Origin: Dipteris shenzhenensis
Taxonomy: Eukaryota
Length of the DNA: 64,000 nt
Reading direction: 5' to 3' (one strand)
NCBI GenBank assembly: GCA_047967505.1
Contig: CM106538.1
Shown: positions 1 to 64,000 of the stretch, in pieces
Numbering within the stretch: the stretch's first letter is position 1
How the letters are laid out: each line of letters begins with the position of its first letter
Translations under genes and position numbers: made by a program
Notes under the pieces: generated by a model
Database searches by the model: none
Seen by the model: the letters and a program-made list of their open reading frames with translations, nothing else
Told to the model about the DNA's origin: nothing

Positions 1-99
1 TATGTACAATCTAAAGACACTACAAATTTAGAAATGAAAATTGTGGTCATATGGGTCAAGCTCAAAAAAGATGTAGCCTATGTTCAACAACACGTCTTC

Positions 100-1556
100 A
101 TTTCCTCAATTGGTTGCATTGCCACATCCTCATTTACATTGAAACTATGTATTTTTGTCAAAACTACTTCCATGGTAGCTCGCTCTTTTGGATCATGCCT
201 GCATAGCAAGTTCCCGCAATGAACCAAGAGTTAGATTGCAATGTCTCCCTTTATCGAGTTTAGCTCCTACAACATCTATGAGAAGGTTGGCAATTTCTCT
301 AAATAGCCAACCAATAACAAAGCAATCTGACAATCTGGTGCCCATGCGCCCCTGGGATTTGGAATTCTAATCATTGTTCTGGCGCAAACCATGGAAATGC
401 CTTTGAAGGAGCATGAACCAGGTCTTGTGGATACCTACTTTTAGTCCAGTGGAGTCTTTCCCGATCAATAATCACTTCTTGCATGGACTTGTGATCCCTT
501 GTGAAATCCAACATGTAGTTGGTTGCTTGTAGGTCGGTGAGAGCATATCTGTATTTGTGGACTGCTCTCAAATAGCAGCAGCAATAGACAAAGCATGCTG
601 ATAGAACAACCTGCGGCTTGCAACTTGATGAGCGGGGAGTTCCAGGCAAAGCGAGGTCCTTCTCTTGGATTTGTGGACGTAACCCATCTCACACATGCTC
701 CACAATGCTGTGGGAGACACATTAGCATATCGTGCATAGTTCCTCCATTAAAAAATGGACTGACTACCCAAAGCTCTTGAGTGTGTGAGTACCCTAATCC
801 CTGCCAAACACCTCTATGGACCATTGTCATTGCTAGCTCATTCTTTAGTGCTACATGAGTGTGGGCATCATCTCTATTACTCCTCTTGCCAGCATACCAC
901 GATGTTGCTCTAAGACCTGGGACACCCACAACCTGTATCCAAAAACCTTTCCTTCTTCTCCCTTGCCCACCAGTTCATGCATGGTTAGCACTTGCAATGG
1001 AGAGTAGACTGTGTGAGAGCACATGTCGGCAAGTGTTGTACATAGTTGTATTTGTGCTCTCCCTCAACTTGGGCTGGATCAACATTTGCATCTGATCCAC
1101 TAGCCATCTTGGTCATATGGACTAGGGCACTGGCTGTTGCCTTTCCTATAGCCCCTTTCTCCTTTATGTTTTTTCTTCGAGTAAAACCCGCAATGCCTTC
1201 CATTTAGCTAACTAGAGTGCAAGCTTCTCCTCTCCATTATGACAAGCAAGGAGACATTGTTTGCCTTTCCATATATTTCCCACCATTGACCTATAGGGTG
1301 TGCCAATACTCGAGGGAAAATTTTCTCAACTATCAATTTAACGTTTGAACTTAACATTCGGCCACATCCTTGCTAGTTCATGTACAAAAGGTCAAATATA
1401 CGGATTTGCATTGGATCTCATAAATATTTTGACATCGCAATGGCCCAAATTTCTTCGTCACTCAATCCTACCAAGTTTTCAGCTCTCGTTCAACTGATGG
1501 ACAAGCATCCGAACCTCAGCCTTTAACTGGGCTGCTTTGTTCTCTTGTGTTGCCAT
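100..1556 (-). pseudogene. Protein kinase pseudogene (frameshifts and stops)
   Basis: Kinase subdomains appear in order across minus-strand frames: YAGKRS (II), ALKNELA (III), LWVVSPFFNGGTMHDML (V), LTDLQATNYMLDF..VIID (VIb/VII-like), PWFAPE (VIII), TRLSDCFVIGWLFREI (IX), CRHDPKERATMEVVL (XI). Candidate ATG at 1556. No obvious introns. Confidence 0.72.
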
Positions 1557-2106
1557 CAAGGATAGGTGTGTAGTGATTTAATGCATGCAACAATCATTTT
1601 GTAAGCACTAAAACTACTTTAAAATAAACTACACATGAATTACATGACATGCAATGCTAATGTAAATTAAGCTACTCACAAATGACATGCAACACAATTG
1701 ATTGTCATGATGCAAAATAACTTTCATAGAAGTTTGATCCATTGAATAATAAAATACCAAATACGTTTTTCTTTTTAAATGTTAACATCCACAAAGTATA
1801 GTCACACCAAATGCACGGTAATCAGTGATTAGAGGTGATTAGGCTTCATGATCTACTTCAATGGACAAGCTCAGGGAGTTTGATCCCCAAATACCCCAAG
1901 GCCAATGATTGCAGGCAACCTGCACATTCTGATCTACTTCAATGAAAATATCCAAGGAAGGAGTACAACACAAACTCAGGGAGTTTGATCCCCAAATACC
2001 CCGAGGCCAAAGTGTCCAAGCAATGTGCATAGTGGTATGTTCCAGCTGCCAAGTTATAAGTTCCAATTGCCATAGTTGTATGTTCCAGCTCCAAGTTTTG
2101 GTGAAG

Positions 2107-4650
2107 TGTCTCACGGAAGTTAAGCCTTGCCACTCCAGGCTTTGAGCCTCATACACGGGCTTCGAACCGCAAATGGCTTAAGGTGTGAGCGCGCTCCGGG
2201 AGTTTGAGCCCCAAATCGCCTAAGCCTTGGAGACGCGAGGCTAACACAAGCGCTATTTGGGAGTCGGTTAGGAACACCTCCTAATGCCACGTTTGTCCCA
2301 AGTGCTCTTATATGGTTAACACGAGCACTATTTCTGCTAGCAAGGAGAGATGGAAAGAATAGCAATATGCCTTGGCACCCTACGGGCCCAAGAGACATTT
2401 TATTATAAGAGAGGGAGTGTGCTAAAAGGAAAAAGGTTGGTCCTCCCTTCAAAAGGTGACATGTATAAAAGACCAAAGTGTGGACTTTGGTCTTCATTGT
2501 TGTTTGCACAAAATTGAATACAAGCTCCCTCTTCTCTTCCAAGTGAGTGTTTTGGGTGTTCCCTTGTTTGCATTGTAGTGCCCTTGTGTTTGCCACTCCA
2601 TCCCCCTTCACTCTCCTCTTCCCTTCTCCTTCTCCCTTCCTTCTCCCCTCTCTTCTCCCCTCTTCCCCTTCCCTGTTTCTCGCGTGCAACAATCCGGAGG
2701 CCGCTTGAGTGACACTTGCGGATGGCTCATACCTTGCATTTCTCTCACAAGGAGTAGCTTGGAGTGGAGGCTCCATTGGCATCTCTTCAACATCCCCCAC
2801 GACACATGAGTCACTGCTGAGACCCACACATTTTTGGTGCCACTGCTGGTGGGGAATGAAGGTATGCTTTTGCATTGCACTTGTTTTCCTGCATTATCTA
2901 CCCATTGCACAATGCTTCAAGCTTAACTTGGAGCTTTGTTAGTGGAGTTGTAGGAGAGGAAAGGGTGAAGAAGTGAGAGTTTTGGATGGAAAAGTTAGGA
3001 AAGCTATCATTTTTTGTTGGAAAGTCATTTTGGTCATTTGAGGCTTGTTTTTTATGCTTTTTAGTTTTTTGAGTTGATAGGAACCTAGTTTGTGAGATCG
3101 CTAAGGAGTATGTGATGTCCAAACACATAAAAAAACAACAATATGATGATTCTTGAGGAATTTTGAAGTTGTTTTGTGTGCTAGAACCCACCCCTCAAGA
3201 TATCTTGCAAATCCCCAAAAACCAGTTAGCGACGTAGTGTTCCACTATCCCCACAAGTCAGCACCATAGAGTTATCCCATCGACTGGTGCATTAGCAGTA
3301 TCCCATCAATCAAACCATGTTGACCCGACACGTTAGCCATATCTCGTTGACCTAATCTCTAACCACAGACTCACTCGCCGCCTTGATTAAATGCATGTCA
3401 AAGTGCATTATCTTGCCAACCTGACAATCATTGACCCGTGGCCTTAGAACTATCCCATCGACCATTGTTATCTCGCTAATCTGCCATCGGTGCGGTAAGC
3501 CCACCTCAATGCCCATGGTCATATTCGTATTCCACCAATAATCGTGTCAGGCCTATCATGCCTCTATTGCTATATTAATTATGCCAATCATCACATTACG
3601 GCTACTCCACCCGCCCGTTGTGATTTTCTATTCCCATGCCCGTTGCCATAAATACCTCGTCGACTGGTGCATTGATCAAAATCCCACCGACCTCTTTACC
3701 CCACCACCCATTGTCTTAACCTTATCCCTATGCCCGTAGGGATACTACTTGCATCTTATCCTGCCTAACACATGGCAATATTTATTTCGCCAATCGTCAT
3801 GATACACCTACTCTACCGCCCATTGCTATAATTATCCCGCTGACCGCTGCTCTACTAGTATCCTACCGTCCAATGTGACCCCCTATCCCTATGACCATCA
3901 CCATAGAGCTATCCCTATGACCGTTGGAATACCTCTTGGGTAGCCAAGAGTTAAAAAAAAACCAAGAACCTCAGTTCAGCCTAAATGTGCATAGCTAGAG
4001 GTCTCCCACATGCACTTGAGGTCTGGGAGAGTTTTGCCCAAGGATCCCATGCCAAAAGATAGTGCTAGCTATGCTCAACCCACCCTTTGCCCTAGCTAGA
4101 GATTCAAAAGCTAGCCCCCACTCGTTTATAAGACCCTGACAAGAAGATCTATCTAGCTCCGACGAGACAGAGAGCTTGGACAAAGTAATGCAAGACCCCT
4201 CAGGTCCAAGGGTTTCCAAAGCCCCATTCACTAGTGTTGCCTCTCCCAACTCTCCTACACCTTTGGTTGCATCCAGGTTGAGAGGTACCTTCTCCAACAT
4301 GTTCAGACATTTAGGCCAAATAGAGTCGACTGACATGGAGAACTCCTTTGCCAACATGTCGACAGGAAGGGAAGGTCAGTAACATCCAGCTCCCAAACCA
4401 CAGACCGGGATGAAAACCACCTTTGCAGACCCAGGTTCCTCTGCCTATGCAAGACCTCCCCAATGGGAACACATGAAGGATGAAGATCCATAAATGAGGG
4501 AATTCCCAGGGCAAGATCCTAGCTGAGGGGGTGCAAGGAACCTCCAAGGAGGGCCACCTTATGAACCCCCAACATTCTAGGTGCCACCAACCTTTGTCAA
4601 CTATGGGGCACCGCCGTTCCCACCTTATCACCCATTGCATAGAACTAATG
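2107..4650 (+). mobile_element. Possible decayed LTR-retrotransposon (Gypsy-like) 5' portion
   Basis: Abrupt compositional change starting TGTC at 2107, a CT-rich leader, a repetitive C-rich tract at 3230-3930, then MHLRSGRV and a Pro/Ser-rich gag-like reading at ~4010-4600. No pol domains seen and boundaries are approximate. Confidence 0.3.
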
Positions 4651-4660
4651 TTCCCATGCC

Positions 4661-5564
4661 CAGACTTCCACTCTAGTTTGGAAATCTCTCATAACAAGGG
4701 ATTGCTTTTCAAAACTTTTGAAAGAAATTGCAAGCCTATCATAATCTTGTTTTGCAGGGTCTTGTAGCTTAACCTTTGAACTTGCAAAAGTGGTTCTAAA
4801 TAACAACCCCCACTATGGCTACTACAACTTGCTCCACCATGGCTATTCTTTGTATCCTTCCTAGCCTGGAGAGTTTCCTCATTGTATTCTCCATGGTGGC
4901 TAACTCTCTGCCCTATCTTCCTGGCCTTGAATCTCTCTTGTAGCTTTTGCATCACTGCTCTAGTTTTTGAATTCTCCCTTTTTAGTTCCCCCATCATCTA
5001 GTCTATTTCAATGTTTAATCCATTCTGAATGTTGTAGAGCCATTTCTAAAGAGCCTCCTTTTTGACTCTCTGATCTTCAAGATCCTTTTGCATCATTGCT
5101 AGCTCCTTGTCTGTGATGTCCCCATCAGTTCTAACTTCTTCAAGCCTATCTTGGAGCTCCTTGATGTGCTTCTTTGCTTCTTCTCTTCCATGCCTTTCCA
5201 TGTCAACCATTTTTCTAGCGGCCTCAGCTTGCTCTCATGCTTGCAAGGCCCTCACTTATTCCTCCTCTACCTTGGCTTCTGCACCCTCCCTAAGAATTTT
5301 CTCAAGTTGCTATTCCTTTGCTGCATCGGTGGCTTTCTTTTGTAGAAAAGTCGCCTTTGGAGACATCTTCTTATCATATTGCTCAAAAATCCCTTTGAGG
5401 GTAGATTTCATCAGGTGCATTGCAACTCTATCAGACTGAGATGACAATTTGGACTTGCCATTCATGCATTTTTTCAAGTCGGTTATCATGCTCTTGAAGA
5501 TCGCTCTTGAGAAAGAGACATCACATCCTTTGAGTTGCTCTACTACCACCCCTCGATGCAACAT
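4661..5564 (-). pseudogene. Truncated copy of the coiled-coil ORF at 13720-15847
   Basis: Clear nucleotide similarity to ~14500-15405. VVEQLKGCDVSFSRAIFKSMITDLKKCMNGKSKLSSQS matches VVEQLKRCDVSFSRVISKSVITNLKNCMDGKSQLSSQS. In-frame stops present. Confidence 0.75.
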
Positions 5565-5589
5565 GATCTCAATATTATTTGCAATGGCT

Positions 5590-6760
5590 ATTGGTAAGTG
5601 GTTATGGTTGCTAGATATAATCTTTTGGCCTCTAAGGCTCTAAAAAATTGCTGAGTTTTAATAAATGTAAGATCTTCTATTCCATTTTTGCTCAGTATAA
5701 GTTGTTAATTTTTATATAACCTACTATTGGATGTAGATGTAATCTCTTGTACTCAATTTTTACTTGATGAATTGTAGTTGATTATTTGGATGGCACCAAT
5801 AGGCCTCCAGTCACCGTGGTAGCTTGGAATAATTTTGCCCTCATTTTGGATTTATTGCAAAACAAGGATTGAAATAACTGTAAAGTAGGACTATAATTTC
5901 CTTGGTTTAGGATCAAAATAGTGTTAAAATAGCTCCAACAACCCACTGTGGTGGTTGCATGGAGATACATCTAGAAAAATACAATTAAACTTTTAGAAAA
6001 TGCAATTAACAATGTGGCCCTTGAGGGGTTCCCTCTAGGGGCAAGGGCCATATCAACATGCATTATACAATATCCAAGATGCCACAAGAATAGAAATGGC
6101 ATGTTGATATGGCCCTTTCTCCTTAAGGGGACCCCCCAAGGGCCATATCGTCAATTGCATTTTCCTTGGTTGAAAAGGAAATACACTTTCCTTGGTGCGC
6201 TAATATATAACTCCAAGAACCAGTGCGGTGGTTGTCATAGATCTTCATTTGTTTGCCAGCGCGATGGTCATCTTAGATCTCCTTCTATAATAATTAAGAA
6301 AAATAGGTAATGGAGCCATAACTCCAAGAACAAGCGTGGTGGTTGCTCCAAGCCAACTTTGAATTTTCTTGATCTTCACAGGCACGCTGCCCGATGATAG
6401 GTGGCAAAGCTGCTACAAAGGGATGGGCAATGACAGGTGGTCAGTGCACTGCAGTGATGTTCATAATGATAGATTGGGTCTCATTATTAAGCCAAGAACC
6501 AGGCGATGGTCTCTCCAAGCCAACCTTGAATTTTCATGATCTGCATGGGCGTGTTGTCCAGTGACAAGTGGCAAAGCTACGGCAAAAGCCTGCATGATGA
6601 CAAGTGGTCAGGTGAGGGATTGCATGGTGCAAAGCAGTGTAGAGATGCACGATGTTGTGCAAAACTGCCATTTGTTGAGCTCTGTGTTGTTCAAACTACA
6701 TAGGTTGCATCTCATTATTATGCCAATGCAACATCATGATGTCTGGCAAACTTGGTCTTC
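5590..6760. repeat. Dispersed repeat, direct copy of ~17870-19125
   Basis: Collinear similarity by eye, e.g. gttgcatggagatacatctagaaaaatacaattaaacttt is present in both, as is the hairpin block. Confidence 0.85.
5997..6163. repeat. Nested inverted repeat (hairpin), copy 1
   Basis: aaaatgcaatt...tggcccttgagggg...aagggccatatcaacatgc is inverted relative to gcatgttgatatggccctt...ccccaagggccatatcgtcaattgcatttt. Arms are ~65 bp. Confidence 0.85.
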
Positions 6761-7929
6761 AAGTTGTAGTAAACATTCCAAACTTGAACATGAGAGAAAT
6801 AAATTATGGAACAAGGATTTGGAGAAAGATAGTTAAAGCATTACAAGTGCTGTGTTGCATGTGAAGCATGCATCTTGAAGACTATAGGATATAGGAATTT
6901 ATTTAAAAACATCAAAATTTTGTTCTATATATACATACCACTAAGTAATCATTCAAAAGTACACTATCTGAGCTTCTCCTCAATCCAAGGACACACCTAA
7001 ATGAGAATATTAGGCATGGGTTAATGGGCCTCCAATGTTGTGCTAAAGTGATGGATACTCATTTGAGGGCACGCTCCATAACTTTTTTTTGATTTGTTAA
7101 AAACAAAAATAGATTGAAAATTTGAAATCTAAACTAGTGGAACTACTGCATGGTGGTCTTAAAACATTGATCGTTGTTGGTATTGGTATCTAGATTCACT
7201 CTAAAATGGAAAAAGTTGAAAAAGTGCAATTTGTGCATGTGCAAAGATATTTTAATAAATCCAATACTATTTACAATTTTGAATTGTTTCTTTTTCCATG
7301 CACTTGCTTGATATATGGATCATAAGCATGCCAAAGGTAATTTCATTTCATAATACATAGCATCAAACCTGATAGTATGCCCTTTGGCCTATTTGTGTTT
7401 TAAAACATTTTAGGCCACATTGCACTTGTTTGGGATATCCAATTCTGCTGACATGTATCGTTGAAGAGGGGAAAACCAGTGGCTGGAAATTTTGCTACTC
7501 CCACGAATTTTGAATTTTCACACCTCCTGCCCATCAAATCTTGGAAGATTAAGTACCTGCAACCTGCCCCTGCCCTGCAAACACTTGCAACTGATGCACA
7601 CCTTGATGTGACCTTGCGTAGACTTTGGTTTGCCATTGTCTTCTTTCGGGTAAGTTGCCTTCTATTCTTTGCTTGCCTCACCATCTAGCTTCTCTGGTTC
7701 TATTTTGTACTAATTGTGGCCATGGCATCAATGGCAACATGTAGCTCACCATGGCTTGCAAGAGAAGTAGATAGAGGCTGCGAGACAAGATATCTGAAAA
7801 TCCAGGTCAAGGCACAAGGAATAGATTGCGGGTGAAGGAAAGCGTTGGCATGGTATCAAAATAGCAACAACAGAAGATATTTTTGCAACATCAACGAAGG
7901 GAGAAACAATGAGAAGAAAGAAGTGTCTT

Positions 7930-8490
7930 GAACCAGCGTGGTTGAGCAGACATTAATTATTGGCCAACCCGGTGGTTGAAATTATTGTGTTCCTTAGTAC
8001 TTGAACTCGTTAAATTTAATTTCCTACTATTTGGGTCATATACCATTATTTCTAGACCAGGATGGCTTGGACTTAATGTGATTGTCCTAAAGCAGCCCGA
8101 TGCTGGTTCAAGACAAATGATTTAAGATAAACATCAAGCAATTATGACATAAATTGGGACTGAAATTGTGAAATTCAGAAATGAAAAGCAATATATTCTT
8201 ATTTTCTAATTATGAAATTCAGAAATGAAAAGCAATATGCTTGTTATTGTCTAATATGTGAAGTTGAGACTGTTAGGCTAAACCAACCCGATGCTTAAAA
8301 TTGTGGTAGTGTCCTAAACCATCTTGGTGGTTTAAATTGTGACTGTCCTAAATGTGTCCTAAATCAGCCTGATGATTGACTGTCCTAAATGTGTCCTAAA
8401 CCAGCCTGGTGATTGAAATTATGGCTAGTCCTAAACCAGCCTGGTAGTTGAAATTGTGACTATCCTAAACTAGCGTGGTGGTTGAAAATG
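7930..8490 (+). repeat. Degenerate tandem array (~35-45 bp unit, gtcctaaaccagcctggtggttgaaattgtga)
   Basis: Repeated cctaaaccagcctggtggttgaaatt variants immediately upstream of the transposase. Confidence 0.75.
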
Positions 8491-8544
8491 GCTTTGCTTC
8501 ATTATATATTTTAATTAGACTATGTTTTGTCTTGTTTTAGTAGT

Positions 8545-11500
8545 GCAAAAAGAAGGCTCACTATTCTATTGTTCCCCCATGTTGAGTTAGCAGCAGCAGA
8601 CAGAGTTGTATCTTAAGTTTATGGATCAAAATCTAGGCATTTCAATTGGGTAGAGGAGCTTTGAGCATTCTAAGCCCTAGTACATCAGGAAACTCAAAGA
8701 CAGGAATGTTTGTTGTTGCAAAACATACATCGACTTTGACTTGACTCATTGGCAAGCTATGAATGACTTGACATTTAGTCGTGTTGGAGCATTGCTCCAT
8801 GGTAATCAATGCCCATGCCTCCCCAATGAATGCATCATCTATAGGCCACCTGGATCCTCATCATGTGCTGCAAGTGAGAGCAAGTTTTGTAGCCTAAGGT
8901 CTTTGTGGGAGCCAATGGTTTGTCCAAAGGGAGACCATGAGTGGCACCACATTGAATGTATTTGTGGTACATGAAGCATTGCAGTTTAAAGCTAAAGAAG
9001 AAGACATTTCATGTCTATCCAAATGAAATGAGGGAAGACAACCATGTTGCTCTAAAATGGAGGTGATTTGAAAATGTTAATGTTGAAGGATCTGAGAAAA
9101 AGAGATGGCTATTGTCATATAGGAGCACATAGCCAAGGGATCTTATAGGTCATGTGGTTCAATCCATCCCAAAATATGTGCTTCACAATTTCACGGCTAG
9201 CCTAGCAGGATAAGTAGTTCAGGACATGCCTTACCAATTTTCCCCATGACACTATTTTCTTTGTTATAGATTTTGTAGAAAATTATTCATTTGAAGAACA
9301 AGATGAGATACAAAGTGCTCACCGGTACAACAAGCATATAACAATTCTGGTATATCATGTACATTCATTTGCTTGATTCTTCTACGCTTGATGCCAATCT
9401 ACTTGTCGACTCACAAGAGTCGAGGTCACTACAATGCACATACCATTTCTACATTCAGATGATAGGGAACATGACACCTTATTTGTGCAGCAGCATGGTT
9501 TTCTACTGCATTGGGAATGGTTGAAAAACGAAAATCCCCATGCAAAAAATATAAAACAACATTGGATGTGGTCAGATGGTGTTGCCTCTCAATTTAAATT
9601 AGCATGTGGATTCTATTTTGTCTCAAGGTTCAAATCCCTGACCAATCTAGACATGATGTGGAATTTTGTTGGGTCTACCATGGCAAGGGTGAACATGATG
9701 GATGCAGTATTGTTATTAAGCAAGCTTTGTTTAAACACCAATTAACATGCCCTTAAGAAAAATTCAATGATGCCCATGATGTTGTAATATGGCTTACAAC
9801 CAACCTCTCCACAGGTATGCATTCAACATACAGTAAACAAAGCCTTAAGAATAGTCTAGTATGCAGAGTGTTCCATGAAGTGAAGTGGATGAAGTGCAAA
9901 GGAGAAGCTGACACAATTGTGAGAAAATCAAAGGAGTGCGTGGTCTGTACAACATATGGGGCTTTTCAAACAACCAAATAAATAAAACAAGAAATCTTTC
10001 TTGTTTGTAGTGTGTGCATCATAGGGGATATCCAAGGGAGCTTATAGGTTAGATGGTTCAATCCATCCCAAAATATGTGCTTCACGATCTCACGGTCACA
10101 GGATAAGTAGTTCAGGATTGCATTACCAATTTTCCCCATGACATTATTGTCTCTATCATAGATTTTGTTGAAAATTATTCATTTCAAGAACAAGATGAGA
10201 TACAAAGTGCTCACTCGTACAAAAAGCAGAAAAGGAAAATCCCCATGCACAAAACATAAAACAATATTGAATGTGGTCAGATGGTGCTGACTCTCAATTT
10301 AAGTCAGCCTGTGGATTCTACTTTGTCTCAAGGTTCAAATCCTTGGCCAATCTAGACATGATGTGGAATTTTTTTGGGTCTACCATGGCAAGGGTAAACA
10401 TGATGGATGCGGTGTTGTTATTAAGCAAGCTCTATTTAAGCACCAATTAATATGCCCTCAAGAAAAACTTAATGATGCCCATGATGCTATAACATGGCTT
10501 ATAGCCAACCTCTCCACAGGCGTGCATGCAACATATAATAACAAATCCTTAACAATAGTGCAGTACACAAAGTGTTCCATGAAGTGAAAGTAGATGAAGT
10601 GCAAAGGAGAAGTCGGCACGATTGCGAGAAAATTAAAGGAGTGCATGGTCTGCACAACATATGGGGCTTTTCAAACAACCAACTAATTAAAACAAGAAAA
10701 CTTTCTTGTTTGTAGTGTGTGCATCATAGGGGATAGCCAAGGGAGCTTATAGGTCACATGGTTCAATCCATCCCAAATATGTGCTTTACAATTTCACGGT
10801 CAGCTATTGGCAGGATAAACAGTTCAAGACATGCCATACCAATTTTCCCCATGACACTATTGTCTCTGTCATAGATGTTGCTAAAAATTATTCATTTCAA
10901 GAACAAGATGAGATAGAAAGTGCTCACTGGTACAAAAAGCAAATAATAATTCTTGCATATCACATACAGTCATTTGCTTGATTCTTCTATGCCTGATCCA
11001 ATCTACTTATTACTGACTCACAGGAGTCCAGGTCAGTGCAAATGCACATATTGTTTCTACATTCAGATGATAGGGATCATGACACCTTATTTGTGCAGCA
11101 TGGTTTTCTACTGCATTGGGAATGGTTGAAAAAGGAAAATCCCCATGCAAAAAATATAAAACAATATTGGGTGTGGTCAGATGGTGCTACCTCTCAATTT
11201 AAATCAGCCCGTAGATTTTACTTTGTCTCAAGGTTCAAATCCGTGACCGCCGGTCTAGACATGATGTGGAGTTTCTTTGGGTCTACCATGGCAAGGGTGA
11301 ACATGATGGATGCGGTGTTTTTATTAAGCAAGCTCTATTTAAACACCAATTAACATGCCCTCAAGAAAAATTCAATGATGCCCATGATGCTGTAACATGG
11401 CTTACAACCAACCTCTCCACAAGCATGCATTCAACATATAGTAAACAACGCCTTAAGAATAGTGTAGTACGCAGAGTGTTCCATGAAGTGAAAGTGGATA

Positions 11501-12166
11501 AATTGCAAAGGAGAAGCTGGCACGATTGCAAAAAAATTAAAGGAGTGCGTGGTCTGCATAGCATATGGGGCTTCTCAAACAACTAAAAAACTTTTTAAAA
11601 CAAGAAAACTTTCTTGTTTGTAGTGCATGCATCATAGGGGATCATGACGATTGTGAGAACATTGCAACTATGAAGACATGGGAGCAAGTTCAAGTTTTCC
11701 CTCTATGTTCAGATGGAATGACAAAAAATGGAGAGACAAACGATGCCACATTTTGGGGAGAGTTTCGATGACCTCACTGAGTGTCTAGAAGAGGGGGATA
11801 ACTTTGTAGTTGCTGTCACTGCCTCTAGGCAGAACGAAGAAGATGGCCCATACTTTCTGTTTGCAGTGCACAAAACCTAAGCACAAAGTTGAGGAAGCAT
11901 TCAAGGATAATTGGGGAACAACCTATGAGAAGTGGGATGTAGTAGTCGGAGCTTTTTGGTACAAAAAGACATCCAAGAGCGGCCATAATCACAAACTACT
12001 ACGTAAGACTCCACAAATGTTTTTCTACTCTCATCTAGTAAGAGCTATTACGTTCTAGATGCAACCTGTTCCATAACGAAAGAAGGGAAATATTGTCTTC
12101 AAATTGGATTTAGATATGCATGAGCACATCTTGGGGTGTCTTGGAGTGATGGATGAGGACAACTGA
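8545..12166 (+). mobile_element. Sola2-like DDD transposase pseudogene with a triplicated catalytic core
   Basis: Motifs: KPxYIRKLKDRNVCCC, a Cys-rich region, IDFVENYSFQEQDEIQSAH, SDDRDHDTLFVQH, WVWSDGATSQFK, HGKGEHDGCG, C-terminal YSHLVRAITF. Many stops and frameshifts. The Sola2 assignment is from recalled motifs. Confidence 0.7.
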
Positions 12167-12916
12167 GATAGTACTAAGAAAATGTAGTCTCATTGCAACA
12201 AGGAAACAATATTCCACTTATCCTAGCAAATGGAAAATGTATTTGAGACTATGCTTCTCTTAGTAAATCCCAAACTAACCACCACACTTGTTTTTGTAAA
12301 TCCCAAATAATAGATCCCATGCTTTTTAGTATATCCCAAACAGCCATCGTGCTGGTTTTATTATTATTTTTTTGTGTAAATCTCAAACGGTATATCCCAT
12401 GCTTGTTTTTAGTATAGCCCTACAACCAATGCACTAGTTTTATTAAATCCCATAACGAATCCACACATCCACAAATCCATTCATCTTGTAATAATACAAG
12501 CAAACCACCACATTGGTGGATATTAATATCCTAGTGCAACCAACCACCGTGCTGAGATGATCACTTATCCTACACTAGTATCGTGCTATCCTTGCACTAC
12601 TGTCATGCTATCCTAAATTTTTTTGCATATTGCTATTCTAAAACAATCCCCTTTAGACTCGTTATCTTTAACCATCATATTTCAACCACCGAGCTACTTA
12701 AAACATTTAAGTACTAACATGGAAGCAGGTCGATGAAAAATCAGGTATTACGAGCATCATAGATCATGGATGATGGCAGCCGAGAAAGTCCACAAGTCCA
12801 AGAAATGCTTGCAAGATTTTTACTTTTTCAAAATACAATGACATTTTGTGGCTAAAGGAAATTCCTCTTATCAACCTCTTTATAGCAAGCATCTCCCAGC
12901 TCTTTAGGCTAGTCTA

Positions 12917-13305
12917 ATGGACTATAGCAAACCTCTTCACACACTCAGATCACACACTGCTTGCTTGTCTCTACTGACTTGTACACCCATAGCAACTCCT
13001 CCTTTTGCTTGGGGTCCTCTTCATCCTAGTATTTGCGCTCTATACAACTTCGCACCTCCATCATGTCCTATCAAAAGAGACCTACATCATGAGCTTGACC
13101 CAACTACCTTAAAGGAGCATGAAAAACAATAGCCAGGGAATTTAATATTCATCGTCTTTGTTGACTCCAAGTAATACACCCACCACTGAAGCATGTCCTC
13201 CTTGTAGCTATTTTCCTCCTTCTCCAAGTCTATTTCTTCGAGGAGGTCATTCAACATTGTTTTTAGATAGAACAAAAGCATTCCAAAGTCTTTTGGGTAT
13301 GCCAT
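12917..13305 (-). pseudogene. Small decayed ORF of unknown function
   Basis: MAYPKDFGMLLFYLKTMLNDLLEEIDLEKEE... reads as protein-like and continues through stops. A TATTTAA-like motif lies ~80 bp upstream on the minus strand. Confidence 0.3.
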
Positions 13306-13429
13306 AGATTCATAGTAGGTGGATCGGTGTACAGAGTTTTGGGGCTAGATTTCATAATGGGCTCTTAGTTGTGTCTACATGGCACTTAAATAGGGAGAGA
13401 GTTCATTGGGCCTGACCTTCTCATTCTTC

Positions 13430-13570
13430 ATTCTCACATTAATTGTCTAATCAAAATCTTTCATCTCACATTAGTTGTCTGATCGAAATCTTCCATCTCA
13501 TATTAGTTGACTAATCGAAATCTTTTAGTCTCACATTATTTGGCTAATCAAAATCTTTTGTCTCACATTA
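13430..13570. repeat. Minisatellite, ~31-bp unit, 4-5 copies
   Basis: tctcacattaRttgtctaatcRaaatctt is repeated. Confidence 0.8.
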
Positions 13571-13719
13571 TGGTCCTTGGCATGTTAAAGGACACTATTT
13601 AGTGACATAGCTGAGAAAACATTGCCCAACTAAACTTTGGAGAAGATTAACAATTCAATAGATTACACACAGATTGCATAGATTACATCCCAAAGACTCC
13701 TTTGCTTCATATTACATCT

Positions 13720-15847
13720 CAAGGACTGCTTTCCTTTTAGGGGGTTGGTTTTTACATTGCCTTGAGTAGGTTGCCTTTTTGAGCTCCCTGATTGCAAGCT
13801 CAACCCTCCTTGCTCCTTTCTAGAAGGGGGCTTGTTCCTTCCTTCAGGGGCCTGGCCCCTTCCTTCATGTCGCTTTCTCTTTCCTTGATTTGAGCTTCTT
13901 GGTTGTAGGCCTGGCCTTCTTGCTCCTTTCCTAAAGGGGGCTAGTTCCTCCCTTCAAGCTCCTTTTCCTCAAAGTCAGCAGGCTCGGTCTTGGAATTCTT
14001 CAATTTGAGCTCCTTGTCTTTTTCATTTTTTCCCAAATGGAAAATTGAGCTGTAGCATGTACTTTCTCATCATAGATAGCTATAGTAGGCAACCACATTT
14101 GATATGTTCATGGCCTGGGAAATGGCAAATGACATTCTCTACATAGCGATCTTGCATGCATAAACACCCCAAAGCAAAAAACATGCACAAGATGGTAGCA
14201 TGCAAGCCATCGGATCATGCAGTCATCTATGATGGGGGTATGGCAGACCATGCATTTCGCATTTCGGACCGTACTACATAGTAGGATAGGCATCTGATTT
14301 AACTATTGTGACTGTCAATACCACAGTCTTGCTCTATACATGACAAAGTTGCTTCTTGATTCCTTCCTTCCTCATCCTAAGGCTGTGGATGTTCTCCTTC
14401 ATTTCCTCTACTCTTTGCTCACTATGTGCAATAGCTTCATGTGAATCCCTCAGTATCTTTTGAAGCTACTCAATTGCTCAAAAACATATACATGGGCCAT
14501 TTCTAAGGCTTCCACTCTAGTTTAAAAATCTCTCAAGATGATGGACTACTTTTCAAAACTATCGAAAGCCATAGAAAGCTCGTGCACAACCCTATCATAA
14601 TCTTTGTGCAAGGTCTTCTAGCTTACTCTTTGAACTTCCCAAATTGTTTCAAATTAAAAGCAACCCTCATCATTGGCTACTCTAACTTTCTCCACTGTGG
14701 CCGCTCTCTGTATACTTTCTGGCCTGGAGAGCTCCCTCATTGTCTTCTCCACCCTAGCTACTCTCTGCCCCATCCTTCCTGGCCTTGAAGCTCTCTCATT
14801 GTTCCTGAATCACCTTTCTGGTTTCTGCATTCTCCCTTTTCAACTCCTCCATAAACTGGTCTTTTTCAATGTTTAATGCGTTTTGATGTTGAAGAGCCAT
14901 TTGTAAAGACCCTTCTTTTCGGCTCTCTAATCTTCAAGCTCCTTTTGCATCATTTCTAGCTCCTTGTCTATGATGTCCCCATCACTTCTCACTTCTTCAA
15001 GCCTATCTCAGAGCTCCTTGATGTGCTTTTTTGCTTCTTCTCTTCCATGCCTTTCCATGTCGACCATTTTTATAGCGGCCTCAGCTTGCTCTTGTGCCTC
15101 CAAGGCCCTTGCTTATGTCTCCTCTACCTTGACTTCTGCACCTTCCCTAAGAATTTTCTCAAGTTGCGCTGCCTTTGCTGCATTGGTGGCTTTCTCTTGT
15201 AGAAAAGTCACCTTCTGAGACATTTTCTTATCATATTGCTCAAAAATCCCTTTGATGGTCGATGCCATCACGTGCATTGCAACTCCAGTAGACTGAGATG
15301 ACAATTGGGATTTGCCATCCATGCAATTCTTTAGGTTGGTTATCACGCTCTTGGATATCACCCTTGAGAAAGACACATCACATCTTTTCAATTGCTCTAC
15401 TACTGCTTGAACCTGACACAACTTTACGATTCCTCTCGTATTAGGAAAGAAGTGAATAGTCTTCTTCATCAGCACATCTTGGAGGTCTGTTGGCAAGCCA
15501 AAAAGCTTGACTCCACCATCTATACTAATCTGAGTGTTGGGGTATACATCTAGAATATCATGTCTCTTCCACTGCTTCGTGAAGAAGTGTGCTTGCATAT
15601 TGCCTCCAGGAATGCCTAGTGCATTTTCAATCATGCTTTTAGTGATGGTAATCTTCTGACCTTGACACACTAGTTGCCCCTCCACGTTCACCTCCTGTAC
15701 CAACCTAGTGAAGTTTTTGAGAGCAATCAAATTGGGCTTTTGAAGAGAGACATAAGATGAAACAGTAAATGGAAACGGAATAGTGGAGGCTTGAGTTTGT
15801 AGTTCAAGTGCAAGGAAAAAGAAACGGTTGAGAGAGATAGAAGACAA
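13720..15847 (-). pseudogene. Decayed ORF: N-terminal transposon-type domain, long coiled coil, RING finger, K/E-rich tail
   Basis: The 244-aa ORF 15113-15847 continues past the stop as an E/K/Q-rich heptad region. 14108-14293 encodes CMVC...ACYHLVHVFC...CREC (RING-H2-like spacing). LVCQGQKITITKSMIENALGIPG recalls accessory ORFs of plant transposons. Confidence 0.65.
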
Positions 15848-15969
15848 AACAGTTAAGGGATTAGAATAGCGGAGGCTTAAGTTTGTTGCTTGACTACACT
15901 ATCAAAGTGAGAGCCATCGTAGTGGTTGGCCCAAATTTTGATTAATTCAAGAAGGAAGTACTACCTTGC

Positions 15970-17045
15970 ATTGTAATGAGTGATTAGAGGTGGTGGCATC
16001 TAAGATTTCCAACCACATCTGTGGTGGCAACCAAGATCCATTGGGCTGGTAGTTAATTACTAGCCACCGCAGTGGGCCGCAATTACTCACCTTCCAATTA
16101 CCACTACCGGGCTTGCATGCATGATTACTACGAGTGCAGTAAATTACCAGTCACTAGGCTTGTATGCTTAGGAGAGTACTAGAGTGCATGGTAATGAGTG
16201 ATTAGGCTTCATAATTTACTTTTGTGGTAATTAGCACCCAGTGGTGGTGGCTCTCATCGTCCACGTCTGTAGTGGTGATTGGGCTGGCAGTAATTACTAG
16301 CCACTTCAGTGGCCCGCAGTTACTCACCTACCTTTTACCACCACTAGGCTTGCATGCATGATCATTGTGAGTGTAGTAAATTACCAATCACTAGGCTTGC
16401 ATGCTCACTAGAGTACTAGAGTGCATGGTAATGAGTGATTAGAGGTGATTAGAATTCATGATTTATGTTTGTGGGAATTACTACCCGGTGGTGGTGGCTA
16501 TCATTAGCCATGTCTGTTGTGGCTAAGATTCCACCGGGCTGGCAATTAGTTACCAGCCACCGCAATGGCTTGCTCACCCACCACCGGGCTTAAGCATGCA
16601 TGATCACTATGAATGCAGTAAAAATTACCAGTCATAGGGTTGGCATGCTCAGTAGAGTACTAGAGTTCTTGGTAATGAGTGATTAGAGGTTATCAGGATT
16701 CATGATTTACTTTTGTGGGAATTACTGCCCTGTGGTGGTGGCTCTCATTAGCCACGTAGTATCATGGCTATGATTCCACTGGGTTGGTAGTTAATTACTA
16801 GCCACCGCAGTGGCCTGCTCACCCATCAACATGCTCAGTAGAGTCCTAGACTGCCTAGTAATGAGTGATAAGAGGTGATTAGGACTCATGATTTACTTTT
16901 GTGGGAATTACTGCCCGGTGGTGGTGGCTCTCATTAGCCAAATTTATCATGGTTAAGATTCCACTAGGCTAGCAGTTAATTACCAATCACCGTAGTGGCC
17001 TATTCACCCACCACTGAGCATATGCTGCATGATTACTAGCTCATC
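15970..17045. repeat. Tandem array, ~190-245 bp unit, ~5 copies
   Basis: gtaatgagtgattagaggtg anchor recurs near 15973, 16190, 16427, 16671 and 16857. A partial unit also occurs at ~1815-1860. Confidence 0.85.
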
Positions 17046-18278
17046 TGGGGTGGCGCCTAAGATTCCACCATGGTGGTCTGCAACAATAAATATGGATGGA
17101 ACCTTGGGCTCCAGCATTTTACTACATTGCTCTCATCTGCCCTTGCTTTGCTACTTTGCTCCACACCCTTTCTCTAGCTCTTTTCCACCCCTGATGTACT
17201 TTGCTCCATGCTCCCTCCTCCAACTCTCTGCTCCCCTGCTCATATGCTGCTCACCCACTCATCTTCACCATGCCTACTACCACCCCCCCTTGATGTATTG
17301 TGATCCCAATGTTGTCTTCCTTCTCATATAAGGTGATTGCATTGCACTCACCTAGAATAGAAATGCTAGCACTAGTGGAGACCCTTCCTTCCCATAGTCG
17401 ATTCCCCCTATATCTGCATGTCACCACCTTATCTGACATGCTCACCTCTGACCTCGTTATGGTTGTGTTGTATGGGTTCCCCCTAGATGTCGACGAAGGC
17501 CTCAATATTTTTACAACAGAGTACTCTCGACTTGTTGGAGGGGCTGTAATCTAAGTCATGGCAATGTGCATGGTCTTCAGCCTCTCCATTGTCTCCTCCT
17601 TTGGCTCCCTAAACTTTTTTAATGCAACGAGCTAGGCTGGCGGAAATACTGAGTTGTACAAATTCCCTCTTACTTAGACAAGGCTCATAACCACTCAACA
17701 ATGGCTGGATGTAATCCTTTGGCCTCTAAGTCTCTCAGTGATATTTTGGCTCATTGGATGTAAAGTTTGGTCTCTAAGGCTCTCAACAGTTGCTGAGCTT
17801 TTATTACATTTATGTAATCTCTTTTTGTTCAATTTGAGGCTCTTAGTATGCACTGTTGTTAACTTTTATATTTGAATGGTTATGGTCGCTAGTTGTTGTA
17901 ATCTTTTGGCCTTTAAGGCTCTTAGCAATTGCCAAGTTTTTATAAATGTAAGATCCTTTGTTCAAATTTTTCTCAGTGTAAGTTCTTCATTTTTATATAA
18001 CCCATTATTGGATGTAGATGTACATTGTAATCTCTTTTGCTCAAATTTCACTCATTGAATTGTAGTTGATTATTTGGATGGTACCACTAGGCCTCCAGTC
18101 CACTACGGTGGCTCAGAATACTTTTTCCTCATTAATATTTATTGCAACAAGGACTAAAATACTAGTAAAATAGGACTACAATTTCCTTGGTTTAGGACAA
18201 AATAGTGCTAAAATAGCTCCAAAGACCCACTAATGTGGTTGCATGGAGATACATCTAGAAAAATACAATTAAACTTTC

Positions 18279-18447
18279 AAAAAATGCAATTAACGATATG
18301 GCCCTTGAGGGGTCCCCTCTAGGGGCAAGGGCCATATCGACATGCATTATATAGTATCTAGGATGCCACTAGATAGATATGGCATGTTGATATGGCCCTT
18401 ATCCCTAAAGGGGACCCCTCAAGGGCCATATCATCAATTGCATTTTT
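18279..18447. repeat. Nested inverted repeat (hairpin), copy 2
   Basis: aaaaatgcaattaacgatatggcccttgaggggtcccct... is inverted relative to ...aggggacccctcaagggccatatcatcaattgcattttt. Confidence 0.88.
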
Positions 18448-19329
18448 CTTGGTTGCACAAGGAAATACACTTTCCTTGGTACACAAATATATACCTCCAA
18501 GAACCATTGTGGTGGTTGTCATAGATCTCCTTCTATTTGCTAGTGCAAGTGTTGTCATAGACCTCCTCCTGTAATACATAAAAATAGGTAGCAGAGCTAT
18601 AATGCGAAGAACCTTCGCGGTGGTCGCTCCAAGACAACCTTGAATTCTGGGCAATGATAGGTCGTCAAGCTAGAGACTGCGATGAGGTAATGCTCAAAAT
18701 GATAAATTGTGTCTCATTATTATGCCAAAAACTAGTGCGGTGGTCTCTCCAAGCCAACCTATGATTTGCATGGGCAAAGTTGTGGCAAAAGGCTATGCGA
18801 TGTGATAGGTGGTCAGGCCAAAGACTATGTTATGGCGGTGTTTAGAATGATAGATTGCATCTCATTATTATGCCAAGAAGCAGCACATTAATCTCTCCAA
18901 GCCATCCTTGAATTTTAATGATCTCCATGGGTGCAGTGCCCAATGATAGGCGGCAAAGCTGTGGCAGAAGGTTGTGCGATGATAAGTGGTCAGGGCCAGA
19001 GATTGCTGTGCATGAAGCAGTGTAGAGATGCACGATGTAGTGCAAGGTTGCCATGTCGATCTCTACAGTGTTTAGAATAAATAGATTGTGTCGCATTATT
19101 CTGCCAGTGCGGCATCATGACGTTGGGAAAATTTCCAGCGAGAGCGTAGGTCCATGCAAAATTCAAAATTTCACCCAAGAGTGCCTCGTGTCACGGCCCC
19201 AAAATGGCCCCAAAAATAGTTGCATGATTAACTACACCCAAGCAAACGTTGACCTAAAGCCTATCTAGTTTGCAACAATTTGTAGGTTTTATGTGAAAGG
19301 GCCAAGCATGGAAAGTCCTTAATATGGCT

Positions 19330-19702
19330 TGGTGGACTGTCGAGAGGGATGTTTTGATGGAAGATGCAAGGCTCGGCAAAAGGTGGTTATAGTTTGTCTC
19401 GACAAACCCAATTGCAAAAGATGGTGCAAAAACAATGACTCTCTTCACTATGCCAGTGACATATTAGATCCGCAATGGTGGGAATATCATATAGAGATAG
19501 ATGTACAGATTATGCAGCCATGGCATGATCTTCTTGGATGTTTCTTTGAGGATAGGACTAAGTATGCCTCTATTATTAAGGAACTCTCTATTTTTTGAAA
19601 GAGAGAAGGATTTTTTGCCTATCCAAGACTCAAAGAATTAGTCAAAGATATGTGAGCATGGAGATGGTGGGAAGAGTATGGAGCATCCACGCCTCATCTA
19701 CA
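19330..19702 (+). mobile_element. hAT transposase C-terminal fragment, cut off by a Copia LTR
   Basis: LHYASDILDP (cf. LH.A..L.P) followed by AWRWWEEYGASTPHL (hAT dimerisation-domain WW..YG...P.L motif) abutting the LTR at 19703. Confidence 0.65.
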
Positions 19703-19959
19703 TGACAAAATATGAAGAGGGGAGAGGAGAAGAGTGGAGATGAGGAGAGAGGGCACAGCTAGAGAGCACACCACAAATGACTAAATGTACACTAGATTTA
19801 GTTGAAAATGTAGAATATATATAAACCAATTTAGGGTTAGGAATAGGGGATCTAACCCTTTCCTTTATAGCACTCTATTGGGTTAGTGATATGCACATAT
19901 GATCACATGATGGTGCTATGTACACATGATCACATGATGTTAAGCATGAACTCTCAACA
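19703..19959 (-). repeat. Copia LTR (3' LTR of copy A)
   Basis: Reverse complement of the LTR family at 28460, 39962 and 43507. TG...CA ends, preceded by the PPT gagggaagg. Confidence 0.9.
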
Positions 19960-22900
19960 CCTTCCCTCAAGATCAACATCATGAAGTAGGCCTTCCATCA
20001 AGATGATGATTCTGGGGAATCAAAGAAGGACCGAGCATTACATTCCATCACACCCCTTTAATGGGAATGTCCTTCCTCTGCATCAAACCAAGAGCTAGTA
20101 GGTGTTTCTCGAATAGCTCTTTACCGAGTGGTTTGGTAAAAATGTCTGCAACATTCTCTTTGCTATCACAATGCTGTAGTGTGATGTCACCAAGTAACAC
20201 TCTTTCTATGATGAAGTGTTCTCTGACATCGATGTGCTTTGATATACTCGATCCTTGGCCAATGCTTGAGCTGATTGATTATCACAGTATATTGTTGTTG
20301 GCTTTGACTCATCAAAGTAATCTATTTCTGACAATAGTCTTTTGAGCCATATAGCCTCACATGCACCTGTAGTGAGTGCCCTGTATTCTACTTCAGTTGA
20401 AGACAAAGAAATAGTTGGTTGTTTGTTTGACAACCATGATATAGCACCTTGACCAAGGAAAAATGCATATCCCTATGTCGATCTCCTAGTCTCATAATCT
20501 CTGGCATAGTCATTGTCATAGTATCCATGCAACCATGGATGACTTCCTCTGTATTCTATCCCAAATTGTCTTGTACCTCTGATGTATCTCAAGACACTTT
20601 TGGCTGCATTCCAATGAGACTGTTTTGGATTTTTCATAAATTGTGCAAGTGAACTTATTGCATAACAAATATCTGGTCGTGTGATAGTCAGATATATAAG
20701 AGATTTGATGAGCTGCCTATAGTACCTGTCATTGACTGTAGGTTTTTTTGAATCCTTAGTAAGTTTCAAAATTTGTTCCATGGGAGTGGTTGCAATCTTG
20801 CAATCTTCCATATGAAACTTCTTCAGGAGACTGTCAACATGCTTGATCTGACTCATGAATGTGCTATCTAAATCTCTCTAGAACTCAATACCAAGACGAT
20901 ATTGTATAAGTCCAATATCTTTCATGTCAAACTTTGCAGATAAGTCTTATTTTATCTTTTTAATGAAGCTATCCTTACTTCCTATCAAATCAGATCATCA
21001 ATGTACAAAAGTGCAATAGTAATGTCTTCCCCTTGAACTTTGTAGTAGAGAGTATGATCTGCATTGGACTTCATATATCCTAGATTAGCAAAATACTTGT
21101 CGACTTTGCTGTACCAACTTCTAGATGCTTGCTTTAAGCTGTAGAGACTTTTCTTAAGATTGCAAACCTTATTCTCCTTTCCTAGTTCAACATAGCCTAC
21201 TGGTTGTTGCATGTAGACTTCCTCGCCTAGATAACCATTGAGAAATGCATTCTTGACATCGAGCTGATACACATTCCATCTGCTGAGTGTCGCTAGTGAT
21301 ATCAAGAACCGTATGGAATCCATCTTTGCTACTGGAGTATAAGTCTCATCATAATCTTGACCATATTGCTATGCAAATACTTTTGCAACTAGTCTGGCTT
21401 TGTATCTTTGAATACTTCCATCTAGATTGTACTTCACTTTGTATACCCATTTGTTTGTTGCTATGGCCTTCTTTCCTGGTGGAAGGTCGCATAATTCCCA
21501 GGTATTATTCTTATACAAAGCATCCATTTCGTCATTCATAGCAATTTGCCATTCTGGCTTGTCTACTGCATCTTCAAAGTACATTGGCTCTTCTGTAGCC
21601 ATGACGGTAGTCATAAGAGCATAGTTGGTAGTCTCAACCTGAATTGCTTTGCCTTTCTGAGCATATGTCAATCTGGTTGGAGGTCTGCTTTCCCTGATAG
21701 ACAATCTCAGCTATTGTGGCTCTACTTGAGGTGTTTCTCGCAATTCTTGCTCTTCTTCATCAACCTGTTCTGTAGATGACTATGAAGTCAATGCTTCTAT
21801 CTCCTGTGTATTTGAGGTTTTCCATCCTGATTCCTCATCAAAGATTACATCTCTAGAGATAAGGACCTTGTGGTTGATGGGATCATACAACTTGTATGCT
21901 TTGCTTTCTTCACTGTAGCCGACCATGATGACATTTTTCTAACCTTCTAATGGTTTCATCTCTGTGAACCATTCCTTATGCTTTGTCATGTGAGATGATG
22001 CACCCTATCGATGACCAAGGATCCTATTCTGCGTGGTTGACTTGAGAGTTGAAATCCTCTTTTGGATTAAAATCAGTGTGTACACTGTATAAGTTTCCTG
22101 TGCATTTGCTCATTTGCAAGAAACATATTCCCATGTTCCTTTGCAAAATGACTATGACTACAATGTCCACCACAATGATTTCCTCTTCTACAGAAATTTC
22201 CTCGATTGCTATTGCATTGACTGCCTTGGTCATATTGCTTCTTGTGGCAATCTCTTTCATAGTGTCCAAACTTATGACAGTAGTTGTACTGGATGTTTGA
22301 CACATTGGTGGATGCATTCCCTGGTCCTTGGAATCTTCCTCAATTGGAATGATTTCCTCTTTGTTGATTCTGATGTTGCTGAGGATGATGCTAATGTTGA
22401 TGCCGCCGACTCTGACTTTGCTGACCTCTTTCTGCCCGTTTGGTTTTCTACCATGGCTTTGAATTTTTGAAATCTGGAAAACACTTCAGATTCCTCTTTA
22501 AGAAAGTAGACCCAACAATATCTGCTATAGTCATCGATGAAAGTAAAGTAGTAAAGTGAACCATTGATGTTGCGTGTCTGGGCATAACCCCATACATCTG
22601 TATGTATCAAATGAAGAATACCTTTAGCTTGAGAGGTGCTTCTGCTGAACTCTGGTTCTCTTTTGTTTGCTGAAGCAGTATGCTTCGCAAGCTTTTCCAA
22701 GAAATTGTAGCGTAGGAATCCCAATTGCCATATTCTAATTACTAAGATCTATCAAGCCTTGAAACTGACATGTCCATAACTCTTGTGCCATTTTGTCGAA
22801 TAGTGGCATCTGTTGCGATTGAGCTGACATGGCATGCAAATTTGGTACTGTAGCTAGTATTCTAAACAAGCATCCTTCCTTAACAGATTTTCCTACTAGC

Positions 22901-23294
22901 TAAAATCCTCTGGATTTGTCTCTGATAGTGCATTCATCTCCATCGAAGATGACTCGGTAGTTGTGTTCCATCATTTGACCTATAGACAAGAGGTTCTTGC
23001 TGAGCTTCGAAACATAGAGCATCTTTCACCAATCCTTTCGTACCATGAAATGGTTCATAGGGATATGCGTGTCCCTTATACTAGATTAGGTGTACTATTT
23101 ACCATGTAGAAGACATTCTTCTTAACTTCTAATGGTTTCATCTCTGTGAACCATTCGTGATGCTTTGTCATATGAGATGATGCACCGCTATTGATGTACC
23201 AAGGATCTTGACCTGCTTGGTCGACTTGATAACTGTAATCCTCTTTTGAATTGCAATCAATGTCTAAATACACCACCGTATCGATCTTCTTCTT

Positions 23295-25395
23295 CTTTTT
23301 GGGTTTAAAAAAAAGTTTTTTTTATATCAGAATATCATCATCATCATAAGTATTTACATGTCCTTTGATAAAGAACAATCAGCCCCCATGGGGAGAGTTT
23401 CATCAAAACATTTCTGAAGTAAAACATAAACAGTAGCAGCAGAATCAAAAGAGGGGGACATAAGAGTCCTCAGTGTCATTTGTATTGTCATCATTCAAGT
23501 AATCAGAATAATTGAAACTGTCTGAATCTCTAAAGTTGTCAATGTCATTTGCATGGGCTTCACAAGATGAGTCAGGTTCCTTTTTTACCTTTGTGGAGGG
23601 TATTTAATTAAGAAACTAAGTGATCTCAGCAGGGACTTCAAAGTGTGTGGAATTATCGATCCCAAAGCAGCTTTGAGTGTGTTCTTGTAAGTTAGCATTG
23701 AAGAGGGCAACCTCTGCTTGGAAAGTGTGGGTCAGTTCTATTATTTTCTTCTGGTCTTGTTTAGCCACTTAACACACAATAAGTCAGCTTGCAAAATAAC
23801 TTGATTAAATTAATATTATTCCTAGTTATTCATATAAACCAAAGTGCATGTGCTCTCATGGGTGACCAAGTGTCCTGTTTTGTCCTTGAAGAGTCTCCAA
23901 GCAAGATGGCCTTCCAATTCACTGTTCCCGTGTCTCCAGTTGGACTATTTTCCATACCTTTCTAGACACTGGACAAGCCACAAAGAGATGGAAGATATCT
24001 TCATTGGTAGAGGGACAATTCATACATTTACCATTACCCTTCCCAATCCTGAGTCCTCTGATATTGGTCCACACAGCTTTATGCAATATGAGCCACATCA
24101 TGGAAAATACTTTGTTTGGAATTGAAGGAGACCAGATGGCACAGAACTTGAATTTCCATTTCTCTTTGGAGCCATGAAGTTTCCACCTGTCATTAAGAAC
24201 CCTATAGAGATCACCCATGCCCCTGCTTGGTGTGGGTATAGGGAAGAAACAGGAACTTTCCACCCAGCTATACACAAGGAAAGATCCCCCCTTCCATTGT
24301 TGGCTGCCACTCCAAAGATGTATTCTACTCAGAACAAGTGACTAGCTTTTGTTGTTTAGACTGAACTCTCTCCTAATCTCTACCCAAGTTTTCCACCTTA
24401 GTTTAGATCTGTTCCACAGTTGCCCCCAGCTTTGCAAACCCTTTTTAAATAGAAGAGCTGCCTTGGCTATCTCTTCATAAAAAAGGACAGCTTCTTTGAA
24501 AATAACAGAAATCCAAATTGAGTCCAAGGTCATAAAGGCACCTTTACTTGAGAAGACAATTTGGCTTTTAATCCCCTCAAAAGCTGTCCAAAGAGAGACC
24601 CAAAGCTAGCTGCCTTTAGGTTTGTAGGGTTATGGGTTACAAATAGCTGACAGCATGGGGTAGTTTTTCCACTTGAGGACTCTGAGGGGTCTTAGGGAGC
24701 TGACATTCCTAAAGAGAAGTTGAGCCCAGTCTTTAATAGGGTTTAGGATTGCCTTTAAAATCCAAGTTGAGGAGAGTTTCAGAGCAGCCTATTCTGTGTC
24801 ACTAACACCTAATCCACCCTCTTGCTTGGGTTTGATACAGAAGTCCCACCTGACCTTGGGTATCTTGCCTCCCCATAGAAAGATCTGCAGGTTTTTATGA
24901 ATATGTTAGTTCCAACTTTGGAGGGGTACCAAGCTGTGAGGTAGAAGATAACAATAGGATAAATGCAATGGTTAAGAACAATTCTTCTTCCTGCCAAACA
25001 AGCCTGAAATCCTCTCCATTTCTCCATCTTGTTTTGGAATTTGTTCATGTTCACCAGTCCCACCTTTGCTTGAGGGAAATATCAAACCCCATGGGGATAC
25101 CCAGCAGCCTAAAGACTGAGCCATGCTTGACACTCTGGCATCCCATCCCTTCCAACACTTGCTGTTCATCACCTTTAAGAGTTGCATATCCAGTTTTAGA
25201 GTGATTGATTTTGGACCAAGAGGCTTTGCAAAATATATCTAAAGACTCCATGGCCACCTTGATATATTGTGACTCATTCTTAAGGGTTAAGTTTGTATCA
25301 TCAACAAACTATTGACAGATAAGTTGCTTGCCTAAGGGTAGCTCAATACCTTTCAACTTGTTTTCTTGGCTTTGTTGATGGAGAAGCCATCCCAG
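23295..25395 (-). mobile_element. L1/Tx1-type LINE, 5'-truncated, inside Copia A
   Basis: RT end (FVDDT, FRLLGIPMG), zf-RVT (WLILHKAVWTN..CMNC..EDIFHLFVACPVSRKVW), T-rich tail at ~23295-23325. Homologous to 46128-49512. Confidence 0.88.
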
Positions 25396-25776
25396 GGAGG
25401 GAAACTCTGGTTGATTTGGTTTCTTAGTGTGAGAATCCTAGAAATGTTCTTGGAATCGTAGAGAGATGTGAACATATCCCATGCTTCTTTTGATGTCTTG
25501 ACGGTGTTCATCTATCCTAGCATGACATCTTGCACATTCTTCTTGATCAGATGATATGCATACTTGTCTTTCTTGTCCCATTCTGCCTCTGCTCGGGCAA
25601 TGGAAAGATCTGCTATAGGTGCAAAAACTGTTTGTGTAGATGGAGATCCTGCTATAGATCTCGCGACTCGTGTTGTGACAATAGGTGGAGTAGAGCTACT
25701 ACTGGCTAGATCATCCAATGGTCTAGGTGTAGATCCATCAACATACTCCCATTTGTCCTGAAGTACAAGAATGGTC

Positions 25777-26070
25777 CATGGATGATTTTTCATGTTAGTT
25801 TCATTAAGAAGTGAAATTTTTATATTGGTATCGAAAGTTTGTATGGCCTATGAAAAATAAATCTTTGAAATATTTGCTAGGATTTGAAACTTTTATGCTA
25901 CAAAAATAAAAGTTTCGCCAGGATTTACATCTTTTACTTCAAAATTATGAAGAAAATATATAAAAGCATACTATCTTCTATCAATATTGTGAAACTAAAA
26001 ATTTGCTCGATAAACTTTCGCCAAAATTTTATTTTAATAAATAAGTATAGTTTCGATAAAAACATCCATG
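25777..26070. mobile_element. 294-bp MITE with CATGGATG termini and 8-bp TSD
   Basis: TSD gaatggtc at 25769-25776 and 26071-26078. TIRs are catggatgatttt and catggatgttttt (12/13). AT-rich interior. Excision restores gag ...KYQMETILVLQDKW. Confidence 0.9.
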
Positions 26071-26994
26071 GAATGGTCTCCATTTGGTATTTCCATGTGC
26101 CATAATTGGAGTTGTCTAGCTTAGTAGATGCCTCTAGATTGAGGTTGCTAGTCATAGAAATGGTGCAAGAGATGTACTTAAAGTGTCATGAAAATCACCG
26201 TCTGAATCAACTGCAAAACACTGACTCTGGTAAGTGAAGTCTGAACTATTGGTGAAGGTAGAAATAAAATATATATTCCAATCTGAATCACAAGGCTTGT
26301 GGAAAATGATGCTGGGAATAGCCAAGAGGCTTTACAAGGCTCAAAATGATGTGCACAAATGCCTGATTAAAGGCTTCACATTAATGTTGGCAATGTGAAG
26401 TGAAAATGTGCTATAGTCTTCAATTTGCCCACTGATACAATGTGCCCATACCACTAAAGATTGCTCACTGAATTGATGAACGTCAGGTTTCAGGTAATGT
26501 GATGATGTGAAACCGTATGTGAGCATAGGGATTGACTCCAAGTAGGAACTAGTCGGGACTTTTGGACATGGCTTAGATTGGCAACTTGAACTATCTCCTC
26601 TATGGCGGTCTAGTCTACTTTGATCTAGATCTAGACCAACTATCAATCGAAGAAAAGAAAAGCAAATAATTTCTTTTTATTTGGTTCTTTTTATATGTTG
26701 GGTCAGATGTGTCGATGTAAAGGTGGATGTACGTGAAAGAAGTGGATTTGTCGATGAGGTTCAAAAGTGAGTGATACTTGCACCAAAATGTGTGCATAAT
26801 GTGATGAGCGTGTAGAGCACAAAAAATCGAGTGATTTTACTTTTTGAAGCGCCCTCAAATTCTTCCTGGATCAAGAGATACGACTTGATCTAGGTGGAGG
26901 GGCAAAAAAAGAGTGCAAAGTGATGTGGCCATTGTGTTCACATGCAAGGGTGTGCCTGCCAAGAGGTGTGCCAGTGGAGGAGTGTGCTGATCTA

Positions 26995-28690
26995 TCCAAA
27001 GCCAGGTCCTAGTTGCAAAAGTATTTGCACAGCAATATGGTCACGATTATGATGAGACTTATGCTCCAGTAGCAAAGATGGATTCCATATGGTTCTTGAT
27101 ATCACTAGCGACACAAGCAGTAGATGGAATGTGTGCCAGTTCGATGTCAAGATTGCATTTCTCAATGGTTACCTAGATGAGGATGTCTAAATGCAAGAAC
27201 CAGTAGGTTATGTTGAACCAGGAAAGGAGAATCAGGTTTGCCATCTTAAGAAAAATCTCTACAGCTTAAAGCAAGCACCCAAAAGTTGGTACAGCAGAAT
27301 CAACGAGTATTTTGCTGATCTGGGATACATGAAATCCAATGAAAATCATACTCTCTATTATAAAGTTCAAGGGGAAGACATCAATATTACACTTTTGTAT
27401 GTAGATGATCTGATTGTGACCGGAAGCAAGGATAGCTTCATCGAGAAATTAAAACAAGACTTATCTACAGAGTTCGACATGAAAGATCTTAGACTTATGC
27501 ACTATTGTCTTGGAATTGAGTCTTGGAGAGATTCAGACAATGCCTTTATGAGTCAGCCCAAATATGTTCATGACAGTCTCCTGAAGAAGTTTCATATGGT
27601 AGATTGTCAGATTGCAGCCAGTCCCATGGAATAGAGTTTGAAACGTACTAAAGATTTAGAAAAGCCTACAGTCAATGATAGGTACTACCGGCAGCTCATT
27701 GAATCTCTTATATATCCAACTATCACACGGCTAGATAATTGTTATGCAGTAAGTTCACTTGCACAGTTTATGGAAAATCCAAAATAGTCTCACTCGAATG
27801 CAGCCAAAAGAGTCTTGAGATACATCATGGGGAAAAGATAGTTTGGGATAGAATATAGAGGAAGTCATCCAAGGTGCATGGATACCGTGACAGTGACTAT
27901 GTTGGAGATCATGACACCAAGAGATCGACATAGGAATATACATTTTTCCTTGGTCAAGGTGCTATATCATGGTTGTCAAACAAACAACCAACTGTTTCTT
28001 TGTCTTTGACTAAAGCAGAATATAGGGCACTCACTATAGGTGCATGTGAGGCTATATGGCTCAAAAGAGTATTGTTGGAAATAGGTTACTTTGATGAATC
28101 AAAGCCAACAACAATATACTTTGATAATCAATCAGCTCAAGCATTGGCCAAGAATCTAGTATATCACTCCAAGACAAAGCACATTGATGTCAGAGAGCAC
28201 TTCATCAGAGAAAGAGTGTTACTTGTCGGTGATATCACACAGCAACATTATGATAGCAAAGAGAATGTTTTAGACATCTTTACCAAACCACTCGGTAAAG
28301 AGATTTTTGAGAAACACCGACAAGCTCTTGGTTTGACTCAAAGGAAGGACATTCCCATTATAGGGGGGTGATGGAATGTAATTCTCAGTCCTTCTTCAAT
28401 TCCCCAGAAACATCATCTTGAGGGAAGGCCTACTTCATGATGTTGATCTTGAGGGAAGGTGTTGTGAGACCATGCTCAACATCATGTGATTACATGTGCA
28501 TAGCACTAACACATATAGAGTGCTATACATGAAAGGGTTAGATGCCCTAACCCTAATCCTAAATGGGTTTGTATACATTCTACATTTTTAACCAAATCTA
28601 GTATACAGTTAGTCATTTGTGATGTGCTCACTAGGTGTGCCCTCTCTCCTCATCTCCACTCTTCTCCTCTCCCCTCTTCATATTTTGTCA
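26995..28690 (+). mobile_element. Ty1/Copia copy B (RT-RNaseH-PPT-3' LTR only)
   Basis: YSLKQAPKSWY, LYVDDLIVTG, YHSKTKHIDVREHFIRE. LTR 28460-28690 (TG...CA) follows gagggaagg. Confidence 0.92.
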
Positions 28691-29024
28691 AAAAGACCCA
28701 AAGAACAGCAATCAAACTGGCCTAGGAGCCAATCATGCAGTGAAAGTGCTCCGATAGCCCCAAATGAAAGGGCAAAATCATGAAGAAATGACGGGAGAAA
28801 ATCTTGAAGCCCTGACCATAGGAAAAGACCCGATAGAAGGTACGTACAAAGAAATAGATGGCCACCTCCTGCCCCAACAAGGAGAGATAAATAATCAGGG
28901 CAATCCCATGCTGGCACAAGGAGATAGAAATATGGAAAAGATGGCATACTCTAGCTAGCAAAGGGACAAACGATCAACATAAACACCGCACCTCGGGTCA
29001 ATTGCTGCTGCGAATTACAATCAA

Positions 29025-29789
29025 GTGCCTTTGTCAAATCACAATTATGGAAGGAGCTCTTCAGAAGATGTGCAAGAGCTAGGAAGGATGAGAAGAAGAA
29101 GAATTCGCTTCTTCTTTGTCCATACTTCATGTCATCTTGGGGAACAAGAATTGTCTACAATCACGTATCATGAAGATGCCCAAGCCCATGCTACCAATGC
29201 TGATCTATGGAAAAACCACAAAGGAGACATACATGCAGACAAAAAAGCGCGTAGGGCTCTGTTAGACAGTGGTTTCCATGGTCTAGAAAAAGATGCCTCC
29301 GTCGATGATGAAGATGCAAAAGAAAACCATAACCAAGAATATGATGCAGTGGCTGATTTTGAGGATAATCAAAATTTTCACGTTGAAGAAAATGGAAGCT
29401 ACAATAGACATGATGGTGATGATCTAGAGTCTCAGAATGACTCTCAAGAAGTAAATGAGAATGTAGATGATCCAGAACACGATCAACAAGTTGACGATCT
29501 TGAAAATGAAGAAGATCACTATGAATATGGTGACAATCCCGATGAAGATGACCACGAACAAGGAGATAGTGATGACGATCAAGAAGACACTTTAGAGTTC
29601 AATGAAGGACAGCAGGAGTACCTCGAGCCAGTATTCTTTTTCATTCTCTTGAGGGGGAATGAAATGTATCAAGTTCATGAAAAACTAATTGATACTACAA
29701 CAGCTCCATGGAAGACAATGATTGGATTAAAAATGAAGATGAAGTTAATCATGCTGGTTATCATTCAAGCAACATTAGATCCAGGGTAG
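29025..29789 (+). other. Asp/Glu-rich low-complexity ORF of unknown origin
   Basis: 254-aa ORF with a long D/E/N/Q-rich tract, non-ATG start and no recognisable domain. Probably a transposon remnant. Confidence 0.25.
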
Positions 29790-30244
29790 ACTTAGCATAT
29801 AATTGACGATTCAACTGAGGTCACCTCCAACATGAAAATTGGTGCACATAATAACAATCACACATCCTTACTCTATTACTCATAAGACTGGTATTGGAAG
29901 ACGTAATGTCTCATTCACGCACACGACAGTGATCCGAGAGGTTACACCTCTTCATAACCGGTACCTGCAATGCTCCTACAAGATGTAACCGAATCAATCA
30001 ATCTACACACAATTCTATTCTACCCGTATGAGCGGCAACGCTATACACGAACTCAATTAGCATGAGCAGCGTGGCGAAACCGGGCTCTGCACCTTCAATT
30101 AGAAAGGGATGGCATAGTTTCTGACAAGAAAATTATACGTGGAAAGCTTCAATATAATAAATGACAGAATGTTAACTAGCAGAGCTGCATGCATGCAATA
30201 TTGTTGTGACGTTGTTGAAGCTGGCGCTGATCTCTCTCCACGTT

Positions 30245-30500
30245 GCAGTCAACGAAGGTTGCATGAATGATAAAATCAACCAAGGTGCAAGCAACGAAGG
30301 TTGCATGGACGATAAAATCAACAAGGTTGCAAGCAACGAAGGTTGCATGGACGATAAAATCAACAAGCTGGCGCTCTCTGGGGCTTCTCTCGCGACTTTG
30401 CAAGCAACGAAGGTTGCATGAACGATAAAATCAACCAAAGTGGCAAGCAACGAAGGTTGAAAGAATGACAAAATCAACGATCGTTGCATGACTAATAAAA
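30245..30500. repeat. ~39-bp minisatellite upstream of OPT3
   Basis: gcaacgaaggttgcatgRacgataaaatcaac repeated 5-6 times. Confidence 0.88.
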
Positions 30501-30783
30501 TCAACTATACGTGAGTGTGAGATAAGGGCTGCAGGGAAGGCTGTGACAGTTGATCATAAAGCCTAGATATAACCAGAGATGAGAGCTGCATAGGCCAGTT
30601 GAAAGCTTCATCGGATAAAACTTTCCTTTGTCCTTGAAGACAGAATCCTCCAACACGTGATTGTCTCTCTCCTCCTCATTTCGCCTGCAGCCCTTTTCAT
30701 GTATCAAAACCTCCAACATCTGTAACTTTCGTCTTCTGCACCAAGCTCCCAAACTTGTTTCTCGATCGTTTGCTTCATTGAAA

Positions 30784-33700
30784 ATGGAAGGTGATTGTTC
30801 CGCCGAAAGAACTGCCCATACCAACCCGGCCAGTACCGGCCCTCATGGTGCGCCTGCAGTTCAATCCTCAGTGGAAGAAGTTGCTCTTATTGTCCCAGTC
30901 ACAGATGATTCCTCTTTGCCTGTCATGACTTTCAGGATGTGGGTTCTTGGCGTCCTATCCTGCATTCTTTTGATGTTTTTTAACACGTTCTTCGCCTACC
31001 GCACTCAGCCTCTCACAGTGTCGGCTACATTTGCTCAAATAGCTGTCCTTCCAATCGGTCGATTTATGGCAGCTGTCCTTCCCAGAACCCAATTTAGAGT
31101 GCCCTTGCTTGATTCAAGCTTTTCTCTTAATCCAGGACCATTCAACATAAAGGAGCACGTCCTCATTAGCATTTTTGCAAACGCTGGCGTGTCGTTTGGC
31201 GGTGGAGATGCATACTCCGTCGGGGCAATCAATATAATGAAAGCGTTCTACAAAAAGAATATTCACTTCATTATGGGCCTGCTGATTGTGCTGACAACGC
31301 AAGTAAAGTTTTTCTTTTTTTCTTCTTTCTTTTATTATTTTGGGGTCCTTGCCCTTGACTTAATTAGGAGTATCAAGCCAGTACGTCAGGCCCTACAATC
31401 TCATCTCGTCAGATAGTTTTATTTAAGGATTGTGTTTGTTTGTGCCTGAAAAGGTGCTTGGGTACGGATGGGCTGGCATGTTTCGAAGATACCTAGTTCA
31501 ACCAGCACATATGTGGTGGCCCTCGAACTTACTTCAAGTCTCCCTCTTCAGGTGTGGGCTTATTATCGTCTTATACCTTATGCAGTGCATGGATATTCAT
31601 TCGTAATCAGCAAAATCGGGAATTCACTTTGGCTTTGCGAATAAATCTGTTAATTCCAACGGTCGAGCCTTGAGGATGCAGTGGATAATTATTAATGAGA
31701 TGTTTTCAATTGCATGCATTTCAGGACCCTACATGAGAATGACGTCCGTACAAGAAAGGGATTGACTAGAATGCAGTTCTTTTTTATTGCCACAATGGTT
31801 AGCTTCACCTATTATACATTACCAGGCTACTTATTCAGTGTCCTTACATTTCTATCCTGGATATGCTGGATTTCGCCTCGCAATGTTAAGGCAAATCAAA
31901 TTGGTTCTGGTTTTCATGGTTTGGGTATGGGAGCAATCTCACTAGACTGGGCTGGAGTATCATCCTATCTTGGGAGCCCACTTGTTACACCATGGTGTTC
32001 GATTGCCAACATTGGCATTGGCTTTATGCTCTTCATCTACCTTGTTGTGCCGGCTGCATATTGGGGGAACTTGTATGAAGCAAAGACGTTTGCACTATAT
32101 TCAAGTCAGCTTTACACAGACCGAGGAAGCAATTACAACATCTCTCACGTGTTGACCCCGGATTTTACTTTTGATATCCAGGCCTACAAGAACTATAGCA
32201 ACGTATACTTGAGCACCCTTTTTGCCCTTTCCATAGGGTTTGGATTTGCAAGGATTGCTGCTACTCTTACTCATGTGGCTTTGTTCCATGGAAAGTACGT
32301 AATCTGACACAGATCTTCCAATCAAATATGGGAAAGTCTGCTTCTTGTTATTACCTATTGCTTGCATGCGGTTTGACATTTTATTTTGGCAGGGAAATCC
32401 TTGAGCGTAGTCGATTTGCCATGAAGGACGAGAACTCAGATGTACACTCACAACTAATGGGACAATACATGGAAGTTCCTCAGAGCTGGTTTATAATCCT
32501 TCTATTGGTCAGTCTTGCAATTTCCCTTATGGTCTCCATTGTTTGGGAGGAGGATGTTCAGCTTCCATGGTGGGGTGTGCTTTTGGCTTGTGGCATTGCA
32601 TCACTTTTCACTCTTCCCATTGGGGTAATCACAGCAACAACCAACCAGGTTTCTTTCCTCTCAAACTTTGCAGTTCTCTTTTATTCTTCATTGAAAGGCA
32701 TGAGTGATCCGGATTCTCTTCAAGTCGAAACTTTTGTCCAGTTCCATAAGTGTGATGTTTTGGACTCTCTCACTAGACAATAATTTGATGAGCTGTGGGA
32801 TCTAATTGAAACAGCACCCTGGATTCAATGTTTTGGCCGAGTTTTTGATTGGCTATCTACTTCCAGGGAGGCCCATAGCAAACACCATATTCAAGACATA
32901 TGGCAGAATAAGTATGACTCATGCTGTATCATTCCTAGCCGACCTAAAGCTTGGTCACTACATGAAGATTCCACCAAGATGCATGTATACAGCACAGGTG
33001 ATCTTCATTGTGATTGCAATTAGCATTATCTTTGCATTATAACTTTTTGTGTGGCCTCATCTCTTTCACTAATTGCACCTGCCAGTAACCTGGGCCTGCT
33101 TATACACACACATTCATGCACAAACAGGTCACAAAAGCAGGTTCACATAAGTATTCACAAAATTAATACTAGAACATAGTTCAAAAATCTTGCCGGAAAA
33201 ACATTGTTCTCCTCTATTGGAAGCTCACGTACGTGTAATCTGTCTACAGCTTGTGGGCACATTGATTGCCGGTACAGTCAACATGTGTGTTGCATGGTGG
33301 ATGCTTACTTCGATTCAATCCATTTGCGATCTGAATAAACTTCCTCCTGGGAGCCCTTGGACATGCCCCAAAGACCATGTTGCATTTGATTCCTCTGTCC
33401 TGTGGGGCCTCATAGGGCCAAGACATCTCTTTGGATCACTTGGCATTTACAAGAACCTCACCTGGTTTTTTCTGTTTGGGGCTTTCCTACCTGTTATAAT
33501 TTGGATTCTTAGCAAAGTCTTTCCAAGATCAGGTTGGATAGCTCTAATCAATATTCCAGTGCTGCTTGGAGGATTTTCAAGCACGCCTCCAGCCAGGCCT
33601 GTAAACATTGCAACATGGTTACTAGTAGGCACGTTTTTCAACTGCTACATTTTTCATTTCAGGAAAAGATGGTGGCAACGGTACAATTATGTACTTTCTG

Positions 33701-33864
33701 CAGCTCTTGATGCTGGTACCGCATTTATGGGAGTACTACTTTATTTCACACTTGGGTTGACAGAGAAAAAACTTCATTGGTGGGGCACAGAGATTGATCA
33801 TTGCCCGCTTGCTACATGCCCCACTGCCTCAGGTATTGTGGTTAAAGGATGCCCAGTGTTCTGA
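30784..33864 (+). CDS. OPT3: Oligopeptide transporter, OPT3-like (iron/metal homeostasis). Exons 30784-31302, 31454-31551, 31725-32294, 32393-32648, 32815-32997, 33250-33864
   Basis: All five introns are GT-AG. Exons sum to 2241 nt (746 aa plus stop) without internal stops. OPT motifs [10 protein letters not shown] and [13 protein letters not shown] are present, with OPT3-like [16 protein letters not shown] and C-terminal [22 protein letters not shown]. Confidence 0.93.
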
Positions 33865-36800
33865 CCGGGGTTAGATAAATATCCTGGGGAAAATTCAAAA
33901 CAGGCTTAGATGGAAAGAATTCTGGAAACCACCATTTTGGGGGTAGCTCAGAGGAGAAACTTTATCTTAAAGATTTTAAATTGCACATTTCTAGACTCTT
34001 TAGGCATTATGGTGAGACTGTCTATTGGGCTGTGCATAAACTTGTTCAAATCTGACAAGATTATTGAAGATCACAGCAGAGGCCCGACCCAAAAAAGAAC
34101 AGGTTGACAACTCTATTTGCTTAAATCGAATTTGCTAAATCTAAAGAAGGTTGCTATTACTGCAATTAGTTTTGATATATGATGCTTGCCTTGCTCCTGG
34201 AGAACAAATTGTAATCGAACACGTAAATTTTTACAGTCTAGTCCTCACTGTTTGAGCAGGCCTGTTCCTTATTATATTTGACTTCAGCCTTATTTTGGAA
34301 GCTTGTCTCTAACGTTTCCTTGTCTATGCAAAGGAATGATTCAATCCAAACGGAGCTCTTCCCAACTGTTGGGGGTTGTAAGGGACACTTAGACCACATT
34401 TGTAAAGATTTAACATGGGATACATTGTTATTCACTACATCTCGGTCCTTTAATTTGCTGCATGAATTGCATTTGTTGGCCAATTGGGCCAAATCATTTG
34501 TGATAGAGGCCTATGGCAAATTTGGCAGACACTTTTTGATGTGGTCCAAGTGCTTGGCAAGGCACTTTATGACCTTTTCCATACTCATACAGTGTTGAAA
34601 TACTTCAGCTCGTGTCCTTGTCATGTTCCTAGCTCCTACCATGAGGTAGGATAGCCACATGACCAGGTTGTGTGAAGTTACGAGGAAACAGCAAAAACTA
34701 TGCATGATACTTGCTAAAATGGATGAAACACATGCTCCCATTTCATCTGACCACACGCATGCATGCTCATGCTACGGGCATAATTTTGGTTCGCAAAGGT
34801 GATTTTAAGTGAATGTATTCCACATATTCATCTCCAATATATTGTCACCATATTGTGAGCAAGTTGTATCGCCAAGTATGTCCTCTCCTCTCCTCAACAC
34901 TATCGCCCCACCTGCTGCTACATAAATGTTGCTTCAGTCTCGATTATTCACAAGTTTAGTGGTTAGTGCTCATCGCCTATTCCAAGGAGTGGCCAGGGTA
35001 GTATGCTCCATCGCTTGATAGCATGAGAATACTTCAAAATATGATGAGGCCTTCATCAAGTGTTGTTTGATATACAAAGGCTAAATGGTCCATTGAACAT
35101 GTGGTTACCTACCATCCATCATCGGTGACACGATGCATTGCCATGTAGCAGCATCTTCTACACGTTATAATGCAACCAATCCCTAGAAGGATCTCAATGG
35201 CAAGTAAAATCTGCCCATAGCCACTTGTGCAAGGGAATTTTTAGCTATCAATGATGGCATAGATGCTTCGTGAACTACACCATCCTCCTATAGTTACTTA
35301 GCACTAGATCAACAATCTAACATCTCCCATCGCAATATAAATGGGCACATGAAGAGGGATTTGGATAACATGCCAAGGAAAAGATTCACATAGCATGCCT
35401 TAAGAAACTTATTGCAATTTTCTTTCTCTAATAATGCATCTATAAATGGCATCTAGATATGTTGGTATATGTGCAATACCCACCTCTCATATGTAACCAC
35501 CAATGTTCCATAGTGCCCTTTTGTAAGGCCCCCATTATGAGGAGAAGCCATGGTGTGAGCACTAGACATTGGTAGGATCCTAGTTTTGACACTAGATGAG
35601 GTTTCATGGTGACCATTTGATGGTTAGGAGATGGTAGAAGGAACAACGTACTACTCCGGGGTTTGGGGGCGTGCCTCCAACGTTTAGATTCGATATGCCC
35701 TCCGTTGCATGCGCGCGAGCATTCACGTGTAAATTTGCTTATGTGCACGTGGTCGATGATCTATGATCAATGGTCTTTGGTCGGTGGCGAAATTCAATCA
35801 AACATGTGCCACCGTCCTCACACTTAGTCACGCAATGTGCTAAGTCAATATGTATGTGCCACCACTAGCCCACCAGTGTGGTGGAATCGGTCTACTATGA
35901 AGGGCTATATAAGGAGGCCATTTCCCAAGCCTCGACATCGAATGCCAATACGCCTACCCCAAGTTCTTCTCCATCCAGAGTCTGCTGTCTAGATTGCCAT
36001 CTTGGGGGGTGCACTGCTAAGAAATCGTATGTATCACATGTTGAATGCACGTGGTACACTAAAAGTTTTGGAGGTGAACCCCACGAGATCGCCATCAAAG
36101 CTCTACTAGAAAGTGCCTCGGTGGACAACACCATCAGTTGTATCTTATTTGATCGATATGAAATTTTTATTTTGCTCTACTGTGTCTATTCTTTGGTTAT
36201 TGTACTATCATTGTTATCAATGATCTCTTCACAGCATCGTATTTCTATAAGATATTGGCATACAACGGTGTAATGCAACATGAGTTGGCCCGAGACCTAG
36301 GCACATATGTCAAGGAGCATTCAAAAGTCATTTCTAGTGCATTGAGATATTTTGGTACAAGCTCTTTACTGAGACTTTACTTTAATATTATGATGTGCTT
36401 GCTCTTGCTGGTTTCACTTATATTGACCTTGAACTAGGAATATTCGTCCTCCTCTCACATCCCTTTTGGATGTGAAACAGAAGGAAGCAAGGCCTAAGAG
36501 ATTTGGTGCATTGACAAATCCACAAGCTTGAGATTGCCCACAAAGTGTGACAAGATATGTCTTGTCCATTGGATGACACCTTGCTTTTGTGCTCTGGGTG
36601 GTTCTCATTTCCCACTATCTTCTTTTGCTTATAGCTCTGTATATCTTTAGAAGAGCAATAGAAAACCAAAGCAGCTAATTTGAAATTTCAAATGCTTACA
36701 TGCCATTCAAAGTACTTGATCCACCAACTGCATCTCTCCCTTTTCCATTTGCTAAGAATGCTCTGCTAAAATAGTATAATTGAATTCAATCCCATAGTAA

Positions 36801-37550
36801 TCAATGAGGGAACTACAGTGAGGGATTGCTTGCATCCTCTGCGCGCTCTCTCAATAGAACGAGATACTACAGAGAAACAGAGTTTTAATGCATAAGGATC
36901 ATTTAAAGGATATGGAGCCACTCCCAAAAGGACAATATGTATGATCTTGAAACACAACAATGCTACCTGCAAATGACCCACCGTGAATTTTATGAGATTC
37001 ATTGTCACAAAATTGGTTGCTTTTCACTCTTCATTTTTCCCCCTAACTATTCTAAAGCACCTTCTTTGTGGACATGCTTCGTCTCCTTCAACTCTCCACA
37101 AGTATCAGGCACATGATAGTCCTTTTGTTTCTAGACCCGTTGTTGAATCATACAGCTACTCCCACTAGATCAACCTCAAGAAATCCATAGCCTAAAGTAC
37201 TAATTTACACTAGGCATATAGACAAAATTTAACTAGAATTTATCGCACCCTCTTTCAAAGCTAGTGGCAAGTACAATTATACCATTCAGGTTTTATCTTT
37301 GATGACAGGATAATCATAAGCTTGGCAAGCCTTTGGCAAGTCACATATGAAGTACTTTGGTCTGGTCGATTTTGTAGTAAACAACAAATAACTCTTTACT
37401 ATTAGAGGGAATTGAAATTGTAGCAATTTAGTATGCCTTGGGCTTTAGGCCATCCTCTTATTTCTTTATGTTAGCCTCTCTAACTTCCTGGACCTATTGA
37501 AAGCTTGTACCACATAAATCCTCCACACCAAGGGTTCATTTGCTTCCCTT

Positions 37551-39770
37551 TTTTTTGCTTGAGTGCTTTACATGTGTTTTTTAGTGCTATGACAAGGCTT
37601 TAGTGCTGCTTTGTCACTACTTGCTTTTGTGATTGGTTTGGTAGTATTTTAGCAAAGCTCTGTATGTGGTTTGGATGTTATTTGCATGTGCTTTTGACTT
37701 GTTAGATTCTGCTAAGAATTGCTTAGTGAGACTGCTTTACCACTGCTTTCCTTTTAAATTTTGCTTTTTGACAACTTGATTTTTTTATTGTTTGTCAATG
37801 CTTTGGCACTGCTTTTGCAGAGCTTTGCATGTGCTTAGTACTGCTTTGGCAGTGCTTTATGACTGCTTGTCCTTTTCTTGACTGCTTTATGAGTGCTTTT
37901 CCACTGCTTTCCACTTGTAATGTGCTTTGCATGAAATTTACAAGTTCTATGTAACTGCTTTGAAAGTGCCTTAACATTGATTTGTGGCTGCTTGCCCAAT
38001 TGCTTTCTATTTGAAGAGTGATTTACATATGCTTTGCATCTGCTTTGGCAGAGATTTACATGTGCTTTGGTAGTGCTTTGCATGTTCTTGTTACTTCTTT
38101 GGCAGTGCTTTATGACTGCTTGTCCTTTTCTTGATTGCTTTATGAGTGCTTTTCCACTGCTTTCTACTGGTAATGTTCTTTACATGAAATTTACAAGTTC
38201 TTTGTAAGTGCTTTGTGTGACTACTTTGAAAGTGCCTTAACATTGATTTATGGTTGCTTGTCCACTGCTTTCTATTTGAAGAGTTCTTTACATGTGCTTT
38301 GGCAGAGCTTTACATGTGCTTTGCATGTGCTTGTTACTGCTTTGGCAGTGCTTTATGACTACTTGCCCTTTTCTTGACTGCTTTATGAGTGCTTTTTCAC
38401 TGCTTTCTATTGGTAATGTGCTTTGCATGAAATTTACAAGTTCTCTATAAATAACTGCTTTGAAAGTGCCTTAACATTGATTTGTGGATGCTTGTCTATT
38501 GCTTTCTATTTGAAGAGTGCTTTACATGTCCTTTGCATGTGCTTTGGTAGAGCTTTATATGTGCTTTGACAATGCTTTTCATGTGCTTTACATGTGCTTT
38601 GCATGTGCTTGTTACAGCTTTGGCAGTGCTTTATGACTGCTTGTCCTTTTTTTGACTGCTTTATGAGTGATTTTCCACTGCTTTCCACTTGTAATGTACA
38701 TTACATAATTTGTGACAACTTGTCCACTGCTTTCTATTTTTGGTAGCTTGTCCACTTCTTTCTATTTGAAGAGTGCTTTACATGTGCTTTGGCAGAGCTT
38801 TACATGTGCAAGTTGGCAGTGCTTTTTGCATGTGCTTGTTACTGCTTTGGCAGAGCTTTATGACTGCTTGTCCTTTTCTTGACTGCTTTATGAGTGCTTT
38901 AACATTGATTTGTGGCTACTTGCTCACTGCTTTCTATTCAGGGAGTGTTTTACATGTGCTTTTCAGTGCTATGACAATGCTTTAGTATTGCTTTGTCATT
39001 GCTTGCTTTTGTGATTGGTTTGGTAGTGTTTTAGCAAAGCTCTGTATGTGTTTTGGCATATTATTTGCATGTGCTTTTGACTTCTTATATTCTTAGCTTT
39101 TAAGCACAAAAAGCATACCGACCAAACGTGCTACCACCCACATAGAATATTCCATTACTCACAGTCCTGAAGTCTTTGTCTCCTTTTCACTATGTTGGTG
39201 GGTTGTTGGGCATCTTCATCTTTGTCTCCTCACTTGCCCAGTTGCCTAGAGTCCCAATCCTCATGGCACATGAAAAGAAACCCCAATCTAGCCACCACAA
39301 TGGCAAATTGCTTGTGTTGTGTGCTAGCCTTTGATGAAATTATAGATCTTTCCAAGTATAGTTCAACAGCCAAGGGAACATGATGAAGTGGAAGAGAGGA
39401 TAACAAAGAAGTGAAATGCTATATAGTGGGTTTATTTTCATGTGTTGAAGATGTGGACTGTCATATGCTAGTTAATGCTACTTAGGACCTAAATTATGAT
39501 GCTAGGGACTTGCTTTTGAAGTCCTTGAAAACAATCGTCATATCAAAAGCTTTTTGCCCAAGTCATTTACATGTGCTTTGGCAGTGCTTTGCATGTGCTT
39601 GTTACTGTTTTGACATTGCTTTATGACTGCTTTTTCTTGACTGCTTTATGAGGGCTTTTCCAATGCTTTCTACTTGTAATGTGCTTTGCATGAAATGTAC
39701 AAGTTCTCTATATGTTCTTTGTGAGATTGCTTTACAAGTTCTCTGTATGTCCATGGAGTGTTTTACATAT
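37551..39770 (+). repeat. Degenerate TGCTTT-rich satellite array
   Basis: Recurrent gtgctttgcatgtgctt and ggcagtgctttatgactgcttgtccttttcttgactgc in ~240-bp higher-order units. Interrupted at ~39100-39560. Confidence 0.85.
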
Positions 39771-39789
39771 GTGCTATGATTTCTATCCA

Positions 39790-42700
39790 TAAAGTGATTT
39801 CTATCCATGATTTCTATCCAACTATGCTCCCTTTGTTTTATGCACCATCATAGGTTGAATTCTTCCAACGATTCAAAATTTTTTTTCCAGAGATCATGAA
39901 TCAACAATGCTTGTTTGAGTGCTTGAAGCCCTATTTCATTTGAAAGATCAAGGACAAGTACTGTTGAGAGACTGCGCTCAACATCATGTGATTACATGTG
40001 CATAGCATTAACACATATAGAGTGTTATAAAGGAAAGTGTTAGATGTCCTAACCCTAACCCTAATCCTAAATGGGTTTGTATATATTCTACATTTACAAC
40101 TAAATCTAGTGTACAGTTAGTCATTTGTGGTGTGCTCTCTAGGTGTGCCCTCTCTCCTCATCTCCATTCTTCTCCTCTCCCCTCTTCATATTTTATCATA
40201 GCTCCTATGATAGTAGACTCAAAGGAAGCTCCTATTGCAACAATAGCAACTCCTGGCTCACAACAGAAGCTCCTACGACTTGCATGAGACACCCACGACT
40301 CCAAGGTTGCTAGTTTGCTCCTTTACAATAACTTGCATGAGAAACCCACGACTCCAAGGCTGCTAGCTCCAATAAGGCGTGCAAGCAGCTTCATCAACGA
40401 ACGTGTTCCAGGCAAGGTTTCTTCATGCAAATGACCCAAACGAAACTCACACTACTACCACAGCTTCAACGAGCCATCACACTCAACCACCATCTCTGCA
40501 AGTCGAGACTAGCCTCTACAATGGAACTCACCGCTCCTTCTTTGCACCACAGACCATCCATCGATGCCCGTCCCTGCCAACCTTTAATCCAAGAGCTTCT
40601 AGAGTATCATGACACGGGCTTCTAAGGCTCTCAGCCAGTATTGACACCTCCTACAAAATCCCTTTGGATGCTCAGCCGCTCTGTTAGTGACTCCTATTAA
40701 CACCACGAAGACCTGTGCCTCACCAGCAAAGCATGCTCCAACCACCTCCAACAGTATCTGACTGCATCTCTGGTTGCTAGCGATGGTAGCACCAGCCAAC
40801 TAAGCGACGACCAGCACAACAAACGGCTACCTCCATAGCCAATGCTTAGCCATCGTCGCCACAATGACCAGCCTCATCATCAACAGGGATCATCAATATG
40901 GGCTCGAAGCTTCCAACATAGCTCATCATAGCCTTTGCAGGCGACTCTAAGCACCACGATGCTCCATGATGAATAACGCTCATCGACGGCCCTCAAGCAT
41001 CTGTTGGCCACTCTCCTATGCTCACAACAAGCAAGTGACATAATATTTTTTTTAGATTTTGATGACACGTGGCACCACAGATTTATGATGTGTGGCTGGT
41101 ATCTGTCACCTTATCCTAAGGTCCTCACCACTCAACCAAGGCTGGGTCAAAAAGATGCCATGTGGTATCTTTTCCTTATCTGCCATGTCAGCACTCGACA
41201 TCTAACTGCCACATCAGCATTTGACCATGTCATCATCCACATCATCACCCTGGGTCCAAGCCACATCAGCATTGACTAGTCAAAGTTCCATGTCATCTAT
41301 TGACCAATCAAAGTGCCACATCATTTGTTGACCAGTCAAACTATCACCTCATCATTACCACGTGGCAATCTCCTGTCAGGCACTCTGACCCAGTGAAGAA
41401 AGAAAAGCATACAAGTTGTATGATCCCATCAACCGAAAGGTCATTATCTCTAGAGATATAATCTTTGATGAGGAATCAGAATGAAAAACCTCAAATACAC
41501 AGGAGATAGATGCACCGATTACTCAGTCATCTATAGAAAAAGTTGATGAAGAAGAGCAAGAATTGCCAGAAGCACCCCGAGAAGTGCCATAGCAACTCAG
41601 ACAGTATACGAGGAAAGCAGACCACTAACTAGATTGACATATGCTCAAAAAGGCAAAGCAATTCAATTTGAAACCACTAACTATGCTCTTATGACTACCA
41701 TCATGGCTATAGAAGAGCCAGTGTACTTTGAAGATGCAGTAGACAAGCCAGAATGGCAAACTGCTATGAATGAAGAAATGGATGCTTTGTACAAGAATAA
41801 TACTTGGGAATTATGTGACCTTCCATCAGGAAAGGCCATAGCAAACAAATGGGTATACAAAGTGAAGTACAAACTAGATGGAAGCATTAAAAGATACAAA
41901 GTGAGAGTAGTTGCCAAAGGTTGCTTTGTAAAAGAATAATACTTGAATGAAGAAATGGATGCTTTGTACAAAAATAATACTTGGGAATTATGCGACCTTC
42001 CACCAAGAAAGAAGGCCACAGCAAACAAATGGGTATACAAAGTGAAGTACAAACCAGATGGAAGCATCAAAAGATACAAATCCAGATAGTTGTTGTTGCA
42101 AAAGGATTTCATAGCAATATGGTCAGGATTATGATGAGACTTATACTCCAATATAGCAAAGATGGATTACATACAGTTCTTGATATCACTAGCGACACTC
42201 AGCAGATGGAATGTGTACCATCTCGATGTCAAGAATGCACTTCTCAATGGTCATCTAGACGAGGAAGTCTACATGCAACAACCAGCTAGTTATGTTGAAC
42301 CAGGAAAAGGGAATCAGGTTTGCCATCTCAACAAAAGTCTCTATGGCTTAAAGTAAGCACCCAGAAGTTGGTACAATAGAATCAACAAGTATTTTGCTGA
42401 TCTGGGATACATGAAATCCAATACAGATCATACTCTCTACTACAAAGTTCAAGGGAAAGACATAACTATTGCACTTGTAAGTAGATGATCTGATTATGAC
42501 CGGAAGCAAGGATAGCTTCATAAAAAATATAAAACAAGACTTATCTGTAGAGTTCGACATGAAAGATCTTGGACTTATGCACTATTGTCTTGGAATTGAG
42601 TTCTAGAGAGATTCAGACAACACCTTTATGAGTCAGCTAAAAAATATTTCCAGTCTCCTGAAGAAGTTTCATATGGCAGATTGCAAGATTGCAGCCACTC

Positions 42701-45417
42701 CCATGGAACTTACTAAAGATTTAGAAAATCCTATATTCAATGACAGGTACCATAGGAATCTCATCGGATCTCTTATATATCTGACTATCACACGACCATA
42801 TATTTGTTATGAAGTAAGTTCACTGGCACAGTTTATGGCAAATCCAAAACAGTCTCACTGGAATGCAGCCAAAAGAGTCTTGAGATACATCAGAGATACA
42901 AGACAGTTTGGGATAGAATATAGAGAAAGTCATCCATGGTTGCATGGATATTATGACAGTGAATATGCTAGAGATCATGAGACCAAGAGATCCACAAGGG
43001 GATATGCATTTTTCATTGGTCAAGTTGCTATATCATGGTTGTCAAACAAACAGGCAACTGTTTCTTTGTCTTTAACTAAAGCAAAACATAGAGCACTCAC
43101 TATAGGTGCATGTGAGGGTATATGGCTCAGAAGACTATTGTCAAAAATAGATTACTTTGATGAATTAAAGCCAACAACAATATACTGTGATAATCAATCA
43201 GCTCAAGCATTGGCCAAAAATCCAATATATCACCCCAAGACAACCACATTGATGTCAGAGAGCACTTCATTAGAGAAAGAGTGTTACTTGGTGACATCAC
43301 ACTGTAGCATTGTGATAGCAAATAGCATGTAGCAGACATCTTTACCAAACCACTTGGTAAATAGATTTTTGAGAAACACCGACAAGCTCTTGGTTTGACG
43401 CAGAGGAAAGGGGTGTGATGGAATGTAGTTCTTAGCCTTTCTTCGATTCCCCAGAATCATCATCTTGAGGAAAGGCCTACATCATGATGTTGATCTTGAG
43501 GGAAGGTGTTGAGAGACCATGCTCAACATCATGTGATTACATGTGCATAGCATTAACACATATAGAGTGCTATAAAGGAAAGGGTTAGAAGCCCTAACCC
43601 TAACCCTAAATGGGTTTGTATATATTCTACATTTTCAACTAAATCTAGTATATAGTTAGGCATTTATGGTTTGCTCTCTAGTTGTGCCCTCTCTCCTCAT
43701 CTCCACTCTTCTCCTCTCCCCTCTTCATATTTTGTCAGGCACACATGCTGCTACATTTATCATGTGCAAATGTGTTTTTTGAAGGATGTAGTCAACCAGG
43801 TGAGGACCTAGAGTTTTGGGATTCATGGAGCATGCTAAACCTCTCGAAGCCTACTACCACCATCATGGGTGTCCTTTGGGTGACTGCAAAAAATGTGGCC
43901 CACACAAAATGTCATGCTGCCCATGTGAGATGAATTTTGTTTCCAAAAAGGTGATGGTGAAGGTCTTCCAGAATGTGGAGACAGGAACCATGGTGCAGGG
44001 GAAAAAGAAGCAAAGGAAATTCTATGTTGGCAAGGAGATGTATTGCAATTAACTTATATGATTAATGAAGGCTCACCTCAAAATATTCATCAAGCATAAT
44101 TACACTTGCAGATGGTAGGCTGAACAATTCAAAGAGAGTCTACTGAGGTTTCTTGAAGATGTGGTGGTTTCAGTGGTGGACATCGAAGGGAAGTATTCTT
44201 TCAAGGAGCAAAAGAACTATTCTTTTAAGGAGCAAAATGAGATTCAATCCATGCACTTGAACTCTAGCCAGGTTACAATTTTTGTCCACATAACATATGT
44301 CCATATTGGATCTCAGGTGAAGAAGACATTTCTTTTTTTCATTTTTGATGACAAGGTGCACGACACCCTCTTTATCCACCAGCATTGTTTTATGTTGCAT
44401 CATAGGTGGTTGTCACATCAAGGTTTTGGAGCTGACTAGGCATTGGGTTTGGTCAGATGGAGCAACCTCTAAATTCAAGGCTAGAAGACCTTTCTATTTC
44501 ATTTCTAGATTTGAACAGCTGGTGGGTTTGAAGATGACATGGAATTTCTTTGGATCTAGACATGGAAAGGGAGAGCACAATGGGACTGGGGCTATTGTGA
44601 AGAGAGCACTCACACATGAACAAGTACAGCCAAATGGAGCCACCTTAAAAAATGCGAGATGTCGTGGATTTTTTTAGGACCAACTTGTCTCAAGGGCTTA
44701 AGCCAACTATGCATCTAAGGAGAGGAATGTAGCACAATTGTTTTGGGAGGTTAAGGAAGGAGATATTGATTTATCTATACATTGAGACTATCAACCTGTG
44801 CCAGACACAATCCATTCATTGTATACGAGGAGCTGTGCAAGGGGTTGTTAGTCAAATAGCAATGAAAAGGTTGTCCTACTACTGCAATGCTTGTATTCAA
44901 GAGTCTTGGGGACATTTCACCAGTAAGAAGCATGTGCCCAGTTGGGAATATCACATCATTGTTCCTAACGATGCAAATGTTTTGGATACTAATGAGGAGC
45001 TCATTGAGGAGCCTTTTTTCGAAGGGCATCATAAAATGCTTAGCGATGCTCTTTCCGTGGGGGACAACTTCGTAGTGAATGCAGAGGTAGACAATGCAGA
45101 GGGTGTTGACTTCCACATCTTGAAGTGTACCAAAGCTAAGGAGAAGAGCCAAAAGGCTATGAAGGATTCTTGAGGCAACATAATTGTTGCAAGCTCCTTT
45201 GTTGTTGTGAAGGGTCTCTTTTATGGTCATCAAGGTGACCGCCGCTATAAGATTCTTGATCCATAATCCTAAGGTCATATTATATTCCCATCTTGTAAGG
45301 TCAATCAAGTTTCCATCGGAAGCGATTGGGGGAGAGAGAAACTTGTACTTGCTATCACTTGAAGAGTACGAGGCTATCTACAATAGCATGCCTTATGATC
45401 TCTATACCACATTCTAA
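39790..45417 (+). mobile_element. Second Sola2-like DDD transposase pseudogene, split by Copia C
   Basis: LKPYFI.KIKD|RHTCCYIYH across the Copia insertion; NYSFKEQNEIQSMH; DDKVHDTLFI; HWVWSDGATSKFK; FFGSRHGKGEHNGTGAIVKR; GDNFVV; YSHLVRSIKF. Confidence 0.72.
39962..43737 (+). mobile_element. Ty1/Copia copy C with both LTRs, internally deleted
   Basis: LTRs at 39962-40198 and 43507-43737. Degenerate 5-bp TSD agtac/ggcac. Integrase tail KAYKLYDP, RT and RNaseH from ~41390. No gag, protease or integrase core. Internal ~170-bp duplication at 41766-42090. Confidence 0.92.
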
Positions 45418-45899
45418 TTAATTTATTTCCCATTCTTGCTTTCATTTTCTATGATTGTTTATTTGCTTGCCATTTTCTATGATTGTTTACTTGTCGTCTC
45501 TCAAAAAAGAAGCCAAGTATGATTGGTTGTACTAAATATGTGAGAAACCATTGTGTATACATCAGTCAAGTAATGGTCATGATCCAATAATACTTCATGA
45601 TCCAACCATAGGGCACATGATCCAAGTTATTGATAATATTTGCAAGCAGTCATAAAGCACTATAGCTAGGCAAGACATGATGCAAGTCACAAAGAATAAT
45701 TACATGGTCTAGTATTATATTCATGATCCAGCACTAAACAATTGTACATGATCCAGTATCCAAAAATTATACCTCATGAAACGACAAGGTACATGCTCAA
45801 TGTTACAAGTAGTATTTGCAGTCCTTGAGCAATTTCACAGATAACATCTTGTAAACTATGTCCTCCACCTTGGTCTGATAAACATGTCACGTGCCCCAG

Positions 45900-48800
45900 A
45901 AGCAATCAGCCCCACAATTGGGACTGTCACCCATTCAGGCTACACAACATACTTTTCTGCAAACTAGTAGGCTATCTGTATCTTCCCAAGCACCAAAGTA
46001 GTCTTTAGATGTAAATTGTTGGCGATCCCATGAGTTCAACCATTGCAATAACTAGGGTCCTACATGCTTAACCAGAAAATTATGCTGCCAATGCACATGC
46101 ACGTAGTCTACAAAATGTCCCTTCTGGTTTAAGGCTAACCCTAAACTCTTTGACCTTAAAAGTGTCCAAGAAGGTATAAAAGCAATCTGGCTGATGGTCT
46201 TACCTCACCCAATGAGTCCTGGTGTACAGCTGTTGAACAAACCCAAAGGTTACTCAGAAAAGCAAGAAAAGACAGAGCAAAAATAAGGGCCAAGAGAATG
46301 GACATTATTCAAGACAAGATAGTCTCTTTGGAAAGCTAAGCCAAATAGGGGGACTTACATGCCCAGGATGATTTGGTTGGGAAAAGGAATGAACTCAGGA
46401 TACAAGAACAGATTCTACTTAATGATATTAAAATATACTTCAGAGATTGGTGGGCTGGCAAAGCTGAGAGTCCTACCAAGGAGTACTTCAAGCTTATTAG
46501 AAGAAAAAGATCTAATGAAGAGACTCCCCTCCTTAGAAAAGCTGACAACTCTCTTGCCTCCTCTCTTGAGGAGAATATTGATCTCATTCATCTCCACTTT
46601 TAGAACTTGTTATCCTCCACTATACAAGTTGATGCTGATGTGTGTAATGCTAGGGAACTCTGTAAGCTTGTTAGAAAGAACATTGTACTCAGCTTTGATA
46701 ACAAATTCCTTGGAAAACCTCTTTCTGTTGATGAACTTTATGAGCCTTTAGTTAATGACAGATGGTAAAACACTAGGACAAGATAGGCTACCTATTGAAT
46801 TCTACAAAATATGTTGGTCCACTATTGGCCCTATATGGCAAGAGAGTGTTAGCTGTGGGAATCTGCCTACTCATATTAATGGGGGAGTTATCAAACTAAT
46901 TCCTAAGGAGAGGGATAAGGAGGAGATAAGAAATTGGAGGCCACTCACCATGCTTAATTGCAATTACAAATTTTTTGCCAAAACCCTTGCTTTGAGAGTT
47001 AAAAATAGAATGGCTAAGTGGATACTACTAGAACAGAAGGGATTCATAAAGGGCAAACTTTTATTGGAAGCCATCATTAATATTTGGGAGGGCTGTGGTG
47101 AATACGCTAGGGAATCAAATCAGGATATCTACATTCTGAAGGTTGATTTTGATAAAACATATGATAGATTGGAGTGGGACTTCATCATTCAGATGCTTTC
47201 TAATATGGTTCTTGGCCCTTACTCATCTCCTATATCAAACTTCTTCTCACCAATGCCTCAGCTAAGGTCTGTGTCAATGGTATCATGAGTCAACCCTTTT
47301 TTCTTTAAAGATCTATAAGATAGGGTTGTCCTATTGCTCCCTTACTCTTTGCAATTGCTGCAGACTCTCTAGGTTGTCTTCTTCATTGTCAAAGCCAAGA
47401 TAGAAATGTAAAAGGAATTGAGTTACCTTCTAGCAAACACCTTATATGCCAATAGTTTGCTGATGACACATATTTAACCCCCCTCAGGAATAAGGCACAG
47501 AATATAAAAAAAGCTATGGAGTACTTAGATATTTTTTGTAAAGCTTCTGGATCTAGAATCAATCATTCCAAAACTAGGTATGCAACTCTCAAAGGTGATG
47601 AGCAGGTTGTATTGGAGGAAATGGGTTGCCAGAGAATCAAACATGGTACTGTGTTCAAATTATTGGGTATCCCTATGGGCTTTGACATCTCCCTCAAGAA
47701 GAGATGGGACTGGTTTTTGATCAAGTTTCAAAACAAGATTGAGAAATGGAGAGGTTTCCAAGCCAGTCTAGCTGGGAGTACAATGGTTCTCAACCATTGC
47801 ATCTACCCAATTGTGATTTTCTACCTCACCTCTTGGTACCCTTCTAGAACAACACTTGACAGGTTCATCAGATTTTGCAGGTCCTTCCTTTGGGGGGGCA
47901 AGATAGCCAAGGTCAGATGGGATTTTTGTATCAAACCCAAGTAGGAAGGAGGCCTAGGGGTGGTTGATATAGAACAGGCTTCTTTTAAGTTATCCTCAAC
48001 TTGGATAATTAAAGTAATTTTCCATCCTCAAAAGGATTGGGCTCAACTCCTACTTAGGAATGTAAGCTCTTTAAGACCTCTGAGAGCTCCCAAGTGGAAA
48101 AACTATCCCATGTTTTCAGCCATTTGTAATCTTGAACCTTGCAAAGCTAAAGGCAATCAGTTTTGGCAATCTCTATGGACAACCTTTGAAGGAAATAAAA
48201 GCCAAATTGTCTTCTCTGGCAAAGGGGCATTTATGTCATTAGATTCAATCTAGGTCTTTGTTATATTTAAGGAGGCTTTTCTCTCTGATGAAGAGTTTTA
48301 TATGGCTTCTAAGCTCTTCAAGAAAGGATTGTAGTGTTGGGGTCAGCTATGGAGCAGAGTTGAGTTCATATGGAAAACTTGGATTGAGATTAGGAGGGAG
48401 TTTAGATTAAATAATCAGAACCAGATTTTGATCATGAACAGAATTCACCTTTGGGAGAGTAGTCAGAAATGGAAAGGTGGAACTTTTTTGGTCTATAGTA
48501 GAGAGTTCAGTTGGGTTGAGAGTACTTCCTTCTTCCCTATTCCTACCCCAGCTAGGGATATAGAGGATCTTTTCATTGTCTTTAATACTAGATGGAAATT
48601 GTAGGATTGTAGGGGCAAATGGAAATTCAGATTCTGTTGCATTTGGTCAAGCTCAATCCTTGATAAAATGTCTGCCCTACTTTGTTTGATAATGCACAAA
48701 GCTATTTGGACCAACAGCAGAGGACTGAGAATTGGAAAGGGAAATGGCAAGTGCATGAGATGTCCTCTTTAGAGGAAGATGTCTTTCACCTCTTTGTTGC

Positions 48801-49945
48801 CTACCCTACTACTAGAAAGGTTTGAAAAATAGTACAATATGAAACAAGAGAGCCCCATTAATTGGAAAGCTATTCTGTTAGAGGACTCTTCAAAGACAAA
48901 GAAAGAGATATGAGCACCCATCAAAGCACATGCACTATGGTTGATTTGGATAGCCAAAAACAATTTTTCAGTTTAACTAACTTGATTTGCATGCTGATAT
49001 ACTTTTTCTCAATTGGATGCACAGGACTTAAGGAAAATTGCAGAGCAAAATAATTTAGTTCAGATTTGATGCTACCCTGTTTAATGTTGATCTTCAAGAC
49101 CATGTACAAAGATGCTTTGGGATAGACAACACTACCCCCTTTGAAATCCCTGCTTAATTTACTTGTTTTATTAAGAAAATCCAACCTCCAACCATGAAGA
49201 AGAAATCAGTTTCACCCAGTCATGCTGCTTACTCTGATGACTCTGATAATACTGGTGCCTCATCTGATATGGATTTTAGATACTCTGACTACTTTACTGA
49301 TGATGCTATAGATGATACAGAGGAACCCTCCTTTTAAATATGCTGCTATGATAAACTTAGAAGTTTCCAAGTTCTTGAGTTTCTGTCAGAAATTTTTTAT
49401 TGATGTAACTTCTCCCCATGGGGGATGGCTTTTCTACTCTAAATACTATGTATTGACCATATCTTTGTGGATATAATACATTACAAACTTTTTTCTTCCC
49501 AAAAAAAAAAAAGTCCCTTTTGGATTTCTAGTACACTTGTAGAAGCTGTCATCTAGAAGCACGGTGCTCGACACATCATAGAAAGGATATTTCTCCTAGA
49601 AATACCACAGATGCTTGAAAAACATTGGTTTCCCATCAGAAATGGTAAAATGTGCCCTGTCACAATATTCCTGATCAAAAAATCATGAGATCAAATTCTC
49701 GAGGCTAGGAAAACACAACTTAAAGTGCCGCATCAAGTTGCATCTCCATTGGGAGCTCCATATATAAACATTGAACCATCGAGCAGCCCAACACAGAAAA
49801 GTATCTGCGTCCTCTGGCCCTCCGTGGAAGTCTCATATTTGCCATGCATGACGATGCCATTGGGGCAAGAATAGCTTCTTTTCATGGTTGTGATGATAAA
49901 TAAGCACACCATTCATGTCTATCACAAGTGAATGTTGTTCTGTAT
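45900..49945 (-). pseudogene. FCP1/NIF-type (HAD) phosphatase-like pseudogene, interrupted by a LINE
   Basis: Manual minus-strand translation of 49945-49513: SLVIDMNGVLI...RPEDADTFLCWAARWFNVYIWSS...FFDQEYC...GKPMFFKHL...STVLLDDSFYKCTRNP. This is the NIF/FCP1-homology motif order. It resumes left of the LINE TSD; the left end is approximate. Confidence 0.75.
46128..49512 (+). mobile_element. L1/Tx1-type LINE, 5'-truncated, with poly(A) and TSD
   Basis: IKLIPK, NWRPLTMLNCNYK, QKGFIKG, KVDFDKTYDRLEW, GCPIAPLLF, FADDT, zf-RVT. A12 at 49501-49512. TSD gtcccttctgg (46117-46127) / gtcccttttgg (49513-49523). Confidence 0.93.
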
Positions 49946-51299
49946 TCCTTTGGGATCATGTAATAGTCAGGTCCTAGGGGATACAACAAAATCCTACTTT
50001 CTAAGTTCATGAGGGGTACAATGAATGATCCCTAGCTTTGCAATATATCTTTTTAGTGCTCTCCTATGGTGACCCTGGATGTGAACCACATGCTATCCTT
50101 GCACTCATCTTAGGCCGAGGTTTGAAAGGACCTTTTGTATACACAACCAATGCAAATTTTTTATCACCTATACAAACCACAACATGATCGAGCTTCATCA
50201 AGGCGCCTCTCTCCATCTCTCACTCTCTCATTAAGTTAACACATGTTTATGCACGGGTGTCAATATCTACAAATCCCAATTTTTGAACTGTAATTTTAAT
50301 AAGATACAATTCCCTACCCAGCTTTTAAGTTCTTCGAGGGGAGTGATGAGGTAAGCAATCACAAACCTCAAATATAAGATAGTATAAGTTTAATGTATGA
50401 TAATCAAATTATTTTAAGGTTTATGATCTCTGTTCAGATGGAGAGCATGTGTAATAACTGGAAGACATTTAGACTACAATACCAATAAGAGACATCACAA
50501 TACCAATGACTTGATTAAGCTGGCATTTCATTACATGGGGTAAACCCAGGATCCAATCTAAAAATTACAATCTCTTGTAGGCCCATGGGCAGTGCATACT
50601 TGCTTTTAGGTTAGCTACAAGACTTGCATCCTTCTCATTAGGAACCTTCTTAGCATTACTTGGTGTTTTAGTCCTTTTTGCCCTGCTAGTATGCATCTGT
50701 GCAGTTGATGGACTCTGGCCTCGGCTACATTGTTCTACGTGGTCTTGCGCTTTGTTATTACCTTTATCCATTGTCCCATAGTCAACCCATTCGGACTGGT
50801 CTCCTAGTTGGGAGCAGCATCTCCTATAGTTGTGGCTGATTCTATGAGATCATCCAAACTTGCCCGTATAGGTACATCACCCATCTGTGTGTTTGTTCCA
50901 TCTAAGTCAACCACTTTTTAAGGACTCTGCACAAACCTTGGACTGCCTGACAAAGGTGTTATCTCATCATCAATAAACGTACAATCATGTTCTCTTCCAA
51001 CCTTTTCTGATGACCTCTGCTGTTCATTATCAAAAACAACTTTTAAAAAAGGAGAATGGGGCTCCAGGCCCTAGGCTGAGGCTAGGAATCTTCTCATGGG
51101 CTATGCTTCCCAAGAAAGGTGCAAGTTCATAGTAAATGCATGTGAACATCCAAGTACTCCAGGCTTGTCTAATGATCTTGCCTGTGAATTATCAACAAAG
51201 ACTGCATCCCAAAAATGCCAAATTTCAAACGGAGATTTTATTCCAGTGGAAAAATGCATCCAAACTAATGCAAAAACACATTTAGTAATCATGTAGCGA

Positions 51300-52220
51300 T
51301 GCACAGACAATGCAAAAACAAATCACTACCAATAAATATACAAAGCGCTCCCTAAAAACCATCACAAAGCATATGATGCACTTTCATAGCGCATGCAAAG
51401 CATATTCAAAGAAGTCCAAAAGTAGAAGGAAAGCAAACGAAAATCTAAACCCAGTGCTTAAGCATTGCCAAACTAGTCACAAAAGCACTGAACAAAATCA
51501 AGCACTCAGAAAGCACTGCCAAAGCACTACCAAACCACGCACAAGTGGTGCAAAAGCACTCACAAAAGCAAGCAGTGCCAAAGCATATTGAAAGCAATAA
51601 CTATTTACACGAAAAGCAGTTTTCAAAGAGAAAGTAGTGGTAAAGCAATCATCACTGCTAAGCATTGACAAGCACACATGTGTGCTTTTCAATGCTTAGC
51701 AGTGACCAAAGACTTAAAAATCAGTGCCAAAGCACTACCAAACCACTCACAAGCAGTGCTAAAGCACTGCAAAAGCACTCACAAAAGCAAGCAGTGCCAA
51801 AGCAATCTAAAAGTGATGACTGTTTATAGGAAAGTAATTTTAAAAGAGAAAGCAGTGGTAAAGCAGTCACAAAGCACTACTAAGCCATTGACATGCACAC
51901 ATACAAAGCAGTGCTAATGCAGTGAGACCCACAAATCATATAGACTACTTTGCATATTCCATGTAAAGAAATCTAAAAATGCAAAGCAGTGACCAAGCAG
52001 TTAGAAAGTAGTGCCAAAGCATTACCAAACCACTCACAAGTAGTGCAAAAGCACTCACAAAATCAAGTAGTCACAAAGTAGTGCCCAAGCATACTAAAAG
52101 CAATGACTGTTTACATGGAAAGAAGTTTTAAAAGAGAAAGTAGTGTTAAAGCAGTCACAAAGCACTACTAAGCATTAACAAGCACACGTACAAAGCAGTG
52201 CTAAAGCAATGAGACCCACA
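51300..52220 (-). repeat. AAAGCA-rich array related to the 37551-39770 array, in opposite orientation
   Basis: ttttaaaagagaaagcagtggtaaagcagtc (~51840) is approximately the reverse complement of gactgctttaccactgctttccttttaaa (~37731). Confidence 0.75.
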
Positions 52221-52234
52221 ATGCACATGTAGAG

Positions 52235-52901
52235 TGTAAGAAAACAATACAACGTCTGTGCTCAACAGATAATAGGATCTTGTACGCAAGAGAGAAAACC
52301 ACATAGTATGGAGAATCAAAAATTTGATTACTGTAGAACTGATACAATAGATGGCACTGCCTCCCAACGGTGTGCTCCTGTGAAAGAAGCTTCGATGGTG
52401 AGCTGGAAACAGTAGAGGACGGAGGTTGGATGCTAAGGAATCAGGGTTGCTGTAGCCAGTGATGAAATGGGCTTCATGGGCTTGCTCTTATATAGCCACT
52501 AGTCGTAGTCACAGTTAGGCTCAATTGGATGATTGACCGAGTCCACCCAAAACGATCGACTAGGGGTCGATCCCGAAATAGGCCACCGACCACACGATAG
52601 AACCGGTGCGCAAAATAGAGCAACTCACCTACGGTGTCCATTTGGCCCACAGCCATCCGGGATCATTGGGGACTCCAAACGAGCCCCGCAACCCGAGAGT
52701 GGGCTGCCTCAAGAATTGCTCCGTCTACCCTCAATGCGGTCAGTCATGGGATGCCTTCCCGCACTTGCATGTAGCCTAGTTGGCAGTGTGCCAACTCCGT
52801 CCACCCATCAAGCCACACATGGCCCCCATCTGGTGTCCAAACCAGGACCTACCAGATAACCGAGCTACCCAAATGCCTTATCCTCATATGGGGGGCTTAC
52901 A
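52235..52901 (-). mobile_element. Probable solo LTR of another family
   Basis: Perfect terminal inverted hexamers tgtaag...cttaca, 667 bp, GC-richer than the flanks, TATA-like tatataag on the minus strand. gtagag occurs on both flanks but offset by one base, so the TSD is imperfect. Confidence 0.5.
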
Positions 52902-53914
52902 AGTAGAGTAAGCTGGTTCCTGCATAGTTACATAAGAATGGAGCATTGATATCTAACACCCCCCCTCAATGTCCACCCGCAAGTGAACTTACTTTTTCGG
53001 TCCAATGCCAAGTCGATAAAGATGCCTCTCCAGCAAGTCTCTTCTAGCAGCCTTTGTGAAGATGTCCACAACATTCTCTGTAGTCGGACAGTATACCAAG
53101 TCGACCTCTCCATCCATGATGAGCTCGTGTACAAAGTGATATTGAATCTCAATGTGTTTTGTGCAAGCGTGGAACACAGGGTTCTTTGCAATCGCCATGC
53201 AACTTTGATTGTCACATGATAACTACGTAAGGCTTGTTCTACACTGCATCCATGTCCCCCAGAATCCTCCTCAACCACACTACCTCGCAAGAAGCAAAGC
53301 ATGCTGATTTGTACTCAGTCTCGGTAGAAGAAAGAGCAACTGTGGGTTGCTTCTTGCTGACCCATGACACAGCTCCAGATCTAAGTGAGAAATAGTAACC
53401 TGTCACTGATCTCCTGCTGTCCATGTCTCTTGACCAATCCGAGTCACAAAATCAGGTCAAGATGTTGCCCTTGGTATAGGTGATGCCATAATCAAGTGTG
53501 CCTTTGATGTATTTCAGCACCCGCATCCCTGCCCTCCAATGGTTCTCCCGGGGCTTATTGGAAAACCTGCTTAGTCTACCAGTCGCAAAGCTGATGTCCG
53601 ACTGTGTGTTGCACAAGTAAATCAAACTGTCCACAAGCCTTCTGTACTTCGCTTCATCCACCAGTGGTGATGAATCCTCATTTGAGAGCTTCACGTCAAC
53701 CTCCATAGGGTACCAACTGTCTTGCACTTAGCCAAATGCCTTCAGTATCTCTCCAGCATACTTCAGTTGTGAAATGATGATCTATTTCCGCTCTTGCCAA
53801 ACGTCAATCCCCAAATAGAAATGCGTCAGTCCGAGATCTATCATTTTAAACTCTCTTCCTAGCATATGCTTTGTCTGTGAGATCTTCTCTTCATGGTTCC
53901 CTGTTAGATGGTCG
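52902..53914 (-). mobile_element. Ty1/Copia fragment D (RT end, RNaseH, PPT, start of LTR), different family
   Basis: FKMIDLG, YRRLVDSLIYL, SKKQPTVALSSTETEY, FHACTKHIEIQYHF. PPT gaggggggg then TGTTAG at 52958. Truncated at ~53914. Confidence 0.9.
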
Positions 53915-54008
53915 CAGTGCTCCCGCTGCGCCTGTAGAGAAGGCAACAACACCCCCGCCACCTCCACCGAAGCGAATCCTTCCTCTCCCCTTTCATTCCC
54001 ACAATCCA

Positions 54009-54030
54009 TGTGTGTGTGTGTGTGTGTGTG
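54009..54030. repeat. (TG)11 microsatellite
   Basis: Read directly from the sequence. Confidence 0.95.
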
Positions 54031-55109
54031 AGTGTGTTCTGTTCGACCATCCGTGCATAGAGCTAAATCTGGCAGCACATAGCTAAATCTGGCAGTGCCA
54101 TTTGTCCGTGCATAGAAAGCTTGACTGATACAAAGCTGAGCATATTAAGGTGGTGGCTGTCGTTATTGATCAAGTCAATACCTTTAGAATCTCGCTAAAC
54201 ATGGGTCCTCGATGAGCTGGCCCTTTTGGCCACATGGGCGGCAAACCACTGATTTGACCGAGTCTTTTTGCCCGCCAACTCCCGTTTTCAATTATTATCT
54301 AGCGTAACACCCTAATCTTTGGGAGTCTCTGATCATCGAATCCTGCCATTGATTGTTGCCCATGAGTCTGATAGAGTAGGGGACTTGCCAGAGAGCCGGA
54401 AAATCCTTTCAAAAGCATGTTAGAAGACCTTCAAATGGCCACAGCTAGTTGTATATACCACCTTGGGCATTCCCATTCTCTACACAATTAACTGGCAATG
54501 ACTCCATACTCTTTTGCAATCTTTTTAGTTCAAACCAGCCAGCTTTCAGCTAGGACTTGGTGCTATTAGTGTGCTCTCAGCCTACTTGGCCTTATGTGTG
54601 GTTGACAAGGTGGGCTTGAGAATCGTACTCCTTGTCTGCACGCTTCCATAATCACATTTGTAGCTGTATATCACCATACATGTCAACAGTTTTATGTCCA
54701 TTTCATGCTTCATTTTGAACATGTTAATGATGATTTTGCTGTAATTTGTTCCTCATTTCCTTTACTTTACAATAGGTTTTGCTGCTACTGCAAATAATGC
54801 ATTGAGAAGGCCTATGTTTCTACTTCAACTCACATGTTTTTGGTTGGAATTTGTTTATAGGTGCTGTAATTTGTTACTAGTTGCTAGAGTAGCTGTAAGC
54901 TTCAAAAGGAGATTGTTGGCTTGAAGCAACTCTGATTCTTCCATACTTTGCTCCAGGTTTTATGTCCATTTCATCCTTCATTTGAACATGTTAATGATGG
55001 TTTTGCTGTAATTTTCTCCTCATTTTCTTTACTTTACAAAAGGTTTTTCTGTCCATTTGAGATTATCTTGTTGGGCACCTTTTTTGTTATCTAGCCCTTT
55101 TATAGGAGC

Positions 55110-58100
55110 ATGGAGAGGCATGATATTGTGATTGTGTTAGATGAGGGTGTGGCTGAAAATCATGTGTTGGGATATGTTCATCTTAAAACCGGTGGTACCT
55201 ACAAGGACTTGAGAGAAGAGATCATCCTTGATAATCTCATCATAGATGAGTTTATATTTTTGGGAGGATCTAGGAAAATTCTAATAGGGGCCAAGCAAGA
55301 GGAGAGATGGATAGTTGATGTTGCAGAAGTAACCATCCAATTGAAAATGGAATATGATACACAAGGCAAACGCCAAAAAGTGGACTCAGTTGGAGATAGC
55401 AATAAAATGCAGCCAAAGTGTACAGTGTCTCCAGATTTATGTATGCATGATCTTGCTCAAGGGTGTGAGAGGTACAATATGGTGGATGATTTGACTACGT
55501 GTGGTAGTGTTTTTAAGAATTGATTGAAGAATCACCTTGCAACACCATCTGAGGTCAAAAAATGGCAGAGGGAGATTAAGATAGCCAAAGAAAAGTTAAG
55601 AGCAAAAGGCCGACATGATAGATTTGAGCTCATGTCAAAGGACAAGGATGGTAAAGCATTGTTTCAGATTTGGTGTGAGGAGTGTGATTGCTCTTATGGT
55701 CAAGGGGGTCCTAACACTTTGTATAATTACACACACTCACACATCAACTCAGCATCCCATATGAGGATTATTGGGTTATGTGAGCAAGAGAGCCATAGAA
55801 AAGATAGCCTTGGTTCATTGGATGACATTATGGAATTAGGAAAAGAAAAAGTAAATGAAGCAATGTTGGAGGTTTCAACCTTTGCAAGTGAGAGTAATGT
55901 GGTGTTTCAACTAGTAACAGAGACTATTGGAGATTATAGCACTCTATCAAAAGTCTATATAAGTTGCATGCTAGATAACAAGTGGATACCACTATTTCCA
56001 AAGACATGATCTCTACGACAATGCATGATTGAGCATATGAAATCCAAGCTACATATCACAAAGGCTAGTGGCATTGATTCTAGTAATCAAGTGAAGAGGG
56101 CTGGTGGTCGCCCATCCAAGGTGACAATTATAGATAAGAAGCAAAGAGATCTAAGTGGTTTTTTCAAGAAATGTTCTGCTAAAGGTAAAACTCACATGTT
56201 CTAGCTGTGTTTTCCATCAGCTTTGTATTTTCCAAGTGAACATTTTTTCTTATGCTCTATTGTTATGTTTTCTTATAGATAATGACACCTTGCAAACTGC
56301 CAATGCATCACGAAAGTCATCAGGTATTTCTCATATGCTTCTATTTTCAATCATTATTTCTGATTTTTTATAGAGATGTTAGGTGTAGCTAGTCATATGG
56401 CTTTTGGCTCTCTCTCCATTAGGCAAATTTTCAAGCTTCTATTTTCAATCACTATTTCTGTTTTTTTATAGAGATGTTAGGTGTAGCTAGTCATATGGCT
56501 TTTGGCTCTCTCTCCATCAAGTCTATTGGGAACTTAACAGATTCCTCCTTTGCTCACAGAGAGTAGCTTGCTTGCAACCTTGTGTTGGGGTTTTTGGCAA
56601 GGGTCATATAACTATGATGGGAATGTGGTTGACTTGAAGCCCTTTTTGGTTGATAGTAAGGGAGGTGGCAAATGGCACAATGAGCCAGCAACTAAGGCAA
56701 CAATTATGATGGGGCAACAGAGTTCATTGAAATTAATGGCAAATTCCGTCATAAGGATTGCAAGCGGATATGTTTGGAGGGAACATACTTTGATAATTTG
56801 CAGTGTGGTGCATGTGCTACTATTCCTAAAGAACGAGACTTTCGCATGCGAGTGTATTGACAAATTCGATCTTCAGACACTCATGGATCAAGAGACACAG
56901 GAGGTGGTAGACGGTTAGATTATTTGACTCATTTAGAGTTATTGAGAGTAGCAAAAACAAAGTCCACAATGGTTCGGGTATTGAAGAAGGAGATAGCATT
57001 CACAAGAACTGAAGTTGTTGCATTGAGCGTGAAGGTTAGAAGTCTTCGGGAGAGCACTATGGAAGCCATGGTGAGGAAAGATGTTAGAAAATTTTGTCAA
57101 GATATAATCAATGCTCATGAGCTAGGTCTGTTTGAGGGAAAGAAGGCATTGTGGAACTTTTTTGTTGACATTTCACAAAACATTTCAAGAGTAGGTCAAG
57201 GGAAGAGATATTCCAATACAACAAAGGAATTATTTGAGACTGTCAACATATGGGGAGGGACAAGGTTGCATAATTTCTTATCACTTAACCTTGGAGGTCC
57301 ACACATGTCCACCACAATTAGGTCCACAAGAAAAGCACTTTTATTTCGAACTGGTTTACAAGAGGATATATTTCAACATGCAAGAGAAGTTTACACTTAT
57401 CACATGATGAAGAAAGGTATACCCTTGGGTAGTGTGCCAGTTCTTCTAGCTGAGGATGAAACAGTTGTGAAAAGAATGGTGAGATGGGTGGCACGTGATG
57501 ATAATTTGGTTGGCTTTTGTGGTAAAAAGCTAGAACACACTTGCATTCCAGACTTTGTCGTGCAAGTTGGTGATGGTCAAGATGGATATCTTAGAGTTGT
57601 GGATGCTTTTCAACATAATGTGATTGCTCATTATGCAAGGGTATTGATAGTGAATCCTCTTCTTGAATGCTTGCCAAAGCTAGTTCTATTGGTGCAATTG
57701 ACATGTAATAGGTTTGATTCCATGTTTGTCAGAGAAGAGTGGGAGAGCATTCAGCTTTCTTGGAACATTTTTCTAAGGGACGTGGTAGGTCCATTGATAG
57801 GACATGCTTCAGATGGGGATAGTAGGTGCAGAAAGTTGATGTTGCAAGATTACTCTTCTTGTCAAGGTCCCAGGTTGTGCATTCCTTGGAAGGGTTGGCC
57901 CTTTACAGCACACATCACATTTGATGGGAGTATCAGTGGTTTGCATGATCAAGACTATATCCATAATGGAAAGAAACTTATCAATCCTTTGGATAGTGCA
58001 TCTAGGAGCTTGGTACTTAGTAGAGAGCTTGTGACTTTGAATCATGTAGCAATTGTATATCAATTATTCAAGGTTGATGAACATGGCTTGCAAGAAGGGG

Positions 58101-59747
58101 ATATTGAGAGGAAGGATAGACAAAATTGGAGAGCTGCACAAAGGATTGCTGCAAAGAAAGTACAAAAGTGTTTGAAGTTATTACAAGAAGGCTATGGTGC
58201 TCACCAAGAGCGGACATTGGGCACACGTATGTACTTATCAATAGTAGCATCTTACATTGATATTTTCTTATCACCTACCTTAGACTTGTATGGTCGTGTG
58301 AAAGCTGTAGGAAAGGTGTCTTTCTTTTTCAGGTATGTAGAAGTTGCTACCATTGCTATTAGTGATATATGAATAAAGGATTTTGAACATATTTCCAAGG
58401 TTTATGTGGCTAATACTCATGGTTCTTTCTATATGTAGGATTTGGCGCATGTGGATCACTAAACATGATGCATACTCCCTAAAGCAAAACTTTATCAGTA
58501 GAGAAACATTCATTGACATTCAATTGTCATGTCACTTTATGGTTCTCTTGATAAAGACCTTTAGGGAAAAGCATCCTCACTTGCACATACCCCTTTCTTG
58601 CACGGGATCGGATGCATGTGAGAATTTTTTCAGCAAGGTGGGTGGAATGGTTCGGAATGAAAGATGCTATGATGGCTTTGATTTGCTGAGTAGTACAGGA
58701 GCACTTAATAGAATAGCAGAGTTTCAAGCAGGTTCAATTCTTAAATTTCTAGCAGCTCATTCTAAACAAGAAAATATATGGGCTACTTTGGAAAAGGAGA
58801 ATGACACTCCTTTGGCCAACCTGGGAGACTATGCTTGTGTGACTAGTGACAACCATATGGTATCTGCATTGAAAGAGGGATTATTAGAAGCAAAGGCCAT
58901 AAGTGAGACACTTGGTATGCGTGATGAAACTTTTTGGAATGACTCATGGGAGGAGGGAGATCTCTTAGAACTCTTCAACCCTAATCTTGAATATGTGGAT
59001 GAAGATGAATCATTGGATGATGTTCTACTTATAGATGAAGATAATCACTTTGATAGTGGTGTTTGAGGTGATCTGGATGAGGAAATTACTAGTGAAAGTG
59101 AGCTTCATCATGTGATTGATTGTCTAATTGATGAGGAGGAGAAGGTGGCTAGTGAAATATCGCCATTTGTTGAAGTGGATGGGAAAGCCATTTCTAAAAG
59201 CACACTTGTCAGCCAATTGAATGGAAATCCCACACTATCTAAAGATAGATTAACAAGGGTGAAAAGTGGAGTGTATTTTTCTTTGGAGAAGAAGGCAATG
59301 ATTCATACAGGAACATGTCTTGGTATAGGATCTGATTGTGCAGTATTGTTTGAAAGCACATCAATAAGTGCAAACAAAAAGACAAGAGGAAAAGGAAAAG
59401 CTGGGAATACTAGTAAGGGTGATGTAAACGGCATGTGGTACCTTGGAAGGGTGGTAAGCATGAGGAGAAAGGTTGGAAATTGTCTAAAAGAGACAAGAGG
59501 CCCCTTTGATCTATTGGATAGGCCTTTGAATGTTCAAATTCATTTGTCATGGTATCAACAAGCAAAGGGAACTAGGACCTACACATATGACCTTGTTGAC
59601 AACCAATGTGTGGATTTGGAATCTATAATAGCCTTGGCCAATCTCAACTATGATCGACAAACAAAGAAATACCATCTTGATGAGAATGACTACAAACTTT
59701 TCAATGAATATGTTCAGGGCAGAAAAGGTACATTTTCTATTTTTTAA
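55110..59747 (+). mobile_element. P-element-superfamily-like DDE transposase gene with introns and a few disabling stops
   Basis: Motif order LAEDET, ASDGDS, DQDYIHNGKKLINPL (DxxH), DRQNW.AAQ, GSDACENFFSKV, then an acidic tract and SKDRLTRV. GT-AG intron 58333-58438 joins FFFR-IWRMW. Two further probable introns at ~56185-56560. N-terminal CEEC...HINSASH. In-frame TGA at 55521, 56007 and 59064. Confidence 0.7.
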
Positions 59748-60196
59748 ATTTTTGTAAAGTTTATCCATTTTGAAGTCGTCCCTTCCCTTCCCTCCTTCCT
59801 AGTCCATTTGCAGCCCTACTGCTCCAATCTCTAATGTAGATGAAGGTAACATATGTTTTTGTTAATGTGCTTTCAATCCTTCTTATCACATAGGGATCCT
59901 AGGTTTGCAGCATGTAACTTGACAGGAAGCTTATGTTTGTTTTGTAGGATAAATTTGTTGGCAAGCTATGTGGCATGATGCAGCATTTATGAGAAGATGC
60001 CCATAGATGGTCAATGCTAAACTTATGGATTATAGACATGGATTGTAGACATGGATTTTTCGGGTGTTACTCTTGTTTAATTTTTAGTTTTTCTAGTAAA
60101 CATTCAAGATGCATTTTATGTTTTCTACTCTATCAAATTTTGGTTTAGATTCATGGATTGTTCAGGTGTTACTCTTGTGTAACTTCATATTTGCTG

Positions 60197-61131
60197 CTAT
60201 TAAACATCCAAGATGCTTTTCAGCTTTCTCATTCTAGTGTTTGTTTTTTAAGGGAGAAGAAACTTGTTTATGTTAGTGTGTAATCATTCTTATATTGTAT
60301 ATATTGGGTCTACTACAGCTTTCTAGCTTGTCCGCCCCAATAACAGTGAATGTAGTTACTATCTACACTATTCTGAGCAGGTTTTGAGACTGTTGCCAAT
60401 TATGGGAAAGGATTTGGAGCTGTTTACCTCTGTATTTGGCAATACAACATTCAAATTAGTTCATGTTTTGCAAGTACAGGTCTGCATTGGAAGTTCAGTG
60501 AGGTTTGTGCATTGTTTAGCCAAGCATTGGCTAGTGGGTTAATGTGATTTTGTTGGTGCAATACCATTCACAGCATGTGAATCAGTGGGCAGTTTATGCA
60601 TACATCTAAGATGGTTCAGAATCAAAATCTGAATCTAAATTTGGGAGACGTGTTTGAAGTTTTGGCCTATTAAACATCTAAGATGCTTTTCTCATTCTAG
60701 TGTTTGTTTTTTAAGGGAGAAGAAACTTGTTTATGTTAGTGTGTAATCATTCTTATATGCTATATATTGGGTCTACTACAGCTTTCTAGCTTGTCCGCCC
60801 CAATAACAGTGAATGTAGTTGCTGTCTACACTATTCTGAGCAGGTTTTGAGACTGTTGCCAAGTATGGGAAAGGATTTGGAGCTATTTACCTCTGTATTT
60901 GTTGGCAATACAACATTCAAATTAGTTCATGTTTTGCAAGTACAGGTCTGCATTGGAAGTTCAGTGAGGTTTGTGCATTGTTTAGCCAAGCATTGGCTAG
61001 TGGGTTAATGTGATTTTGTTGGTGCAATACCATTCACAACATGTGAATCAGTGGGCAGTTTATGCATACATCTAAGATGGTTCAGAATCAAAATCTGAAT
61101 CTAAATTCGGGAGACGTTTGAAGTTTTGGCC
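60197..61131. repeat. Near-identical tandem duplication of ~465-470 bp
   Basis: 60197-60666 and 60667-61131 align almost base for base. Confidence 0.92.
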
Positions 61132-61132
61132 T

Positions 61133-61440
61133 GGGAGGATAAATTGGATGGAACCAAGTATTCCATGTGGAGTTTTATGGTGAATAATGTGTTAGTTGGT
61201 AAGAGTATATGGGGCTATGTTAGAGGTGATGAGGCTTGTCTTGTAGATCTAGTTATTGCTTCTGCTACACCTTTGTAAGGAGGTAATGCATATGATATGC
61301 AGCTAGCTTCGATAAGGCCAGCTACACCTGTTGCTCCCATTGAGGATTAAAGGAGATGGGATTAAGGGATGCCCAGGCTATGCCACTTATAGCCTTGTCC
61401 ATTAAAAGGATCATCATACCTCGTATCTGTTCCTCCAACA
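61133..61440 (+). mobile_element. Copia gag N-terminal fragment
   Basis: EDKLDGTKYSMWSFMVNNVLVGKSIWGYVRG matches the Copia gag start motif. Stops follow. Confidence 0.7.
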
Positions 61441-62655
61441 TACTTGGAGAATATGTATTGGGCAAGGAAGGAGGATAGGCTTACTTGAAAAGACATCTTG
61501 ATAGTATTTCAAGAGCTTTACTTATGGAAATACATTGGTGGATATGTATACTCTTTGTAGATGTACAGTCAATACGTATGCAAAATGGTATAATGTTGCC
61601 TTGGTTAGCATGTCGATGTAGGTGATTAGCATGTAATGGATGTAATGCCAACAAATGAGTGCTCTTATCATCACTATTAGGCATGAATCAAGAACATCTA
61701 TTTTGATAGATGTAACTTTAACAAATGCTGTTATCATCATTATTAGGCTTGAATCAAGAATTACCATGCTAACCATGTATGGTAACAAGTGTGCGGAGGG
61801 TGTGCGGATGACAGATGGATGTTTGACAAAATATGATAGCCGTCTTATAGTCTTGTTGTTTGACAAAATAGGATAGCTGTCTTGACGTAGGTTTAAGGAA
61901 AGGGGGGGAGCACACTAGACTTTTTCTTGTACCTTATAAGCTTAAATAGGGGTGTTTTATAATCCTACATGGATCTTAAATAGGGGGTTTTCTTGAAGTT
62001 CATGCATGCAGGTGACGTCCCCCTTTAATGAAGAGTGAATCCCTCGGGGCTCTGATTCACAATAAAGAAGGACAACACAATTTACGCCACACGTCTAGAA
62101 TTGGCAATAGATAATTTGTTCTTTCCAAGAAATATGCAATGCACTTTGTGATGCCGCCTCCAAAAACAAACCAATTTCTTGAATTGATACTTGCATTGGA
62201 GATCCTCAAACTTGTGTAGGAGCAATTTCCCATTGTCGAAGCAAAGAGAATGCAGTCAAAGATAATGCTTGAATACTTTCAAGGTGCCATCATACAGGGA
62301 CCTAAGGTAAAAGGATCTACACATGAGGCAGAAACTACATGAGGCGAGGCACAACATACAACCTTGGTTCAGGGTCATACAGATAAGAGAGGAAGTGGAA
62401 TGGCTGAGACACATGAGGTAGAAACTACAAGGGAAAAGACACAACATGAAACCTCAGTTTAAGGTCATATAGATGAGAGAGGAAATGGAGTGGGTGAGAC
62501 ACATGCGGTAGCCTTAGATGAGGGTGTCACACACATGGATGCTCACTTGGATGATGTGACTCAATCAAGACTTTGGCCTAGAGAGTATCTCAGTTGTTGA
62601 TGGCACTAGAAAAAGTGTTGCTCCATCTTCCAAGAGATCTGGGACCTGCAAGGAG

Positions 62656-63624
62656 TTGGAAGATGCAGAATGCTTGGTTGTAGCACAGACTTCTGACGAA
62701 GTAGACTTAAATATAGAGGTCTCAGGTAACGAATTACTTACTGGGCAACCTGAATTGGTGTCAGAGTGCATCTCGGAATTTACCACTGAAAAGGCTGATA
62801 CTTTGTTTGCTTTGCAAAGTAATGCAGTGCCATCCTTTACTGCATCAAAGGCTACAACTGGTCTAGCAACTGAGATTGAGTTTCTAGCCCATACGTATGT
62901 TAGAAGACGTAAGAATCTAAAGCATCGATCTTCAGATAGTGCGGAGGGTATCACAAACCTGAAAGCACCTGCTTTGCCAAAGCATGCACAAAACAAAGAG
63001 CATTCATTGCCTGAAATTAAAGTAGATGTGTTTGGACCCTATGTGGGCAAAAATGAGGACAGGCCTATTGTCAAAAGAGCTGGGCAGGTGGAGAGATTCC
63101 TTTCAGTCAGAAATAGAAACAGTGACACAACTGTATATTGCATGAAGCTAAGTGGAAAAAGCTACAAGAATGCAGTGTATGTATCTGAAAGCTTTGTTTT
63201 GAAAAATTATCCTCAACTACTAAGGAATTTCTTGAGGCGGATGGATGATCTACATAGAGTGGATGGGAATTCAGGAGAGAAAGTGGACAGTCCTACCTTT
63301 GACCCCTTGTACCTTCAAGTTGACAGGATTGTTGCAGCTGAATAAAGAGGTCGCAAGAAATGCTATTTGGTAAAGTGGCATGGACTGCCTTATTCTGAAT
63401 CAACTTGGGAGTCTGAAGACACGATGCTCGGTGAGAAGGAGGCAATGAAACAATTTTTGCGGATAAATACAAAAGGTGCACCTCCAAGTAGCACAACTAC
63501 TTTCAAAGATGGCCGTGTGCTTCGGGACTATCAGAAAAAGGGGTTGGCGTGGATGGACCATAATTTTAAAAAACGCATCAATTGTATCCTTGCAGATGAG
63601 ATGGGTCTGGGAAAGACTATGCAG
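62656..63624 (+). pseudogene. CHD-type chromatin remodeller fragment (tandem chromodomains and start of SNF2 ATPase) with an in-frame stop
   Basis: FDPLYLQVDRIVAAE*RGRKKCYLVKWHGLPYSESTWE then LRDYQKKGLAWM...CILADEMGLGKTMQ, followed by a GT donor at 63625. TAA at 63343-63345 is in frame. 90-bp repeats lie upstream at 62319-62510. Confidence 0.8.
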
Positions 63625-64000
63625 GTCAGTGTCCTCCTTGTTTTCTTGCAAATGCTAGGCCAAAGAATGTTTTGCAATGTCTCTTCTTAGGGGGGTGGAA
63701 GGTGCGATTGAAAGGCCATGTATGCTGCACTTTATGTTACTGTGATGGAGCTTTTTTAAATAATTATATACAAATATCAACATTTCACGTGCTTGATCAC
63801 TATGAGATTGAGAGAGTGTTTGAAAACTCAGAAACACAGAGAAACTCAATGGTCAATGTGTTCGCTGCTGGCCAGATGATTGGAAATTCATCTTTGGAGT
63901 ACCCTACCTATGACAAGGGGTCCTCCTCTACACCTGAGGTGGAAGGAATTGTTTTAGACTATCACGGGAATGCTTGTACACACCAAAATAATCATATTGA

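Follow-up and report, generated by a model that had tools for sequence, protein, structure and literature searches.

The segment from 8.6 to 19.1 kb of the window (the whole 64-kb stretch of DNA analysed) may be what remains of a dead, Sola-like (DDD) cut-and-paste transposon with two genes, a reading to which we assign a probability of about 0.45. The element would comprise a transposase gene, T1, and a convergent accessory gene, ORF-B, encoding a protein of ~600 aa that ends in a RING-H2 domain. T1 would be a single gene whose catalytic core was broken by a local tandem triplication after the element had died, and a 244-bp array and a long hairpin would lie on the 5´ side of ORF-B. A block to the left (copy A, 4662-6753) would be a second, truncated copy, a 2.1-kb fragment of the ORF-B side, and a kinase-like relic further left would be unrelated neighbouring DNA. 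We infer that ORF-B moved with T1 and that its product, which would be an E3-ligase-like adaptor, had host factors or the transpososome as its target. The element retains no function today.

T1 is a decayed DDD transposase

The first-pass annotation had placed a Sola2-like transposase on the plus strand at 8545-12166, and the decayed transposase relic is real. By tblastn, 8597-12160 (T1, plus strand) aligned to residues 1-638 of the intact ORFs of relatives (L001, L004, L005, L006, L009; E 1e-46 to 1e-54), corresponding to the catalytic exon of a DDD (RNase H-like) transposase and carrying many stops and frameshifts. HMMER searches against 1.84e9 proteins gave 45 matches at E ≤ 1e-3 (best 2e-12). 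The core has relatives among hypothetical proteins from Klebsormidium and Riccia, and T1 still displays the motifs IDFVENYSF, WSDGVASQFK and HGKGEHDG. Family membership was confirmed in 109 of 458 candidate metagenome stretches, with intact transposase ORFs of 608-658 aa in L001, L004, L005, L006, L008 and L009. In an alignment of 13 relatives (A3), D255, D338 and D379 (L001 ORF numbering) are invariant or nearly so. The predicted core (residues 231-432) aligns to the cores of retroviral integrase, Mos1, Metnase and TnsB with Z scores of 8.7-10.8, and to those of integrase, Mos1 and TnsB with an rmsd of ~3-4 Å over 130-178 residues. T1 is thus a true member of a DDD transposase family.

No Pfam model covers T1; searches of ten T1 relatives and of the L001 ORF returned no family. 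Because DDD/DDE cores are common to other superfamilies, such a core is necessary for Sola membership, not sufficient. T1 likely belongs near the Sola superfamily, a placement based on published descriptions and on a putative resemblance of motifs.

Inside the catalytic core, a tandem triplication spans 9129-11642 on the plus strand (units 9129-10028, 10028-10733 and 10733-11642), its units 86-89% identical by blastn (direct-repeat families D1, D2, D4 and D11); T1 protein coordinates begin again at ~residues 239 and 224 in tblastn. This triplication had been overlooked in the first-pass annotation. Just upstream of T1, Tandem Repeats Finder identified short tandem repeats with periods of 44, 37 and 35 bp (8164-8487), and no N-terminal transposase exon was detectable there. 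No second T1-type transposase was found in the window, the other family member being the anciently diverged T2.

Convergent second genes in the transposase family

T2 (39854-39961 + 43737-45402, plus strand) matched the L001 ORF at E 4e-121 (tblastn) and is split by a Copia-type insertion (39962-43737) that carries LTR-like direct repeats (39962-40198 and 43507-43737, blastn) and has RVT_2 in sister copies. Convergent on T2 is a pseudogene of the NIF (FCP1/SCP-like phosphatase) fold at 49503-49940 on the minus strand, detected with PF03031 (E 2e-5; 24.8 bits, above the cut-off of 21.8, in a scan of 49100-50438, minus strand) and by tblastn with the convergent ORF of L001 (E 5e-13). A LINE insertion with RVT_1 (46323-49190) lies between the two. 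Further Copia sequence runs from 19703 onward, the nearest Copia to ORF-B.

A raw hand count took in 12 loci whose transposase is complete at its C-terminus and is followed by at least 1 kb of sequence; at 9 of them a minus-strand ORF of at least 90 aa starts within ~0.9 kb. The facing ORFs match PF03031 above its cut-off, as does the T2 partner, in L001 (E 8e-15, 55.3 bits) and L003 (E 3.7e-6, 27.1 bits), two distant metagenome loci; other relatives have different facing ORFs. The transposases of L001, L003 and T2 are only 36-57% identical per matched segment (44% overall for L001 and L003) and the NIF parts 30-33%, arguing that the transposase/NIF pairing is old and inherited rather than a chance adjacency. 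Since this pairing occurs at T2 and two distant loci, and other facing ORFs occur in relatives, a transposase plus a convergent second gene is, as judged from sequence, a trait of the family.

Unlike known NIF phosphatases, the facing proteins of L001, L003 and T2 are highly diverged and transposase-linked, and the L001 protein had no sequence match in the PDB at E ≤ 1e-3. Their first motif reads D-x-N-G (LVLDLNG, LVIDMNG) instead of the D-x-D-x-T of NIF phosphatases, so the transposon-encoded proteins may be inactive.

One distant relative, L039, which ranks 22nd to 39th among the matches to the three T1 pieces tested, has, immediately 3´ of its transposase, a coil plus RING ORF with the RING spacing of ORF-B (zf-RING_2 E 4.6e-5, short of the cut-off). 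The two genes are on the same strand and, by a rough estimate, this adjacency taken alone could be due to chance.

ORF-B is a RING-H2 pseudogene facing T1

The minus-strand coiled-coil and RING ORF that had been reported to converge on the transposase is present. ORF-B, a pseudogene of ~597 codons, was readable in one frame from 15898 to 14108 (minus strand) with 17 stops. It consists of an N-terminal part of no recognized family, a charged, coiled-coil-like middle and a C-terminal RING-H2; the coiled coil is a candidate, based on composition and weak Pfam matches (E 0.03-0.5). A search for C-x2-C-x(9-39)-C-x(1-3)-H-x(2-3)-H-x2-C-x(4-48)-C-x2-C gave a single, exact occurrence in the window, at 14132-14254 on the minus strand, with the full spacing C-x2-C-x14-C-x-H-x2-H-x2-C-x10-C-x2-C. 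Pfam support for the RING was sub-threshold (zf-ANAPC11 E 0.0099, 16.4 bits where the cut-off is 25; zf-RING_2 E 0.87).

The stop codons of T1 and ORF-B are separated by a 1.95-kb spacer (12161-14107), compared with 0.25-0.7 kb in relatives; it includes a 32-bp tandem repeat (13425-13570), with no domain detected in it. No ORF-B homologue was detected at any of 80 relative loci (tblastn, E ≤ 1), in the protein collection or, apart from copy A, elsewhere in the window, and the association of ORF-B with a transposase therefore rests on this one place.

The RING-coil ORF had also been considered as the possible property of an adjacent Gypsy, CACTA or Helitron element. Six-frame Pfam scans of 1-19300 (E ≤ 0.01 to 0.1), in which stops were read as X and very decayed or frameshifted domains could escape, detected no reverse transcriptase, integrase, helicase or other transposase, and no hallmark domain of Gypsy, Copia, CACTA, Helitron, MULE or hAT elements adjoining ORF-B.

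Part of ORF-B is repeated together with non-coding DNA

By blastn, the 2.1-kb block of copy A (4662-6753, minus strand) recurs as 14506-15403 + 17877-19133 within copy B (14506-19133, minus strand); we refer to this repeat as R. The matching segments are 4662-5546 with 14506-15403 (82.6% identity), 5599-6538 with 17877-18772 (78.4%) and 6458-6753 with 18839-19133 (76.7%). Copy A comprises the 5´ two-thirds of the ORF-B coding sequence, minus the initial ~165 codons, together with the hairpin region upstream; array, RING and transposase are all absent from it. The intervening ~2.5 kb (15404-17876) is present in copy B only and contains the 244-bp tandem array upstream of ORF-B (15989-17038; ~4.3 units, 73-83% identical to one another by repeat finding and blastn), in accord with the reported array of ~240 bp.

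The reported hairpin blocks also held up. Both copies retain a hairpin with a stem of ~80 bp, at 5996-6164 in copy A and at 18280-18447 in copy B (74-nt arms with 88% complementarity). The predicted folding energies were -107.5 kcal/mol for 5990-6170 (z -13.1) and -127.2 kcal/mol for 18275-18452 (z -20.4), and in neither case did any of 200 shuffles match them. Other local duplications lie in the same 20 kb (6324-6444/6492-6611 and 18655-18760/18803-18908).

The two copies share 57% amino-acid identity over 270 residues, with a near-neutral dN/dS of 0.62 over 249 codons. The copying of part of ORF-B together with non-coding DNA marks it as a component of some repeat rather than a single-copy gene of the host. 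Homology between the copies ends sharply, at 4662/14506 and 6753/19133. No TIRs were found at the ends of R, and to the left of copy A, where homology ceases at 4662, there is neither a transposase nor a RING. The coil-like reading of copy B runs past 14506 into the RING, so this boundary reflects truncation of copy A rather than an end of R.

No inverted repeats with a 4-bp target site duplication (TSD) bounding any candidate element were found in the window, where inverted matches were at chance level and the sole inverted pair with a TSD measured 13 bp, also at chance level. Element termini were likewise not pinned down in relatives, among which L063 and L065 have telomere-like inverted motifs near both homology ends, without precise ends.

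A kinase-like relic to the left

A very decayed Ser/Thr-kinase-like relic is possible at 371-974 (minus strand), given a language-model (Atlas) lead of 0.92 to kinase-fragment clusters with 116-122 shared features; kinase motif remnants were read there by eye only. The earlier proposal that this kinase is transposon cargo did not find support: ORFs 465-974 and 371-688 matched no Pfam family at E ≤ 1, the six frames of 1-2100 matched none at E ≤ 0.1, the PDB yielded no kinase at E ≤ 10, and no kinase was detected near T1 or T2. Its only link to the rest is a fragment of 44-47 bp at 1812-1858, 88% identical to part of the 244-bp array unit (E 6e-10, not chance). A partial array unit had been reported within 100-6760; array-matching sequence does exist there, but only over this length. 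Beyond the 44-bp match, 1-4661 and 6754-14505 share no similarity, and 1-4661 contains no homology to the transposase, the RING or ORF-B. Accessory ORFs had been described as copied with non-coding modules, which holds for part of the facing ORF with its hairpin block but is not supported for the kinase.

Weighing the explanations

That ORF-B fills the second-gene slot in the T1 lineage is plausible, if short of an even chance. ORF-B converges on T1 as second genes do in relatives, six-frame Pfam scans of 1-19300 revealed no proteins of another element class that could own it, it is repeated with non-coding DNA, and the coil plus RING ORF beside the distant L039 transposase would fit. Against the two-gene reading, the nearest T1 relatives (the L001-L010 clade) carry NIF or acidic ORFs, not RING, the spacer is longer than theirs, neither a transposase nor a RING precedes copy A on the left, neither TIR/TSD nor an N-terminal transposase exon was found, and the copies have diverged near-neutrally. 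Less probable, though substantial, is an alternative in which R (ORF-B, array and hairpin) is an independent repeat, or a RING-gene copy made by retro- or DNA-mediated means, adjoining T1 by coincidence. R would then be a repeat of no assigned class within a nest of dead elements, consistent with the dense nested mosaic (Copia in T2, LINE between T2 and NIF, Copia from 19703), the lone copy A, the long spacer, the sharp ends of R homology and the absence of ORF-B homologues from all 80 relative loci. However, the Pfam scans of 1-19300 turned up no hallmark protein of another class, R ends without TIRs, the 14506 boundary is explained by truncation, and the orientation of ORF-B fits the second-gene slot of the family.

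It appears improbable that copies A and B arose not by transposition but through local segmental duplication of a region holding a host-derived RING pseudogene. The area is prone to tandem duplication, as seen in the T1 triplication, the 244-bp array and the two smaller duplications, and the copies share an orientation and are separated by only 10-12 kb, but their flanks share nothing, so they are not a simple tandem duplicate. In addition, protein searches revealed no host-gene homologue, and ORF-B is one continuous frame without apparent introns, which would be more typical of mobile-element genes. We consider very improbable the first-pass model, in which a >12-kb Sola2 transposon with kinase, RING-coil and other cargo left two decayed copies. 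The shared array fragment, the language-model lead and the length of some Sola elements (>15 kb, according to PMC10741241) are in its favour; yet copy A is a 2.1-kb fragment with no neighbouring transposase or RING, the left-hand sequences are dissimilar and carry no transposase, RING or ORF-B homology, and the kinase lacks HMM or PDB support and a counterpart near T1 or T2.

Relation to known elements and implications

Few DNA transposons have been studied as little as Sola-type elements, of which plant examples are scarce. Plant DNA transposons with two genes include PIF/Harbinger (transposase plus Myb-like ORF) and CACTA (TnpA/TnpD). The two-gene reading resembles these in that a cut-and-paste element carries or needs a second protein gene beside the transposase, but the accessory domains differ and no Pfam signature of either was present in 1-19300.

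Sola elements are divided into Sola1, Sola2 and Sola3 (Bao et al. 2009, as cited in PMC10741241, PMC4455052 and PMC3627910). As with T1, their transposase is of the DDD type, has an RNase H-like core and is not represented in Pfam (PMC5751038). They have been reported in mosses, in agreement with the occurrence of T1 relatives in Klebsormidium and Riccia. TIRs of 11-1124 bp and a 4-bp TSD are reported for them, neither of which we identified; their lengths are 2-9 kb, sometimes >15 kb (PMC10741241), with highly variable termini. A review table lists Sola1 for Physcomitrella (PMC9033089), whereas the first-pass annotation named Sola2. Its premise that Sola elements are transposase-only is contradicted by published Sola2 elements with Fanzor1: the dictyostelid chimeras (PMC3627910) combine a transposase of ~888 aa, similar in size to the ~270 + ~620-658 aa deduced for T1 relatives, with an unrelated passenger gene that occupies a variable 3´ portion of the element. 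Here, the passenger would be RING-H2 or NIF-like rather than a TnpB/Fanzor nuclease, the genes converge, the hosts are streptophytes, and the termini and AWWT TSD described for the chimeras were not found.

A broader reading, which we regard as speculative and on balance unlikely, is a Sola-type streptophyte clade with a modular convergent second-gene slot filled by differing host regulatory modules, RING-H2 among them in the T1 lineage. Such a clade would span charophyte algae, bryophytes and the source of this window. The slot would hold a diverged, possibly inactive NIF/CTD-phosphatase-like protein kept with transposases of 36-57% identity, an acidic protein with a basic tail or, in the T1 lineage, a coiled-coil RING-H2 E3-like protein, all putative transposon-encoded manipulators of host transcription or ubiquitination. 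In the literature searched, such accessory genes are undescribed for Sola elements.

The locus itself is a dead, rearranged mosaic, and the kinase and the "12-kb element" are unfit for a repeat library without genome-wide evidence. Collectively, the evidence points to a family that retains intact copies in DNA from environmental eukaryotes and whose transposase moves together with a convergent second gene, NIF-phosphatase-like in three lineages of deep divergence. Should the RING gene prove to be another variant, the family would illustrate transposon recruitment of host signalling or ubiquitin-pathway domains and would provide testable candidates for transposon-host interaction factors.

Results

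The decayed plus-strand transposase described in the first-pass annotation is real. Searched against 1.84 billion proteins, a read-through of 11215-12168 gave 45 matches at E ≤ 1e-3, of which an archaeal CARDB protein appears spurious. A locus scan of metagenome sequence, run with a second alignment, A2, because the first, A1, was too diverse, verified 109 relatives, and 80 were retained. The matches with names are annotated as hypothetical proteins, from Klebsormidium and Riccia, with no Pfam family on any, and a word-index protein search with a 123-aa ORF of the relic, a method weak for decayed queries, returned nothing. Several metagenome relatives have intact ORFs of 608-658 aa, which map the relic (T1) onto 8597-12160 (+) with residues 1-638 covered. 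Three conserved aspartates lie in the motifs DF(A/V)ENY, SDG..QFK and HGKGEHDG, all readable in T1. Numerous frameshifts and stops show the gene to be dead, and the core has been triplicated in tandem (9129-10028, 10028-10733 and 10733-11642), a feature overlooked in the first-pass annotation.

A conserved ORF of ~270 aa precedes the catalytic ORF by 0.65-1.6 kb in relatives (L004:708-1496, L005:2-889, L006:85-918, L009:2668-3477 and L003:469-1338) and carries the motif RVSPNKKD and a weak helix-turn-helix match (E 0.0025). Given that the two ORFs are fused in locus L012 (1106 aa), the shorter one is probably an upstream exon of the transposase, and probably a DNA-binding first exon. Neither T1 nor T2, a second and older relative in the window, keeps an equivalent, and no N-terminal exon was detected upstream of either at E ≤ 5.

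The structure model of the intact ORF from locus L001 had a pLDDT of 75, and its residues 231-432 aligned to the cores of retroviral integrase, Mos1, Metnase and TnsB (Z 8.7-10.8). Foldseek gave no match at E ≤ 1e-3 and weak RNase H-like rows at most, and the transposase profile had 0 matches among PDB sequences. The family would fit Sola as judged by published descriptions: a DDD transposase, no Pfam model, occurrence in mosses and variable ends (PMC10741241 and PMC5751038). The Sola2 label of the first-pass annotation is provisional, and Sola1 is named for Physcomitrella in one review table (PMC9033089). Sola elements had been taken to be transposase-only, which is not the rule, as Sola2 with a Fanzor1 passenger gene has already been published from dictyostelids (PMC3627910).

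T2 (39854-39961 and 43737-45402, +) matched the L001 ORF at E 4e-121 and is, judged by sequence, an anciently diverged second copy of the T1 transposase family. It is split by a Copia-type insertion (39962-43737). Within it, LTR-like direct repeats of 237 bp, 91% identical and with TG...CA ends, lie at 39962-40198 and 43507-43737; the 5-mers on either side of the insertion, AGTAC and GGCAC, agree at 3/5 positions. The stretch immediately before T2's first piece, 37561-39778, consists of divergent repeats, tandem or dispersed, in units of ~250 bp that are 72-91% identical.

T2 is followed by a LINE insertion with an RVT_1 domain (46323-49190), and on the far side of this a NIF-phosphatase-like pseudogene occupies the minus strand (49503-49940, PF03031 above cut-off). 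L001 and L003 likewise pair a transposase with a convergent NIF gene downstream. The transposases of these two loci are 44% identical and each is 36-57% identical to T2 per segment, while the NIF parts of the three pairings are 30-33% identical. Three pairings maintained across such divergence exclude chance adjacency, and the NIF-like gene is thus part of T2-, L001- and L003-type elements. The L001 NIF protein had no match to solved NIF structures at E ≤ 1e-3, and no NIF similarity was found near T1 or in further loci.

The facing ORF differs in further relatives: in L045, L047, L051 and L053, and with a looser match in L004 and L009, it encodes an acidic protein that has a basic tail and the motif D-D-E-x-P-L. 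A minus-strand ORF of at least 90 aa lies within ~0.9 kb in 9 of the 12 loci with sufficient downstream sequence, a raw and uncalibrated tally. L039, a distant relative, has an ORF with a coil and a RING directly downstream on the same strand, and its RING pattern is the only one among the 1561 ORFs of the 80 loci.

Several of these contigs have further features. High-G+C ORFs, bacterial-looking by eye, adjoin the eukaryote-like transposon part of L047 (L047:3227-5279); the contig was probably assembled as a chimera, which makes its downstream region unfit for use. Inverted telomere-like motifs, TTAGGG/TTTAGGG-like on the left and CCCTAA-like on the right, stand at the homology ends of the transposase-bearing L063/L065 pair (L063:1080-1240 and 4160-4320; L065:390-550 and 3470-3630), and L063 adjoins an apparent tRNA gene, as judged by eye.

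Self-comparison of the window, which is eukaryotic, ~40% G+C and rich in repeats, gave one repeated block, R, with copy A at 4662-5546 and 5599-6753 and copy B at 14506-15403 and 17877-19133. The copies have the same orientation and 77-83% identity, bearing out the repeated block, array and hairpin modules of the first-pass annotation. An extra 2.5 kb found in copy B only (15404-17876) contains a 244-bp tandem array (15989-17038, ~4.3 units) and the start of the gene facing T1, ~165 codons. A partial array unit had also been claimed within 100-6760; the match is present but spans only 44-47 bp at 1812-1858. Each copy of R has a long hairpin, at 5996-6164 in A (-107.5 kcal/mol, z -13) and 18280-18447 in B (-127.2 kcal/mol, z -20), and an Rfam search of the whole window, hairpins included, gave 0 matches. 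Each hairpin arm is itself a palindrome of ~44 nt (GATATGGCCCTT...AAGGGCCATATC), making the hairpin block a small palindromic unit in duplicate, and pairing is near-perfect in both copies of R despite their ~20% divergence. Homology between A and B ends abruptly at 4662/14506 and 6753/19133, with nothing in common in the flanks outside these ends.

The gene facing T1, ORF-B (15898-14108, -), can be read in a single frame with 17 stops. Its N-terminal part belongs to no known family, the middle is charged and coil-like, and the C-terminal end bears a RING-H2 pattern. The RING-H2 pattern (14132-14254, -) has full canonical spacing, the same as in L039, and is the only one in the window. The facing coil-plus-RING ORF of the first-pass annotation stands as a minus-strand ORF with RING-H2 spacing, but its Pfam support is sub-threshold. 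Stops are dense at 14506-14302, where a better reading changes frame, so the single-frame continuity is weak evidence. At the protein level, copy A is 50-57% identical to residues 166-469 of ORF-B, and since the coil-like reading runs beyond the end of A, A is a truncated copy. Copy A aside, no homologue of ORF-B was detectable in the protein collection, the rest of the window or the 80 loci. Word-index protein searches with the 261-aa N-terminus and the 597-aa ORF-B, again weak for decayed queries, found nothing, and the best Atlas lead for the N-terminus, a plant-mobile-domain cluster at 0.78, was below the usable level. By BLASTP, ORF-B matched the N-terminal parts of Riccia fusion models at E ≥ 2 only and the L039 RING ORF in the RING half-motif only (E 0.011).

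The search for TIRs and TSDs proposed in the first-pass annotation gave no convincing termini around T1 and R, in L004 and L009, or at the L013/L019 and L063/L065 boundaries. A repeat at 19703-21915 was considered as a long TIR for the element but proved to be Copia pol, with RVT_2 in a sister copy and rve nearby.

The window holds three such Copia pol copies (19703-21915, 26994-28690 and 41391-43737), mutually 85-88% identical, with RVT_2 at 27191-27634 and an integrase-like segment at 22272-22748; the first pair is in inverted orientation, its outer ends being 19703 and 28690. Two LINE-type fragments, 23594-25399 (zf-RVT, 23919-24341) and 46323-49190 (RVT_1, 46752-47288), are ~70% identical and inverted. 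An apparently intact multi-exon host gene at 30661-33864 (+) encodes an OPT oligopeptide transporter (PF03169; E 7e-25 and 9e-34 in two exons). At 56861-59747 (+), nearly contiguous open frames of 503, 229 and 226 aa with two stops between them match no Pfam family at E ≤ 0.01 and may represent one large gene, little decayed, from another mobile element; upstream, an ORF at 55095-56009 has a weak zinc-knuckle match.

Discussion

A convergent second gene is a trait of this transposase family, and ORF-B sits at that gene's place. ORF-B is also repeated jointly with non-coding DNA, and Pfam scans of 1-19300 detected no other element class. Against these points, T1's closest relatives, the L001-L010 clade, bear NIF or acidic ORFs rather than RING, L039 is only distantly related and its RING ORF has another orientation, the spacer is 1.95 kb versus 0.25-0.7 kb in relatives, copy A has no adjoining transposase, and searches around T1 and R and in relatives found neither termini nor a TSD. 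Weighing both sides, we tentatively read T1 and ORF-B as one two-gene element, with A as a fragment of another copy (probability about 0.45). R may instead be an independent repeat adjoining T1, as the long spacer and the solitary copy A would allow and the position of ORF-B would not lead one to expect; we regard this as possible, if somewhat doubtful. The ORF-B parts of A and B are both pseudogenes, with a dN/dS of 0.62 between them. Local duplication of a host-derived pseudogene is an unlikely origin for A and B.

The first-pass annotation had proposed two copies of a >12-kb element with a kinase among its cargo. The ORFs at 371-974 (-) had no Pfam or PDB match; a language-model search led from them to kinase-fragment clusters at 0.92 and remnants of kinase subdomains are readable by eye, which makes a very decayed kinase relic possible. 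Its sole tie to the rest is a 44-bp array fragment 800 bp away. The kinase is not supported as cargo, and we consider the full kinase-bearing model very improbable.

A search of the main texts of open-access papers found no DNA transposon tied to a NIF/CTD-phosphatase gene and no Sola-like family with a NIF-like or RING-like facing gene in print. The T1/ORF-B locus itself is a mosaic of dead sequence. Of greater interest is the slot for a second gene across the family, for which T2 and its NIF partner, lying outside the region covered by the first-pass annotation, give the best documentation.

Follow-up and report, generated by a model that had tools for sequence, protein, structure and literature searches.

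What kind of protein was encoded at positions 55110-59747 of the window, the whole 64,000-nucleotide stretch of DNA analysed here? And does it belong among P-element-like transposases, as initially proposed, in spite of having no recognizable THAP domain? Insects and vertebrates are the classical hosts of P-type transposons (P element, THAP9); in the usual account of mobile DNA in land plants, to our knowledge, these elements have no place. Our results point, with a probability of roughly 80%, to an autonomous cut-and-paste DNA transposon of a divergent and unnamed P (TNP-like) lineage, whose only gene is represented here by a dead copy.

The initial annotation described a spliced gene of more than 1200 codons with GT-AG introns. 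Read from the sequence and its open reading frames, this description holds: the gene model comprises four exons, about 1,400 codons when a missing G is counted, and three predicted GT-AG introns whose phases are consistent with the flanking frames (Table 1). Exon 1 ends on one nucleotide of a codon, which exon 2 continues, and exon 3 ends on two. The motifs FFFR and IWRMW, split by intron 3 in the window, adjoin directly in relatives, and the window gene is collinear with full-length relatives from the zinc fingers through the C-terminus. Contigs of run X7, a run only guessed to be RNA, pass unspliced through introns 2 and 3. The motifs that had been listed for the gene were all located.

Table 1. 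Features of the transposase locus and its surroundings (window coordinates)
Feature	Position	Strand	Remarks
Pair of direct repeats, each about 95 nt (54689-54784, 54957-55051)	54689..55051	+	just upstream of the ATG; repeat families D9 and D16; may be subterminal or promoter repeats
Whole transposase gene model	55110..59747	+	pseudogene, 4 exons; ATG at 55110 (MERHDIV), stop at 59745-59747; collinear with full-length relatives P0153, P0163 and P0151
Exon 1: N-terminal domain, two zinc-finger motifs, basic linker	55110..56184	+	TGA at 55521-55523 and 56007-56009; donor AAAG/GTAAAA
Zinc finger 1, BED-like pattern W-CxxC-x18-H-x5-H	55674..55760	+	CEEC 55674-55685, HINSASH 55740-55760; conserved in the A2 consensus
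Zinc finger 2, degenerate	55965..56054	+	CMLD 55965-55976, EHMKSKLH 56031-56054; second Cys replaced; TGA stop inside
Intron 1, predicted, 94 nt, GT-AG	56185..56278	+	read from the sequence; phase fits
Exon 2, 45 nt	56279..56323	+	linker without conservation
Intron 2, predicted, 236 nt, GT-AG	56324..56559	+	an 83-nt stretch within it is tandemly duplicated (56337-56419, 56435-56517)
Exon 3: LCWGF box, zinc knuckle, long helix, helical DNA-binding region (predicted), RNase H-like core	56560..58332	+	the two catalytic D, DxxH and DRQNW all lie in the core; TGA at 56858-56860
Frameshift site, run of 4 G	56711..56714	+	run contigs have one more G behind 56710
Zinc knuckle FRHKDC...CGAC	56744..56815	+	exon 3
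LAEDET, first catalytic Asp (predicted)	57446..57463	+	aligns to D269 of P0151
HASDGDSR, second catalytic Asp (predicted)	57803..57826	+	aligns to D388 of P0151
DQDYIHNGKK, DxxH motif, start of helical insertion domain	57947..57976	+	D434 and H437 of P0151
DRQNW	58115..58129	+	core motif
Intron 3, predicted, 106 nt, CAG/GTATGT...TGTAG/G	58333..58438	+	between FFFR and IWRMW
Exon 4: insertion-domain end, catalytic Glu, acidic linker, C-terminal barrel	58439..59747	+	TGA at 59064-59066 in the linker
SDACENFFS, catalytic Glu (predicted)	58608..58634	+	aligns to E621 of P0151
C-terminal beta-barrel, BAH/Tudor-like (model)	59313..59726	+	GSDCAVLF 59328-59351, WYLGRV 59436-59453, LSWY 59544-59555; best match DNMT1 BAH1, Z 6.7, rmsd 2.6, 79 residues
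Tandem duplication, 463-466-nt period, 97-99% identical	60225..61117	+	3' of the gene; repeat families D2 and D3
Candidate right terminus, weak	62023..62048	-	best window match to the 26-bp end of L001, 19/26

The window gene is a pseudogene, unable to make a protein. Its lesions are few, as had been noticed: four in-frame TGA codons and one 1-nt frameshift. Two of these stops replace an arginine of the relatives, which fits CGA>TGA decay. Contigs of four sequencing runs are about 98-99% identical to the locus, and in each of the four runs compared they contain the extra G that restores the frame. Since run X3 holds at least one more, diverged piece (record 23, with 47 differences and four gaps over 367 nt), more than one copy exists. 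The window copy has also lost one zinc ligand and has no recognizable left end; in itself it is an ordinary dead relic.

Comparison of 50-55 kb with 59.7-64 kb by repeat finding, blastn-short and Smith-Waterman gave no convincing terminal repeats of this copy, inverted or direct, and the terminal motif was matched 4 times in a scan of the window, where chance alone would give 4.56. The score of 19 of the candidate right terminus was also reached by one of 20 shuffles, and neither a partner left end nor a target duplication was found for it; a left-type end match at 36001 was rejected, having no matching target duplication. Contig cover from runs X1-X3 is absent or low at 54003-54313 and 62353-63000. 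X2 and X3 contigs match only from 54314 rightwards, and behind 62027 the ends of many X3 contigs are loose; all these observations are hints of a repeat boundary and prove nothing. Neither Rfam families nor tRNA genes were detected in the window.

The anatomy of the element is better seen in its relatives. A search with the 503-aa core ORF retrieved 1,318 representative proteins at E<=1e-3, which takes this ORF far beyond chance, and 154 at E<=1e-30. The named relatives come from liverworts, a fern and animals; in the tree, fern, liverwort-containing and window-host subclades are separate and an animal clade lies outside. The metagenome locus L001 displays perfect inverted ends of 26 bp, an 8-bp duplication GTTTTCAT and an intact, intronless reading frame of 1,494 codons, its open frame counting 1,520 codons. 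At L020/L021 a nested insertion is bordered on both flanks by AAAGGCTT. L002 has 15-bp inverted ends with the family terminal motif and no target duplication, so that among the relatives two of the three end pairs carrying this motif show a duplication. Other inverted-repeat pairs were discarded (L039 and L063, with unrelated termini and no duplication; L032, whose arms measure about 720 bp and have no exactly duplicated sequence within 30 nt). A duplication of 8 bp is also given for P, and one of 7 bp for 1360 and Galileo, in the part of the source available to us (PMC3698922).

The OPT3-like gene of the window shares 64-65% identity with proteins of ferns, lycophytes and conifers, and at most 60% with those of angiosperms. 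With this proximity and the named relatives of the transposase, the flowering-plant host that had been presumed appears doubtful.

The catalytic core supports a P-type enzyme. Within the order DET, SDG, DxxH, DRQN, ENFFS, noticed from the window alone, the D/D/E triad proved near-invariant in 78 relatives: in the numbering of the relative P0151, D269 and D388 are each kept in 77 of 78 sequences and E621 in 70 of the 72 ungapped, D434 and H437 are each kept in 76 of 78, and position 390 is D in 75 of 78. In the window the triad and DxxH are all intact. The AlphaFold model of P0151, which is 50% identical to the window core, has a pLDDT of 85.8 and places the triad on strand 264-272, just past strand 382-387 and on helix 618-630, with 119 residues from D to D and 233 from D to E. 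A structural comparison with Drosophila P transposase had been suggested; carried out through this model, it put P well ahead of all other solved structures. The top Foldseek hits are two P element transposase entries, 6pe2_A and 6p5a_A (E 7.9e-10 and 1.3e-9), followed by RAG1 at 6.6e-4. Residues 168-656 of the model align with 6p5a_A at Z 17.5 and rmsd 3.3 over 405 of 442 residues, as against Z 10.5 for Transib, at most 9.4 for RAG1 and 6.4 for Hermes over about 300 residues.

Sequence profiles do not carry this placement. At gathering score, Pfam P families match none of the 41 relatives left when P0171 is set aside, and none of the seven ORF pieces of the window, which gave chance-level Pfam matches only. 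PF21787, the sole transposase family to recur among 42 relatives, scores below its cut-off of 24.6 bits in three of them, on the AEDET region (P0002, 18.7 bits; P0204, 21.7; P0238, 15.0); P0171 passes solely through three repeated copies of that region. PF21788, PF21789, PF12017 and PF12596 appear in none of the 42, and PDB sequence searches with the core ORF as a single sequence and with the A1 profile returned no transposase. As no Pfam P family passes on a single copy, membership in the P superfamily rests on fold and transposon anatomy. Among Atlas language-model neighbours, clusters with PF21787, PF21788 and PF12017 score 0.91-0.94, and the ten best family-carrying matches are all of the P-type clan, a result also obtained by a third of shuffled proteins. 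Taken with the fold match and the 8-bp duplications of the relatives, these neighbours and the sub-threshold PF21787 support the P-element-like reading first proposed.

The missing THAP domain, common to P, THAP9 and Kolobok, speaks against that placement. PF05485 was detected in none of the 42 relatives and none of the seven window pieces (Pfam, E up to 0.01-1), where the motifs read CxxC...HxxxxxH; the absence of THAP reported initially is thus upheld. The two C2H2-like N-terminal motifs reported with it fared unequally: the first stands, whereas the second is broken in this copy, which retains only one Cys (PLFP against LLCP in relatives). From their pattern, BED-like zinc fingers would stand in place of THAP. 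Pfam gives no match for zinc finger 1; Atlas neighbours with zf-BED score 0.81-0.83 and those of the zinc-finger-region search at most 0.85, which makes them a lead only.

At the other end of the protein, the long C-terminal extension noted earlier is present (GSDCAVLF...WYLGRV...LSWY, 59328-59555). Its barrel has no Pfam match. A model from the window sequence has a mean pLDDT of 57, with about 70-81 in the barrel; when it was compared with 48,161 chains, the matches at Z>=5 were mostly BAH, chromo-barrel, Tudor and PWWP domains, the best at 6.7 and none at 8, and the barrel in the model of a full-length relative gets matches of the same type. With such a model the matches are moderate, and the BAH/Tudor-like fold is a tentative prediction. 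No report joining P element transposase with a BAH domain was found in the literature searched.

Could the locus rather descend from a transposase that the host had domesticated, like human THAP9, and have become a pseudogene only later? Its three canonical introns, set against the intronless L001, its intact catalytic motifs, the contigs of four runs matching it at about 98-99% and the window's want of detected inverted ends or target duplication would all suit such a history. They are met by the four in-frame stops and the loss of a zinc ligand, by the existence of more than one copy, as the diverged piece of run X3 attests, and by relatives that are clearly mobile and present as many distinct copies in named genomes (eight Riccia rows, six Adiantum rows). 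We regard domestication as quite improbable. Somewhat more serious, while still unlikely, is an assignment of the family to hAT, to the poorly defined Novosib or to a superfamily of its own, the P likeness (DxxH, helical insertion) then reflecting shared DDE ancestry. An 8-bp duplication fits hAT, and fits Novosib too, which duplicates 8 bp of target. The BED-like finger motifs recall hAT, if weakly, and the failure of the Pfam P families to reach threshold points the same way. For Novosib, an RNase H domain poorly defined and without Pfam similarity is described in the accessible part of PMC5751038, and P and Novosib MITEs in 'lower plants' in that of PMC3964958. Yet the model matches P transposase at Z 17.5 and Hermes at only 6.4, the hAT dimerisation family PF05699 occurs in none of the 42 relatives, no transposase family other than PF21787 recurs in them, and the ten best Atlas matches, with the reserve made above about shuffled proteins, belong to the P-type clan.

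Kolobok is usually placed nearest to P and is without a solved structure; a Kolobok enzyme might hence also find its best match in P transposase. But the duplications GTTTTCAT and AAAGGCTT of the relatives are of 8 bp and are not TTAA, and none of the relatives has THAP, while Kolobok, in the passages of PMC6004289 at hand, is characterised by TTAA as its target, a THAP domain and an H2CH finger. We give this assignment next to no credit.

If the gene is indeed that of a P-type transposon, an intact element, judged from L001, would measure about 6 kb, end in terminal inverted repeats of about 26 bp and create an 8-bp target duplication on insertion. It would encode one protein of 1,400-1,500 aa that begins with a small N-terminal domain. 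Two BED-like zinc fingers and the zinc knuckle would then bind the element ends, the role of THAP in P and THAP9; a long helix may serve oligomerisation and precede a putative helical DNA-binding region. The RNase H-like DDE domain would be split by a large helical insertion, placed like the GTP-binding domain of P; in the model the fold of this insertion aligns to P, and it may likewise use GTP. Behind an acidic linker, the BAH/Tudor-like barrel may tether the enzyme to chromatin or bias its choice of targets.

A broader scenario, which we put forward as tentative and rather doubtful, is that a P-superfamily lineage has persisted through land-plant evolution, with THAP replaced by BED-like fingers and a BAH/Tudor-like histone reader steering integration by chromatin state, and is still active in some hosts. 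For continued activity one can cite the intact L001 with its perfect ends and the window-like sequence, 98-99% identical and free of the frameshift, in runs from several organisms. If this were true, one more active superfamily of inverted-repeat transposons, the eighth, would exist unrecognised in land plants, missed by domain-based surveys. In 2025 a survey covering 1,007 plant genomes looked for P, Kolobok and Novosib by Pfam or custom profiles and, in the part of it available, reports active clusters in only seven other superfamilies (PMC12973397). Surveys of that kind would miss the family described here because it escapes every Pfam P model. The literature searched contained nothing specific on Kolobok or P elements in plants. 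The family spans liverworts, a fern, the window host and animals, and one of its elements at least is structurally complete. By combining a P-like core with BED-like fingers and a possible chromatin-reading barrel, it would provide a natural experiment on how a transposase exchanges its DNA-targeting modules, and this architecture offers candidates for chromatin-directed integration.

With hAT elements (Hermes, Ac) the family shares the 8-bp duplication, a BED-type N-terminal finger pattern and a DDE core with a large helical insertion and C/DxxH, but the fold match is much weaker (Hermes Z 6.4) and the C-terminal dimerisation family was not detected in 42 relatives. Kolobok, regarded as kin of P, is likewise a DDE transposase, with elements of several kb encoding a single transposase; the family is set apart from it by the published description (TTAA, THAP). 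Novosib (Novosib-1_CR of Chlamydomonas) resembles it in belonging to the green lineage and, in the same excerpt of PMC5751038, in having a transposase without Pfam similarity. The barrel matches the DNMT1 BAH1, EBS, ZMET2, ORC1b and MRG15 readers at Z 5-6.7 and almost nothing else.

The closest known systems are P transposase and THAP9. In the model of P0151 the helical DNA-binding region, the RNase H core and the insertion domain all match structurally; the DDE triad with DxxH, the ENFFS glutamate helix resembling QDxxExxF and the long helix upstream of the core are common to both, as are the 8-bp target duplication and the short perfect inverted ends seen in relatives. Identity in the structural alignment is only 12-14%, and the protein differs from P in carrying two BED-like fingers and a zinc knuckle instead of THAP and in being about twice as long, the additions being an N-terminal domain, an acidic linker and, at the C-terminus, the BAH/Tudor-like barrel.

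The transposase locus of the window is a dead relic, its gene broken. The family it comes from is a divergent and unannotated P-superfamily branch whose domain architecture is new. In the ORF survey of the window, long same-strand ORFs lie within 55110-59747 (+) and keep common frames across stop codons. Reading the DNA against these frames gave a model of four exons (see the table), separated by three predicted introns of 94, 236 and 106 nt, all with GT-AG ends and with phases consistent with the flanking frames. This agrees with the spliced model proposed in the initial annotation, and the motifs it listed are all in place (CEEC...HINSASH, CMLD...EHMKSKLH, LAEDET, HASDGDSR, DQDYIHNGKK, DRQNW, SDACENFFS and GSDCAVLF...WYLGRV...LSWY). 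The gene is interrupted by in-frame TGA codons at 55521, 56007, 56858 and 59064 and by a 1-nt frameshift within the G-run 56711-56714. Relatives have Arg at the position of the TGA at 56858, and a liverwort protein has Arg at that of 56007, consistent with CGA to TGA decay of the window copy. One Cys of the second zinc motif is lost (PLFP vs LLCP of relatives), and intron 2 contains an 83-nt tandem duplication. This is the only copy of the family in the window.

Features of the window and conserved Cys/His motifs of the family
Feature	Position	Strand	Basis or remark
Exon 1	55110-56184	+	ORF frames and DNA reading
Exon 2	56279-56323	+	ORF frames and DNA reading
Exon 3	56560-58332	+	ORF frames and DNA reading
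Exon 4	58439-59747	+	ORF frames and DNA reading
Motif 1, W-CxxC-x18-H-x5-H			A2 alignment
Motif 2, C...C...H-x5-H			A2 alignment
Motif 3, H/C-rich knuckle, FRHxxC...CxxC			A2 alignment
Copia-type RT C-terminus fragment (...KMIDLGLTHFYLGIDV...)	53782-54144	-	flanks transposase region upstream
Copia-type gag-like N-terminus fragment (...LDGTKYSMWSFMVNNVLVGKSIWGYV...)	from about 61131, to ~61300	+	flanks transposase region
Tandem duplication	60225-61117	+	period 463-466 nt, 97-99% identical
Tandem-repeat array	37627-39721	+	periods ~200-290 nt
Tandem-repeat array	51396-52228		periods ~200-290 nt
RVT_1	46752-47288		
OPT3-like transporter gene	30661-33864	+	four ORF pieces spanning Pfam OPT positions 2-622
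Best match to L001 inverted repeat	62023-62048		19/26

Parts of the gene are present in 20 public sequencing runs, none of them recorded as RNA. Contigs of four runs were aligned to window 53001-63000; over the gene region their identity to it is about 98-99%, with differences such as 13 in 1,547 nt, 25 in 2,058, 18 in 1,328 and 17 in 1,061. In all four, an additional G behind 56710 makes five Gs of the window's four and restores the reading frame, so that the frameshift is either private to the window's assembly or an assembly error. A more diverged piece in one run, X3 (47 differences and 4 gaps over 367 nt), indicates more than one copy in that run.

The family has intact members elsewhere. 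A scan of metagenome contigs with a second alignment of the family (A2) yielded 76 loci. One of them, L001, holds a structurally complete element of 6,096 bp (192-6287). Its terminal inverted repeats are 26 bp long and perfect, starting CTCGGGGGGGTCACTC; it is flanked by the same 8 bp on each side (GTTTTCAT) and carries one reading frame of 1,520 codons with neither introns nor interruptions. It is a candidate active element. Two contigs of one sample, L020/L021, capture both edges of an insertion, in which an element with termini CTCGGGGAGTTCACTA interrupts the transposase gene of another copy at the codons for KGL|HDQD, with AAAGGCTT on both sides. At L002 both termini are present, 8.7 kb apart, and no target duplication was found; the 8-bp duplication accompanies two of the three end pairs bearing the family's terminal motif. 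Element ends are of the CnCGrGGrrTCACTC type, a summary made by hand from the ends seen rather than a computed consensus.

On superfamily placement, sequence profiles say little, whereas the predicted structure points clearly to P and the other lines agree. No Pfam family matched seven ORF pieces of the window, and no PDB sequence matched the core ORF or the profile of 78 aligned relatives (A1). Across 42 relatives scanned with Pfam, PF21787 (TNP-like RNase H N-terminal) was the sole recurring transposase family, sub-threshold in P0002, P0204 and P0238 and above threshold only in P0171, because the AEDET region is present there in three copies. P0171, from Nymphon striatum, has the PVLLAEDE...GFCG region at residues about 19-72, 195-250 and 340-390 and a YqaJ/alkaline-exonuclease-like part at its C-terminal end; the underlying gene model is probably rearranged or chimeric. 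A protein-language-model search placed the window core beside clusters, scoring 0.94 and 0.91, in whose members PF21787, PF21788 and PF12017 occur; the ten best matches having a family share one common clan, an outcome also seen for one in three shuffled proteins. The putative catalytic triad is nearly invariant in A1 (P0151 numbering: D269 and D388 in 77/78 rows each, E621 in 70 of 72 ungapped rows), and the DxxH residues D434 and H437 are conserved in 76/78 each.

The AlphaFold model of P0151, a full-length relative, was made from A1 (mean pLDDT 85.8). In the Foldseek ranking, P element transposase of Drosophila leads (6pe2_A, E 7.9e-10; 6p5a_A, E 1.3e-9, TM 0.69 on target), followed by RAG1 (6.6e-4) and Hermes (1.3e-2). 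VIA-align gave Z 17.5 against 6p5a_A (rmsd 3.3 A, 405/442 residues, model 168-656), the best solved match, with Transib at 10.5 and RAG1 at 9.4 or less. Membership in hAT, which also makes 8-bp duplications like those of the relatives, is disfavoured by the same fold scores, Hermes reaching Z 6.4 vs 17.5. Novosib elements likewise make 8-bp duplications. According to an excerpt of PMC3698922, the target duplication measures 8 bp in P, against 7 bp in 1360 and Galileo. Kolobok, whose defining features in the passages available of PMC6004289 are a TTAA target site, a THAP domain and an H2CH finger, is on that definition excluded by the 8-bp duplications of the relatives. The window transposase is confirmed as a sequence feature, and its P-like reading is supported.

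As to accessory domains, neither THAP nor zf-BED nor the hAT dimerisation domain was detected in any of the 42 relatives, which agrees with the noted lack of an obvious THAP domain, as does the empty Pfam result for the window pieces. THAP's place is occupied by three Cys/His motifs, all conserved in A2. Their pattern looks BED-like, without confirmation by Pfam or Atlas, where the zinc-finger region retrieved zf-BED clusters at 0.81-0.83, a lead only. The C-terminal extension, modelled from the window's own 226-aa ORF (mean pLDDT 57, barrel about 70-81), was compared with 48,161 chains; 26 reached Z>=5 and none Z>=8. The majority belong to the BAH, chromo-barrel, Tudor or PWWP classes, the best being DNMT1 BAH1 (Z 6.7, rmsd 2.6, 79 residues aligned), DIM2, EBS, ZMET2 and ORC1b, and the full-length model gave the same matches. 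We consider a BAH/Tudor-like domain predicted here with moderate confidence. Relatives carry other C-terminal modules, namely a PTM/DIR17 Tudor domain (P0022), SAP (P0055) and C1 (P0092), which suggests and fits a tethering module exchangeable across the family.

The family is large and carries no name. With the 503-aa core ORF as query, 1,318 representative proteins were found at E<=1e-3; a cut-off of E<=1e-10 left 591 of them and one of E<=1e-30 left 154, and word-indexed searches listed 33 longer relatives and 98 of similar length. The best match of the core is P0180 (71% identity across 98% of the query) and the best full-length relative P0151 (50%); collinearity between the window and the full-length P0153 and P0163 extends from zinc finger 1 through to the final residue. 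Organisms named are the liverworts Calypogeia fissa and Riccia sorocarpa (8 rows), the fern Adiantum nelumboides (6 rows), the brittle star Amphiura filiformis, the sea spider Nymphon striatum and one EukProt entry; no flowering plant occurs among the rows with an organism name. A rapid maximum-likelihood phylogeny built on 51 core sequences, hand-picked from search results and midpoint-rooted only, has a plant-type clade of 30 rows (SH-aLRT support 100) with three subclades: Adiantum, liverworts with many other rows including L001, and the group in which the window copy joins P0180 (support 97). The Amphiura-containing clade falls outside. The OPT3-like oligopeptide transporter gene of the window is 64-65% identical to Ceratopteris, Diphasiastrum and Cryptomeria proteins (fern, lycophyte, conifer) and at most 60% to angiosperm proteins; its top matches overall reach 72-73%. 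The host is accordingly taken to be a land plant, probably one outside the flowering plants.

Around the window copy, the best match to the L001 inverted repeat lies in the right orientation 2.3 kb 3' of the stop, a score equalled in 1 of 20 shuffles. Repeat and terminal-motif comparisons within the window found no left end or target duplication. The transposase region is flanked by Copia-type fragments, very many run contigs covering the stretch with the upstream one, and a tandem duplication follows 3' of the gene. Two oppositely oriented tandem-repeat arrays, about 12 kb apart, share GTGCTTTGGCAGTGC and its reverse complement. They could be the subterminal arrays belonging to one large inverted-repeat element enclosing retroelement ORFs, RVT_1 among them.

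In the portions available of a 2025 survey covering 1,007 plant genomes (PMC12973397), 17 superfamilies including P, Kolobok and Novosib were screened, with clusters in seven others only, and P-MITE, likewise in part, reports P-type and Novosib-type MITEs in 'lower plants' (PMC3964958). Our literature search found no paper combining P element, transposase and BAH domain, and none dealing specifically with autonomous P-like elements in land plants. The family may already be represented in Repbase. Another family member, at L032, lies between two inverted repeats (2890-3609 and 14821-15528, about 720 bp, 84% identical) that are reminiscent of the long inverted ends of Galileo, itself of the P superfamily; a search for an exact target duplication there was negative. 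The structural match of the P0151 model to the P element transposase takes in the helical region that precedes the core, the RNase H fold and also the large insertion domain.
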